DNA of 64,000 nt, taken from NCBI GenBank assembly GCA_965649765.1, contig OZ287750.1:68882001-68946000 (forward strand). The letters run 5' to 3'. Source of the DNA: Bispira polyomma (Eukaryota). This document shows positions 1 to 64,000 of this stretch, one piece after another. Each line of letters begins with the position of its first letter. Positions within the stretch are counted from its first letter, which is position 1. Both the position numbers and the translations under genes were made by a program. Under the pieces are notes generated by a model. That model saw only the letters and a list, made by a program, of their open reading frames with translations. It was not told the origin of the DNA and searched no databases.

Positions 1-752
1 CTCACCGGTAGTATATAGACATTGAATTTTACACATTCGGAAATGGTGTGCCTCATAGAGTGTTGAGTTATCAAAAAAATAAATGCTAAAGAATTGAAAA
101 AATTCAGCTTGATAAATAGTTACAGAGAGCCCTACCTTTTCTGATAGGCGTACATGTATCTACTTTTCCATCGTGTAAATAATCAGCTTTTGTGATGTCA
201 CCTTTCAATATCTTGGATGCTGTCGATAAAACAATACACATGATGTATTTTAATATGGTACAGATAGACAAGCACAGAACTTTCATGCAGTATATATTTT
301 CTGAGTACCCCGGTACCTACACTGGAAATTGCCTTCAACCGTTATTAGTTTAAGATTTACTTTTTCAGTACCTAATTTTTGTAAAATGGGTTGTATGTAT
401 AGCCTAAATCATTCCCTTTTTATATAGGGTAGGAGATACTCAACCACAGTAGGTCAGCAAGTATTCTGATATATATGCCACGCCTTTAAAAAAAAAAAGA
501 AAAAAAGTACAATATTATCACCTTAACTTAAGGAGAAACCAACCTATTTACGGTCTAATTAAAAATGGAGTGATCTGGTACAAAAACATTAATAATGCTC
601 GGTTCAATATCACTTTGCTGCTTTAACCATAATAGAGGTGTCCAAGATATATTTTTTGTATATATATGTCACATACCATCTGAACACCTATTTAAGTGTT
701 GAAATGGCCAAAAGCCTTGATGCAAATATATTTAAATAAATATAAATTTTAC

Positions 753-1365
753 TAGAAGCGTTTATCAAATGATGATCCTAATTTAGGCATATTTTGGACT
801 TTGAACCTCTATAACTCCCCCAGTTTTCAACATTTTCAAATGTTAGTGGCTCAACTAATAGGTATGGCATTAATTTATGATTCCACCAATTATTATGGCC
901 ATTGTATGTATAGAAATATTTAATATGTTTATTTTTCCTTCTGTGATTGAGCTAAACCCTATTTGTGGCCAAGTGACAGTGTGAACTTTTCACTGCTTGC
1001 ATTTTGTATGTCATACCAAATATGGGACAATATTGCCAATTCAGTATTATAGAAGCGTTTATCAAATGATGATCCTAATTTAGGCATATTTTGGACTTTG
1101 AACCTCTATAACTGCACCAGTTTTCAACATTATTTAAATGTTAGTAGCTCAACTAATAGGTATGGCATTTATTTATGATTCCACCAAATATTATGGCCAT
1201 TGTATGTAAAGAAATATTTAATATGTTTAATTTTCTTTCTGTTATTGGGCTAAACCCAGCGATCAAACTATGATCCTATTTGTGGCCAAGTGACAGTGTG
1301 AACTATTTTCTGCTTGCATTTTTAGGTTATGCCAAATATGGGACAAGATTGCCAATTCAGTATTA
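753..1365. repeat. Tandem duplication of a ~300-bp unit, plus an inverted ~62-bp copy of its start at 1701-1762
   Basis: TAGAAGCGTTTATCAAATGATGATCCTAATTTAGGC begins at 753 and again at 1050, with similarity through TTGCCAATTCAGTATTA. The reverse complement AGTTATAGAGGTTCAAAATCCAAAATATGCCTAAATTAGGATCATC is at 1701. Confidence 0.85.
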
Positions 1366-1929
1366 TACATAATATTGTATGTACATAGAGGTGAGAGAAG
1401 AAAGGCAAAAATGGAAAAAACACATGCATTCAAAATAATTCTACTATTTACTTATACATAGCATATTGTATTTAATGGCTGATTTATTTTTGTCATTGTA
1501 AATGTTGTAGCCCAACTTATAATTTTGCCAACCTTAAGATGAGCTATAGCCCAACTTAGGATTATAAGTTTGCCAGCCTATCTTAAGATGGACCACCAGC
1601 CCATCTTACTAGCCAATCTTAAGATTTGCCAGGAAAACTAGCAAAACTTGAGACTGGATAAGGATTGAAAACTTGCCCAACTTGAGATTTAATTGAAAAG
1701 AGTTATAGAGGTTCAAAATCCAAAATATGCCTAAATTAGGATCATCATTTGATAAATGCTTCCATGAATTAAGAATGTTGTACAGATTGAGTGTTATAGA
1801 GTAATACAGTATTGTATTTTCAGTTTCTTTTAATTATAAATCATTTTGATGTATGATTTTATATTTAGAAAACATTACAATACGTTTCAAATGTGTTCAA
1901 GTACATTAATTATTATTATTACTCTTAAC

Positions 1930-3219
1930 TACGGAAGAGTATAAGGGCCAACTTTTTTTCTTTTTTTTTTTTTGAATTGTCGAGATAGTATCTCGATAAA
2001 TCGAGATAATTTAAATGAATTTTTTTTTTTTTTTTGAATTGTCGAGATAATATCTCGATAAATCGAGATAATTTAGAAATTTTTTTTTTTTTTTTTTTGA
2101 ATTGTTGAGATAATATCTCGATAAATCGAGATAATTTAGAATTTTTTTTTTTAATTATCACCATATTAATTGTCCACCATGGAGAAGGAAGGTGTGTGAG
2201 TGGCCAACTGAACAGCTAACATGGAAAAGGGCACAAACAGTCATCGGGTCAAAATTAATCAGCAAACAGTCACAGAGATCAAAAGTAGTTAATCAGCAAA
2301 CAGTCATGGGGTCAAAAGTAGTTAATTAGGGCAAGACACAAACAGTCATAGATGTCAAAAGTAGTTAATTAGGGCTAGACACAAACAGTCATAGAGGTCA
2401 AAAGTAGTTAATCAGCAAACAGTCATAGGGTCAAAAGTAGTTAATCAGGGCAAGATACAAACAGTCAGAGTTAGGGTCAAAAGTAGGTAATCAGGCTTTT
2501 AACAAAAGTCAATTTCAACAAAATTGGTCAGTATTTCTCATTTTTTCTACTAATTACAATTTTAGGTGACCAAGAAGTTAGGGCCACTTTAACATAATTT
2601 GGTTAACCATGAGTATAAATTACACAGTGACTTTAAGGTTACCTTACTAAACTATAGAGAATTATCATTTTAAATTACCAAGGGTGACTTAAAGTCACCA
2701 TAATGTGAATGAGTTTAAGGTTAACATTAACTATAATAAGCATGCTTTTAAGGTTAACTTTAATTAGGGAAAAGTAGAATGACTTAATGTCATCTACCCA
2801 TTATAGCATACTACCAGTAAAGAAGAGACTTAATGTCATCTTACATTTAGTTTAAGTTACTTGAATCTTTACCAGTAACTCAGCAGTTTTAGTTAAGGCA
2901 ACCTTAAGGGCTACCTTTTAAAATAAACTGCCATTTATGTTTAAGGGATTACTTGTAGTATGTGCTATATGTTACAAATGCGTTACATACATAATTTACT
3001 AAAATGCCCAAACGCCATGCTATCAACTCTTGTACATTGGAAAATAAAATATACAAAAAAAAAAAAAAAATCTTCTTAATTATCTCGATTTATCGTGATA
3101 TTATCTCGACAATTAAAATTTTTTTTTTTTTTTTTTTTTAAATTATCTCGATTTATCGAGATATTATCTCGGCAATTCAAAAAAAAAAAAAAAAAAGTTG
3201 GCCCTTGTACTCTTCCGTA
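1930..3219. mobile_element. Non-autonomous IS3EU-like TIR element
   Basis: Termini TACGGAAGAGTATAAGGGCCAAC...GTTGGCCCTTGTACTCTTCCGTA; 6-bp TSD CTTAAC at 1924-1929 and 3220-3225. Subterminal arrays of TCGAGATAATATCTCGATAAATCGAGATAATT are separated by poly-T/A. TAY..RTA ends with a 6-bp TSD fit IS3EU. Confidence 0.8.
2230..2495 (+). repeat. Tandem repeat (~34-42-bp units) inside the IS3EU-like element
   Basis: About 7 copies of the CAAACAGTCATAGRGGTCAAAAGTAGTTAAT core. Confidence 0.8.
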
Positions 3220-4869
3220 CTTAACCAATTCAATTTTGAAGAAAAATAACACAGGGGCCGTATTCACGAAGGGACTTAAATTAGGGACTCAAATATATTC
3301 ATTATATGACAGGTGCTACTGGAGAAAAGAATATGAATAGTTTTTGGGATAGGTGTGGTTCATTAAACATTTAAAGCTTCCTTTGAAGCCCAAATAACCA
3401 AAACGTTTTTGCAGCAAACATAGTTCAGAAAACAGTTTTTGGTCTACTTGTATTTAGAGTCCTAAAGGCCACACTGGTTGTTGTTCTCTAGGATTAAATA
3501 ACTTTACTTTATGCTGATTGACTAAATTATTGACAGATTCTTCTTTCTTCGTCACTGAGGTGTGATCCAGTGTCCACAATATAAACGTCAGCCATTACAA
3601 CACAATAAAGTTTTATTGTTCTATAATTCATAATTCATGGATAAGGGAGTAGCTCATTATGCATGCATTAATTTTAGTTTTACTTTTTTTTACCACACTT
3701 TAGATATATACATTTGCCTGATACATATTTCATTATTTTATGTTGTTCAATATTTCACAATCCATGGATAAGGGAGTAGCTCATTATCCATGCATTATTA
3801 ATAGTCTTACTGTTTTAAAATACTTTTGTAAAAACATTAGCCTAATTAATCTTTCAGTATTTCATTGTGTTATTTGAGGCCATTTGAAATGCATCAATAT
3901 CTATATATTTATTCACGAAAAAAACACTAAATTATTGACCCTCATACATGCCTACTGAATTATTGGCTTATATAAATGCCAAAATAAGAATAAGTAACAC
4001 CAACATTTCATAACTCCATTTCACTGCTTTAACAAATATTCTATATGGGTTTCTGTGGCTTTATATAAACTGTATTATTCCTATTTTAACCTTATTATTA
4101 CTTCATCTTATGAGCCATTCACACCTTCTTCCAAAGTCTATGGTTCTTGTTAAACGTGTGATTCATTACCGTAGTGAAGACATGTGCAAATATTCAGTAT
4201 GATGTCTTTTTCAGTGTTTGGTTACATTAAACCCAATTTTGTAGCAGTTATGGGGCCTTCATACTTTCCCTTTATGCCGGATCCATTTCACTATACCCCG
4301 TTCTTCCATCCCGTTTGACCCTAAGTCCCCAAAAACCCTCTACGGCGTAAGAAAATCACAAATTTCTCCATTTCTGTCTATTTTTTCACATCTAATACGT
4401 TTCTGTTTCGATGTCCACCTTTTCAAGCCTATGCTATTTTCATTATTGATTGGTATACAAAACGAATACTCCTAGATTCATCCGGATGATGTATTATTTT
4501 ATCTTGCCCAGCACGGTTTTATCCGGAGACGTACCGTATAACAACCAATGTTGAACCGACACATCCATTTATCAACGGAATTGCATTGAATTCATCCAAT
4601 GATGATAGGTCCTGTCCAAAGGCTTCCATTCACCTCCTTTTCTGAACATGTTGGTACCGCGTGATTTAAACGGTACTTCTGTTTTAATGATGTATTTATA
4701 ACCTTGCCATTACGTTTTAACTCGCCTGTCCCGAAAACCAATGTTAGAATCACCATTTCACAGAACTTTCTCATGAACATATAATATTTATTAATAACAT
4801 ATAATATTTATTTCAACAACATGGATCAATGACGTTTTATGATTACTGTAGATTTATACAATGAAATTT

Positions 4870-5470
4870 CGATGGACTTAGAGATAGATATCCTGACACT
4901 AATTGTTGTGCAAGGCAGTCAACAGATAGGGGGCGTTGGGGGACCAATAAACTGTTGGATTCAACCCCAGGTTTCTCCGCAGGCTAATCTTTAGCCAGTA
5001 TGATATCATTTTGATGGGTGGATGGATGGATCAAGCATTATTCCAAGAGCTACTGAATAGGGTTGGCCCAAGGATATTCAAGAAGGTCACCTTTGCGAGA
5101 AAACCACTAAGTGTAATCTGCAGACTTGCAATCACCTTGAGGCACTTAGCTACAGGTGACAGTTTTTATAGTTTGATGTATGGGTTCAGGGTGGCCAACA
5201 ACACTATTGCTAGGATTGTGAAGGAAGTCTCTGCTGCCATAGTTGCAGATTACATGCACAAGGTCATTTACCTGCCAAGCACACCAGCAGAATGGCGACT
5301 AGTGGCTGAGGGATTTTCCAATAGCTGAAACTTTTATCATACCCTAGGTGCTATAGATGGAAAACATGTGGCAATCAAGTGTATTTCAGGGGGTGGTTCT
5401 ATCTATTACATCTACAAGGGCTTTCACTCCATGGTTCTCTTGGCTTTAGTAAACTATAAGTTTATGTTGC
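4870..5470 (+). pseudogene. PIF/Harbinger transposase fragment
   Basis: ORF 5011-5328 has FQELLNRVGPRI, RLAITLRHLATGDS and FRVANNTI. Past the TGA the frame continues as NFYHTLGAIDGKHVAIK...YYIYKGFHSMVLLALV, the HARBI1-type motifs. The stop replaces the conserved Trp; the fragment is truncated. Confidence 0.9.
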
Positions 5471-5754
5471 TGGAACGGTTATTAAGTTGTTTTGTTCCGA
5501 AAAACATAAAAAACAAAAAAAACTAAAAAAAAAAACTACAACTATCCCTGAAAACAAGAAAGACTAATGAATTAAACAACAGTACACAAGACAACCCCCA
5601 AAACCCCCAAAGGGAAAAAAAATAATAACCCACCCAACCACCCCTAAACAAAAAAATGAAGTAAAAATTAAACAAAGTCACATAATTGAACCCAGCATTA
5701 AATTTTTTAGCCCTTTCTTGAAAGTATCCATACCAACTTATCACGAAATTGGAT

Positions 5755-6075
5755 TTAAACCCAGCACCCTGTAGTCAAAAGTCCCAGTACCAAATCATGT
5801 TAAATTTAAAGGTCCTGTATTTGAAATCCACAATTCACAGAATTAAAAGGCTTGAAAATATAAAAAAGAATTGACCAAATAATATTTGAATTAAACTGAG
5901 CAGAGTTACAATGTTTTCAAATGTTAAAAATATGTCTTTCTTTGTGAATCTTTTTATTTTCTACTGTATTTTTACCCTGTACCAAAAAGAGCTGCGGTCG
6001 AATACAGGACCTCTTTATCTGGCATTGTTGCTTGGCAACTGGGATTTTTAACTACAATGTGCTGGGTTCAAATAC
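5755..6075. repeat. Imperfect inverted repeat (possible foldback/MITE remnant)
   Basis: CCCAGCAC..TGTAGT..AAAAGTCCCAGT...AGGTCCTGTATT (5761-5821) is mirrored by AATACAGGACCT...ACTGGGATTTT..ACTACA..GTGCTGGG (6001-6067). Confidence 0.5.
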
Positions 6076-6299
6076 TAGTATTTGTGAAATATTATTTCTG
6101 TGGTTTACTTCAACAGGAAAAAAATGTGGGACTTTCTTTTACTTTTGCCTTTAACTTTGGTTGGGGTTTGTGCATTATTGCGTGATTTTTTTGATGTTTT
6201 TTTTTTGGTACTAATGTTGAATTGATTAGTCTTGTTTTTAGGGACACTTATATGTATTTATGTTTCAAGTGATGTAGTGTGTGTGTTTTGGGGAGCAAT

Positions 6300-7160
6300 T
6301 TTCTAGACATGAGACGCTGTTAAGATCAATTGGATGATAATTGACTGATTGATTTTTGATTGAAATGCTAAAAATCTGTATTTTTTTGCTATCTCGGAAA
6401 CTATTGGAATTTTGGCTTTTTCGTAGTATAAGTTATTCATCTACTTTTTGATTTTATGTATGATGTAAAAATCTCATGGTTTTAAGCGTAGTACTTAATG
6501 AGTACTGAGTACTTCAAATGAGTATTTTGCTCTATTTTGCTCTGTCTTGCACTTTTATTAACTTTCCTTTTGAAGTACCTCTCACAGTTCAATGAAATTT
6601 GGCATGCACATTGCAAATACCAAAGCATAGATGACTGTAAATTTTTAGATTAATCTTGTGATAATTGACTGAGTGACAGGGTTGATCAATTGTACAAAAA
6701 AAATTGGGGAAAAAAGTGTTGATGAGTGCTTGTTTCAGCAAGTGGGGGTTTTATATATTTTTAATTTTAGACCAATTTTAGACTAATTTTACATGCAGCG
6801 CCCAAGTTTTTTAAAAAAGCTTCAATTTTCATTTATTTTTTGCCCCATTCCAAAATATGCAATCGTTACTAATATGTAACAATTTAAATTGAAAAAATCT
6901 CAGTAAAAGGTGCTGTATAGAACGATTTCGAGCTGATTTTCTGATTCTGTTATTATGTAAACTTTTTAAAAAATTTCGATTTTGGTGGCCACCTTGAATT
7001 TCTGCGTCTTTTTCAAAAACGTCTGTTATCTTTGAAATGGTGCCAGATAGAACAATTTCAAGCTCAGTTTTGACCCACCTGGTTGATTTTGGTTATATGT
7101 CAACTTTTTCAAAAATTCCCGATTTCTGCGGCCATCTTGAATTTTTGCGGTTTTTTTTTA
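6300..7160 (+). mobile_element. Truncated, diverged copy of the Helentron/HINE family also found at 43886, 52920 and 57541
   Basis: Shares TTGCTATCTCGGAAACTATTGG, AAGTTATTCATCTACTTTTTG, GAGTACTTCAAATGAGTA and satellite units with the full copies; termini are missing. Confidence 0.8.
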
Positions 7161-8633
7161 AAACTGTTTTTGCAATTAGTTATTAATCGCTGTGTCTTAC
7201 AACCCTGTCGAAAGACGTGTTACCTTACTTGACCTCTTCGGTCTGGTGGGGGTTTGGTGTGTTGAGTTTGTCACCAAATATTGGGCCAAAAGTGGTCAAA
7301 ATGATGTCCCAGCTCAGATAAGATGCCGCTGAGGCCAAAGGAGGAATCCTTTTGAGTGGTGCTCTTACTAGGACGGCTCCAGATGCAGTTGGGTTGGTGG
7401 TGCTGTAGCTGGCTACTGGATTTGTGGGTTAAGGTAGTCTGACGTATGCGGGTGGTGTGGAAGTCTCCATCTGGGGACGTTCTTGCCTAAGAGAACTACC
7501 TTCCCTCGCCTTTTTCTGCTGGTCGTGCTCCCGTTGCTCTTTAGACTTTGTGGTGTACTTCTGCATCATTAAGAAGCTCTCCATCTTAAAATCATTCATG
7601 AACTTCAGGTGGATTGTCTTGATTTGGGCTTACCCCCTGCCGTCTTGTTCTCTGATGGCTTAACTTAGATGGATTCAGCCTTCTCTTGCCACATCCTTTC
7701 CCTTTTCCAAGAGTCTTTATAGTCGGACTCTGGATGAGAAGGTATTGTCACCGGATTACTCAGTGTACCAATGGATCACTAACCGATTGCAAATGGATTG
7801 CTTGTGATGGAAAAAGATTAGTATTGGATGGCTTCCTACAATAATGAAGCACCAACAGCATGGCTTTGTATTGTAATCGGAGTGTGACGGGTGATCTTGA
7901 AATAATTTACATATTTTCATGAACAGCACACTCTTTCCGGTCGCTTCCTGAAGTAATATGGAGTTATCCTTCATAACACGTTGTCACACAGACAGAAACG
8001 AAAGATCTCTGTGTGAAGGCCCCATTAGTTACGTGTCAGAATAAGTCATAGTGATTTACTTTTTAACATGTAATTTGAAACAAAGTTGAAACAAATTTAA
8101 AATGTTCTGCTAAGGAGAGGTAGTATTTATTGCAAAGTTCATTACACGTTTTGTGACGTTCATAATGTTTTGAGATGTTTCATAAACTTTTTGTGAGATT
8201 TTATAATGAATCTGCTTCAGATGAAAATGTAACAAAAACGGCCACTTTTTCAGTACCTATTACCACATGATGCTACATACTGGCAAGTTAATGCTACTTA
8301 ATGCTGCTTACTACTACTTACTGCCACTTTAGTAAAATGTTTTGTGACGAAAACAGATGATTAAAGAAACGGACAACTCTGCAACTATTATTTCAAACAG
8401 TTTGAAATAATCGGAGGGAACTCTCATTTTGTGTGACATTTCAAAAAGTAGTACTATTGTATCTGCTCAACAGAGAGGTGTGACTGGGACATTATCCAAG
8501 CCATCCTTTCATGCTTAATAAGAAATGTTCAACAGCACACAGCAGTTAATTTACTGGTTTCAAATTTTTATATTTAAAAATATCAGAGAAATAGATGTGC
8601 TAATATGATATTCAATATTTAACATATGCATAC

Positions 8634-10239
8634 CCGAAATATCTTCAAGCTTTAAACTTGAAAACGCCCTTCCCCTCAAAGCTGTTGGTTGGCTGCAGTG
8701 CAAATCTATTCTTTTCCCCGTTATTTCAAAAATCCAAGCAAGAGCGTTATCACACACAATGGGGTTGACTTCTGCATACAAGTGTAGATATGTAACATGT
8801 GGAGCATAGATTCTAGGCAGAGTTTCAATATCATTTTCTGATATAGCAATATATAAAGAGCCATGTCTGTTAGGAAATGAGAACAGTTCTTCAGGAATTG
8901 ATGCAATGCTATTTTTGTGAATCCATAAATGGCTGAGATGTGTGTCAATACCTCTAAAATCTGGAAATGTGGTTATACCATTTTCAGCGAAGGATAGATG
9001 TTGTGGGATAACAAGAAATGCTAACAAAGCATTGGTGATATTTAGTGGCACCTGCTGAGAAGCTAAATAAAAAATTTGAATACTTCGGCCCAAATTGGCA
9101 AGGGCAGGCAGATCCTTTATGGCGTTTCCTGCCAGATGCAACTGATATAGTGAAATCAAACCTGGTAGATCTGGAAAGCAGCTGAGTTTGTTATTTTGCA
9201 AGTTCAATATTCTTAGTTTTCCTAAAATGTTTAACATATCATACTCCAGTGTCTCAATCTGATTACTTGCCAGATATAAATCTGTCACAGAATCCTTAAT
9301 ATGTGTCAAGTTTGGGAAAGTAGTGAGTCTAGTATTATCCAAAACTAGAATTCGAAGCTTCTGATATCCCATAAAGACATCTGAACTGATGTTTGCTATG
9401 GAATTGCTTTTCAGAGACAAGTAATTTAGTTGAGGAGTGATATTTCCAAGCAAAGGGAATGCAGTAAATAAGTTGGCTTCCAGGACTAATGTATGGAGAA
9501 AGTCTGTTGACTCCATGGTATTAGGCCAACTTTGTATTTTATTAGCATGAATCTGAAAGTTGTTTAGTACCGTCATCCTGTTAAAAATTTTGTCCGATAT
9601 CTCTGCAATCATATTGTTTGACAAGTAAAGTAGTATGAGTGTGTCCCCAACATATGTTAAATTAGGAAAGTGTGACAGAAGATTCCATCTCAAATCCAGG
9701 TGTGTTAAGCTTGTTAGATTCTGGAAATCTTCAGCTGTCGTTGTATTGATCTGATTTGAATAAATATCTAGTCTTTGTAAATTACTGCCTGCTCTGAATA
9801 GCCTTGGAAATGTGACAAACTGGTTGACTTGTAGATAAAGATGGTACAGAATTAAATTTGGAGCATCAGGAAATGTAGCCAACCTGTTGTTATTTAAGTA
9901 TAAATAGATCAGCTTGATTAGTTTGTTAATCAGTTCAATCGGTATAGTATCCAGTTGATTGTATCCGACATAAAGATGTGTCAGTGTGTTCTCGCAGCCG
10001 GTAATATTTGGAAAAACTGTTAGATCATTATAATTTAAGTTTAAGTTGGCCAAACTTGTCAAATCCTGTAGATCGTCCCCTGTTACTTCTGAAATATCAT
10101 TATTATGAAGAATGAGTCCAGTGGTATCATTACGGATGTCCTTTGGTATTGCCGATAATCTCCTTGAGCGTAAATCCACAGTAACAGTATTCGCACCCAA
10201 AGCCAATAAAAGCACCACAAACAGGTTAGTAATCAGCAT
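8634..10239 (-). CDS. Large first coding exon of a secreted or cell-surface leucine-rich repeat protein
   Basis: ATG at 10239 starts a hydrophobic signal peptide (MLITNLFVVLLLALGA), followed by about 20 LxxLxLxxNxL repeats and an LRRCT cap (NPIVCDNALAWI...LHCSQPTALRG). A phase-1 donor G|GTATGC follows at 8634/8633, so the ORF-track tail to 8560 is probably intronic. Confidence 0.9.
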
Positions 10240-11649
10240 GATTTCAGTCTCATGTAAAAATTTGTCCAAATGGTTTGAACAAATGTTTCATTAGATACAC
10301 GTATATGGAACTAGCCAAATATCTTCTATTTAATTGGCCAAACTCTTTAATCAACCATTTATAACCAAACACTTAATTTCCCCAGAGCTTGCATCAGAGC
10401 CTATAATTTAATAAATAATGATGTATACCAGATTGTAGTAAAACACTGCAACGATTGGCCACTTCAAAAAGGCCTTGTAAACGCCTGAGAATATTTGCTG
10501 AAACAAATTTCCTAGGTTAATTTTTTCAGACAATTTAAACTTTAACCATTTATCTCTATTAGCCTGTACAGTCCAACACTGTTGACCAACTACATTTGCC
10601 TGTATAGACTAACAAGTGCTATATAATTCTGTACTGATGCCAAAATAGGGTGTGATCTTTTATAAATCCCTTTCATAGTTCCCTTTCCATCCACCATAAC
10701 ACGATTACTGAATAACAATTCTGATTTTTTTGCGCCTTAGAATCCGCTAGTACGAAGATTAAGTGCCATTACAGAATTGATGAGATTAGATATAAAACAA
10801 TAGGTTGTGTAAACAATACGTGTATTGTTCAGCATGCTTTGATTACATTCAAGCTGTTTTTCTATTTTATTGTGAACTATCAACTCTTACTTTTCAGTTT
10901 TTGGGATGTAGAATATAATGTAGAAAATATAGATTCAGAGAGAAGTATTTTATCATATTTAAAATATATGGTAATTCGGGGTGATATTCATAGTTTTGTA
11001 GCAATCCAAAAAAAAGGACTAAAATATTGTATCTCACTTTTCTTACTTCATTTTTCAACCTTCATTTGAAACTAGGTCCACAGTTGATATCCCCCTTTTT
11101 GTAAAACAATCGAGGATAAACGACACTACCAGAATATATTGTAGACAGTAATTTTAAAATTTGTTGTTTTATTTAGATGCAGGTTTGCTGCAGCTCCAAA
11201 AACTATTTAACGTGTGAGAGGGGACTCCCTGGATCCCACTAGATCCGCCCATGTTAAGACACTTTTAAGTTTAGTGAAACAACACCTATATATCTTGTGC
11301 ATAATTCATATCGTTCACCCAGTCTAGTTTTAGCTTTATAATATTGTTTAATTAATGAGAATGTATGGAAAATAAACATTAACCATTTGGCAAGATAGAG
11401 GTCCCTTTATAATGAAAAGGACATACCGACATATGGCTGAAACTTTTGCTGTGATCTAAAACTGTTCAGTGGCTTGTTCCTAAGCCTATAAGCATATGAC
11501 CTTGAAGTAATCAAGCATAGTTCATGCAAGTTTCAACCTTGCATTAGACAAATCATTTGGGATATATTATATTTATTTAAACCTTCTATATTATGTACAG
11601 ATTGTATAAAGCATTAATAATTATAAAAGTAAGTTTGAGTTAACCATAA

Positions 11650-11895
11650 ATAATAAAGTATAGACTTTAAGTTTAAGCAAACTAAAGTTACGTTAACACT
11701 AAATTAATGTTAAACATATCATACCTAAACTCAAGTTAGGGTAAACTTAGTAGTTAAAGTTATCTTAAAGTATAGACTTTAGGTTTAAGTAAACTAAAGT
11801 ATGGTTAACCCTAAATTAACATGTAACATATTATATGTAAGCTCAAGTTAGGGTAACCTTATTAGGTAAAGTTATCTTTAGGTTAAGATAAGTTT
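11650..11895 (+). repeat. Two tandem ~111-bp units
   Basis: AAAGTATAGACTTTA(A/G)GTTTAAG(C/T)AAACTAAAGT...CTCAAGTTAGGGTAA...AAAGTTATCTT occurs at ~11656 and ~11767. Confidence 0.7.
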
Positions 11896-12472
11896 TAAAT
11901 TTGAATAAAATTTCTAAAATGTAAATTTGTAAAGTATCAGATGAAAAATCACGATAAAATAGAATAAAACAGACACACTAACAAGCGAAAACCTAAAACT
12001 AATTAAAACAGTTGCTATAGCATATTCAAACCAACGTTCAGTTTGTGAATTAAATTTCCCTACTAAGCTTACTTAAGCCTTAATAAACTACAACCCTTAC
12101 TTATAATAATGACTGTGCTGCAACAACTTAACCACATGTAAATTTCCGTTATGACATAATTTCATTTATGACAAAATTTACAAAACGTTTGTGCACATCT
12201 GCTGTAGGCTGTTGTGTTTTTTTTTTTGTTTAAGATGTGACTCCACACATTTGTTGACCTGTTATTGTATGACCTGGGTTATATGAAACTGCTAGACTGA
12301 TGTCAGCAATGTAAACATGAATTATGGTGAAACAAATAACATTAATACACAATTTATAATAACATTTTCATGTGAGGCAAAATTTGAGATACATACATGG
12401 GTACTTATAATGCGAGTGATTATCACCCCCATCTTCCCTAAGAGCTAAAGGGACCCTGGTGTTAGCTAATAA

Positions 12473-12850
12473 AAGGGAGTGGAGACAAGGTGGAGACACC
12501 CATCATGGCTAACAAGGGAGTGGAGACAAGGTGGAGACACCCATCATGGCTCACAAGGGAGTGGAGACAAGGTGGAGACACCCATCATGGCTCACAAGGG
12601 AGTGGAGACAAGGTGGAGACACCCACCATGGCTCACAAGGGAGTGGAGACAAGGTGGAGACACCCATCATGGCTCACAAGGGAGTGGAGACAAGGTGGAG
12701 ACGCCCACCATGGCTCACAAGGGAGTGGAGACAAGGTGGAGACACCCATCATGGCTCACAAGGGGATGGAGACAAGGTGGAGACACCCACCATGGCTCAC
12801 AAGGAAATGGAGACAAGGTGTAGACACCCATCATGGCCCACAAGGGAGTG
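12473..12850 (+). repeat. 41-bp minisatellite, ~9 copies
   Basis: Unit GGGAGTGGAGACAAGGTGGAGACACCCA(T/C)CATGGCTCACAA; copies are nearly identical and decay at the right end. Confidence 0.95.
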
Positions 12851-13928
12851 TCTAAGTGCAAAACAACACCCTTCAAAGCCCCATTTTAAAAATGGGAATA
12901 TTGATGGGGATGAGAGTGGGAATAAATTGTTGCTTAATAATAAAATAGCGTATTGTCCCTTAGAAATCTTATTGTAAAGTGTCAGTTAATTAATTTTGGC
13001 GGGAAAATACTGTGTATGTAGGCCAATTGCTAGCCAGTAAAGTGAGAGGTCAATTAAAATCTTTGTTGTTGCTATAAACAGTTACACATTATTGACATAT
13101 ATTTCAGCATTTCATAAATGTATATATGTATTTATGAAGATATATATTACTGTATATGTTAACACAAAAACAAATATTCAGATGAATGACAGTCTGTAAC
13201 GTAATTTGAAATAGGGCATAATAGTATTGCTAAAATATCAGTAAACATAATGCAAAATATAAAGCGTAATAGCCTAAAAAAATAAACATATAAATATATA
13301 ATAATAAAACATTCTTTAATTATTATTGTTTATGAAAATGTCATTGTGAAATCGAACCTCGCTGTTCAACTTTGAACAATATTGTTAGTTTGTGTGGTAG
13401 CCAGGGAAGGGCTAGTAAGGTCAATGCTAGGTAGGGACTTTCTTAAGAACTTTTCTGGTCGGCATGACCCCGCTTTTGATTGGTAGTAATTAATCTAATT
13501 CACACAGCTTTCCCGCCAAATAGCCAAAGGGGTTCACTTACTAAACTAAAGTCAACAAGGCAACAGCCATTTTAGAAAAAACAAATATTTTTACACTTGT
13601 TTTAATTTTTCATCTTATACTATGTTACTGTGTTCTATATGAAACTTTTGAGAACTCAAGAGGAATCAGTACCGACTTGTGGATCCTACTGGAGTGTTGT
13701 GGATGATCTTATGCTTTGATATATGCGCTTACTGCTCTGACTGATTGTGGGAGCAAATTGTGAAGGGACGTACTTCTATTATCACGTTTATTCTAGTCAT
13801 TTTACATTTATTTCTACATTCAAGTCTTGCAGTCGCACATATCAAAGCATGGTCTGTGTATATTCTATTTCAGTGACATTATATTTTATGAACTAATAAA
13901 CAGAGATGACACCTCGTAAACTAAGTAC

Positions 13929-14107
13929 CTGTATCCTGCAACATGTGCGTCTCCTGATGTTACAGGAACATCTCCAGTCAGCATCTTAAATGTACTAGTT
14001 TTTCCAGCACCATTCACACCCAAAAGACCAAAGCATTCTCCTTTGTGAATACCAACAGCAATGTCTTTAACAGCTTTGTAATTCTTTTTTACAATGCGCT
14101 TATACAC
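13929..14107 (-). CDS. ABCA-family transporter exon (NBD2 Walker A)
   Basis: TTGCAG| acceptor and |GTACTT donor. Encodes VYK...[47 protein letters not shown], the ABCA NBD2 signature. Confidence 0.93.
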
Positions 14108-14484
14108 CTGCAACATGCAAAATGAAAATTTGAAGCAAACTAGGAAAAAAAGCTTGATAAAAAAAATTGTTGTTGTCATGTGAACTTTAAGTAGGTGAAA
14201 ATTTATGAGAATATTTGCCATTCTAGTCATCTGTGGCCATTGCAAGACTACACAAAACATTATAAGTCCATATATTAGTTAATGTATGCTAAACGTCATA
14301 AAATTTTTATTTACATCCACAGGTGAAGATGACACAAGATGAGACAATACACCTTTCATTGCTAATCTGTTGAGATTCCTGAACTGGTTAAGGTCTGAAG
14401 TTCTGGATTGTCAAGTGTGCAGCAAACACTGACCCTATAACCAAGGACATATTATTAGCTGGACCATTCATCCAAACATGTTAC

Positions 14485-14877
14485 CTTACTGAGTCCCTCA
14501 ATCGTGAGAATGTCGTCTTGTGTGTCTCCACTAACCAATCGCTGTCTTTCTCTGCTCACATCAATGTCTTCTGAGCTGGCTCCCATTGGATTATCCGACT
14601 TGCTTTTCATACATGGTAACTTATTATAGAAAAATTTGTACTCCATCAACAGAGTAATTGTGAGGAAAATACACCCTTGGATAGCCAATGCCAGTATATT
14701 TCTGCCAACAAGATGCCAACTGAAAGGATCTTCAAAGTAATCTTCTCCAAAAGTTGCAAATGCATCGGCCACTATCTGGTTATGTGTCATATCTATTAGT
14801 CCACGACTGAGACAATACTGTGGGAAAATGAGGAACACCTTCCTGAGAGTTTTGTTGATCTCATACAACTCTTCATC
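14485..14877 (-). CDS. ABCA-family transporter exon (end of TMD2 and linker)
   Basis: TTGCAG|GAT acceptor and AAG|GTAACA donor; 393 bp, phase 0/0. Encodes LRKVFLIFPQYCLSRGLIDM, FSWHLVGRNILALA and EDIDVSRERQR, typical of ABCA1-like proteins. Confidence 0.93.
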
Positions 14878-15612
14878 CTGCAACAAAGTGATAACTGACA
14901 ATGTTGGAGTTGTGTTGACAATGATATATAGATATTCTGACTTAAAGCTTCAAAGTAAATATAGGGCATATGTTTGGTAAAACTAAGATTTGTACACATT
15001 GAGCTTTTCTGTGGTGATATTTACCCGGTACATACACTTATAATTATCTTATAAACAGTTACAATAAACATAATGCTAACAAAAGATAAAACCAGACTAA
15101 AACTTGGGAACTTTCTGTGTCCAGGACAAGTACTCTTGTACATGATAATTCAAATCAACGAGTGTAATACAGGTGGTAATGAGATTTATTTGTAGGCCGA
15201 CACATATTCGTTACTCTGCTAACTATATATGACCAGGCCAAGTAGTTAGCAATCAATAAATGAAACAGGTTAACACTCAATTACCAACAGAGCGTCAGTT
15301 ACAGGCTAATTACTCATTAAATGCTCAGTCATCAATTCTCAAAAGTTTGTGACTTACAGGCTAATTACTCATTCACTTAAAAACTAAGTAATCCCACTAC
15401 TCAATTACTCACTAAGCTAGACCTCTCAAACTTTACAATGCATCACAGCCAAAACCAGCTGAGCTGTTCAAGTAGCTAAACAAGTTATTTATTCTAATTC
15501 CCATATTGTCCCTCTGATAGTGAGAAGGAAATTAACTGATTTCATTAAAATCACACTTCTATTCTAGATCAATGAACCAACGACATTTCCCAGGCTTTGA
15601 AAATGAGCTTAC

Positions 15613-15760
15613 CCCTTCCAGTGCCAGCACTTCTAATATAAAAGTAGCAATTGTAGAAATGAAGCCCACACAGAGGTTGGCACATTGCAAGGCTACATAG
15701 GCAGTACTGGATACAGAGAAGAAGAATGACGAGGGGTACATCAGTGGTGTTATGGACCAT
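15613..15760 (-). CDS. ABCA-family transporter exon (TMD2)
   Basis: CCTCTAG|A acceptor and GGG|GTAAGC donor; 148 bp, phase 2/0. Encodes (G)[22 protein letters not shown], matching the ABCA1-type [11 protein letters not shown] motif, and splices in frame to the next two exons. Confidence 0.93.
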
Positions 15761-15856
15761 CTAGAGGAAAATAGAACATTTCTCATAGTTATACTTAATG
15801 TGTTAAACTTTTTGCACCCTAACAGCTATTAATGAGTCAGCATATTTGAAGTTGAA

Positions 15857-16030
15857 ATTCAAAAACTTAAAAATGCTTAGGTATAATAAACCCTTGGTCA
15901 GCCCAACATGGCTTTCGGGCCTGACGACCCTCAAGCCATATTGTCCCGACCTCGGTGCATATTTTCCAGTTTTGCCCTCACAAACAGCTTATATTCTGTA
16001 AATATATATATGCTGCCTATTTAAGACCCA
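15857..16030 (-). repeat. 174-bp inverted copy of 37757-37930
   Basis: Manual reverse-complement comparison gives 3 mismatches in 174 bp. Confidence 0.92.
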
Positions 16031-16201
16031 GGGGTTTACAATGTATTTGCCTGTATTGGTAAACAATTTTAGGTGGGAAATTTGCCGCCCTGTGGAAGGC
16101 TCTAATGAGTGTGGTGGGCTGACGCCCATGCGACAGCCCCCCTCAGTTCTGGTGGCAGGTCACTGGGGGGCCAATTAGGCCACCTGGGGTCACGGGGGCA
16201 A

Positions 16202-16211
16202 GTATAAAAGG
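16202..16211 (+). promoter_or_regulatory. Putative TATA box of the DIRS-order element
   Basis: GTATAAAAGG in a GC-rich island, with CCAAT at 16171, about 140 nt upstream of the gag ATG. Confidence 0.5.
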
Positions 16212-16342
16212 GATTGCCGCCAACAGGCGCCATCATTAGTTAAAAACAGTTCATAGATACAAGTGTTTTACAATTGGGGCTTTTACTACCCAGGGCTTTT
16301 ACTACCCAGATATTGTTTTAAATTTTAATTGAATGTGTAGTC

Positions 16343-17338
16343 ATGCCTAAGGAATACCCGTGTAGTGTATGTTCTGGTCGGCACGAACGTCCAGTTGGGA
16401 AGAAATGTAAATTTAATCCGTTGGACAGCGTCGCTGATGAGGTGGCTGCCGTTGATCCTGCTGTGCCTGCTGTTTCTGATTCCGTATCTAGTTTGATACT
16501 TCAACAACTGGTCGTGATGAATGAAAAGATGGACAGCATGGATCAACGAGTACAAGCTACTGAGGCGGCGCTGTGTAAACCCAGCGCACAGGCATGTAAC
16601 ACAGTTTCTAAATCTGTATCTAATGTCCCTAGTGTTAGTGAACCAGTGTTTGAGGCCGTTGTGCCCTCCCTAGATTACCTGCGTTCAAATTCCGGCTTAC
16701 AGAGTCAGGTAGACCAGCGCTTGCTGCAACTGCAACAACTCAATGATTTAACGAGAGGTAAACTGAAATCCCAAAGAGGTGGCGCGGAAGCTCCTGTTAA
16801 ACGTCATGTTGATTGGCCACAAAATTTTGTCTTATCTGTTGTAAAAAAGGTTAGACCCACTTATGATGACCTTACTTTGGTTCAGTTCGTCTCCGGGTTT
16901 GTTCGCTGTACGCAAGAGCAAAAAGAGTCCTCTGTCCGCGAGGCCATGTTGGAATATCTGGCATGTCTGATGGATGACGCCCATAACTTTTCGTGGGACG
17001 CCGCCAAAGCCGCTCACGCCATTTTGTTAACCAACATGGAAATGGACCGATTGAATTGGATGGATGTCGAAAAGGTCGACCGGGTAAGGCGCGCTCATGC
17101 ACAGCGTCATGTAACGTCCTCATCTAGTGGGTCTGGCCTTTCTAAAAGCAATGTTGGCAGTAAGGGTAAAACCTCGGTGAAAACAGCTGGAGTAAATTGT
17201 CGGTTCTTCCAAGAAGGAACGTGCAAATTTGATGCCAGCCATCGCACTTCTGGACAGTGGTTCAAACACTGCTGTGAGAGCTGTGGTGGCACGCATCAAA
17301 CCAAGTTGTGCTCCAAAAAGTCGGTGTCAAAAAACTAA
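16343..17338 (+). CDS. gag: Gag-like protein of the DIRS-order element
   Basis: Intact 331-aa ORF with an N-terminal CxxCxxxH..C motif, a coiled-coil segment, GKLKS and WPQ/YDDLTLVQFVSGF core, and C-terminal Cys/His fingers (CRFFQEGTC...H, HCCESCGGTH). Confidence 0.85.
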   Translation: MPKEYPCSVCSGRHERPVGKKCKFNPLDSVADEVAAVDPAVPAVSDSVSSLILQQLVVMNEKMDSMDQRVQATEAALCKPSAQACNTVSKSVSNVPSVSEPVFEAVVPSLDYLRSNSGLQSQVDQRLLQLQQLNDLTRGKLKSQRGGAEAPVKRHVDWPQNFVLSVVKKVRPTYDDLTLVQFVSGFVRCTQEQKESSVREAMLEYLACLMDDAHNFSWDAAKAAHAILLTNMEMDRLNWMDVEKVDRVRRAHAQRHVTSSSSGSGLSKSNVGSKGKTSVKTAGVNCRFFQEGTCKFDASHRTSGQWFKHCCESCGGTHQTKLCSKKSVSKN

Positions 17339-19869
17339 GGGGCCACTGCAGTATTGCAGTGGCTGCTAAGAAACTTGTACATAAAACCTGCTCTAGAGTT
17401 GTATATAATTCTACTTTTAGGGATTTTAAACTGTTTGATCATGTGTGTTGTAAATATAATGTGTGTACTGGACCCCGAGTTAACAGGTCATACCGGGACG
17501 TGTTGCAACAGGGCCTTGTGGTTACTGATACCAAGATTTGTGGAAACCGGGAAATGGGAAAAGTTAACACTGTTTCTGTTAATAAAACTCCCCAAGGTAG
17601 CAAACTCGTGTTCCATAATTCATCATTGCACAAGGTGTCGGGAAGGAAGCATTCACCCGTGAAGGTGTTAAATACACCAGCTGACAGGCGACGTGAGAAA
17701 ACAAATCACCAAAAGGTGTTAAGAAAAACACCTTTGGGTGGTGTGAAAACATCCGTGAATAGGTGGGTCGGTAACAATGCAAACCGGGTGTTACAAAACA
17801 AACCAATTGCGTCCAAAACAATTGAACTAAGTGATGGCGAAGGGTGCCCTAAACTTCTGGTTTCTCCGAGTGTGAAAACAATTGGCGCGGGTACCACTCC
17901 AAGTAATGCTAACAATAGTGGGTTTCGCCTTCCCATTCATAACCGGTTTAGTTGTTTAGACATTCCTGATGTAGAACTTCCTGACTCGAGTGACACGTTA
18001 GGTAAGGTCGATTTCACACCTAATCCACCACCTAACAAGAGATCTAACCCGTGTGATGACAAGTATGTACTGGACCTCTCAGGAGGCCTTGATAAAAGAC
18101 AGCGCTTAAATGCAGCTAAAGATAATGTGACCCACAAGTTGTGGGATATACAGAATAGTGGAAAGTATGGGTTCATACCAACTAGTTCCTGGGGTACCCC
18201 AGTGATTGATTGTTCCAATAACCAATTGATCACAGACGTGTTTACACTACATAAGTCCCTTAAATTGGATGGGAGACCAAATTATAAGGGTTTACAAGTC
18301 CCCATACACACCCAACTGACGGTCCCTGCCTGGGAAAAGTACTTAGCGAATTATTGGGATTGGGAACTCCCCTTACTGATAAAATTCGGATTTCCTCTTG
18401 ACTGTAATGAAGAACACGAGTTCAAGTCTGACTTGAACAATCATGCTTCAGCCAATCAATATCCTGAACATGTGAACCATTACCTGAAAGAAGAATGTTC
18501 TATGGGTGCTATGTATGGACCTTTCGTCCATCCCCCAATTGATGATGTGCACACATCCCCATTTATGACTAGAGACAAATCAAGCTCGGTTAACCGATGA
18601 GTCATAATCGATCTGAGTTGGCCCATCGGTCATTCGGTTAATGCAGCCGTGTCATTGAGTTCGTATCTGGACAAGGAATTTGTACTTACTTACCCTTCCA
18701 TAGATGACATAACCCAACAAGTGTTGCAAAACGGTAGGGGCTCCTTGCTATTTAAAGCGGATATTAGTCGCGCATTCCGTCACGTGACCCTAGACCCCAG
18801 AGACATCAATTGCCTGGGCTTATACTGGGACGGCTACTATGTCGACGGCTCGTTGCCCTTTGGCTACCGACACGGTTCAGTGATTTTTCAGAGAATTTCT
18901 GACGGTATAAGGTATATAATGGAAGGTGAATGTCATCAAATCACCAACTATATAGACGATCTGTTATGTTCTTCTGTTCCCTCAAAAATCTATAAAACGT
19001 ACCACCGACTGCAGGCCCTTTTGGCCGAGTTGGGTTTGACTCTCAGCAAGAAGAAGCTGGTTCCTCCAGCCACCCGGGTAACCTGCCTAGGCATAGTTAT
19101 AGATACAGTTCGGTTCACTACATCGATACCAGAGGACAAACTAGCTCAGGTTCAAAAAATATGTGGCAATTGGAGTGATAAAAAGCAGTGTACTAAGCGG
19201 GAGCTCCAATGTTTATTGGGTTCTTTGCTATATATTTCTAAATGCGTGAAGTACTCACGATTTTTTCTGAATCGGATGTTGCAACTCCTCCGAAGCAATC
19301 ACCACAAAAGAAGTATGAAAATTAACCCTGAGTTCAAAAAGGACCTTAACTGGTTCATTGAGTTTCTCCATAAATACAATGGGGTGACATTTTTTCATCA
19401 TGCCCCCATTACTGACATTGTAGAGTTGGATACCTGCCTAACAGGCATGGGAGGAGTGTATGGCAAACAAGTATATTACCTTCCCATTCCTGCTGCTATG
19501 CAGAAACATGATATTGCTTCATTGGAGATGCTTAACATTCATGTGGCTTTGAAATTGTGGGGCAAATACTGGCAAGGACGTAGACTGTTAATTAAATGTG
19601 ATAACCAGGCTATTGTAAGTGTCCTTACTCATGGTAGAACTAGAGATAGCGAATTAGCCCTGTACTCGCGGAACATATTCATGCTGGCTAGCCAGCTCAA
19701 TGTAGAGATACAGGTGGTTCATATTCTAGGAAATGACAATACCACTGCTGACCTCTTGTCTCGCTGGACAAATTCAATTAAGGATAATGTTCTCTTACAG
19801 GAGCTGGTGGGCAATGTCCAATGGTGTGCCGTGACAGAGGACCACTTACTGCTTAATCACCACATTTAG
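17308..19869 (+). pseudogene. pol: RT/RNase H ORF of the DIRS-order element with a single nonsense mutation
   Basis: ORFs 17308-18600 and 18649-19869 share a frame. The TGA at 18598 falls in R*VIIDLS (likely CGA>TGA). RT motifs KADISRAF, LPFG, YIDD and CLG, and RNase H motifs ELD.C..GMGG, LEMLN, CDN and ADLLSR are present. Confidence 0.92.
17329..17364 (+). promoter_or_regulatory. Putative -1 programmed ribosomal frameshift signal (gag to pol)
   Basis: In-phase heptamer A_AAA_AAC (17329-17335) directly before the gag TAA, a 6-nt spacer, then a perfect 9-bp hairpin GCCACTGCA-GTAT-TGCAGTGGC (17342-17363). The pol ORF is in the -1 frame. Confidence 0.8.
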
Positions 19870-19951
19870 ATATTGCTTTGTCTGGTTGCATGGTATTATG
19901 TTGATCAACCTTTACAAATGTTACTTTGTCTGCTTTGTGTTTGTGTTATAG

Positions 19952-20940
19952 CTAGAACTCCCCTGCAGCAGTTATTATATCTAAATGCAACGAAGAAGCT
20001 TCACCTGGCCTTCTGCAGGTCTACAGACAGATCTTATACTGCGATGTATAGGGTGTACCAAGCTTATGCATCCTTCTCGGATCTGCCTTGTGACCAGGTG
20101 ACAGCTATTGATCTTCTTGCTTTTTTAGAATTGTTACACTTTAACTCTGTAAAACCTGCCCATATGGCCAATTATTTATCTGCTATTAAAGCTAAGAGTA
20201 TTGTATACAATGTGCCCATTCATGCCTTCAGTGACCCTCGCTTGGCTTACTATCAAAAGTCTGTCCAATTAGCTGCCCCCTTAAATGTTCAGCTCAAAAA
20301 GATTATAGACATACCTCTTCTGACTAGTATTGTCAATGTCTCCAACACCACTTACATGGGTCCTATCTTTACAGCTGTGTATTTGGTCAGCTACTTTTCC
20401 TTCCTGAGGTTATCCAACTTAGTACCTCATTCCTGTCTTCAGTTTTCTGCTTTAAGACATCTATCAAGGGCTGATGTTATGTTTCACAGGGACAAAGCTG
20501 TCCTTTTGGTAAAATGGTCCAAAACAATGCAGATTAATAATCAGATTAGACTTATTACTATCCCACGTTTGGTGGGTTCCCCTCTTTGCCCTGTGGGGTC
20601 ACTGCAGGCAATTATGGCTCTTACTCCGTCTGAACCTAATTCACCCTTATTTCAATTGAGAGACAAATCTCACTGGGTTCCGCTTACTGACACCCGTGTC
20701 CGCAGGCATTTCAAAACGATACTTGCCAGGCTCCAGTTGCAGGATTCTGGCCTCACACTGCACGCTTTCCGACGTTCGGGTGCCACTTTTGCCTTTAACC
20801 ATAACGTCAGCATTCAGAACATCCAAAAACATGGCACTTGGACGTCGGATTGCGTGTGGAGGTATGTTACCGACTCAGTGGATGCGGGCCAGCAGGTATC
20901 GGACACATTTCGCCATCATCTTGCTACTTCTTCTTCCTAG
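19952..20940 (+). CDS. Tyrosine recombinase of the DIRS-order element
   Basis: Catalytic residues are intact: FLRLSNL (R), KWSKT (K), HAFRRSGAT (H-x-x-R), HGTW and VWRY (Y). Start is given as the predicted splice acceptor; the frame is open from 19870. Confidence 0.92.
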
Positions 20941-22075
20941 CTTCCTACTTGCTGGGTTTGGGTCTTTCTACTCAAAATTTAGTCTATATTTTCATATTCT
21001 AGATAATTATGTAACTTTTGCATTACATGTAGTCACATGCTAGTCATGTATAGTGTCATATAGAATTTAAATTACTATTTCACTTGCTAGTCATTTCATG
21101 TTACAACTATAAAGTTAACTTCACAGAGTAGTATTTTATTTCCTAGTAATTGTATGCTACAACTAGTAATTCAACTTCATGAAATAACTGTTTCATTAAA
21201 AGGTAATAGAATCTGTAATTAACTGCAAAATTACAACTTAACTCTTCTTCTATACATTTTAAGGTCACCTCAATTTCGTTAATTCCCCTATGGGTTAAAA
21301 TTTTAGTATACTAACCTGTATTTAAGGTGATCTTTAGCCCCCTTTTGTAGTCTAAATTATAAGATCATCTCCATTTATAAGTCCCCTACGGGCTTTGTCC
21401 TTTCACTTATTTAACTGTGTTGGGGTGACCTTATCTTGTTCTTTGAAGTTATGTAAAATATTATTATTACTTTCACTCAATTTAGTATGACTTAAAGTTA
21501 CAAATTATCATGACCTTAAGTCACGTTGCATATAGTAGTTTAACATAGACTAACAATAAAATATTTTACCGCATTCTGCTTACTTACTATCTTGCCTTCT
21601 TGACCTCTGACCCTTTGGCCTGTCACGTGGGGAATGTTCTATTTTTAGACCAGTATGGGGAAACTGACACCTGACGCCAGCACAAAGCACATGTTTAGCT
21701 TAGCGTAATATGATTAACGGGATACATTAATGTGCTCTTTATATTAAAATAAACGTGACTTTTATTGTAAACAAAACATCAATAAAGCTAGGTCTCAGCC
21801 GAATAATTTGGCTCACTAGAACCCATCAAATCCTCATTTTCAGGGTAGACTTATATTTTATGTGTTTTTGATGTATGTGTGTGCATATGACATTATAAAC
21901 AGATACTTATTGTAACAAAAGTTTAGCAGCCATGCATATATTGAATTATTTTTATTGATGTATATGTATATAGAAAGACAAAATAAAGTCCATGAAACAC
22001 ACACACAAAAAAACTCTTTTAAGATGGCAGATTTTCAAATTCTTCAATTTTTTCTAGAGAGGACGAGCACTTTTC

Positions 22076-22329
22076 TACGGAGCCCTGGAGGGGACATTCT
22101 AAATATTTTTTACCCAGATTATTTTGTTCTCCTGGTTTATAATTCATTAGCACAGTTTATAATTTGTGAGCACAGATTATAATTTGTGCACACGGTTTAT
22201 AATCTTTTCTCACAGTTTATAATCTGTGTACACAAATTACAAACCATGCGCACAGTTTGTAATCTGCGAGCACAAATTAATCTGGGTAAAAATATTCACA
22301 ATGTACAATGTCCCCTCCAGGGCTCTGTA
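22076..22329. mobile_element. 254-bp IS3EU-like MITE
   Basis: TIRs TACGGAGCCCTGGAGGGGACATT...AATGTCCCCTCCAGGGCTCTGTA; 6-bp TSD CTTTTC at 22070-22075 and 22330-22335; internal short CACAGTTTATAATYTGTG repeats. Confidence 0.85.
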
Positions 22330-23253
22330 CTTTTCTGATAGGACAACAATATTATCTGAAATGATACTGACAACAGTAATATTCATGAAACTGGCTAACT
22401 TATGTAAAATAATGATGAGATGACGTTTGTGGTGTCAACTTATGTTAAAATAATAATGAGATGATGTTGTAGTTTATTAGGTAGCTCATTATGTATTAAG
22501 TAGTTCACAAATACATCTAATATTATATGCACGCAGATCCTTATTAGAGTACAAACACGTGAAGGACTCTGGAAATTGCCAGCCAATATCTGGGTGCAAA
22601 TTTTTGTATTTATTATTAACAGCTTTTTTATTGCAAAAACATTTCACAACATAAAATATTTAAAGGTAAAAAGTTTATTGTTTTCTTACCTTAGAGAATG
22701 GCATTGCGTTAAAGTATTGACATGCTCCTTTTCTAAAGCATACCAAGCTGTTAAATGCATTTAATTATTTATTAACATGTCTTTGATTGGGACAAAGCCT
22801 TCACCTCAATTTCCAGCTGACCAATTTTAAGTTATGCTTATTGACCTATATATTATCTATGATGGTTAAGTTCAATAATACCAGTGATTTAGAAAAACAA
22901 ACAAACAAATAAATAATTAAACATTTACTCAGTGACCAGAGTCGAGTCCATTTTTGACCTTGAATTAACACAAATATATAACACAATATCTCTTGGTATA
23001 TTTTGTTTATTTTTCATGCATTCCTTCGTATACAGTATAACATACAAATATTAGCCAATATGCTACCACCCTGACAGTTTTGGGTTTTATTACACACAAG
23101 TATAAGCCAATGGCTACCACCATTACAGATTATGTGATTATTTGAAGTGAATACTAGAATAATAACCACCCCAACAACACTTAATTAAATTAACATATAA
23201 GGCAATAACCTAATAACCTTAGAATAGCCTTAAGGGGAGGAGGGGGGGGGGGG

Positions 23254-24950
23254 AATAAAATTATACCTCCGTCCCAGTTGGTGCCAAAAATGTACTGCGA
23301 CAACTAACGCTTTATTCTTTTGACAGTTCATTTCCTGATAAGGATATGGCCGATTCATGTTACTCATGTAGTGAGCACAAACGTGCCTGAGCCAGACATT
23401 GCCTACTTTGTGATCTACACTGGATTCACAAGTGCCCGACTGAAATTTAGTACATACTTCCTTGTTATTGGAGAAACTGGAAGCTGACTTAACATATCCC
23501 GATTTGGCATTAGCCACTACTTGTCTTTGGGCAAACTGTCATCGAATATCATTTACTTTATCCGGTTCCGCCCAGGTTAATAACCAGTCCTCCATACTAC
23601 ACATAACAACCCTATGCGCCCCTTTGGCTACTGACTGACCGAAGTCCATGGCATTTTGAAGTAACTCAGTACTAAACTTAAGCATGTTTTGCTGAATTTG
23701 CAAATCGGATTCTTTAAGAATACATCTATTAAAACCCAGAGACCATTGTAGCAATGTAAGCTCTTTATATGTCACTCTTTTACAGTCACTTCCAATGAAA
23801 CACAGATCATGAGGCCAACAAACGAACCTCTCACAAGGGGTTTCCCCTCCAACTCTAAACTGACCAGACTTAACTTTCCTGTTTCCTGTTCCTTAGCTTT
23901 AAAATTTGACATACCGAAGTCCAGTACTTGATCCTCCTGGTCCTCCATCTCCAGTAGTCGCCTCTGAACTTCCTGTTGTACAACCAAATCCGAACTAACA
24001 CCATTCAAACCTGATCCAAAAGTTTGTAACTGTTCATGTGACAATTTCGCCCCTCCCAGTGAGGGAGAAATCTTCAGAGAGTTAACAGATACTACTGGGG
24101 CAGTAACTGTTGCCCTAACACCAGAATTAGCCACCACATCTGAACTTGTACTCGATTTAATAGTATCCACCCGTTTCATCAGCTGCGAGTTAACATCCTT
24201 CAAAGAAAGCACCGCCTGTGTCAGCTGGCCTAACTGCTGAAGTACATCTGACGTCTGAGGATCACCACTGCCACTGATAAGCTGTTGCCCAACATCTGAC
24301 ATCTGACGCCCATCACTGCCAAGGTTTAGCTGTGAATTTATCTGATCATTCAGCTCTGAGACAGGAAGCCTGCTAGCAGCCTCGGCTGTGAGTCTCACCT
24401 TGACTACGCTTCTTGTTCCTGTACGACTAAGAAAACCGACCACTTGACGCTGGCATAGACATTGGCATTGATACGTCAACCAGACCTCAACCCTGTGCTC
24501 AACCTGACAGTCCGAACAAGCTGTCGTTAGTCCCTTTCTGTTTACTCTTCTTAGGCTTCTCCCCTGGCAAACTAGCCATCGCTGGGACAGTCACTTTGCT
24601 GGTTTTAGTTGCTACTATCCGACCAGCACTTAGTCCTTTAGGTTTCTTGAAACTCCTTATAACTGCTATAGACCAGTTAAAATTAAAAGCGAAACATACA
24701 CGAGTTTTGTGACGAATCTAGGCACCAACTGGGACACTAGTATCTCTATGAACACACAAATATATATAAGTACTCTCTGTGAATGTTTTCTACTCCGTTT
24801 CTCTGGAACACAAATCCGGTGTTACCAATAAAAACTATCTCTGTAACACAAATCCGGTGTTACCGTTATAAAATATCTCTGGAACACAAATCCGGTGTTA
24901 CCAATAAAATTATACGTCTGTCCCAGTTGGTGCCAAAAATGTACTGTGAC
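23254..24950 (-). mobile_element. Degenerate gag-only DIRS-order element bounded by 48-bp direct repeats
   Basis: Frameshifted pieces are homologous to the 16343 Gag: CSDCQVEH finger; TYKELTLLQWSLGFNRC vs TYDDLTLVQFVSGFVRC; AKGAH vs AKAAH; CTKFQSGTC...H...WLRHVC vs CRFFQEGTC...H...WFKHCC. Direct repeats at 23254-23301 and 24903-24950 differ at 3 positions. Confidence 0.8.
24800..24910 (+). repeat. 3 x 38-bp tandem repeat inside a 16-bp inverted repeat
   Basis: TCTCTG(G/T)AACACAAATCCGGTGTTACC x3, flanked by GGCACCAACTGGGACA (24721-24736) and TGTCCCAGTTGGTGCC (24919-24934). Confidence 0.85.
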
Positions 24951-25435
24951 GTCTAGAGTCTTCTACAAAAGTAGTTCGGCTAGACATCCCTGACCCCAGT
25001 CACTGAACGAGCTTGCTACTAGCCGGTGTTCTCGCAACCTCACCAGTAACACAAGAAATTTTATAGTTAATACACAAGTAACACAATTAAAATATAATTT
25101 ATGATAAATATGTGTACATTATAATATCATACCTAGACATATATTTAACATTAAACATATATGAAATATATGAAATAAACATGATATATAATTAAAGATT
25201 TTTCAACTGAAAGAGATATATCTTACATAATATAAAGGAATATAAAATGAGGCCATTTGACTCATTCAGACAAAACCTGTTGCTATTATTTTTAAGTTGT
25301 CATCACACACTCATAAGTATTGTTGGTAGTACGATTTTACAATGAAAAATGCCCTCTCAGATTGTATCGTATATATTCTTAACACTGTTGTAAAATAACT
25401 AGCAATTTCAATTTATAATTTATGAGGTTGTTATT

Positions 25436-27552
25436 GGGCAATGTCAACCTCAATTCCACGTCTATAAATTTATATAAATTCATACTGATACTATCGACTT
25501 ACAAACCAGGTTGATACTTGGTTGTCATCATTGAACAATAGACACAAGACAAGAAACCAACGTCAATTAATCAACATGAAATCATAGTGTTACCACTGAC
25601 TTAGAAACCAGGTTGAGATTTGGTTGTCCTCGTTGCACAATAAAAACAAGACCAGAAACCAACGTCAATTAATTAACATGAAATCATAGTGTCACCACTG
25701 ACTTAGAAACCAGGTTGAGATTTGGTTGTACAATACAAACAAGACTAGAAACCAACGTCAATTAATCAACATAAATTTATAGTATTACCACTGACTCAAA
25801 AACCAGGTTGAGATTTGGTTTTCAACATTTTAAATAAAAGTATTTTGTCAAAATACCTTATATAACTGCTTAAATAAAATTGTGATGTTTTATTTTTCTG
25901 TCAGAGATATACTAATGATCATTTATTAGAACTGCTGTTTTTTTTTTTGGTTGGTTGTTTCATAGGATAAACATATCAGGTCACAACTTCATCATTTTGG
26001 TTTTCATTTTGACAAAAATTAATGATTTGTCAAAAAGCAAATTAAAATAAAATTGCTAAAAATTGCAGGTATATGTGGATGAACAGCCTTTTAGCTTCAT
26101 GTAATTTTTTTAAAATAATAATAGTAATTAACAATGGAGTGGAGCTTGAAATTTTATCATTAGTTATTCTTGGTGGAAAAACTACACTGAATTTAACAGT
26201 TAATTCCGTCTTTTCTGTGGCAAATCAACTTTCAGTTTGAAGACCATTTCTAAAACAATTTCAGTGCACCTTCTGCTATACCAGGTGTCGATATACTGTC
26301 AGTCAGGACACACCTTTTGTGTAAATGAAAAATCTTTGTGCATATTATAGAATGCAAGACACGGAAGTATACATAGAACTGCATGAGGCTAAAATATTCT
26401 TTAAATTGTTAATTTCAAGTCAATAACTTGACAAAATGTGAAAACGAGTTATAATTCATTCATTATAATTATTGAAATTCTAAACCTATCTAACTGTGAA
26501 GGGGAAACAAAACTTTTTTATTTCATTTTCTTTGTTTAGGAAATTAATACAGCCTACTACATAACACAACAACAGCATGTATCCAGGAATAATCTGTCAC
26601 TAATGCAAAAACACAAGTAATTAAAGCCCATTTAATTTATATAAAACCTCACAATTGTTTAAAATACATGCAATATTAAAATGGTTCATTGTGGTCTCAC
26701 AAGTCCAATTACTAAAAGTCATCCACAACCATTTATTCAAGTACACATTAAAAGGGTGAACCCTTTTAAGATTGCTACATTTACTCTCAAAATCTGCTCT
26801 TATCACATTTGGGACGGAGGGGATCCATTTTTTCCTTTTCTTTGATAAATCTGTCAGTTGTGTGTGCTAAAAAACACTAGCCATGCAGTATCCTGTTGTG
26901 TGTTTAATCTGTAAAATGAGAACACCAGAGCATTTCATAAGATGCTGCACTGTCAAAGTTGAATTTTTAGGTCAGTATACTAGCTGATATGTAAATGTAG
27001 TTACTGTTAAGCAAATATATTTTTCTACTAAATATGAATAGGTTGGTTATTGTTTTCTTCAGAGTAATCCTAACCGATTTTGCTAGCCAAAAAATATTAG
27101 ATTAAAAGATTGTAATGGAAGACAAACAGAATCGTTAATTGGACTTTTAGAAAACAACTGAAAACTTCACAGGCAAGACATCAGGTGTTGATGAAACAAA
27201 ATATTACATCAGCATAAAGTCAAACTGGTATTAACATGAATTCAACCTAAAAAGCTTATTGTTTTAACCTTAATCCAACGCAATTTTACCAAAAATTAAC
27301 ATGATTGTGACCTAAAATCACGATGATTTCACATGGATTCAACCTTAATTAACGTGGTTTCAACCAGAAATCGAATAGTTTCAACCTGAAATCAAAGTGG
27401 TTTTAACTTGAAGGCAACATGGTTTTAACCTGAAATCAACATCATTTCACCTGAAATCCAAGTCAGATACTGACTACCATTTCCATTTTCACCCTGAAAT
27501 GGTGATTTCACAGTTTGATTCAACATTGAACCAACGTTGATTGCCGACTGGG
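25436..27552. mobile_element. Probable non-autonomous CCCAG-type (EnSpm/CACTA-like) element with subterminal repeats
   Basis: Right end is TTGATTGCCGACTGGG. CAACC/GGTTG subterminal motifs are dense at 27230-27545, and a ~102-bp tandem array lies at 25503-25820. The left TIR is not clearly seen. Confidence 0.5.
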
Positions 27553-28329
27553 TAGAGTATCCTCAATTCCACATTACAATACAACCTCACCAAACTACTA
27601 TATAGGCATTTTCAGAGTTATAGAACTTGGTGTGAGTGGTTATTTGGTTACTAGTTAAATATGTCTTATATCTTTTTACAGCTATATATTTTGACCTGAG
27701 TACTTGGTCAAAGGTCTCTTTAAAGGTTGGTGTGATTTTGGTTTTTTGCTCTAAAGTACAAACACCTGCACCAGTTAGCACCGCCTGAAAATGGTGCAGG
27801 CGGTGCCAAGCAGTGCATTAGGTGCCAGGCAGTGCATGCAGGATTAAGATGATACTATGGTAACACTCATATCTCACTCAAACCCATTGCCTGTATAATG
27901 ACTTATATAGGTTGGGTGTGTTAAGATAGTAAACAGATGTAGATTAACACAGTCCAAACAAATCAGATGTGATGATTGATTTATAATATAATCAGGCCCT
28001 CTTATAGGTGAATAAAAAGGCTACCAAAAGTCATTTGATGAATTATTATTTAATGAGTAAAAGTTTTGTGTTTGAGTGTGTTAGTTCTGAGAATGCCATT
28101 TGTTTCCAATGATTTATACATGTATTTCGTATAAACATTTTTGTATACCTGGGTTTAAATGATCCCACCAGTAACCCTGAGATTGTAATAAAAAAGACTG
28201 ACAAGAGGTCAGCTGTAGTGGTCCTCAAAAGCACTGAGGGAAGCTTACAGACAATTACAGACAATTATCCGATTCAAACTTTTATGTGAAACAATAAACT
28301 GAGAACTGCAAAAATGTCTGACCAGGTGA

Positions 28330-29715
28330 CTGTGACACCTACAGACACCTACAGACAACCACGTTCTTTTTGGCACAAAAAATAAATCTAGTTTCAACAG
28401 GTTCCTGTATATGCAAAAAGTTCATCTGTACAATAACATCTGTATGAAAGCCAATTTGGCTTGGCCAAATCGGATTACCTAAAATCATAAATTTATGACA
28501 ACCATCACAACCCACAAAACTTTGGCGATGTTTAAATTATATACCCCACAGATCACTTGTCAAATTACTTCCCTCAGCCAAATCTCCTCAGCTTCTAGTA
28601 GACACTTTTGTTGAATTTTATACATATAAAATCACAAAAATTCGATCCTCCTTTGCAACCTCACGTCCTCCTTAACACATTACCATCTCTGCCTTTTCTT
28701 GTGTTTTCGGAAAATCATCAAAAAGTTTCTGAACAAATCATGCTCCCTCGACCCATGGCCTACTTTCCTCGTTATTGAGTTGTTGCATGTCCTCATCACC
28801 CCCATTACATCAATAATAAATGCATCACTCTGTGAAGGAAACTGCCCCAAAAAATTCAAACAGACTCATGTCACTCCCCTTCTTACAAACCCTAGACAAA
28901 GAAGTTTTAAAAAAACTATAGGCCTGTTTCCAATTTAAACATTATTTCAAAGGTCTTATGACTGGCTTAAATCTGCCTAAATATAGGACCACTCTAACGA
29001 AAGTGCCCAGGTGTTCAGGTCATATTTGTTAGAGAGAATACAATCAGTCAAGGTGGGTTGCATACTGGAGGCCCTCAGGGCTCTGTTCTGGGTCCACTCT
29101 TTTTTTTCCTTGTACACTAATCCACTCAGTTCTATTAGTCAGTCTCACGGGGGCATCAAACATCATTTTCACGCTGATGACACTCAGTTTTATATAACTC
29201 TATCACCAACAAATTTTACTTAGTCAATGAAAGTTCTGACAGACTGCCTAAATGACATACAAAATTTGATGGTACTAAATAAACTCAAATTAAACCTAGA
29301 TAAAACTGAATTTATTCTGATTGGTTAAAAACCTATCGTAAACAACTTCAGTCTTTCTTTCCAACTAACATTCTCGGTAATAAAGTTACCCCATCCTCTA
29401 ATGTTAAAAATCTAGGGGTAGTGTTTGATTTGAATATGACTCTCTTAGATCATGTATCCAAAGTGAAAAAGTCTACTCGAATCCACATTAGAAATCTTTA
29501 CAGCATTTACTACTTGCTCGACTTCAACACAGCTGTCCTCCTTGCAAATGCTCTTGTCAGCAGTCGACTTGACTACTGATATTCCCTGTTTGTCTCACTC
29601 ACAGAATTTAAGTTGAGGAGGATACAGCGGGTCCAAATCTCACTCTGCTGGGTAGTGACTCGAGCTTCCAAAAATTCTGATGTAACACCAGACTAGACAA
29701 ACTCCACTGGCTACT
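28330..29715 (+). mobile_element. Decayed L2-clade LINE RT fragment
   Basis: Across frameshifts and deletions: KSCSLDPWPT, ITSIINASL, VTPLL, RPVSNL, PQGSVLGP, HFHADDTQFY, LNLDKTEFI, VKNLGVVFD, LVSSRLDY, LHWL. Confidence 0.88.
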
Positions 29716-30249
29716 TGTAAGGGAAATACTTCATCCTTATACCTCATCGAGAAACACACGAATATTATCCAGAATACTGATGGTTTCACCAATATTTTTT
29801 CAAAAATCTCCTTTAATTGGTTACAGTAGATTACCAAATCTTAGAGACCAATTATCTAGTTGTAAAATTTGCCAGCCCCCAGTCCCTGATCTCACCTAGA
29901 TCACCAACAGTGCACCCACAGTTTCCACCAGACTTAGAAACTGTGCATATTGCTCACTCTATCACTAGTCATCACACTAATAAGCAGTTTAAATGCATAG
30001 CCATTCCCCCTAAACCTAGACTTAAGACTCTAGTCCGAGATTGTTGTGCGACAATCAAAGACTAGTCGATGTTTGTCGCACCGTGGTGGCAGGTATGTCG
30101 CAGATCCCTTGGGGATCATATTTGTAGGGGTATAAATACTGGTAGCAATGCTAAAGCTGTCAGTATGAAATCAGTTATTGAGTAGTAAACATAGTAGTTA
30201 TAAATACTAGATAGATAGTAGTTAAATAGTAGTTGCATAGAATATAATA

Positions 30250-31517
30250 ATGGCATTTTTTGGTCCACCAGTAGTAAGTGAAATGATGGCGGCAAGAAGG
30301 CATTAGCGGCAGGCAGCAGGCCTAGTGTTGTTGGCCTACTTCAGAAGGAGGAGGCGAAGGTGGGACAGGCAGTACTGGGTGAGGCCCTGGATCAGCAGGC
30401 GCCTGCAGTTTGGTGACTATGACAACCTTATGGTGGAGCTGGAGATAGAATCACATGGTGATTTTCTGAACTACCTGAGGATAGAACCAGTGATGTTCCG
30501 AGAGTTGCTGGACAGGATGACCCTCCGCCTGACCAAGAAGGACACCAACTGGACGCCTGTCCTACAGCCTGGTATGAAGTTGGCCATCACTTTGAGATAT
30601 CTAGAGTCGGGTAACAGCTACCTCAGCCTGAGCTATGGCTTCAGAGTGCCCTACAACGGCATTTCTGTGATTGTGAAAGAGACATGCGAGGCCATAGTGG
30701 AAGAATACGATACTAAGTTGGTGAATATCCCCACAACTCCAGATGCCTGGCTTGCAGTGAGTGACAGCTTTGCAACCAAATGGAACTTTCCTCATGCTGT
30801 GGGTGCAATCGATGGGAAACACATTGCAATCAAGGCTCCTAGGAACACTGGTTCAGTGTACCACAACTACAAGGGCTTCTTCTCCATTATCCTCCTTGGT
30901 GTGGTCGATGCAGATTACCGGTTCATCTTTATAGACGTCGTTGGCAACGGTTCAACATTCGATTGTACCATCTACAACAACTCGGACCTGAAAACAAAAC
31001 CGGACAATGACACACTGGGTCTACCGGCTGAGCCACTTCCACATGATGATCAGGACATCCCTTACTTGTTCATCGGTGACAATGCCTTTGATTTGGCTCC
31101 CTACATGATGAAGCCATTCTCCCAACGCAACATAATAGATGAAGAGAGAATATTAACTACAGGTTATCTTCTGCTCGAAGGATTGTTCAGAATGCCTTTG
31201 GTATCCTTGCCAATAGGTTTCGCGCCCTGCTGACTACTCTTAAACAAGAGCCAGAAACTGTTAAGTCAATAGTGTTGGCATGCATTTGCTTACACAGTCT
31301 AATGCACAACCAGTACCCAGTATTGCAGAATGCGGCAATGGACCATGAGGGAAACGATCACCAAGTTATTCCTGGAGCCTGAAGAGCTGTCTTTGCAGAA
31401 TGCCAAAATGTCAGGCGTCGCACACAGTTTTCACGTAGGGCCAAGAGACAAAGGATATACTTAAAACACTATTTATATAATGTTGGTGCTGTGCCATGGC
31501 AGAGAGACATGATTTAA
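30250..31517 (+). pseudogene. Harbinger DDE transposase, disrupted
   Basis: Motifs WVRPWI, KLAITLRYL, WNFPHAVGAIDGKHI, YHNYKGFFSIILL, FIGDNAF and C-terminal VPWQRDMI. There is an early TAG at ~30304 and a frameshift near 31150. Confidence 0.92.
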
Positions 31518-31700
31518 GTGACTGTGATTATGACTGTATTATCTTATGTGATTTTTAAATTATTTATTTGAAATCAATCAATCAATCATTCCAGGTTAAA
31601 ATAAAAGTGCCTGTGCACAGAAGGTTATTTCAGTGTTGTCATTGTGTTTCTTAAAACTAGTAGGGAATAATCTTGGGCTAGCAATATGTGAATTTCATAT

Positions 31701-31925
31701 AATAAATGTTGTGGTAAACCTTAAGCATCACACTGCACAACATTTATTATTTGAAGTTGGGATTTGTGATGACCTTAAGAGTATGAGTTTGACCTTTTCT
31801 GATTTCCAAATAATAAATGTTGTGGTAAACCTTAAGCATCACACTTCACAACATTTATTATTTGAAGTTGGGATTTGTGATGACCTTAAGAGTATGAGCT
31901 TGACCTTGTCTGATTTCTAAACAAT
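31701..31925 (+). repeat. 2 x 111-bp tandem duplication between the Harbinger genes
   Basis: AATAAATGTTGTGGTAAACCTTAAGCATCACACT begins at 31701 and 31812. Confidence 0.85.
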
Positions 31926-32347
31926 AAATTTAATGTGGCCCTATTCTGTGAGACTAGGGATAACTATAAGCATGACACAGCCACAAAATCCATTTCCAAA
32001 AGGTCAAGATTAAATCTAAAATGTTCCAATTATATACCAAAGATCAATTTTAAAATGTTTAAGTTATACACCAAAGGTCAATTTTAAAATGTTTAAGTTA
32101 TACACCAAAGGTCAAGTTTAATTTTGAAATTTTAATTTGATTTAATAAAGGTAAATTTTAAATCAATTAATTTATTTTGGGTAAAAAAGAGCCTGTAATT
32201 TATTTAACAAAATAACATTCACTTAAATATAGCATACATGCATAGGTCACAGTCAGAATTGTCACAAATTCCCAAAGAGCACAGTTCCCACTACCCTCCC
32301 CACCCCAACCCCATAAAAGTCACATTACCACCAACAAAGTCCCTCCT

Positions 32348-33585
32348 CTACTGCTGTGCGTGGCCACCACTACTTTGGTCAGTCAAGAGGATAAATGTCA
32401 CCACATCTGCACCGCCTGCGTCAATTGTTTGGGTGGGCTGCTGAGTTTGAGGTGTCCTTTGGCCTTGGTAGCTGTCTAGCATGTTCAATAAGCCAGTCAT
32501 GTTCAGTGTCCCAAAACTGCTCTGTGATAGGTTGTGCTGTTGATTCTGTGGTGTTGGTGGGGACCAGATATTTGGTGGTGTAAATGTACTCGATCCCACT
32601 GATCCCTGCCAGGCAGTGCAGAGGAAGGCCGCACCATGGGCTGCGAAAAGACATGTTGGGGTGACGGCCACTGTATAGGTGGCAGGTTGGCCGTCTTGTG
32701 CCGCATTATGGCCTGGAAGGTCTTCTTCATAAAATCATCCCACTGCTGGTCAGTGAGACCTTCTGACTCCAGCCCAATCCAGTGGTAAAAAAACAGTCTG
32801 GGGTTGTTGGCCGCAGACACCTGAACCTGATCATTGCGTTCAGAGGTGGCGAAATGGTCTGCCAGCTGTATTATAGCATCATTCACCCTCCAGCCAAGAG
32901 CCTTAGGTGGTCTTGGTCATGAAACCTGGGTGGTGCTGCGCTGGCTAGGGCTGGGCTGACCAGTATGGCTGGAATCGGAAAGGTTGGGGTGCGTGAGACT
33001 TGACCCCGCCCTGACGTCAAAAGAAGGAGCTGTGGCCGGGATGGAGATCTTGTCATCGTCCTCCAAGTCATCAATGTTTGGCGGGGGAGGCGCAATCCCA
33101 AGCCTTCTACTCTCAGACCGGGCCACAAGATGCGCCTCTAGGAATTGGAATTACGCTAGTGTCCATCTCTAGCGAGCAGTTGGAGCCTTGTTTGCCTGGC
33201 TGAACTTTATTTTCTTTTTCAGTTTGGTCATAGAACAAAGGCTGTGCCACAAAGAATTTCACCAATTGCTGCTCTTGCTCTTCTGACATTTGGTCGGTGA
33301 CCTTTTGCTTCTTGCTGGCCACCTCATATTCATCCTTCTCTTCCTCCTCGTCATCCCCTGGAGGGGACTGGGGAGGCTTAGGGTCCACACTCCCTGAGGC
33401 AAATGTCTCCTTCACCAGAGTGGTTTCAGTATCTGCAGTGACAGTGGTGGCTCCTCCCTCAGTTGTGACTGTCCCTGTCCCTGGTGCACCTTCTGCCTCA
33501 GTTGTGATAATGGCCTCTGGAATCTTTATCACAGCCCCTGCCAACTCAGTTTCTTCCCCTTTTTAGCAATCACTTTAGGAGGCAT
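32348..33585 (-). pseudogene. Harbinger accessory Myb/SANT(MADF)-like DNA-binding protein, frameshifted
   Basis: ATG at 33585 (MPPKVIAKKG), acidic low-complexity N-terminus, MSEEQEQQLVKFFVAQPLFYD helix, FQFLEAHL, and a C-terminal RLFFYHWIG...LTDQQWDDFM module. Convergent with the transposase. Confidence 0.7.
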
Positions 33586-34790
33586 TATTATATCCAAATA
33601 AAAATTAACACTTAAACAACTCAAAATGTATAATATCCAGTAGTAGAAAACGTCTGCATTCACCTATAGACTTCATGAAACTGATCACCGAATAGCAAAG
33701 ACCCCCTATTTATACCCTGTGAGACCTATCGCATACCAGTCTGTTTTTGCTCTTTAGTCACTCTGCGAGAGGTTTCTGATTGGTCACCGAGCGGTGGGAG
33801 GGGGTTTTCAAATAATAGAATAGCATTTTCCGATAATTTGATTGGTCGGTGATAGGTGGTGGGTGTTGGGAAGTCTACTCGGGGACTTGTCGTTGATTGA
33901 TTAGAGACTGAATAGAGATCAGTGAACAGCCTTAAGGGATTTTCTTTTGATGCTAGACATGTCGGTGACAGGAGATGAGATTGCTCAGGGATTGCTTGCA
34001 CAACCGATTTGGGATTAGTCGCCGTCTTGCTGAGATCTCCAAATATTGGCTTTTTGATCGGCGACTGATTTTCACACTGGTCGGCGATTTAAGTTGGGTT
34101 ACCAATTTAAAATATCAAAGACCAGTTAAAGACAAACAAAATCCTGTGAAGACTTGTGGCACAGGAGTGGCACCTTCTAAAGAACCTATCGCAGACAAGT
34201 AGGAGATCAAACAAAGACCTTCAGCAACCATCTAGATCGTAGAGAGGAATCATTTATAAACGAAGTAATCTCTCTATGAGCGGAACCTTTTCAGAATCAA
34301 CAAGGATCTAGCTCAATCTCCAGCAACCTCCACGGATCGAACGCAAGAGCGTTTAAAGACAACAAAAGACCTCCAGCAACCTATCTCATTTTTCAGCTCG
34401 CAGCAGCTCTTTAACCGCTTGTAAGGGCTGTGTGATTGGCCCTTAAGAAAAACAATATATGAACACAGAGCTATTGTTATTAAAACTGGTCAGAACAAAC
34501 TCCCCCCTATCTCAAGGCATTACAGTACGAGTAACTATTCTGTCAAGGACATGGAGTTTAGTGTAATACAATGGTTAAGAAATATAGAATACCCAAAAGC
34601 TACAGACAGACGTAAATGTCAAGAAATGCACTATATTTGAGCCTTCCCTACTATTGCCTTTACTGGCATTAACTTGCACGTATAACTTACAACCCTCTTA
34701 TGTATTAGCTGATACCCCAAATACCACCTTACATATTTTATAGACATTTCAAGTTAATATTTCATGCACGCATGGAGTAGAAGTTTATAG

Positions 34791-35039
34791 AGGGCCTCAG
34801 TGGTTTAGTGGTAACACACTCAATCGTCTCCCACCTCTACTATCGTGTGTTTGGATCTTGGCTCTAGCATGTATGTGGGAAACTTGGCAGCAAACTATTT
34901 GAACGTATGTAGTTTGCAGAGTAGAAAACCTTGACCAACTGTTCCAATTTCCGCCACCAGTGAACTACCTATTGTGATATTGCACAAGACATGTAGAGAG
35001 TGGCATTAAACAGTGACTACATAAATAACTAAATAAATA
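34791..35039 (+). mobile_element. tRNA-derived SINE
   Basis: GGGCCTCAGTGGTTTAGTGGTAA head with A box, degenerate B box (GTTTGGATC), and 3' end GTGGCATTAAAC plus an (AAAT)n tail. Confidence 0.65.
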
Positions 35040-35229
35040 GTCGTGTCTGTAAACATACATTTTTATCTACTCTGTTTCCCAAAGATTATTCTTGTCTATT
35101 CTGGAGGGTGAAGAAATTCTATTCCCTGTTAAAATAACGAACAACAATTGTCCACATAGATATTTTCGAAATTGCAAATTCAGGACAGCTTACCAATCTC
35201 CCAATGTGATTGCTTGTTTAATAAAAAAC

Positions 35230-36058
35230 TAATTAGGCGTCCTGCAAGGGATGCTTGTTTGTATACAGGGAAAAATTCATGCGGAAGGGGTTGCCGGCTC
35301 CTGCCGGCTGTCGCCTTTTCTATTGGCTATAGCTCAGCAATCACTAGGCAGATTCTCTTAAAATTTGGCACATGTATGCAGTAGCCCTGGAAAAAAATTC
35401 AATATGGTGTCATCACATTTCGACTAATTAGAGAAGTCACATGACCAAAAACACATTTGTGGGGTATGCTTGTCGGGATGATAACTTAAAAAGCGCTTTA
35501 CCTATTCTCAGGAAATTTGGCAAGTATGTTTGTTTTATAAATGTCTGGACAACATTAACTTTTTGAAGTGATCCGATACAAAATAGCCGACTTATAAACG
35601 ATTAATTAAACGTTAACATTTTTCAAAACGATAAAAATGAAAAATCCCTAATATCTTAGAAATGATGCGAGATAGAGTGATTTGAGCTGAATTTTGGCCA
35701 AGAGAGCGCACACAGTCAGCAACTTCCCAAAAATTTTCTGAAAATTCAAAAAAAATTTATTTAAATTTTTTTTTTTTTTTAATTTTTTTTAAATTTTTCA
35801 AAAAAATCTTTCTCTCGCCATTTTTTTGCAGAAACTTGAATTTTTGCTTTAAATGCAAAAACGCGTTAATCTTGGAAACGGTACCAGATAGATTGATTTT
35901 GGCCGAATTTCGGGCCTGGAGGGTATATGCAGAAAAACGCTCTCCCGCCATTTTAAGCGGCAATCAAAGTACATTTACTGTCACACAATGTCTCATTGGA
36001 ACGCTTTGTTTTTGCTGTACAAAAACAATTTCCTTTCATTTGTAAAGCAGTACTCTAG
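35230..36058 (+). mobile_element. Helentron/HINE-like non-autonomous element, second family
   Basis: 5' AATTAGGCGTCC and 3' GGAACGCTT subterminal inverted motifs, GTTTTTG..CAAAAAC hairpin, CTAG end, and a core related to the satellite of the other HINEs. Confidence 0.6.
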
Positions 36059-37457
36059 TTAAGGTTGCTACAGAACCCCTAATTGAGTTGAGGAGAGGTT
36101 TTATTATAGAACACATAAAAGCCACAATACATGAAGTACTGTTTATTATCGAATCTGCCGCGATCAGTATACATACTAAACTTCGTACATCTCAACATGT
36201 CCATCTTCATATTTTTTTAATTTTTAAAGAAAAAATGATAGAAAACAATTTACAATGTCCATAAAAATGTATAATAATTACAGTGTTTTTTTGGTGCTAT
36301 TGTTGTTGATACTTATAGAGCTTACGGATCACTCAGAAAAACAAAAAATCAAAAACAAAATCTTCACATTCAGCTCTAGCTAAGGATGTCGATTAAGTGT
36401 CTAATCAAGTGTCTTAACAAGTTAACACATTGTCAAATTACATGTTTAGTAGCTGTATTACAAGATCCAGATCTTGTGAGATACTCTGTGGCTTTGGTAC
36501 TCTCCCTGCAAGTTTAAATATTGTTTTCCGGTACGACACCTTGGCTGCCATCTTGAATTTCACTGTGGGTGGAACCTAATTTTGATTCCAGGGCATTCAT
36601 GCCCCTTTTGGCCCATTAGTGGAATTTTTTAGATTTTCATCAGACACAAATTTACAAACTACACTCTTTTGACTTAAAGCTGCGTCTTTTACATTTCGTG
36701 TATATTTTTGTAACATCGCCTGTTTTCTACAAAGGCGGGATCACTATTGTGCCCCAGGTTATTCACAAAACCCCTTTTGGCCTATTATTATATACTCTGT
36801 TGTTGGAACAAACTTTTGCACTACTTTTTGCATCGAGTGTTGGAGCCGCTTAACATACTTGTTTACGGTTACGCCTGACATCAGTGGTAGCTGTCTTGAT
36901 GTTATGTGATCTTGCCAATGGTTTTAAAGTGATTTTACCGTAGTACCACTTGTTACCTCTTTCACGTGGAGACGGTTTAGCATACACATAACTTCCAACT
37001 GAAATCTCTGGGAGATCAACAGAAACACCTTTGTCATGAGAACTTTTAGCATTTTGACGTCTTGCAAAAATGTCACTTTGTGCTACCTTTGAGGCATCAC
37101 TTTTCAATGTTTCATGATTGGGACAGTTGTGAGAGTATGCCTGTTCATAGTTCTTTGTACTGGGCTAAACGTGTGTGCTTGATTTGGTGTATTTATGTAT
37201 GGTAACAATGCTAACTGAAAGTCAATGGACTTTTTTATCATCATTTTGATAATTTTGGCTGATGCTTCGGCATAGCCATTTCCCTTTTTTAGGGTGAGAA
37301 GGTCATATGAGAAATGCTTAGTTTCTCACAGAACATTTGAAAGTCGGAACTAATAAACTGAGGTCCATTGTCTGTTAAGAGTACTTCTAGGATTCTGTGT
37401 CGGCAGAATTGGACTTTAGAGTTATCAATTATTGTCTTGGACAAAGTGTCTTCTAGA

Positions 37458-38732
37458 TCCAGTAGGCACTCAACATTTTTTGATATCAAATTTTTGTCTA
37501 TAAATGGACATACCGCCATTTCGACGTCATTTTGGCATCACAATGTATTGACCATATATTTAGACATCATTAAGACATCATTATAATGTACACTATCTGA
37601 CATATATTTAGATGTCATTATGATGTACACTATCTGACATATATTTAGATGTCATTATTATGTTATGACATTCCTCATATAAATTCATGTAGAAGAGAAT
37701 TGTGGGAATGGTCATTTTTGTAATTGCCCAGCAGGTACACAGCAAATATGATTATGTGGGTCTTAAATAGGCAGCATATATATATTTACAGAATATAAGC
37801 TGTTTGTGAGGGCAAAACTGGAAAATATGCACCAAGGTCGGGACAATATGGCTTGAGGGTTGTCAGGCCCGAAAGCCATGTTGGGCTGACCAAGGGTTTA
37901 TTATACCGAAGCATTTTTAAGTTTTTGAATAAAGATATTCTTTCAATAAGGAATTTTGGTCCCGACATCTATTTTTGCCCCTTACTCCTGTGACGAGTAT
38001 ATCAACAATTTAACCATGGCGGAAGAAGTCACCAGTGTATCAAGAACGTTTAACAGCAAATTCAATATAATGTATCTACATTTGTTAATTGTGTGTTAAA
38101 CTATAAATTTTTAATATCCCTTGTATAAAAACACAAATAATCAATTGTGCTTGCTAAACTTTACAAGTGATATGGCCTGCTGCATTGATATGGCCCCCGA
38201 CTCCCGGGCCATATCGGGAAATATGGTATGTCATGTGATCGCATTTTAAACAATAGGATCGCTAGATTTGCCGCCGAGGTATAATAAATATATAAATAGA
38301 TGTATGGGTCCCATAAATATGGAATGCATGAACATGAATTTAAAAAAATTATCTAAAGCACAAAACAGCTTAATTATTCAGACACTGACAGCCATAAGTT
38401 ATACTATATTATATTAGTTATATACCAGACATATTTCTTACAGATTTTGTCCACCTGAAATGTATGCACCACTTTGGTAAGGCTAAAGGTGGAAGGGTAA
38501 AGGCAGTTGCTAAAATATACTGCCTGCACCTACCCCTGTCCCTTCTCGTCCTCCTCTTAACCCCCCTCCCCCCCTGTTTCTCTCAGATACTCCTCATTTA
38601 TTGGTTGAATTTGAAAGTTCGATGTCATATATCTGACGTCTAAATGACATCATATTTCTAAAAAAGATGTTAGTTAGACATCGGGGTGGTACGTCATTTA
38701 GACATCATTTAGACATCCTTTTGCCTGCTGGG
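37458..38732. mobile_element. Non-autonomous CCCAG-type (EnSpm/CACTA-like) element inserted in the Gypsy integrase
   Basis: Ends TCCAGTAGGCA...TGCCTGCTGGG with a 2-bp TSD GA (37456-57, 38733-34). Removing it restores the integrase reading IEIDPLEDTLSKTII. TAGACATC subterminal repeats are present. Confidence 0.8.
37780..38290. mobile_element. Possible non-autonomous Crypton-like element nested in the CCCAG element
   Basis: Sits between (AT)n tracts and has asymmetric internal inverted motifs (TTATTATACC / GGTATAATAA; CAATATGGC / GCCATATCG) with no TIR/TSD pair. The family assignment is from recollection of similar elements only. Confidence 0.4.
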
Positions 38733-41700
38733 GAGGATCAATTTCTATGCAGTCTGAATAATGATCAACTGTAACCAAATAATTTATTCCAGTGTATGTG
38801 CATATGTCCTTATTGACATATTGCCATGAAAATTCTGGAATCGGCTGTCTGTTTTTCCTAGAATATTGAGCACATATTCCACAATTGCTACAGGTATCTG
38901 TTATCGCTGCCTGCATGCCAGGCCAAAATATTATGCTTTTGCACATTTGTATATTACTATTTGCTCCAAGGTGTGATGCATGTATTCGTTGAAGCATTTT
39001 CTTTTGCATAACTGCTGGTATTACAGCCTGGTAACCACGATAAACTATCCCATCCACAATGGACATTTTGTCACGGAATCCCCAATAAGGAGTGAGCACT
39101 TCTGCCAGATCATGCTTATTGTTTAGCCAGCCATAGTGAATTGTATTTGCAAAAAAACTCATGATAGGGTTATGCCTGGTGGCCATTTGTAATTCCATGG
39201 TTGTTTTTGTGGTGAGATTTGTATTCTGAATCTCATCTGAATCTTTCACAGTCAACCGAAATATTTCAAAAAATGTTTGTTTTGATTCATTTTTGGTTGG
39301 TAGAGGTGATCGTGATAAAGTATCAACTAGTACTATTGAGGTACCCTTCTTGTATGCATTCATATTCTTGTCTTTATCTGTCTATTTGGCTTTATTTTTT
39401 CTATCACTGTCATATTTGAACACCACTCTGTTGGTTCGTCATGTTTGGACAATTTGCCTGATTTCACCAATCCAACTTTTCTCTATTGCGTTGTCGCTTC
39501 GCAGCAGGGATTCTATGTACTGGAGCATGAACTGGTGTTATCTTCTCATTTAAAATAAGAGACACTGGTGTTCCAAGATCTTCAAGTCCCCTGAAATTGT
39601 CCTGGTAACTTTTTAATAGGTTATCTCTTGTTAACTTGCCAATGCAAACATTCTTAGCTTTCACAGCATGCAGCGAACTGTTACTTCCAGTAGTATGTGT
39701 GATGACACATGAAGGATCAAACTTGATCAAGTTTAGTTTCAGTGAGTCTTTAAGACTTAAAAGAGCTGGCTTATCTTTAATGTCTATACTATCTACAACT
39801 TCAAAATCCAGCATATCAAATCTTGTCTTTGATTCACAAAGAAGTGTGATCTTACCTAATGGTTGTATTGTTTCTCAGAGTATGTGTAGAGAACAGAGCT
39901 GGATGTAGTTAAGTCACTTGTTTTACCAAACAAGCTAAACATCTCAAAAGGCATTGTGTTGCACGACGCTGCACTGTCTAGCTGCAACTGACACGTTTCA
40001 AAATTATTTCCATCTTTAGATAATAATAATGACACAACATTTTTGGGGGTGCAGGATCATCAAAAGAATTTACAGTATCCAGTGTCTATGTATAGTCATG
40101 ACCGTACTCGTCTCCAGAGGATAGTTGTTGCAAGAAATCAGTATTGTAATAAAGCATGTAATTATCTTCTATTTTATCGATAGCATTAATATTTTTTTGT
40201 CTATCATTTTGCTTCTGTTTGGTCAACCATCTGTTCTTAAAATGATCTTTCGGACTGGGAGATACATTACTGAAGTGGTTTTCCTATAACAGTTTCTGCA
40301 GTGAACACCTGGTTTACCAGCTGGACATGTACGGCAAATGTGGTCTTCATATGCTCCGCAGTACTGGCATTGAATACATGCCCGAGATGATTGGTTCATT
40401 GGTGGACAAGCCTTGGGTCTGGAATGTAATCTTCTGGTATTAGTAGTATTTTGATTGTTTTGTTATCTATTTACAGGATATACCTGTTCATCAGTGTAAT
40501 GTGACTCCATAACCCGAGTGTTCAATCTATGAAGTTCAGCTCTTAATTTATCACTGTGTACACCGGAGACAAATTTGTCACGTATCAATTCCTCCTGGGC
40601 ATCAGTCATTTTGTTATACTCACATTTAGAACCATGATATTTACAGCGAACCTCAAAATCGGCAATTGAATCTTTAGGTTTTTGTTTACATGTGTCCATA
40701 AATGTCATTCGTTGAGCTAACATAATGTCTTGTCCAGGGTGCCATTGCCATAGCTGCTTTACTTCATCATCAATCATTTTTAGAACAATAGAAGTCTTTA
40801 CCATTTTTCAAACTGTCACTGGCAGTGCTAGTCGAAAGGCATTGATTTCAGAAGCATAGTGATCTGCTTTCCAGTGGTCATTACTGGAGGCATCTTTAGT
40901 AGTGTCCTTCTATCCTTGCAATATGCACCAATTTTTGAACTGATCCAACAGTTCAACAGACTCCTGGCTGTCATCGCAACTACTAAGATTAAGAACAGGA
41001 GGTTTTCCTTTGGCCATGCCTGAGTGAAAATACAATACCCTATCACTTCAGACTGTGGTAAACTACTTTTAACAAGAAGTTCAGCAATTTGTTATGATCG
41101 GTACATGCTAAACTTTGTACATCTTAACAATTGGATTGCTATTTTATGATAAAATAATCTATGTTGATACAGAACTTTAGTTAGTGGAGATTACAAGTTA
41201 AACCTAAATCTGGTGAACAATTTTGATGTATTGAGGAAAAATACAGAATAATCAATGAATAATAATTATAACTTTTTTTTTAAAATCCCATTATTAAATT
41301 TCTTGCCATATGTTTTCCATATTAAGATGATTCTCCCTACTTTCCATTCTGTTTTGTAAATTAGGCGATTTCTCCCCAAACTGTATATCGTACATTAGGC
41401 GATTTCTGCCTGAGAGTTAAGAAATCACCTCCGAGTTTTAGCAGGTATCCGATTTTCTGTAAGCATTTAAAAAATATTTAAGGGTACATACTACACCTTG
41501 GATTAAATTTCCCTGGTCCGGGGCGGTTGGACCAGGGCTTGTAAATCGAAGCCCTCGTTACACTAACGATTTTGTTAGGTCTTGGTTAAGGCTCAGTTTG
41601 CAATGTTTTGTGTAAATTAAAGCCTTAGTTAGTTTACTGTTGGTTAATTTTGTTCGTAAAACCACCCTAATTGAAGGACAACTCAGATCCTGTTGGTAGC

Positions 41701-43092
41701 TGTTAGTTAGACCATATATTCACCAATAAATCAATAAAAACAATGGTAAAATGCCAGAAAAAAAATTGATGCCCAATTTATGGACTATATTTGACTTTCT
41801 ATGTTGAAATAGTTTGTAAAAATCAATAAAGTTAACACTTCTTCACGTGTGTTTATGTGGCCAATGCACCCAAACATATTTGTTATGATATCTTTGATAG
41901 GATCTGTTGGGAGATGTGGATGAGTACATTGTCTTTTACGTATATTTCAAAGTTCTAGATATATGATACACATAACTTATTGTTACTCTTGATGGATCAA
42001 TAACTCTGTATAATACATATAAAGGCTTGTTTTTTGTTAAATGGGTCATAATTTCTACATTTATATTGTAACCACATAATGTAGCTCTTCGTTTGGGCTG
42101 AACTAACGAAAAGCTAACCAATGCTTTCTATTTACCCACAGAGTTGATTAGGTAATGTCTGGTAGTTCTGTTGTTACATGTTTGTTAGTTGGAATTTTAA
42201 TGAAGGTTTCCATTTACAGCCAGGGCCCAGGGCGGCAGGGCATAAAAATTTAGAAAATTTAAAATGATTAAATGGCTGTATTTAAATAAATACTCCCAAA
42301 AAAATATTTGTTTGTGGTACCAAGAGAAACCTTTTTTATGTACGTTATGATAGGTTTTCCAAATTCAATTGAAATAAATTGGTTATGAAGAAATTGTTAA
42401 AGTTGCACTGTATATTCCCTCAGGGCATTTTTTTCCCCAGGGCGGTTTTTTTAGGGCGTTTTTTCCAGATTCATTCCAACTTATTTGACAGAGATTTTTA
42501 AACCAATTTCAAATGCTTGTAACTTTTTTAATAATGTTGTGTTGTTAAAAGCAGTTTCATCAGCAGGTTAATACGTTGAAGCTGACACAAAATACAGCTA
42601 TATATTGAATTGAGTTTGGTAAAACATGATAATAGGTTTCTAGTAATACCAAAACGAAAATTTTAGTTGTAGTATTCATATAGATACAGCTATATTCCTA
42701 CGATATGTTATACCAACATTATTTAAAATACTTCTATTCTACTTTAATTTGTAGCCTACACCATAATCCCAGGGTGTTTTTTCACCACAGGGCGTTTTTC
42801 CTAGTCCATTCAGTTTCCGAGTGATATTCCGAGTTGTACGTAGTATGTACCATTTTCTAAAAAAAAAAAAAAAAAAATGTGGGCGATAATAGAGTATTCT
42901 ACGAAACGACCAACGCTTTGACACGTGTGGAGCCAAGTTAAAACTTGCTAAAATAGCTGACATTACTGTTATGTGGTCGTAAAGGTTAATTAATTCATAC
43001 ACAATATAGAAATATATTCTACGCATACCGCCAGACTGCATTAGGTTAACGCACAACGTCCTCGTATGGTGTTGCGTAGACCGACTTTTAGA

Positions 43093-45773
43093 TAGACGTG
43101 GTTACTGCGGCGATCGTCAGTTAGCTGTCTTATCGCCGTGGTACGAGCCCACATAGAACTGGAGATTTCTAAAAACTTTTAAAATTTTTTTTTAAATATT
43201 TTTTTTAATTGTTTTTCAAGTGTTTTTAAGGTTTTCATTTTTAAGTAAATTTGTATCTACAAATTTACTTATTCACATACATGAGAAGGTGATTGCCCAT
43301 GGCACCAAGACCAGAAGTTGAGGACAAGCTGGAATCGCTCACTTTTTGGTCTTTTTTACTGAAACTTTGTGTGTGTGTTGTAGATAGGGCAAATTTGTTT
43401 TTGTGGTTTTATATCTTTTTTTTATGGAGTTATGGCAATTTTTATGTAATCCAGGCGGAATCCCCCCTCCCGTTGCTAAGGCGGCTAAAAACGCTGTCTC
43501 ATATCTTGTACATGGGGCAAAAACAATTTTAGGCCTTTATGACTGTTTATGTAAAAGTTATAGTGTTTTTCCTAAAATCCAGGGGCTGTTTGGGGGGGGG
43601 GGGGGGGGGGAATTGATTAATGATATAGCAAAACCTCCACCTTTTTACCATGTTTTATACCAAAGCTGAGTCTATGTTGATATTGATTTTCCCTTTGTAG
43701 TCAGTTATACTGAAGGCCACTTCTTTTCCTTTACCAGTGGCTTGTTATTTTGATCTCTTTTCTCTCACTATTTCTCTTCTTAATTAAGGAAAACTATTTT
43801 GATATGTGTGTGTTTCTCTTTATTTAATATGTACAATATAGCAATATTGCTGACAGCCTATATATGTCTTTACATATTATTTGCTAATTAAGCGTCCCTT
43901 GAAAAGAGCACTTATTTGGTTTCACCCCTGGTTTCCTCGCTGTCGCCGCCGCCACCGCCGCCGCATGGTCTTCCTTGAATATCTCCTTCAATATTATCTG
44001 CATCAAAATTATTTTTGGCAGTTCTCTTAACCAGGAGTGGGATGTTTTTTTCTTATTCTTGGCTTTGAACTTTGGCCTACTTAAATATCAGGTGACCCTG
44101 GGGGTGTAAAAGTGCTTGTCACTAGGTTTTCTCAGAAAGTATTCATCATAGCTCAATGAAATTTGGTATGTGCCTTGGTAAGGCAATTGTCATGACGGGA
44201 GACGCTGATGAGATTAATCGAATGATTATTGACCGATTGATTTTTATTAAAATGCGAAAAATCGGTACTTTTTTGCTATCTTGGAAACTATTGGGATTTC
44301 GGCTTTTTCTTGGTATAAGTTATTCATCTACTTTTTGATTTTATGTATGATGTAAAAATCTCACAGTTCTAAGTCCAGTACTCAATGAATACTGAGTACT
44401 TCAAATGAGTAGTTTGCTCTATTTTGCTCTATCTTGCACTTTTATCAAGTTTTCTTTTGAAGTACTTGTCATAATTCAATGAAATTTAGCATGCACATTG
44501 CAAATACCAAAGCATAGATTTCCGCAAATTTTTAGATCAATCTGGTGATAATTGACCGATTGACAGGGTTGATCAATCATACAAAATGGGGAAAAAAATG
44601 TGTTGATGGGTGCTTATTTGAGCGTGTGAGAATTTTTTTTATTTTTAATTTTAAACCAGTACATGCAGCGCGTAACTTTTAAAGAATAACCTGAAATTTT
44701 ATTTATTTTTTATGCCATCCAAAAATATGCGATCGTTACTGATATAAAACGATTTCAATTTCAAAAATTTCAAAAATTAAGGTGTTGTTTTTAAATGTCC
44801 ATTATCTCGGAAACAGTGCTAGATAGAGCGATTTCGAGCTCTTTTCGACCCACAGACTTGGTTTTGCTTATGTGTAAACTTTCAAAAAATTTTGAATTTT
44901 GGCAGCCATCTTTAATTTCTGCGACTTTTTTGAAAATATCCGTTATCTCGGAAACGGTGCTAGATAGAGCGATTTCAAGCTCATTTTTGACCCATAGGGT
45001 TGATTTTGCTTATATGTAAACTTTTAAAAGAATGTTCGATTTTGGCGGCCATCTTGAATTTCTGCGTCTTTTTCGAAAATGTCCTTTATCGTGGAAACGG
45101 TGCTAGATAGAGCGATTTCAAGCTCATTTTCGACCCACAGGGCTGATTTTCCTTATATGTAAACTTTTGAAGAAATTTTTATGACTTGGGCAACCATCTT
45201 CAATTTCTGCGTCTTTTTAGAAAACGTCTGTTATCTCGGAAATGGTGCTACAAAGAGCGATTTCGAGCTTATATTCAACCGAAGGTGCTGATTCTGCTTA
45301 TATGTCAACTTTTAAACAATATCAAACCTTGTACACTAAACAATTTCATTATTATTTTAACTTTAGGGACGCTTCGTTTTTGTTATCAAAAACCGTTTTC
45401 TAGTTACTGTTCTATTTATTGTAATTAACTAAAATATATATATGAAATTTTTGAGGATGAAATTTTTTTTTTGTTGGTGTTTCAAATTTGTGAGGGAGGG
45501 GGGGGGGGGGGGTTGATGGGGGAGAAGGGCGGGGTTGAGGTTTTTTTGGGGGTAGCGGTGTGGGTGAAATTTTTTAAGATGAAATTTTTTTTGGGTGGTT
45601 TGGGGGGGGGGGGGGGGATATATTTTTTCCCCACCCCTAGCAAATTTACTGCTTGTCCCTATGGGCCACTCTTATCTTGTTTGTTGTCTGTTTTAAAAAA
45701 TCTCCAGTTCTATGTGGGCTCGTGCCACAGCGATAAGACAGCTAACTGACAATCGCCACGGTAACCACGTCTA
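43093..45773. mobile_element. AcademH-like non-autonomous element B
   Basis: ~75-bp TIRs TAGACGTGGTTAC...GTAACCACGTCTA; 9-bp TSD ACTTTTAGA at 43084-43092 and 45774-45782. Contains a HINE insertion. Confidence 0.78.
43886..45403 (+). mobile_element. Helentron/HINE non-autonomous element (4 satellite units)
   Basis: 5' AAGCGTCCCT and 3' AGGGACGCTT subterminal inverted repeats, (GCC)n microsatellite, 3' hairpin GTTTTTG-TTAT-CAAAAAC, CTAG end and ~142-bp internal tandem units. Confidence 0.85.
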
Positions 45774-46018
45774 ACTTTTAGACCGAGTTTTCTGTCCTTG
45801 ACGATGCTCCAGTTCTATGTGGGCTCGTGCCACAGCGATAAGACAGCTAACTGACAATCGCCACGGTAACCACGTCTAACTTTTAGACCGAGTTTTCTGT
45901 CCTTGACGATGCTCCAGTTCTATGTGGGCTCGTGCCACAGCGATAAGACAGCTAACTGACAATCGCCACGGTAACCACGTCTAACTTTTAGACCGAGTTT
46001 TCTATCCTTGACGATGCT
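45702..46018 (+). repeat. 3 x 105-bp tandem array made from the junction of elements B and A
   Basis: Units start at 45702, 45807 and 45912 with one substitution in total. Each unit is the right TIR of B, the TSD, and the start of the left TIR of A. Confidence 0.92.
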
Positions 46019-46776
46019 TTGATTTACTGATGTACGCTCGTCTAGGGACAGAGTTCCTTACTATAGCAAATCGTTGTAAATGTGTAATGGCAACAAAATT
46101 GTAAGAAATAACAACCTAAAATAAGGAATCGGCTGGTAAAAAATATATGCAATTGAAGATAAATGGTTATATTTTGTTTTACAACCTTTAATGAATGCCG
46201 ATAAGCAATATATTAATTTATACGAGATATATAAAAGATTTCTGTAAATTTATCCTCCATCTTTGCTAGCGAGAACCTGTTGGCGCATGCGCACACCATC
46301 TCTTCCTGTGTGATTCCCTGGGGGTTTTCCGATTAGAATAATTTGATAATATGAACCGTAAATATTTATTTAATACAAACGATCCCCAATGATATATTTT
46401 CAGTTATTAAAGCAAATTTTAATTAGAAATTGAAATAATTCAGTGTATGTTAGCAAAGAAATGAAGACTGCACATGTCCTTGACATTATATAATGGTGAC
46501 GTGATGGATTATACAAAATTAAAATGGCGGACAAAATACCGGAAATAGACAAATTGACTAATATATAAAAACCTTGTGATGTTTTCTAAATAAAAATGGT
46601 GAACGGCTAATAACCTTTATCAAATAAATAATTTTAGATATTTAAAACAATTGAATTGTGTGAGTATATATGCCGTTACACATTTACAACAATTTGCTAT
46701 AGTAAACAACTCTGTCACCAACAGCCGCAAATCAGAAAAAAAAACCGGCCGTTTCGGCGACAGAAAACTCGGTCTA
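45989..46776. mobile_element. AcademH-like non-autonomous element A (original left end at 43089)
   Basis: TIRs TAGACCGAGTTTTCTGTC...GACAGAAAACTCGGTCTA, extended by an inner inverted block (46047-46092 / 46670-46716); 9-bp TSD ACCGACTTT at 43080-43088 and 46777-46785. Confidence 0.78.
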
Positions 46777-47545
46777 ACCGACTTTGTGCCCTCTCTGTAA
46801 AAGGGTGCAGAATCTCACAATATTGAAGTAAACACTTACTTTTTGCAACAGGATGCTAGTGTAAACACCAACCACACAACAAGATGCAACTTATTTTCTT
46901 ACTTGCTGTAATATGGTCTGCGGTGTTACAGCACAGACCCATGATATATCTTTCAAACTGTACTGATCTCTTAGTAGATGCACTGTTTGAATATGGCGGT
47001 GGATCTGTCCTTGGTTTCATCCAGGACCTACGCGCATCGCTACAGTGGCCAACCTAACTTTTGCGTCGCGTTTTCGCGACCGTGCGGCTCACCACATTCC
47101 CTTTTGTGGCGTTTTTGAGGCCGGCTCCTATGGGGAATAGAACTTGGCACACATGTAATGACGTTTTTCAGGGTGTTACTGTTCATCTATTCAAAACTAA
47201 TTTAATTTACGCTACCACTATTTCAGAGCTCCCATTTTACAGCTTTCATTACCTAGCTGTTTTTGGAAAGGGTGCATTTCATTTCTCTATAGTTTTCATT
47301 AATAACTGTTTATTTTTTACTTGTACAACATTTCAACACTGTTCACATTTACAACTGTTTATTTTTCAGACTACTTCACCATTGTTACCATTCACATTTC
47401 ATTGTTCATTTTAATTATTTAATTGAATTGTTCATTTAAACTGTACTTTTTAATTGTTCATTTTAACTTTACTTGCAACCCTCGCCACACATGACAAACT
47501 TAACCGACACCAACTAACCCCAATTGATACCCTATTTCTCCCACA

Positions 47546-48400
47546 TCAGTTTGTTAGCCTGTAGAACTGATTAGCATTCTGCAAGGTCACTGTCACAACC
47601 TCTTCCACTGTCAACCCTTTGAGATCTGTGATCCTTTGGGCTACGATCAGAATGCCATGAGGGGAGTTATAGGAATACATCCGATGCTCACAAACCTTCA
47701 AGTGGGGAGACTCAGTTTTAAATAAGATTTTCTCCAAAGGCAGTCCCTTAATCACTTTCTCTATATCAGGATGACGCTCTGGCCTCAGTATCGACCCGGT
47801 GAACCCAAATTTTACATTTGGGAAAGTGTTTTGCCATTTCTCTGCCTCGCTGACTTCCCCATTGTAGCAATGCCTGTGTATTTTGTACCTGTCCTCTTCA
47901 CAGGCTGGCAACTTACTACACATAACCTTCAAAGACAGTTCAGTTGCATCTGTGTCCTGGTTATAATCCCAGCAATGTATGACCAGGACTTTGGAGAATA
48001 GTTGTTTTTTCACATAGAAGCCTAAAAGATCTTTGAGGATCGCAACTTGATGTTGCATCAGTGCTGAGTGACCTGAAGTGCGCTCAATCCCCATTTCTCC
48101 AATAGCCACGCATCGGGGTTAACTCTCCACCAGAAACTTCAATAGATCCAGATGGGCTTTATTGGCTTTATGAGCTTCCTTTGGGTGAACCCAAAATGCA
48201 AACCACAGACCGCTATCCCTCTCTATCTGACGCAACTCCCTGTTGCTTGGCAAGTCATCGCAAAAGTTCGCGACCGCTGCTTATAAATAAGCACATACAT
48301 AAGGCTGGGGACCATATTTAAGCATAGAATCCAGATGGGAATACCTGCTTATGCGTCTGGTTCTATCAAAGTGGAAATGATAATCCTTGAAGAGCAGTTT
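47546..48400 (-). pseudogene. Intronless TatD-family (TATDN2-like) nuclease domain, disrupted
   Basis: The frame of ORF 47546-48109 extends upstream through two stops: DYHFHFD (48365-48385, D-x-H-x-H motif), ANFCD, FWVHPK (GxHP), then VAIGEMG, VIHC, IHRHCY and LPLEKILFKTESP (ETDSP). All TatD motifs are in order. Confidence 0.88.
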
Positions 48401-48959
48401 TTAATTCGCTTTAAAGTAATCCTGCCTCCCGCTTTGGAATTGCCTCTCCTAATCTCCGTACTACGTGCTAATCTCATCGGGCCATCTTTGCCTGGCTTTC
48501 GCACCTATTTTTTTGTACACGGTCAACACCAAAAGTAACACTCTTTTTCTCCCCTTGTTTAGATTCTGGCCCAACAGACAGGTTTTGGATTCCAGTCGAG
48601 GTTGACGGTTTCACCAGACCCTTATACATGTTGGCAATCAACTTGCTTGTAGTAGGCTCTGGTGATTTCATTTCAACATCTTGAATCTGATCCGCATTTA
48701 CCAGTTGAATTGGCACTTTATTTTTTTCGGACTGACTAGAATATTTGATAAAATTAGTCCCTTATTCTTCCCCATAACACAATAGCCATTTCTCCAGTAA
48801 TTAGCACTGATGTTAAAGCCGTTGTTCTCAGTACAGTTATTGGTAATACACAGATTCTTCTATCAAGTATCACTCAGGAATTTTCAAAAGTAGCTCCTTC
48901 CTCACTTTTAATTTGACTGATCTCTCTTCGGCAACTTTATTTAAACAGAATTTGAAATT

Positions 48960-49265
48960 TCAAAGTCCAATACTGCCCCAAAATGACACAAGAAATCTAT
49001 GCCAATAATTAATGGGTCTTTTTTAGCAGCAACTAACACATTCCACTTTTGACCTTGCTGATTGATTCTCGAAAGAAATGTCCACATCTTGTAATAACCA
49101 GGCATTAATTTTTATGTTTTTACCTACTCCAGATAATTTATATTTTTCTGTTAATCGAGGTCTATCGTGCAATTTCCATACATCTCAAAACTCATTAAGC
49201 TAACCTCAGCCCCAGTATCTAATAACACCTTCGTGGAAAAACCATTCACTGTACAAGGCATAATA
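48960..49265 (-). pseudogene. Retroviral-type aspartic protease domain
   Basis: IMPCTVNGFSTKVLLDTGAEVSLM at ~49195-49265 and, after frameshifts, DPLIIGIDFL at ~48990-49020. Confidence 0.85.
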
Positions 49266-49359
49266 GCACTGAGATTTTGTTGATTTGCCGCACACAACTG
49301 ATTGCAATGATATGGAGAATAACCGTCCTGATGGATATGAGAAACAGTGTGGATTTTCT

Positions 49360-49408
49360 AGAGGGATGGGTCACTGTCGTCCATGCCACCTCCCCTTTCT
49401 AGTTTAAA
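49360..49408 (-). promoter_or_regulatory. Putative -1 frameshift signal between gag and protease
   Basis: T_TTA_AAC (49402-49408, -) directly followed by TAG, then GGGGAGGTGG...CCATCCCTCT, which can form an imperfect stem. Confidence 0.6.
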
Positions 49409-52400
49409 GAAACCATCTTAGCTCCGCCATCCACATAACCCCCACACGGTGGACTACCTTTTAAATCACCCCTTGGTGACCTATAGAGAGGATTTGCTTG
49501 GTAGCCACTCGGTGGCTCCACTTGGGATGACGTCTTCCAGTTCAGATCATCATATCTACTAGTATTATATTGAGCTCTTTGAGTACTGTAACTACCCCTG
49601 TTAGATCTTGAGTTTTGAGATGTATGGGAAATTGCAAGATAGACCTCGACTATCTAACTGTTATTTCAGCTAGGCCTGTAGTTATATTTCAGTTGATCTC
49701 TACGAAGTTCATAAGAATCATCATATCTATTGTGGTCTCCATTTGCTATTCATTACCAGAACTATCTGTATTTGTGATAAACTGTAACTGCTGTACCATC
49801 TTAGTGGATGCTTTCTTTCCATATATAGCTTTTCTCATGTGCTGTTCCTGTTTGATATATTTGTACGTCTCCTGCAGTGTAGTTGGTGATTTGATACCAG
49901 CCACTAAAGCTGAAGATTTATCCCGACACCCTTTTAAGAAGGCCTTGATGAACATAGCACAATTGAGTTCCTGTTGAGCTTTTTCAGGGTATGCACTGAT
50001 TATCATTTTCTACAATCGAGTTAAAAACCTCTCTAAAGGCTCATCTTCCCGTTGCTCGACTGCTAAAAGCTTCCAAAGGGTTGTACTTGGGACATCTGTT
50101 TTTCATAATGATTTTAAAATTTGTTTTTTATTTCCTCAAAACTACTGGTCACTGAAGCTGATAATATGCTGTAGAATTCAGAAGCTTCTTTCCTCAAACA
50201 CATGGAAAACGCATCAATCTTGGTTGCCTCTGTCCACGACATACTCTTGGCATATGTTTCAAATTGCCCAATGAAACCTCTTGAATGTTAGTTTTGATAC
50301 ATCCAAAGTCCCATGGTTTCGTATGCTGGTAGTACTGATGGTAGCGCTCACTTTAGCTGACTGTGCTCCACCTGCTCCTTCTACCTTACTGCCCAAAGAA
50401 CTGCCTGCGTCATCGCTTTCCTCCATGAAAGTCATTTTCTCCACCATGGGTGTTACCGGGCAAGAGTGCTTCTTCGATTTCCCCTTCTGAGCTTGAGTGT
50501 GGGATGACTTCTCACTCACATATCGCGCACCCACTGTTTTCGGAAAATACCCGCTGAAGGGCTGGCTTAACCACTGGGGTAGAAGACAATGCTTTGGATC
50601 CCTGTTCTTTAGGGGCAGGGGTATATCTTCTACGGACACGATCAGATTGAGGGTTTCCTAAGTCATACATCTCCCCGAAATCCATTTCATCAAGGGAAGG
50701 GGGTCTGGCCCTAGTACAACTTCAGCCTTTGATAGCAAATCATACCGAGTCCATTCCAAATCTTTTTGCAAGCTTGAAGGTAAAGTGAATTTGACACCAA
50801 ACTTCTGTTTCATGTCAGTAACGCCTTCACGCCTTACAGATTTCCTTGCCTTCCTCATGTATCAGCTCTCCTGCGAACTCCTGATTTTGATCTATCAGCT
50901 TTTCAGCTTTCGCAACCAAATCTCTCCTTCGCCCTTGCATTTGCTGTACCCGATTAATTTGAGTCTCCTTTTAGCATGATTATGCCAATGCCTATTGGCA
51001 TAATCATGCTTTCCTGTAGAAAGGGAATAGTGTAAGAACCTTGGTTACGCATGGTTACGACGTGTCCACAGGGTAATCTCTGAATCTGTAAAGAGTTGTG
51101 CTCTTAAATTTCAACAAAAAGCACTGAACGGCCGAATCCCTCTTTGTTGACAGAGCCGATAACTCTTGCAATGATCTGTTGAGATCCTTATCGAGGGAAT
51201 TGAGTTACACCCCCGATGTCGTCTCGATGCTGGTAGTAGCTACCTGTGGTTGCAGTTTTAGCTTGTCCTCATCATCCAACGTCCTGCCTTAATATGACCA
51301 ATTCCTTTGTTATTGGTTGATGTTGACTTACCACCTGCTGATTGAGATCTGACACCTGCTTCTCCGTTGACTGGATATGCAAGGACACGCCAACTAGCTC
51401 GTTCCACAGTTTTGCTATCTCCCGATCATGGGTTTGCACGTCACTTCCGACCTTGTCATCGAGCATACGTACTTCCCTATCTGTGGACTGAATGCGCTCC
51501 AACATACCAATCACTTCCTGCTGTATTTCCGAAACTGCTTGAGTGTTAACCTTTACATCTACTTTAACCTCAGTCACTGCAGTTCCGATATCAACCTTGA
51601 CCTTTTTAATGTTGCTGTTCACTTGATCGGACACTTTAGCAACTTTCTGTCAAACATTCTGAATATCCTGTTTAGCACTTTGCATATTTTGTCCCAACTT
51701 CACACCCAGTTTTTTAACACTGGAATCAAGGGTATCCACCCTACTTTCCACCATACCATATTTTTCCTTTTTTTCCCACTTTCCCAACTAGTGCCACAAC
51801 ATTAGTGTCAAGATTGGCTACCTGCGACCCTCCTACCTAATCACACTTATTTTCAGCGAGTCTGATACGTTTAGGCAACACAACATTTGTTCACCAACCT
51901 GTTTGTAGTCACTTTTATTTTCGTTATGCTCCCCTGTTATGTCGGTACACCAAGAATCTATTCTACCCATGTACCCATGTACAAGGAGTTGATCAAGTTT
52001 TCGGTCAAATTTCTCTACAAACACTTCTTGCGATCGCGATTTCCTAAGAAAGGTTTTACAAAAAGCTGTCCCCAATCACTTTGATTCAGGTTTACTGAAA
52101 TCTATATCGATTCAGGTTTACTGAAAGCCATATCGATTTAGGTTTACTGAAAGCCATATCAATTTCCTGGTTGCTGTGTCGTTATTGGTTGTCACTGATT
52201 GCAACGTTTCCAATTTTACAAAAGCCACATCCTCATCAGCCTTTGAATTTGCAACGATCTTGTTTTTTCAAAAGTCATATTGTAGTCAGTTGATTGCAAC
52301 TGCTCTGAACATCTCCAAGGTCTCCCACAACGCTCCGTTGCGTCCAGAATGTCTTAAGATCACTTCTCAACAATCCCGGATATTGACACTAATTCTTCCA

Positions 52401-52450
52401 TAGTGACTTTCTTGATATCAGTTTGCCTCAACTCAACCTGTACAGCCATG
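49399..52450 (-). pseudogene. gag: Gypsy-type gag, fragmented
   Basis: Heptad coiled-coil region at 51272-51780; capsid-like motifs WTEATKIDAFSMCL, QREDEPLERFLTRL, AYPE and FIKAFLKGCRDK at 49746-50260; Ser/Arg-rich tail. The start position is approximate. Confidence 0.72.
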
Positions 52451-52919
52451 TTATTTCCTAAATCACGAAAACGCAACTTAAAAGAAATTTGTAGCAAGTA
52501 ATTGAAATTTCAAACTAAGCGAAATTGCCTCACACAATTTGAACACTTGAATCTTTATTTCGATAAACCTTTTCAAAACAAACTTTACCACCCAACCACA
52601 ATTGTAATAAAACACAACTTAGTCCAGAATATATTTTATTCCAATCAAACTAGCCTATTTTACTCTAAAAAATCACAGAACGTGCAACTTGACGAGAGGA
52701 ATTTGTTACTTAACTAGTTAATTGGTTAAAATTTTAATAACTTTCAGCTTGGTCAATCTAATCTAATTTACTCTGAGAAATCACAGAGCATGCAACTAGA
52801 ATATTTAGTAACTTGACTAAGTGATTGATTTCTAATCAATAGATATTGATTCACTATATCATGCAAATTTTATATTTGCGAAATAATAGCAAGAATTTAC
52901 ACTTAAATTTTTTTTCTAT

Positions 52920-54923
52920 AATTAAGCGTCCCTTGAAAAAGGCGCTTATTTGGTTTCACCCCTGGTTGTGCCGCCGCCTGTGCCGCCGCCGCATGGTCTT
53001 CCTTGAATATCTCCTTCAATATTATCTGCATCAAAATTATTTTTGGCAGTTCTCTTAATCAGGATTGGGAAATTTTTTTCATATTCTTGGCTTTGAACTT
53101 TGGCCTACTTAAATGTCAGGTGACCCTGAGGGTGTAAAAGTGCTTGTCACTAGGTTTTCTCAAAAACATTCATCATAGCTTAATGAAATTTGGTATGTAC
53201 CTTGGTAAGGCAATTTTCAGGACGAGAGACGCTGATGAGATTAATCGGGTGATAATTTACTGATTGCCAACCGATTGATTTTTATTGAAATGCGAAAAAT
53301 CGGTACTTTTTTGCTATCTCGGAAACTATTGGGATTTGGGCTTTTTCTTGGTATAAGTTATTCATCTACTTTTTGATTTTATGTATGATGTAAAAATTTC
53401 ACAGTTCTAAGTCCAGTACTCAATGAGTACTGAGTACTTCAAATGAGTATTTTGCTCTATTTTGCTCTATCTTGCACTTTTATCAACTTTTCTTTTGAAG
53501 TACTTGTCATAGTTCAATGAAAATTAGCATGCACATTGCAAGTACCAAAGCATAGATGTCCGTAAATTTTTAGATCAATCTGGTGATAATCGACTGATTG
53601 ACAGGGTCGATCAATCATACAAAATGGGGAAAAATATGTGTTGATGGGTGCTTTTTTGAGCGTGTGAGGATTTTTTTTATTTTTAATTTTAGACCAGTAC
53701 ATGCAGCACGTAACTTTTAAAGAATAGCCTGAATTTGTATTTATTTTTTACCCCATCCAAAAAGATGCGATCGTTACTGATATAAAACGATTTTAATTTC
53801 AAACATTTTAAAAATTAAGGTTTTTTTTTAAATGTCCATTATCTCGGAAAATTTCAATTTTGGCGGCCATTTTGAATTTCTGCGTCTTTTTGTGAAAATG
53901 TCCGTTATCTCGGAAACGGTGCTAGATAGAGCGATTTCGAGCTCATTTTCGATCCACAGGGTTGATTTTACTTATATGTAAACTTTTAAAAAAATTTCAA
54001 TTTTGGCGGCCATCTTGAATTTCTGCGTCTTTTTCGAAAACGTCCGTTATCTCGGAAACGGTGCTAGATAGAGCGATTTCGAGCTCATTTTTGACCCACA
54101 GGGTTGATTTTGCTTATATGTAAACTTTAAAAAAAATTTCAATTTTGGCGGCCATTTTGAATTTCTGCGTCTTTTTGCGAAAATGTCCGTTATCTCAGAA
54201 ACGGTGCTAGATAGAGCGATTTCGAGCTCATTTTCGATCCACAGGGTTGATTTTACTTATATGTAATCATTCAAAAAATTTTTAATTTTGGCGGCCATCT
54301 TGAGTTTCTGGGACTTTTACGAAAATGTCCTTTATCTCGGAAACGGTGCTAGATAGAGCGATTTCGAGCTCATTTTCGATCCACAGAGTTGATTTTACTT
54401 ATATGTAAACTTTTTTAAAAATTTTAATTTTGTCGGCCATCTTGAATTTCTGCGTCTTTTTCGAAAATGTCATTTATCTTGGAAACGGTGCTAGATAGAC
54501 CGATTTTGAGCTCATTTTCAATCCACAGGGTTGATTTTGCTTATATTTAAACTTTTAAAAAAATGTTACATTTTGGCGGCCATCTTGAATTTCTGCGTCT
54601 TTTTCGAAAATGTCCTTTATCTCAGAACCGGTGCTAGATAGAGCGATTTCAATCTCCTTTTCGACTCATAGGGTTGATTTTTCTTTTATGTAAATTTTTA
54701 TAGTAATTTTTGATTTGGGCAACCATCTTCAATTTCTGCGTCTTTTTAAAAAACGTCTGTTATCTCGGAAATGGTGATCCTTTTCGAGCTTACATTGACC
54801 AAAAGTGCTGATTCTGCTTATATGGCAACTTTTAAACAATATCAAACCTTGTACACTAAACAATTTCATTATTATTTCAACTTTAGGGACGCTTCGTTTT
54901 TGTTATCAAAAACCGTTTTCTAG
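52920..54923 (+). mobile_element. Helentron/HINE element (7 full plus 1 truncated satellite unit) in the leader of the TatD element
   Basis: Same termini as the 43886 copy; units recur every 142-143 bp (53906, 54048, 54191, 54333, 54475, 54618, 54761). Confidence 0.88.
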
Positions 54924-55851
54924 TTTATTTTTGGCCAAAACTTGAATCAGAAGCAAATTGTGTGTACTAAAGCAAATCGACAAATGCCACGATTCACACT
55001 ATATATATTTTTATATTTTTTAGTTTAGTACACTGAATCGCACTTATACTCAGTACAATGTAATATTAATTACACACACAATTCACAGTAAATTTTTATA
55101 TCACCAAATTAGGTACAAACTCACTGTATATCCCTTCAATTTTCAAAACTGAAAGATAGCACAATATAATTTTTACACATAAACACAACTTGCCACTTAA
55201 TAAATTGTGTAAATTATTTTTAAAATTTTTAACCACAAGGAAACCAGATATAAAAAAGTGCTACGTCTACACCAATTTACTTCTGGTACCAAGTAAACAC
55301 TCACCTTATTGCAACAGTATGCTAGTGAAACACCAACCACGCAACAAGTTTAATATTGCTATTTTCGGGGAAGTTCCGGCCGTTAACAGTTATTATTGTA
55401 ATACATATGTAAAAGCCTTTGTTTTTAAGTCACCATGACGTGATAGAAGAATAAATTCTTGATCCACGATATCGTTACATGAGTCACGCCGTAATTTGAA
55501 ATATTTAAATTTGAATCTTTTAATGTGCTAACAGTGACTTGCAACAAAGTTAATATAAAACACTGATATATGTTGTTATCCTCGATGTGCAATTTACTGA
55601 CAAGTCGTAAAATATATCACTCGTATATTATTTAAAAATTGCACACATATTATTAAACGTATGTAACGAGCTAATAGTTTTAGGTGCAGATCATAACTAC
55701 AAGGTCAAGACTAGGTCAGACCAGAATGTTTCTTTTCTAAAAGTCTTTGAGGAATATTTGTATAAACCCATGAATTTTTTGTGACTGTATAATATTTTTG
55801 CGACAATGTCAGTTATATCTAACATGTTTCCAGTTTGAAGGCACCTTTAGG

Positions 55852-56756
55852 TTATTATATCCACCGGAAAACTACAGTGGATATATTAGATTACGCTTTG
55901 TTACGCCGCTGCCGCGTCAGTGTGTGTAGAGATTTTACCGTTACCGCTCTCCTGGGAAAATTGTTACACTTAGGCTCCTGAAATTTACAGGAAATGGTCT
56001 TTATTACAAAAGCTTGCCTGGGAGCAATTTTGGCCTCATTTTGAATAACAAGATGGCCGTCACAGGCGTTTCTTTAAAAATAATCAGGCTTTTAACTTGT
56101 GTCTGTTTCTCAACTGTAAAAGGTTGAATCTCTTTATGGGTGGTATGTTTAACGGATATATATGTGCCGTGTAAGCAGGTAGACATTTGACCTTAAATCT
56201 GCTCATTCAAGGTCATCGACAGAGGGCCAAAGTACCCCAAGTGACCGATTTTGGCCAAACTTAAAAGTGCCTATATCTCGCTTAATATTGGTCCTAGAGG
56301 TTTTTGTTGTGAAACCAACCTATAGGAAATCATGGCTTGGGAATCTTTTGATGTGGTCTGATTTGACCTTGGACCCCTTGTTCAAGGTCAGTCTTGGTCA
56401 AACATAAAAGTGCCTATATCTCACTTATTATTGGTCGTAGAGGTTACGGATGTGAAACCAATCTATAGGAAATCATGGGCTAGTAATCTTTTGCTGTGGT
56501 TAGATTTTACCTTGAACCCCTCATGCAAGGTCAAACGAGTGGGCCAAAATTTTAAAGTGCCTATCTCACACTTATTATTGGTCCCACAGGTTTGCAATGT
56601 AAAACCCACTTTTGCCATTTAAGGCTGTAGCATAAATGCAATATTGAAAATCATAGGCTTCTAGCTTGGGTGCTACCTAGGGTGCTTGCTACCTAGGGTG
56701 CTTTGTCTTTTTGGTGGATACAAATATGCATCGGTTCTCCGATGTGCTAGGTCTAG
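55852..56756 (+). mobile_element. Helentron/HINE element, third family
   Basis: TATCCACC / GGTGGATA subterminal inverted repeats, hairpin CATCGG-TTCT-CCGATG, CTAG end, and about 2.5 internal ~145-bp units (AAAAGTGCCTATATCTC). Confidence 0.75.
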
Positions 56757-57540
56757 TCAGCAATGGTACACAAATTAGACATATCTAGTATATCTGAGAA
56801 GACCATTAGGTCTACAATATAATCTCAATATCAAACATATTGCAGCAAAATCAAAATGATGTAGAGATCTGAGTTCAGGTAAAACCATACAACTCCTGCA
56901 AAGAATTTATATTAGAACACTAATGAGGGAACAAAAGGCTATAACAGTTAATTTCGCCCCATCCTGAATGAACAAAATCTTTAGTTAATCAACTAAGGCT
57001 ATTTATAGTGATGAGTGATGCACTGTCTTATAGGAGTTGGTGTAGTTTTTATCAGCGCTATGTTCATAAAATACTTATCAATGTTAAAGGTCAATTTTCA
57101 TGAACAAAATGGCTGTCACAGCCAAAGCGGCAGTGATTATTTGAAGGATAGATGCATTAGTCGACTGACAAATATAGCGACTCGAACAGCTGTCTTTTTA
57201 TTGTAGATGTGCACATAGATCATACTAAACCTCTAAACTATAAAAACTCTAATAGATCCTCTCAAATATCGCAACAACAAATAAAAAAAGCTTAAAGGTA
57301 ATTTATAAAATCTTGGCACATCACCTAATCACTACAGTTAACTAGACATCTGTTTATGGGGCCCTTTTTCGTGGTAAATTTTTCAACGTGTTGGAGGTGC
57401 ATGGCAGTAACTTATTTTATTACTTTTGTCAGGAGATTGTCTTTACATTTCTGTTTGTAGGTGTAATAAATCAAAACGGACATATGTGACAATTAATCGG
57501 TCAATAATAAATTAAAAAAATATTCAGCTGTTGTTTAAGT

Positions 57541-59113
57541 AATTAAGCGTCCCTTGAAAAGGGCGCTTATTTGGTTTCACCCCTGGTTTCCTCGCTGCTG
57601 CCGCCGCGTGGTCTTCCTTGAATATCTCCTTCAATATTATCTGCATCAAAATTATTTTTGGCAGTTCTCTTAACCAGGAGTGGGAAATTTTTTTCATATT
57701 GTTGGCTTTGAACTTTGGCCTACTTAAATGTCAGGTGACTCTGGGGGTGTAAAAGTGCTTGTCACTAGGTTTTCTCAGAAAGTATTTATCATAGCTCAAT
57801 GAAATATGGTGTGTACCTTGGTAAGGCAATTTTCAGGACGCTGATAAGATTAATCGGATGATAATTGACCGATTACCAACCGATTTATTTTTATTGAAAT
57901 GCGAAAAATCGGTACTTTTTTGCTATCTCGGAAACTATTGGGATTTGGGCTTTTTCTTGGTATAAGTTATTCATCTACTTTTTGATTTTATGTAAATTTT
58001 TAGATCAATCTGGTGATAATTGACTGATTGACAGGGTCGATCAATCGTACAAAATGGGGAAAAAATGTGTTGATGGGTGCTTTTTTGAGCGTGTGAGGAT
58101 TTTTTTTATTTGTAATTTTAGACCAGTACATGCAGCGTGTAACTTTTAAAGAATAGCCTGAACTTTTATTTTTTTACCCCATCCAAAAATATGCAATCGT
58201 TACTGATATAAAACGATTTCAATTTCAAAAATTTTAAAAATTAAGTTTTTTTTTAAACGTCCATTATTTCGGAAACGGTGCTGGATAGAGCGATTTCGAG
58301 CTCATTTTCTACCTAGAGGGTTGATTTTGCTTGTATATAAACTTTCAAAAAATTTTCAATTTTAGCGGCCAACTTGAATTTCTGCGTCTTTTTCGAAAAT
58401 GGACGTTTTCTCGAAAACGGTACTAGATAGAGCAATTTCGAGCTCATTTTCGACCCGCAGGGTTGATTTTGCTAATATGTATACTTTCAAAAAAGTTTCA
58501 ATTTCTTGAATTTCTGCATCTTTTTCAAAAATGTCCGTTCTCTCGGAAACGGTGCTAGATAGAGCAATTTCGAGCTCATTTTCGACCCACAGGGTTGATT
58601 TTGCTAATATGTATACTTTCCAAAAATTTTCATTTTTGGCGGTCATCTTGAATTTCTGCATCTTTTTCGAAAATGGACGTTATCTTGAAAACGGTGCTAG
58701 ATAGAGCAATTTCGAGCTCATTTTCAACCCACAGGGTTGATTTGGCATATATGTAAACTTTTGAAAAAATGTTGAATTTCTGCATCTTTTACGAAAATGT
58801 CCTTTGTCTCGGAAATGGTGATAGATAGAGCGATTTCAAGCTCATTTTCGACCCATAGGGCTAATTTTTCTTATATGTAAACTTTTGAAGTAATTTTTGA
58901 CTTGGGCAACCATCTTCAATTTCTGCGTATTTGTAGTAAACGTCTGTTATTTCAGAAACGGTGCTACAAAGAACGATTTTGAGCTTATATTCGACCAAAA
59001 ATGCTGCTTATGTGTCAACTTTTAAACAATATCAAATCTTGTACACTAAACAATTTCATTATTATTTCAACTTTAGGGACGCTTCATTTTTGTTATCAAA
59101 AACAGTTTTCTAG
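57541..59113 (+). mobile_element. Helentron/HINE element (6 satellite units, internal deletion) just upstream of the AKAP7-like coding exon
   Basis: Same termini and core as the 43886 and 52920 copies; lacks the block between TTTTATGTA and AATTTTTAGATC. Confidence 0.88.
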
Positions 59114-59305
59114 TTATTGTTTAATTTACAGGTGGAGTTGTAGAAGATTTATGGGTGATATTGCAAATAAAATAGACTCTTGTATGGATCTTTGGGACTT
59201 GTGTTTTCTGTAGGCAGTAGACATGGCAGCATGTGATAAAATAATGGAATACCCATTGACATGAAACTGTTACATGCCTAGTGTACTGTTATCAGTATTA
59301 ATATT

Positions 59306-60089
59306 ATGCTTCGTACCTTCTGTGTACAGTTGTACAAGCAATTTCAAATATGTAGGTATAGGATTCATCTAAACAAGAAGGACAGTTCAAAGAGAATGGC
59401 ATCTAGTGCTCAACATGTGCCAGAAATATTGCATGCACCTGGAATTTTTATTGTACGATCACCAAAGGTTATGGAAAACTTACCAAGTCTTGATAATGTG
59501 CAAGAAACTGTAGGCAGTAAGTTTAGTGCAGCTGAAACTAAAGAGCCAGAACACAATGTTGGGTGTAAATCTTATGAAGGAATAATTCTTAGTACAGTAT
59601 CTAGTCAGGAAACAACAGCAATTCGTGGAAAACTGGATCTTATCACAGAGAGTCCGAGGGATATTGATCCTCATTTATTTGGTTGTATGTCAGAAACATG
59701 CTCCAGTCATGACAGTTTGGAGGATCTCTATCAACCTGATTCAGCCATGAATGAAAGTAATGCAAAAGACAATAGCCAAGTAAAAGAGGAGCACTATGAT
59801 GGAGTAGAATCTGTCACAAGTAAAGTGTCAGCCAATTCAGCAACGAAAGACAGTTCTATAGAACACGACGGTCAGCCAGGTAACTGGTGTGTCAAAGAAG
59901 CTAATGTTTATGGTATAGACAAGAAGGAAGACATATCAACTAGTTTATCGTCAAAGCAGTCTGTACTTCCCAATGAGGTGTTACAGCAAGTGACATCCTT
60001 TGTCCAAGAAAAACTTGAAAGTAACCCATCTGAAATCACTGAGGCCAACAAAGTGACCAGTCAGGTAGCAGTACAGGACCACAAACAAG
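59306..60089 (+). CDS. AKAP7: Probable first coding exon of the AKAP7-like gene (acidic, Ser-rich N-terminal extension)
   Basis: Long open frame ending at a phase-1 donor CAAG|GTATGT, compatible with the phase-1 acceptor at 60917. Linkage is inferred from phase and position only. Confidence 0.6.
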
Positions 60090-60916
60090 GTATGTTTCTG
60101 ACAGTGTTGTTTTCCAACAGTATGCGTATTATGAGTAGAGTTTGGAAATGTGAATAATTGTTGAAATAACAACTAATATGAAGTAAAATTTATAAAGAAA
60201 TCATCATATTCAATTAAACTTAAATTTTATTATTGAATATATTGATGGAAAAGGTGTTTGTTATTAATATGCTACAGTTTCATCATTTTGCAGGTAATAC
60301 ATACTATATTTTATTAATGCTTTTGCATTAACATACTTTTCCATCTAAATCTACGTACAAAAAAAATTATTGTTAAGTCAGATTCTCCTTTCCTCAGTGA
60401 CTGATGACGCTGCCTGTACTAGTGACACCTGTGATATATTCATACTTTTTTCTTGTAAGATCATCCTCAAGTAGAGTTAAAGGCAATTTAAAGCATTGTG
60501 TGTTTGAATAAGTTTTCAATATAATGTATCTCTACTTCTGTCAAAGCCCAAAATACAGAAAATATCTAATACTAAAGGTGACAAAGTTGCTGACCTTGTA
60601 TTACAGGTTATTTGTTCTTATACATTTGATCACATTCCTACTTGTGTTGTTATAACTGATTGTATGATTAAAAAGCCAGTTTAAATTATCATTTTAAAGT
60701 TTACATAGAAAACCTTTTATGTTCTCACTGATCTGGACACTTAAAAAAGTGTTTTGCATTTTTAGTGTTGTATCTTTCACTGCAGTAATCTCATTTCAAT
60801 AGATTTAAGAAATAATGTTGTCATGTTAGTTGTTTAAAACATGTGTGATAAAAGTACAAAACACATGGTTCATTTAAGATTGTATTGCATGTATTTAATT
60901 ACACAATCTTCTGAAG

Positions 60917-61071
60917 GACCCTACAATGTCTGTTTACAAAATGACAAGAAAAAATCCAAGAAAAGGAAGAACAATGAACGTACAGAGAAGAAAGCTCTGG
61001 TAAAGAATGAGAAAAGACGGAGAAACACCCCACCCAATTATTTCTTGTCTGTCCAGATTTCAAACCCTATT
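60917..61071 (+). CDS. AKAP7: AKAP7-like exon (basic NLS-like tract and start of the 2H domain)
   Basis: KKKSKKRK...PPNYFLSVQISNPI matches the AKAP7 PNYFLS motif; donor |GTAAGT. The acceptor is less certain. Confidence 0.8.
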
Positions 61072-61866
61072 GTAAGTAATGATATAACAAAAAAAAAATA
61101 AAGATATCTCAATAACTGTTTGAACAATATACTGCAATAGCAAATTGGAAAAGAAATATATATAAAAGGTATATCCAATTTTGACGACCATTTAGAATTT
61201 CTGTGTCTATTTCGAAAATCTCTAAAATGGTGCGAGATAAGCAATTTTTACCTTATTTATTTTCGACCTGCTAGTGGCCATCTTGAATTTCTGCATTTTT
61301 TCGAAAATATTTTGTATCCAAAACATTGCGAGATACAGCAATTTTGGCCTCTTTTTGGTGTATTCAACTTATGGCAAGTAAATTTTTTAATTTTGGCAGC
61401 GATCTTGAATTTCTGCTTCTTTTTCTAAAACGTCCATTATGTCTAAAACGGTTAGAGATAGAGCACTTTTGACCTCAATTTTGCCCTCTAGGGTGTACTA
61501 AATGGTATACAGCAAACTTTTCAAAGATTTTCGTTGTGGTGGCTAATTATAATGAGCTCCTCCCAAAAAAATCATTGTGTAAAGACAATTTTTAAGAAGA
61601 AAACCCTCGTTACTATCTATAAGATGCATACAGATATCTATCATATGCGGACATCACATATTTAATAATTTTCCTTTAAGAAAAACCTTTTTCTAGGTGT
61701 AAGTTATAAATACATTCAAATCTGCACTGGAGGGGGGAGGAAGGGGGGGGTTAGGGCACAATGTGCAGAGTATAAATTTAAACTGGCTAGAAAAAGGGGA
61801 TTAAACATCATATCCTTTGCATGATGTATTGCTATGTTTAGGGAATATACACATTATTGTTGTCAG

Positions 61867-62003
61867 ATCCATCAGAATGTGGAGACAGTTCAAAAGTACA
61901 TGCTAGAAGGCCAGAGTGACTTGCAGAAAGCTCTGGTCTCTGTACCCACTCTACATCTCACACTCATGGTGATGCACCTGGCCAGCAAGGAGGACATAGC
62001 TAA
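61867..62003 (+). CDS. AKAP7: AKAP7-like exon with the first HxT motif
   Basis: TGTCAG| acceptor; encodes IHQNVETVQ...ALVSVPTLHLTLMVMHL; phase-2 donor AA|GTAGGT. Confidence 0.88.
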
Positions 62004-62957
62004 GTAGGTAATTACAGTCAAGTCTGAAAAGTTAGCAGCAAGTAGTGATTGCCATGGGATTTTTGAATTGGTGTAAATAACATTTAGCTTTTCATTTAGG
62101 TATCACATTTAAAAGAAAGTTTAAAAATTATGACACAATCTTGTGTACCGACACCCTTGGCTGTTAATCTGTCTAAATAAGCTAGTTGTGTCAGATTGCT
62201 TGCCAGGACCTGGTGGAGTATCCATGATAACAGTTGCCAAAGGTGGTGTGGACAGCCGAATCTTGCATAATACACACTGCTGTGTCAAAATTCGGCATCC
62301 AGATAGTCTGTATTACACCGTCTGTCTGAACCAAGTTATGTGTCAAGTTTGGTAGAAGTGATGAATCTATAATTAAGTTTCAAAGCCATTGTTTTAGGTT
62401 TTACAATGATGTTTAGCTTCAATGGCTAGAAATTAAAAGTTGTAAGTTCAAATAAAAGTCGTCACATCTATGTTCAGTGAATGTTTTATGTCTGTTCTAA
62501 TAGTTTTGAAAGAATGACAAATAGAAAACTCTTCTGGTAAAGCCTCTTTTATTTGAACACCATGGAAAAGAAAAAATTTACATAATAGAAGTTTTTAAAA
62601 TAGATTATTTTTTTGTATGGCACCATAGGAACATCTTAATTAGCACAGTAGAAATAAGTGTACTTGCAGGAAGAATCTTTATTTAGTTAAAGATTACTCT
62701 ATTATCCATAATAAATGGTCAAACTTGCAATGGCACCCTAAGCATTTCAGATGAATTATGTACTCTTCTTTACTTCCAGGATGTCTTCATCCCATGATGT
62801 TTGTATAAATAGCGTGTGTTCCCTTTGCTATTTACTCTCTTGCTAAAACCTTGTCTGTGAATCTTTTGATTCAAGAACTTTTCATTTGCACATGTGTGTG
62901 TCAGAACATTTAATTTTTACCAGTTGAAATATACTTAAAATAGTCACATCATTTCAG

Positions 62958-63115
62958 AGCAGCAGATATACTTACGGGTTGCCAACCTTTCATTGACAAC
63001 TGGATGAAAGAGGCAGAACTGCTGGAGTTATCAGGTATTGGTCATTTCAAGGATGAAGTCGTGTTTGTAAAGATTCCTAATGAAAAACAACTGAACTGGT
63101 TACAGGAGCTTGCAG
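62958..63115 (+). CDS. AKAP7: AKAP7-like exon
   Basis: TTTCAG| acceptor (phase 2); encodes LELSGIGHFKDEVVFVK; donor CAG|GTATGT (phase 1). Confidence 0.88.
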
Positions 63116-63273
63116 GTATGTCATTGTAATATCTTGCATAAACATTACATTTTCATAGTCGCCTAACATTTATATTAATACTATACAATATTAGGTGTAC
63201 ATAAAACATATGAAACCGATAAACTTTGATTCATTTCAACTTTGTACTCATTCCTATAGCAGTGTACTTCCAG

Positions 63274-63387
63274 ATCACCTCACTTCAGTCTTCCAAGAAA
63301 ATGGCATATCTCCAAGTGACAACAAGGGATTCAAACCCCATATCACAATACTCAAACTCTCAAAAGCCCCATGGCTGAAGAAACAAG
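63274..63387 (+). CDS. AKAP7: AKAP7-like exon with the second HxT motif
   Basis: TTCCAG| acceptor (phase 1); encodes FQENGI...FKPHITILKLSKAPWLKKQG; donor AAG|GTACAT. The gene continues beyond this exon. Confidence 0.9.
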
Positions 63388-64000
63388 GTACATCTATAAA
63401 AACTTGTTTTAAGAATGTTTAAATAAACCCACTAGTCATTTAGTGAATGACATGTGCTATGTTGTTATATGTCTATCATCAGACTGTTGATTAATTTCAC
63501 TCTCTTGTAATTGCATGTATATTCAAGAAATTTGCAGAGCATTGAAATTACACTTTGGTATTAAAGATATTGCCTGTTATATAAAAACTATTGTTGGCTG
63601 TGTCAGTTTTCTATGGACACAGCTTTGTAAGCGTTGATGATATCCTGTTCATATTGGATGCAGTTTGTCAATACAGGGTTGTTAATAAAATTGTAGTCAA
63701 CTATTTTGTGTATTTAATAAACACTGTTATTACTATATGTACTGTAAATATACCTACCGATGTAGAATATTAAAAATATATAAATATTAGTCTGAATTCC
63801 ATTGTGTTATTTAGTTGCAGCTTTCGTTAGCTCTGAGCTTTGTTTTTTCAAATCTGATTTATTTTTAAGAGACTATATTTTTAATGCAGATTACCTGTAC
63901 ACTACAGTGTGTACAATGTAAATGGCAATAAAAAGAAGTGTTTGTATCAGTTAGATAAAACTGTAAGACAACTAGGAGTGCGGAAAAAGTCTTCCTTTAA

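Follow-up and report, generated by a model that had tools for sequence, protein, structure and literature searches.

The heptamer A_AAA_AAC is among the most shift-prone sequences known for −1 ribosomal frameshifting, and most stimulators begin 5–9 nt downstream of the shift site, according to the available portions of PMC5009743, which also give 28 of 51 animal LTR elements as having pol in the −1 frame. In the accessible part of PMC3835772, the same A6C heptamer with spacers of 6–7 nt is tabulated for HTLV, BLV, MMTV and astroviruses. A signal of this type is canonical, and its mechanism is textbook. The situation is different for the tyrosine recombinase (YR) retrotransposons, or order DIRS (defined in the available text of PMC3783388), and for the Ngaro-like layout (defined in the corresponding portions of PMC4157794, PMC3783388 and PMC9210276): the route by which the start-less enzyme ORFs of the DIRS order are expressed has so far been guessed, not shown. 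A quotation from Poulter and Butler (2015) in section 3.4 of PMC13003380 proposes frameshifting at the overlap between the RT/RH and YR ORFs of Ngaro. The accessible sections of PMC3266345, PMC3783388, PMC6681497, PMC8547959, PMC9210276, PMC7192593, PMC4157794 and PMC5009743 contain no gag–pol slippery site for DIRS-order elements. Our literature search as a whole, with primary Ngaro papers and supplements outside its scope, found such a site undescribed in the order. Goodwin and Poulter in 2004 and Poulter and Butler in 2015 reportedly remarked that ORFs of Ngaro overlap in the −1 frame and put forward frameshifting, and this idea may be partly in print already.

The element and its gag–pol junction

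The stretch of DNA analyzed here (the window, 64,000 nucleotides) holds a YR retrotransposon copy at 16110..21637 on the plus strand, with the trinucleotide TGT common to both ends (16110-12 and 21635-37). These ends are fixed by two joints in contigs from the same organism: one from 21634 to 16110 in other copies, with 3 shared letters (TGT) and at high depth, and an empty-site-like joint from 16094 to 21657 that spans the element. The first could reflect B-A junctions, tandem copies or circles. The flank piece 21603-22100 is single-copy in the contigs, and split direct repeats (A1-ORFs-B1-A2-B2) were not found in the window copy. Upstream of gag, a TATA-like box (16203..16209, plus strand) is a putative promoter element.

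Three ORFs follow in order on the plus strand. The gag ORF (16343..17338) encodes 331 aa with C-terminal CCCH/CCHC zinc knuckles and an S-K-N-stop end. The pol ORF (17278..19869), in the −1 frame, comprises a long linker, RT and RNase H, with no methyltransferase or protease domain found, and it ends about 35 residues past the last RNase H motif, as its homologs do. The tyrosine recombinase ORF (19870..20940) has the R, H-x-x-R, H/W and Y motifs by eye and matches PF00589 with an E value of 0.003, below the curated cut-off. Pfam matches in the element are to RVT_1, to RNase H-like families and, weakly, to phage integrase; a methyltransferase, a protease and a DDE integrase were all absent from the matches. 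The gag-like, RT/RH and tyrosine recombinase ORFs, together with the lack of a protease or DDE integrase, place the element in order DIRS, as the original prediction had it. With no methyltransferase domain after the RNase H, the element is more aptly named Ngaro-like than just DIRS. The traits of a DIRS1-like element were not found: it has no inverted terminal repeats, no ICR and no methyltransferase domain. On the minus strand the window contains another gag (23856-23377); it shares 34% identity with the first, is decayed, and has neither pol nor the cassette described below.

The 3′ end of gag reads TCA AAA AAC TAA. The slippery heptamer A_AAA_AAC (17329..17335, plus strand, as are all cassette parts) lies in the phase of gag with a C directly 5′, and it is followed by the 6-nt spacer TAAGGG (17336..17341), which contains the gag stop TAA (17336-38; TGA in other copies). 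The putative stimulator is a hairpin (17341..17364) of 9 bp plus a G-U pair with a 4-nt loop: the stem arm GCCACTGCA at 17342-50 pairs with TGCAGTGGC at 17355-63 around the loop GTAT, and G17341 can add a pair with U17364. Every part of the cassette that had been predicted, from the in-phase heptamer through the stop-bearing spacer to the extendable hairpin, is thus present at 17329-17364. The predicted hairpin energy is −15.6 kcal/mol for the 9 bp and −17.2 with the G-U pair (10 bp), and a 35-nt piece chosen around the hairpin has z = −5.6 (0 of 200 shuffles). The two strands of the window together contain 1214 XXXYYYZ heptamers, and among these the one in the cassette ranks first for the strongest hairpin 5–9 nt downstream (−17.9 versus −12.4 for the runner-up), and an energy of −15 is reached by 0.13% of 3000 random positions. 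The junction therefore shows the elements of a −1 frameshift signal: an in-phase X_XXY_YYZ ahead of a zero-frame stop, the next ORF in the −1 frame, and a predicted stable structure behind a spacer of 6 nt, within the usual 5–9 nt. The cassette has no Rfam match at E ≤ 1, and no pseudoknot partner was evident in a non-exhaustive look.

As had also been predicted, pol lies in frame −1 with respect to gag, open from 17278. Its earliest ATG is at 17554, 73 codons past the shift site and 92 past the upstream stop, the latter count replacing the 82 ATG-free codons originally stated. Because pol of the window copy carries a premature TGA at 18598-18600, no full RT/RH can come from this copy.

Conservation of the cassette among relatives

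Contigs from three runs of one study (two samples, same organism) were placed on positions 17270-17420. In all three runs, summed contig depth, which is not the same as copy number, rises 4–6 fold over approximately 17329-17362 and falls on both sides; before, within and after the cassette it is 3314, 18,688 and 2289 in X1, 671, 2815 and 493 in X2, and 918, 4671 and 497 in X3. Loose contig ends collect at the borders, at least 16–20 per run at 17327-29 and at least 20–22 at 17362-65; other families therefore share only the part from heptamer to hairpin, which is a conserved island common to families whose flanks do not align. Among the differences listed, which exclude those near contig ends, the only substitution inside the cassette is TAA to TGA. 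Related loci were found once in metagenome contigs, once in genome contigs and not at all in viral contigs. Three sequencing runs were listed as containing the sequence, none of them from RNA, which is uninformative about expression. A motif scan of the viral contigs gave 96 stretches, none encoding a gag, pol or YR relative; one stretch that completes the hairpin was taken as chance.

The ends of Gag proteins carry the same imprint. The last zinc knuckle is intact in 54 of 99 Gag homologs (which may derive from few genomes), and K-N follows shortly past it in 46 of these 54. The residue before K-N is S, T, P or A in all 46, against a background of 26% at neighboring tail positions, which is the outcome expected of a fixed N-C-A codon ahead of AAA AAC; residues farther upstream vary freely, and the stop is at most 1 codon away in 43 of the 46. 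In a distant set of 145 Gag representatives, the knuckle is present in 62, K-N in 40 and S/T/P/A-K-N in 32; 12 of the 22 knuckle-bearing Gags without K-N belong to one 15-row clade. On a tree of 107 knuckle-intact Gag cores, the window falls in a 76-row clade (100/98), in which 65 have K-N, and a second clade has K-N in 12 of 14, set against the 15-row clade with its 12 lacking it. In the clade closest to the window, 119 of 143 copies have the S/T/P/A-K-N end. An annotation rule is gained here, in that S/T/P/A-K-N marks the end of Gag.

The stem can be followed through copies in which mutation has made Gag run into other frames, so that the cassette appears as protein. Covariation was deduced from the fixed codon positions of such proteins and not from DNA alignments. 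The +1 frame of the window reads QKTKGPLQYCSG, and its relatives read QKTEQPLQQCSG, QKTRWPLQQCSG, QKTNQALQNCSA and QKTNRALPYGSA. Stem pair 2 changes from C-G to G-C (P-to-A together with G-to-A) in P0204, P0209 and P0350, and the read-outs of P0180 and P0340 are compatible with this change. Stem pair 9 goes from A-U to C-G in P0209 (Q-to-P together with C-to-G), and stem pair 1 from G-C to A-U in P0501 and P0538; the change at pair 1 is visible in the −1 frame, with KKLRGHCSIAVA in the window against KKLGNHCSGAVV in P0501. Compensatory change thus touches 3 of the 9 stem pairs, with none seen at the other 6. Given those six pairs and a CAG|TG in the 3′ arm, a constraint on the stem at the level of sequence is possible. 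The spacer keeps its length of 6 nt, but the letters in it and the position of the stop vary.

In a filtered test of 11 distinct read-outs in the +1 frame, five are compatible with a stem that has no fewer than 4 fixed Watson–Crick pairs, a threshold reached by 2.2% of 1500 random pieces under the null. Four of these five have a spacer of 6, an arm of 9 and a loop of 4, and three carry the window's own stem sequence; that of P0302 is unrelated. Six of the 11 fall under the threshold, 3 of them without any fixed pair, and P0204 was missed by the filter. A further group, P0501, P0538 and P0340, has one extra base in the A run and reads from Gag into an open pol-like frame. A motif of P0501 and P0538, R.VYN..F.D, recurs in the −1 frame of the window, upstream of the first ATG in that frame (4 and 18 of 2000 shuffles; score 39–41 versus 19–26 in other frames). 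For P0340, the match past the stem alone is not significant (233 of 2000 shuffles).

The original prediction proposed covariation of the stem as a check and the lack of a conserved heptamer and stem in intact relatives as grounds for rejection. On both counts it fares well: heptamer, spacing and pairing are kept across diverged families, with two distant relatives among the exceptions, and the covariation, inferred from protein read-outs, extends to the three pairs named above.

Some copies nevertheless speak against use of the signal. In the close clade, 17 of 143 copies (7 clusters) stop at the Ser codon directly 5′ of the heptamer, a rate inflated by three clusters that were chosen because of their early stop. 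Such stops are confined to Ser-type families, and T/P/A-type copies show no K/Q/E/R/G substitution at this codon. With a stop one codon ahead of the heptamer, no shift is possible there in those copies. They may be dead or mobilized in trans; the RT of DIRS-1 acts in trans, according to the accessible part of PMC7192593. Finally, in L001 and L002, the two distant exceptions, pol follows gag in one frame after a TGA, and no hairpin there reaches significance. The cassette thus extends across a clade but not across the order.

Possible routes to Pol and to the recombinase

Programmed −1 frameshifting very probably yields Gag-RT/RH in this Ngaro-like element, and the original interpretation along these lines is supported by the conserved in-phase heptamer, the constant 6-nt spacer and the compensatory stem changes. 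The hairpin 6 nt downstream would pause ribosomes translating gag, and a fraction of them would undergo a tandem slip back by one base on A_AAA_AAC into pol, giving a minority Gag-RT/RNase H fusion; the remainder would terminate at the TAA directly past the heptamer, giving Gag. By analogy with known signals, the efficiency of slipping is probably several to about 20%. Since no protease is encoded, the fusion would be left uncleaved. Frameshifting of this kind would also account for the truncation of Pol proteins of these elements by gene callers.

The recombinase appears to be reached by another route. A predicted phase-1 splice donor, GAG|GTAAAC, lies within gag (16755..16763, plus strand; last exon base 16757), and a U-rich tract followed by a predicted phase-1 acceptor, TAG|CT, lies at 19900..19951 (plus strand), in frame with YR. 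By the phase check in the window, donor 16757 and acceptor 19951 join in frame. Gly followed by R/K/T/M/N/S stands at the donor position in 117 of the 139 homologs that contain the anchor motif, and in other copies single-base deletions at 19877, 19936 and 19940 lie upstream of the YR acceptor. The donor/acceptor layout is alike in L001, at 25% Gag identity. We infer that the recombinase would come from a separate spliced GagN-YR message, and the earlier proposal of this splice holds as far as phase and conservation bear on it.

A splice of this kind could also serve pol, which gives the strongest of the alternatives. Here, Pol would be reached mainly by joining donor 16757 to the CAG at 17357-59, CTAAG/CTGAG across the stop serving as branch point; the product would be GagN-RT/RH, and the cassette would be a splice signal. 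The CAG|TG in the 3′ arm (17357..17361, plus strand) is indeed a possible phase-1 acceptor in frame with pol and with the gag donor, the same donor that YR probably uses; 21 nt upstream there is a branch-like CTRA, compatible with both TAA and TGA; and copies stopping ahead of the heptamer would still make Pol. However, a pyrimidine tract is lacking (53% over 15 nt, compared with 67% and a long stretch rich in U at the YR acceptor), another AG lies upstream at 17351, and the acceptor AG is itself buried in the covarying stem. Moreover, K-N-E families shift the stop by a codon or lose it, and so lose CTRA, but keep spacer and stem. The A6C run and the N-C-A codon are also unaccounted for. We therefore consider this route improbable.

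Somewhat less probable still is a role for the palindrome in cis, in replication, packaging or the binding of the recombinase, with Pol starting at its own ATG, 17554, by reinitiation or from a shorter RNA. The invariance of most stem pairs would suit such an element, and this ATG reads GAA ATG G, a good Kozak context. But the heptamer is in phase and at a fixed 6-nt distance, out-of-frame ATGs at 17441 and 17459 precede 17554, and similarity to −1 frame protein extends upstream of it. The starts of Pol homologs (those of at most 739 aa) are also scattered, lying 1–240 residues ahead of a common anchor in 61 of the 120 that have the anchor. Two further comparisons say little about how Pol is made: no fused, longer Gag-Pol proteins occur among 7987 candidates, which is weak evidence, and a synonymous excess in the pol linker is absent in every frame among the variants listed (8 of 28 in pol), which is uninformative.

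Hairpin-stimulated stop-codon readthrough is very improbable. In its favor, a 107-codon zero-frame ORF (17339-17662) lies behind the TAA, and gag-TGA-pol forms a single frame in the two distant relatives; against it, pol of the window is not in the zero frame, and the stop takes several forms (TAA, TGA, TAG, moved or missing) at constant heptamer-to-stem spacing. A chance arrangement is excluded by the contig island, the K-N ends of Gag and the top rank among the 1214 heptamers.

Relation to known systems

Programmed frameshifting at gag–pol can be joined with the predicted splice into a broader reading, which we favor by a little over even chances. In it, a large Ngaro-like clade would have no protease and yet a complete retrovirus-like programme of expression. 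A single transcript would give Gag, a Gag-RT/RNase H made by frameshifting and left uncleaved, and a GagN-recombinase made by splicing, and Gag would serve as the tag through which both enzymes enter the particle. Copies with a stop directly ahead of the slip site would be passengers that make Gag alone and rely on the RT of sister copies; in other clades, expression of pol would have changed over to readthrough or splicing. For reporter use, the 36-nt cassette and its natural compensatory variants are now defined and ready.

The signals of the deltaretroviruses (HTLV and BLV gag-pro), MMTV and astroviruses share with this locus the heptamer, a 6–7-nt spacer, a GC-rich stem and a structural-enzyme fusion in the −1 frame. 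In contrast to them, the signal here belongs to a tyrosine-recombinase retrotransposon without protease or DDE integrase, has its stop directly behind the heptamer and is a predicted signal. In LTR retrotransposons, too, the ratio of Gag to Gag-Pol is set by a heptamer shift site, but these elements cleave Gag-Pol by their own protease and have an integrase in pol, neither of which the window element has. The Ngaro-like elements, as described in the available portions of PMC9210276, PMC4157794, PMC3783388 and PMC8547959, are alike in having gag, RT/RH and YR on one strand, no methyltransferase and a zinc-knuckle Gag, and the window copy departs from them in the matter of split direct repeats. 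Relative to the proposal of Poulter and Butler (2015), in the form quoted in the review, the slip signal is placed at gag–pol and not at the RT–recombinase junction, and the recombinase looks spliced.

Ends of the element and the gag–pol region

Both ends of the Ngaro-like element carry TGT (window positions 16110-16112 and 21635-21637), as would be expected if the recombinase had inserted a circle; internal split repeats are absent from the window copy. The 5′ flank is adjoined by one member of an inverted pair of 174-nt repeats (15857-16030 and 37757-37930) that are 98% identical to each other and have very high depth in public contigs.

Directly 3′ of the gag stop, a hydrophobic zero-frame ORF of 107 codons (17339-17662, plus strand) overlaps the pol linker, the long N-terminal stretch of pol before RT. 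Also within the linker are a second perfect 9-bp hairpin with a 6-nt loop (17712-17735) and, in otherwise divergent sequence, the short motif N-R/K-F-x-x-L (17941-17958), which the window shares with 5 of the 22 pol homologs of sufficient length to show it.

Among Gag homologs, the Ser codon immediately 5′ of the heptamer has repeatedly been replaced by a stop (17 copies in 7 clusters: P0128, P0129, P0137, P0163, P0390, P0462, P0474, P0522 and their cluster mates). No matching substitutions were seen at this codon in the families with Thr, Pro or Ala there.

Other features of the window

A decayed, gag-only relative, 34% identical, occupies 23230-24955 (minus strand). A 53-nt repeat occurs twice in it, once at the 5′ end and once immediately downstream of gag, and is accompanied by an inverted copy of 23 nt at a distance of 168 nt; the relative also contains three tandem repeats of 38 nt. 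Reading by eye suggested putative ABCA-like transporter exons (13886-14949, minus), a putative 575-codon leucine-rich-repeat ORF (8560-10287, minus), a putative Harbinger-like transposase (30307-31233) and a putative TatD-like ORF (47546-48118). A dispersed repeat family with internal tandem units of 142-143 nt lies at 6300-7200, 43900-45400, 52900-54900 and 57500-59100, and a minisatellite with a 41-nt unit at 12400-12900.

Gag–pol junctions of two distant elements

In two distant YR elements, L001 and L002, gag, TGA and pol share one frame (junctions at L001:1317-1322 and L002:1456-1461). A readthrough or splicing strategy for pol expression is possible in both. The L002 stop context (L002:1456-1461) is TGA CGG, a leaky context in alphaviruses.

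What the first reader, a model, noticed from the sequence alone, without database searches (positions are those of the whole stretch)
46796..55388. LTR-type element with gag, protease and a TatD nuclease in place of RT/RNase H/integrase
Seen: on the - strand, a coiled-coil/capsid gag is followed by TTTAAAC+TAG, a DTGA protease, ~550 bp of linker with no RT motifs, an intronless TatD domain with all motifs in order, a purine tract and a candidate LTR. Known: TatD proteins are TIM-barrel metal-dependent 3'-5' exo/AP nucleases, TATDN2 has been linked to RNA:DNA hybrid processing, and TatD is not a standard Ty3/Gypsy domain. Inference: either a non-autonomous particle-forming element that packages a protease-released nuclease, or a deletion derivative of a Gypsy lineage carrying TatD as an extra domain. 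This copy is dead (stops, frameshifts, ETDSP changed to KTESP).
Basis: partly seen in the sequence, partly recalled or inferred. Interest (0 to 1): 0.88.

Follow-up and report, generated by a model that had tools for sequence, protein, structure and literature searches.

The report
Deleted Gypsy retrotransposon carrying TatD nuclease
This is a dead, internally deleted copy of a Ty3/Gypsy-type LTR retrotransposon; complete relatives carry a third gene downstream of pol for a TatD-family nuclease, an accessory gene I could not find reported for such elements.

Summary
On the minus strand lie an LTR end with a primer-binding site, a coiled-coil/gag ORF, a TTTAAAC slippery site followed by TAG, a DTGA protease, a TatD domain (Pfam 8e-23), a purine tract and a 3' LTR. 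There is no RT, RNase H or integrase.

TatD does not replace RT/RH/IN. Related loci from public assemblies have the order gag, TTTAAAC, PR-RT-RH-IN, then a separate third ORF, then purine tract and LTR. That ORF has an S/R-rich start, a CCHH zinc-knuckle/helical domain, an acidic linker and TatD.

The window copy matches the closest relative (L090, 66-75% nucleotide identity) up to just past the protease. It resumes in the ORF3 linker, so about 5.5 kb is missing. It also has frameshifts, stop codons, ETD changed to KTE, a 5' LTR cut to about 62 nt and a nested 2-kb repeat.

The element-borne TatDs form one clade (97/94 support). It is separate from named TATDN2, keeps its catalytic motifs in intact copies and shows pN 0.23 against saturated pS.

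No paper in the searched library links TatD with Gypsy/Ty3. Verdict: a new variant of a known kind. What the nuclease does is inferred only.

The parts
55292..55352 (-). Remnant (last ~62 nt) of the 5' LTR. It ends ...GGTGAGTGTTTAC(T). The upstream part of the LTR is missing.
   Evidence: 90% match to 46826-46883. No other part of 46884-47548 is found anywhere in the window.
55280..55291 (-). Primer-binding site TGGTACCAGAAG
   Evidence: Single match in the window. The same 12-mer directly follows the 5' LTR in L003, L088 and L091.
52919..54925 (+). Nested foreign repeat in the leader: a non-coding element with ~143-bp internal tandem units. It is not part of the retrotransposon.
   Evidence: Two further copies lie at 43885-45405 and 57540-59115, with different flanks.
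49399..52449 (-). ORF1, broken by frameshifts and stops. It has an N-terminal helix-hairpin-helix-like start, a coiled coil (51739-51275) and a gag capsid region (50825-49710).
   Evidence: tblastn of L090, L089 and L003 fragments gives 33-79% identity, in three different frames. Nucleotide identity to L090 is 75% over 526 nt.
49402..49408 (-). TTTAAAC -1 frameshift slippery heptamer, followed by TAG at 49399-49401
   Evidence: The same heptamer plus a nearby stop sits at the gag/pol junction of L003, L088, L089 and L090.
48735..49417 (-). Aspartic protease (DTGA at 49208-49219) and the stretch after it. Broken by frameshifts.
   Evidence: Pfam gag-asp_proteas 9e-5. 54% amino-acid identity to L090 and 70% nucleotide identity.
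48586..48735 (-). Deletion junction. Homology to L090 stops at L090 ~4800 and resumes at ~10250. About 5.5 kb holding RT, RNase H, integrase and the ORF3 N-terminal part is absent.
   Evidence: No RT/RH/IN match in the element.
47546..48586 (-). Remnant of the ORF3 linker plus the TatD nuclease domain (about 48409-47549) and its TGA stop. In-frame stops inside the domain at 48281-48283 and 48119-48121, with three more upstream. HCRD is changed to HCWD and ETD to KTE.
   Evidence: Pfam PF01026 8e-23. 43% identity to L090 over 312 aa. X-masked read-through. Alignment.
47530..47542 (-). Polypurine tract candidate GGGAGAAATAGGG, directly after the TatD stop
   Evidence: A purine run in the same position relative to the TatD stop occurs in L001 and L090, and 85-150 nt downstream in L089, L003 and L088, where a TG-starting LTR follows it.
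46827..47529 (-). 3' LTR, about 700 nt. The start is inferred; only the last ~62 nt (46827-46887) are verified by the match to the 5' remnant.
   Evidence: Analogy with the AT-rich stretch of several hundred nt after the purine tract in L090.

Best explanation
**Shown.** The locus is a decayed, internally deleted and 5'-truncated copy of a Ty3/Gypsy-type LTR retrotransposon.

Complete relatives have this order: LTR, primer-binding site, ORF1 (helix-hairpin-helix-like start, long coiled coil, capsid, CCHC knuckle), TTTAAAC -1 frameshift, ORF2 (PR-RT-RNase H-IN), ORF3, purine tract, LTR. ORF3 is about 870-890 aa. It has an S/R-rich N-terminus, a CCHH zinc-knuckle plus helical domain, an acidic linker and a C-terminal TatD nuclease.

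The window copy lost about 5.5 kb, from just after the protease to the ORF3 linker. This places TatD about 0.5 kb behind the protease. The copy is non-functional: frameshifts in gag and PR, five in-frame stops before and inside TatD, the metal-binding ETD motif changed to KTE, a missing 5' LTR promoter part, and a nested repeat in the leader.

**Inferred.**
- ORF3 descends from a cellular gene with the same N-domain plus TatD architecture, captured once.
- It is kept by selection because it helps the element.
- It is probably translated from its own, perhaps spliced, mRNA. Donor-like GGTGAGT or CAG|GTGA sequences lie at the LTR end and primer-binding site. A pyrimidine tract plus CAG lies directly before the ORF3 ATG.
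- The most likely activity is a Mg-dependent 3'-5' exo/endonuclease acting on replication intermediates, or on surplus cDNA or RNA:DNA hybrids. This is by analogy with TATDN2, which degrades the RNA strand of R-loops.

Whether the window's deletion arose before or after insertion cannot be told from one copy.
For: **Domains in the window:**

**Co-linear homology to L003, L088, L089 and L090, with the gap:**

**Full architecture of relatives:**
- L003 has 97-99% identical LTRs and the same primer-binding site.
- L088 has 99% identical LTRs.
- L089 has intact ORF1 (1133 aa) and ORF2 (1318 aa), plus ORF3.
- L090.
- The slippery site is conserved in all five.
- The primer-binding site is shared.
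- A purine tract follows TatD in these loci and in short contigs from other samples.

**ORF3 is a separate ORF:**. Intact 868- and 887-aa versions carry all TatD motifs.

**TatD phylogeny:** the element-borne TatD clade has 18 rows and 97/94 support. The window sits in a 5-row subclade at 100/99.

**Purifying selection:** pN 0.23 against pS 0.82 for L003 vs L088, and 0.35 against 0.83 for L091 vs L092.

**Multi-copy:** protein clusters at 90% identity have 9-70 members on different Mb-scale contigs.

**Shared N-domain:** it also occurs in non-element TatD proteins such as Pecten maximus LOC117320398.

**TATDN2 biochemistry:** PMC10711561.
Against: - All related loci were found through TatD, so the fact that every deletion variant keeps TatD is by construction.
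- Six of the informative loci come from one assembly (ERZ22147071). Its host shares a repeat family with the window's genome, so the taxonomic spread is poorly known.
- No target-site duplication can be shown, and only 62 nt of LTR pair.
- No expression, splicing or enzymatic data exist.
- The element TatD is not inside the named TATDN2 clade, so the analogy to R-loop processing is loose.
- A gene predictor's ORF calls on assemblies do not prove translation.
Confidence: 0.85

Rival explanations
1. A propagating non-autonomous family (gag-PR-TatD) that forms particles and is copied by RT/IN supplied in trans, with TatD released by the protease.
For: Deletion variants with near-identical LTRs exist in the family: L088 lacks IN and has 99% identical LTRs, and L091 is LTR-PBS-ORF3-LTR at 98%. 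The window copy keeps the primer-binding site, gag, PR, purine tract and 3' LTR.
Against: Only one copy with this junction is known. Each deletion variant found has a different breakpoint, as expected from independent accidents. Young LTRs do not tell a pre-insertion deletion from a post-insertion one. In intact relatives TatD is in a separate ORF, not in the polyprotein. PR and TatD frames cannot be related in this decayed copy.
Confidence: 0.1
2. Chance neighbours: a processed retrocopy or fragment of a host TATDN2-like gene landed next to an unrelated gag-PR fragment.
For: TatD is intronless here. The nearest non-element relatives are cellular-looking proteins with a C-terminal TatD.
Against: The same gag...TatD-purine tract-LTR order recurs in L003, L088, L089 and L090 inside single LTR pairs. 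I saw no poly-A tail after TatD; a purine tract follows the stop instead. The window TatD is nested in the element-borne clade next to L090's, and its gag and PR are also closest to L090.
Confidence: 0.02
3. ORF3-TatD is a passenger. It was captured once and carried along without any role in the element's life cycle.
For: No functional data exist. LTR retrotransposons do pick up host fragments. L003 lacks the first HxH motif of TatD yet has young LTRs.
Against: The domain is conserved across subclades only 35-45% identical. Invariant catalytic H/E/D positions remain and synonymous sites are saturated. Intact ~870-aa ORFs persist. The N-domain and TatD are kept together.
Confidence: 0.12

Closest known systems
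Ty3/Gypsy (Metaviridae) LTR retrotransposons with a third ORF, e.g. errantiviruses with env (PMC13524379, PMC5408687)
   Same: LTR-PBS-gag-(-1 frameshift)-PR-RT-RH-IN-ORF3-PPT-LTR layout. ORF3 has its own start after the pol stop, in the env position. Donor- and acceptor-like sites suggest a subgenomic mRNA.
   Different: ORF3 is a soluble-looking S/R-rich protein with a zinc knuckle, helical domain and TatD nuclease. It is not a membrane fusion glycoprotein. Gag has an unusually long N-terminal coiled coil.
Ty3/Gypsy elements with acquired enzymatic or chromatin domains: chromoviruses, and orchid elements with an m6A demethylase domain (PMC9289625). Pol relatives seen here carry Macro, PHD or zf-CW domains.
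   Same: A host-derived accessory module fixed in one lineage of LTR retrotransposons.
   Different: The module here is a TIM-barrel TatD nuclease in a separate ORF. I found no report of it in the searched library.
TATDN2, the vertebrate TatD-family nuclease that degrades the RNA strand of R-loops (PMC10711561, PMC12709183)
   Same: C-terminal TatD domain behind a long N-terminal region. HCRD and HxHC motifs with cysteines. ETD metal-binding motif, with E705 and D707 needed for full activity in the human enzyme.
   Different: The element TatDs form their own clade outside the named TATDN2 clade. They carry a folded CCHH/helical N-domain that I did not detect in the named TATDN2 sequences. Activity is untested.
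Non-autonomous LTR retrotransposons that keep part of the coding region, e.g. TR-GAG (PMC4350172)
   Same: LTR element that retains gag (here also PR) but lacks RT and IN.
   Different: TR-GAG is a recurrent, amplified structure. Here only a single decayed copy is known, and it also carries a nuclease remnant.

Membership tests
Ty3/Gypsy LTR retrotransposon | Paired LTRs | tested here: inconclusive
   Only ~62 nt pair (46827-46887 with 55292-55352, 90%); the 5' LTR is truncated. Relatives have full pairs of 200-365 nt at 97-99% identity.
Ty3/Gypsy LTR retrotransposon | Primer-binding site after the 5' LTR and a purine tract before the 3' LTR | tested here: met
   TGGTACCAGAAG at 55280-55291 is identical to L003, L088 and L091. 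GGGAGAAATAGGG at 47530-47542 is positioned as in L001 and L090.
Ty3/Gypsy LTR retrotransposon | gag capsid and DTG aspartic protease, joined by a frameshift | tested here: met
   Homology to L003 gag, which hits Retrotrans_gag at 3.5e-8. DTGA protease. Conserved TTTAAAC with pol in the -1 frame.
Ty3/Gypsy LTR retrotransposon | RT-RNase H-IN in that order | tested here: not met
   Absent from the window copy. Present in that order in L003, L089 and L090. The copy is therefore a deletion derivative of a member, not an autonomous member.
Ty3/Gypsy LTR retrotransposon | Target-site duplication | tested here: inconclusive
   The true 5' end is lost. A 7-nt CAATATT near both ends is offset by 5 nt and I take it as chance.
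TatD/TATDN metal-dependent nuclease (PF01026) | Profile match above the curated cutoff | tested here: met
   81.6 bits against a cutoff of 27, E 8e-23. PDB profile hits to YcfH/TatD chains reach 5e-23.
TatD/TATDN metal-dependent nuclease (PF01026) | Intact metal-binding and catalytic motifs (HxH, GE.G.D, HCRD, HxH, ETD) | tested here: not met
   The window has HCWD and KTE plus two in-frame stops. Intact relatives P0403, P0414 and P0007 keep all motifs.
TatD/TATDN metal-dependent nuclease (PF01026) | Nuclease activity | not testable with these tools
   Needs a purified protein assay.
TATDN2 orthologue | Placement inside the clade of named TATDN2 proteins | tested here: not met
   The named TATDN2 clade (including axolotl XP_069499118) has 98/97 support and excludes the element clade at 97/94.
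Errantivirus-type (env-bearing) Gypsy | ORF3 encodes an envelope or fusion glycoprotein | tested here: not met
   The only Pfam domain in ORF3 is TatD. The N-domain model (pLDDT 87.7) has no PDB fold match at E below 2. No hydrophobic anchor is visible by eye in P0403; no TM predictor was run.

The most novel reading that the evidence does not exclude
A lineage of Ty3/Gypsy retrotransposons in marine-invertebrate-like genomes has domesticated a cellular zinc-knuckle/TatD nuclease as a third, separately expressed gene that its life cycle depends on. One possible role is trimming RNA:DNA hybrids or cDNA ends during reverse transcription or integration. Another is destroying surplus cytosolic cDNA or hybrids, so that the element escapes nucleic-acid sensing. 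In the second case a parasite-encoded enzyme would play the part TREX1 or TATDN2 play for the host.
Probability: 0.35. Interest if true: 0.8.

Novelty: new variant of a known kind. Interest (0 to 1): 0.6.

Why it matters
Accessory genes of LTR retrotransposons are rare and informative. Env, chromodomains, extra RNase H, dUTPase and a demethylase each revealed a step where the element manipulates its replication or its host.

A conserved, selected TatD nuclease in the env position would add a new enzymatic class to that list. It would also give a natural handle on what TATDN2-like nucleases do with RNA:DNA hybrids or cDNA.

There is a practical consequence too. 'TATDN2-like' gene models scattered through invertebrate genomes may be transposon ORF3s rather than host genes. 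One such model sits among transposon-like genes in the giant squid Hox cluster (PMC6962438).

The window copy itself is an ordinary dead fragment.

Tried and rejected
1. **Copies A and B of the 1.5-2 kb repeat (43885-45405, 52919-54925) as the LTRs.** Rejected: there is a third copy, the flanks differ, there is no primer-binding site next to them, and the real LTR end plus primer-binding site lies at 55280-55352.
2. **A very short 62-nt LTR with a CAATATT target-site duplication.** Rejected in favour of a truncated 5' LTR. In L090 and L001 the purine tract and LTR start follow the TatD stop directly, as in the window.
3. **Metagenome scan with a TatD alignment.** Five of those loci are labelled human gut metagenome. 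They are microbial contigs. I took no contig for human and did not examine them further.
4. **Viral contig scan.** Nothing found.
5. **Looking for PR/RT fused to TatD in predicted proteins.** None among 79 long TatD proteins (12 have CCHC knuckles), and none among 120 pol relatives.
6. **TATDN2 orthology.** Not supported by the tree.
7. **L091 as a reverse-transcribed spliced ORF3 mRNA.** Rejected: its junction lies inside ORF3 and 58 codons are missing.
8. **Fold search of the ORF3 N-domain.** No match.
9. **tRNA search for the primer.** None in the window or the loci.
10. **dN/dS proper.** Not computable because synonymous sites are saturated, so only pN and pS are given.
11. **Donor and acceptor sites.** I only describe them.

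Full report
**What is in the window**

The window is AT-rich (31-46% GC) and crowded with transposon remains.

- **TatD.** Stop-to-stop translation gives a 190-aa piece (47549-48118) that hits Pfam TatD_DNase at 8e-23, 81.6 bits against a cutoff of 27. Read in one frame with X at the stops, the domain runs from about 48409 to 47549. Its motifs appear in order: DYHFHFD, GEMG, HCWD, HRHCYNG, FGFTG, KTESP. Two in-frame stops lie inside it (48281-48283 and 48119-48121) and three more lie just upstream.
- **Protease.** It carries LLDTGAEVS (D-T-G-A at 49208-49219; Pfam gag-asp_proteas 9e-5).
- **End of gag.** Gag ends in GGT TTC TTT AAA C TAG. The slippery heptamer is at 49402-49408 and the stop at 49399-49401.
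- **LTR pair.** A 59-nt direct repeat (46826-46883 and 55291-55348, 90% identity) is the only similarity between the two ends.

**Related loci decide the interpretation**

An exhaustive profile-free search with the TatD piece gave a handful of close relatives at 35-52% identity. Below those came several hundred proteins with a C-terminal TatD behind a long N-terminus. None of 79 long ones carries PR or RT; 12 have CCHC knuckles.

Looking up where the close relatives are encoded gave the key result.

- **L003.** The TatD gene sits directly after gag, PR, RT, RNase H and integrase on one strand. All lie between two LTRs that are 97-99% identical.
- **L088.** Gag, PR, RT and RNase H, but no integrase, then ORF3 N-domain and TatD. 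Its LTRs are 99% identical.
- **L089.** Nearly intact: ORF1 of 1133 aa (weak helix-hairpin-helix hit, long coiled coil, capsid, CCHC), ORF2 of 1318 aa (PR-RT-RH-IN), and a third ORF of 714 aa that runs into TatD after one frameshift.
- **L090.** Gag, the whole of pol and ORF3 with TatD, broken by stops.

All five elements, the window's included, have TTTAAAC plus a stop within a few bases at the gag/pol junction, with pol in the -1 frame.

L003, L088 and L091 have TGGTACCAGAAG directly after the 5' LTR. The window has the same 12-mer, its only occurrence, directly after the upstream copy of the 59-nt repeat. That repeat is therefore the true LTR end.

**The deletion**

Fragments of the relatives were mapped on the window by tblastn. 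L090 is the closest, with nucleotide identity of 75% in gag, 70% in PR and 66% in TatD.

Homology is co-linear from the coiled coil through capsid and protease, to L090 position about 4800 (window about 48735). It then resumes at L090 about 10250 (window about 48586), in the acidic linker just before TatD. RT, RNase H, integrase and the N-terminal two thirds of ORF3, about 5.5 kb, are missing.

The segments lie in different frames: at least three frames in gag and three in PR. The copy is thoroughly decayed.

**The ends**

In L090 and L001 a purine run follows the TatD stop within 0-35 nt, and the LTR starts right after it. In L003, L088 and L089 it lies 85-150 nt downstream and is followed by an LTR starting TGT(A/G)GTGA.

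The window has GGGAGAAATAGGG at 47530-47542, right after the stop. The 3' LTR therefore most likely spans about 47529-46827, some 700 nt. L090 shows a similar AT-rich stretch of several hundred nt after its purine tract.

Only the last ~62 nt of that LTR have a partner upstream. Nothing else in the window matches 46884-47548. The 5' LTR is therefore truncated, and no target-site duplication can be established.

A 2.0-kb non-coding repeat (52919-54925, plus strand) is nested in the leader, between the primer-binding site and the ORF1 ATG at 52449. Two more copies lie outside the element.

**ORF3**

In L089 and L090 pol ends with a conserved ...H(L)xDY(H/S)I and a stop. After about 100 nt containing further stops, a new ORF begins at an ATG preceded by a pyrimidine run and CAG.

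Intact versions of 868 and 887 aa exist (P0403, P0414). Their layout is:
- an S/R-rich N-terminus;
- a conserved ~150-aa domain with C-x4-C-x8-(K/R)xH-x4-H, and later PPN..A.L.HWR;
- an acidic, serine-rich linker;
- a complete TatD domain with DSHMHLD, GEIGFD, HCRD, HFHCFNG and LETDSPY.

The N-domain has no Pfam match. It folds confidently (pLDDT 87.7) into a zinc-knuckle-like hairpin plus helices, but has no PDB neighbour with E below 2.

The same N-domain precedes TatD in non-element proteins at 22-28% identity over 150-190 aa. One is an annotated Pecten maximus protein. The whole ORF3 architecture therefore looks like a captured cellular gene.

Donor-like sequences lie at the LTR end and primer-binding site: GGTGAGT in L003, L091 and the window, and CAG|GTGA just after the primer-binding site in L003 and L088. 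Together with the acceptor-like site before ORF3 they suggest a spliced subgenomic mRNA. This is inference only.

**Phylogeny and selection**

In a careful maximum-likelihood tree of 56 TatD domains, the 18 element-type sequences form one clade (97/94). This includes all five with proven Gypsy context.

The window's TatD sits in a subclade with L090's and two short contigs (100/99). Named TATDN2 (axolotl) and its invertebrate kin form a separate clade (98/97). The domain is therefore TATDN2-like in architecture but is not a TATDN2 orthologue.

Between L003 and L088 the TatD codons differ at 82% of synonymous sites and 23% of non-synonymous sites. Between L091 and L092 the figures are 83% and 35%. 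Synonymous sites are saturated while the protein and its catalytic positions are kept. That indicates long-term purifying selection.

The ORF3/TatD protein clusters at 90% identity have 9-70 distinct members on different large contigs, so the gene is dispersed and multi-copy.

**Deletion variants**

Of seven TatD-bearing loci with enough context, four carry different internal deletions:
- the window (RT through the ORF3 N-part);
- L003 (ORF3 N-part and the first TatD motif);
- L088 (integrase);
- L091 (everything from just after the primer-binding site to codon 59 of ORF3, leaving LTR-PBS-ORF3-LTR with 98% identical 200-bp LTRs).

Because all loci were found through TatD, its retention in every variant is an ascertainment effect and proves nothing. 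Young LTRs cannot tell a deletion before insertion from one after. Whether the window's gag-PR-TatD form ever transposed therefore stays open.

**How it most likely works**

The window copy does nothing now. It lacks a promoter-bearing LTR, has broken ORFs, and the glutamate of the ETD motif is replaced by lysine. The equivalent E705A change abolishes activity in human TATDN2 (PMC10711561).

For the lineage, I take ORF3 to be a functional accessory nuclease. By analogy with the TatD family (Mg-dependent 3'-5' exonucleases) and with TATDN2 (which degrades the RNA strand of R-loops and needs its N-terminal region for binding), the N-domain would bind nucleic acid and TatD would trim RNA:DNA hybrids or DNA ends.

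The targets could be reverse-transcription or integration intermediates, or surplus cDNA that would otherwise be sensed by the host. None of this is shown.

**Is it known?**

Seven full-text searches combined TatD, TATDN2 or PF01026 with retrotransposon, Gypsy, Ty3, LTR or ORF terms. None found a paper linking them.

One hint: the giant squid Hox cluster contains a 'TATDN2' gene model among transposon-like genes. The library is not complete and Repbase notes are not covered, so novelty is likely but not certain.

Related pol proteins in the database carry other accessory domains (Macro, PHD, zf-CW). This clade is evidently prone to such captures.

**Limits and rules followed**

- The taxon of the window and of the ENA assemblies is unknown to me. 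A shared 143-bp repeat family shows that the window's genome and ERZ22147071's host are related.
- Short contigs from three other ENA samples (L001, L002, L004-L006) carry element-type TatD. L001, L004 and L005 show the ORF3 N-domain motif upstream of it, and L001, L002 and L004 show purine runs downstream.
- The window has no N runs.
- Broken genes were read only piecewise or with X at the stops.

Noticed in passing
window 43885-45405, 52919-54925, 57540-59115 (+): Three copies of a 1.5-2.0 kb non-coding repeat. The left end has a hairpin (AAGCGTCCC...GGGCGCTT). The right end has a subterminal inverted GGGACGCTT plus a second hairpin. Inside are 4-8 ~143-bp tandem units. It resembles Helitron/Helentron-associated (HINE-like) elements. 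The same unit occurs at 67-80% identity in L091 18123-18437.
   Followed up: partly
window 16343-20940 (+): Apparently intact DIRS-like retroelement with four consecutive ORFs. The third has RVT_1 (4e-8) and RVT_3. The fourth has tyrosine-recombinase-like motifs (HAFRRSGAT ... HGTW ... Y) but no Pfam hit.
   Followed up: partly
window 30325-31233 (+): PIF/Harbinger-type transposase ORF (DDE_Tnp_4, 9e-13).
   Followed up: partly
window 38698-40804 (-): Fragments of another LTR retrotransposon (Integrase_H2C2, 5e-10). It is not closely related to the TatD lineage: no tblastn match with L003, L088, L089 or L090 fragments.
   Followed up: partly
window 8560-10269 (-) and 13886-14901 (-): A 569-aa leucine-rich-repeat ORF (LRR_8, 1e-37) and ABC-transporter-like exon-sized ORFs. 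These are probably host genes.
   Followed up: partly
window 45702-46018 and 43090-43176; 12479-12977: Three 105-nt tandem units with an inverted partner 2.5 kb away. Separately, overlapping ORFs built from a ~41-aa repeat. Both are unexplained.
   Followed up: no
P0010: A 2002-aa predicted 'protein' made of 37 copies of a 53-aa TatD fragment. It looks like a satellite array derived from a TatD gene in some public assembly.
   Followed up: no
L003 3710-4471, L088 4169-4474, L089 340-3741: ORF1 of the lineage begins with a weak helix-hairpin-helix (HHH_3) match, followed by several hundred residues of coiled coil before the capsid. This is an unusually long gag N-terminus. The window keeps its start (ATG 52449).
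   Followed up: partly
L092 1-9460: Two tandem, 100% identical copies of a different Gypsy element with a SCAN-type gag. They lie on the opposite strand and cut off the 5' part of a TatD element.
   Followed up: no
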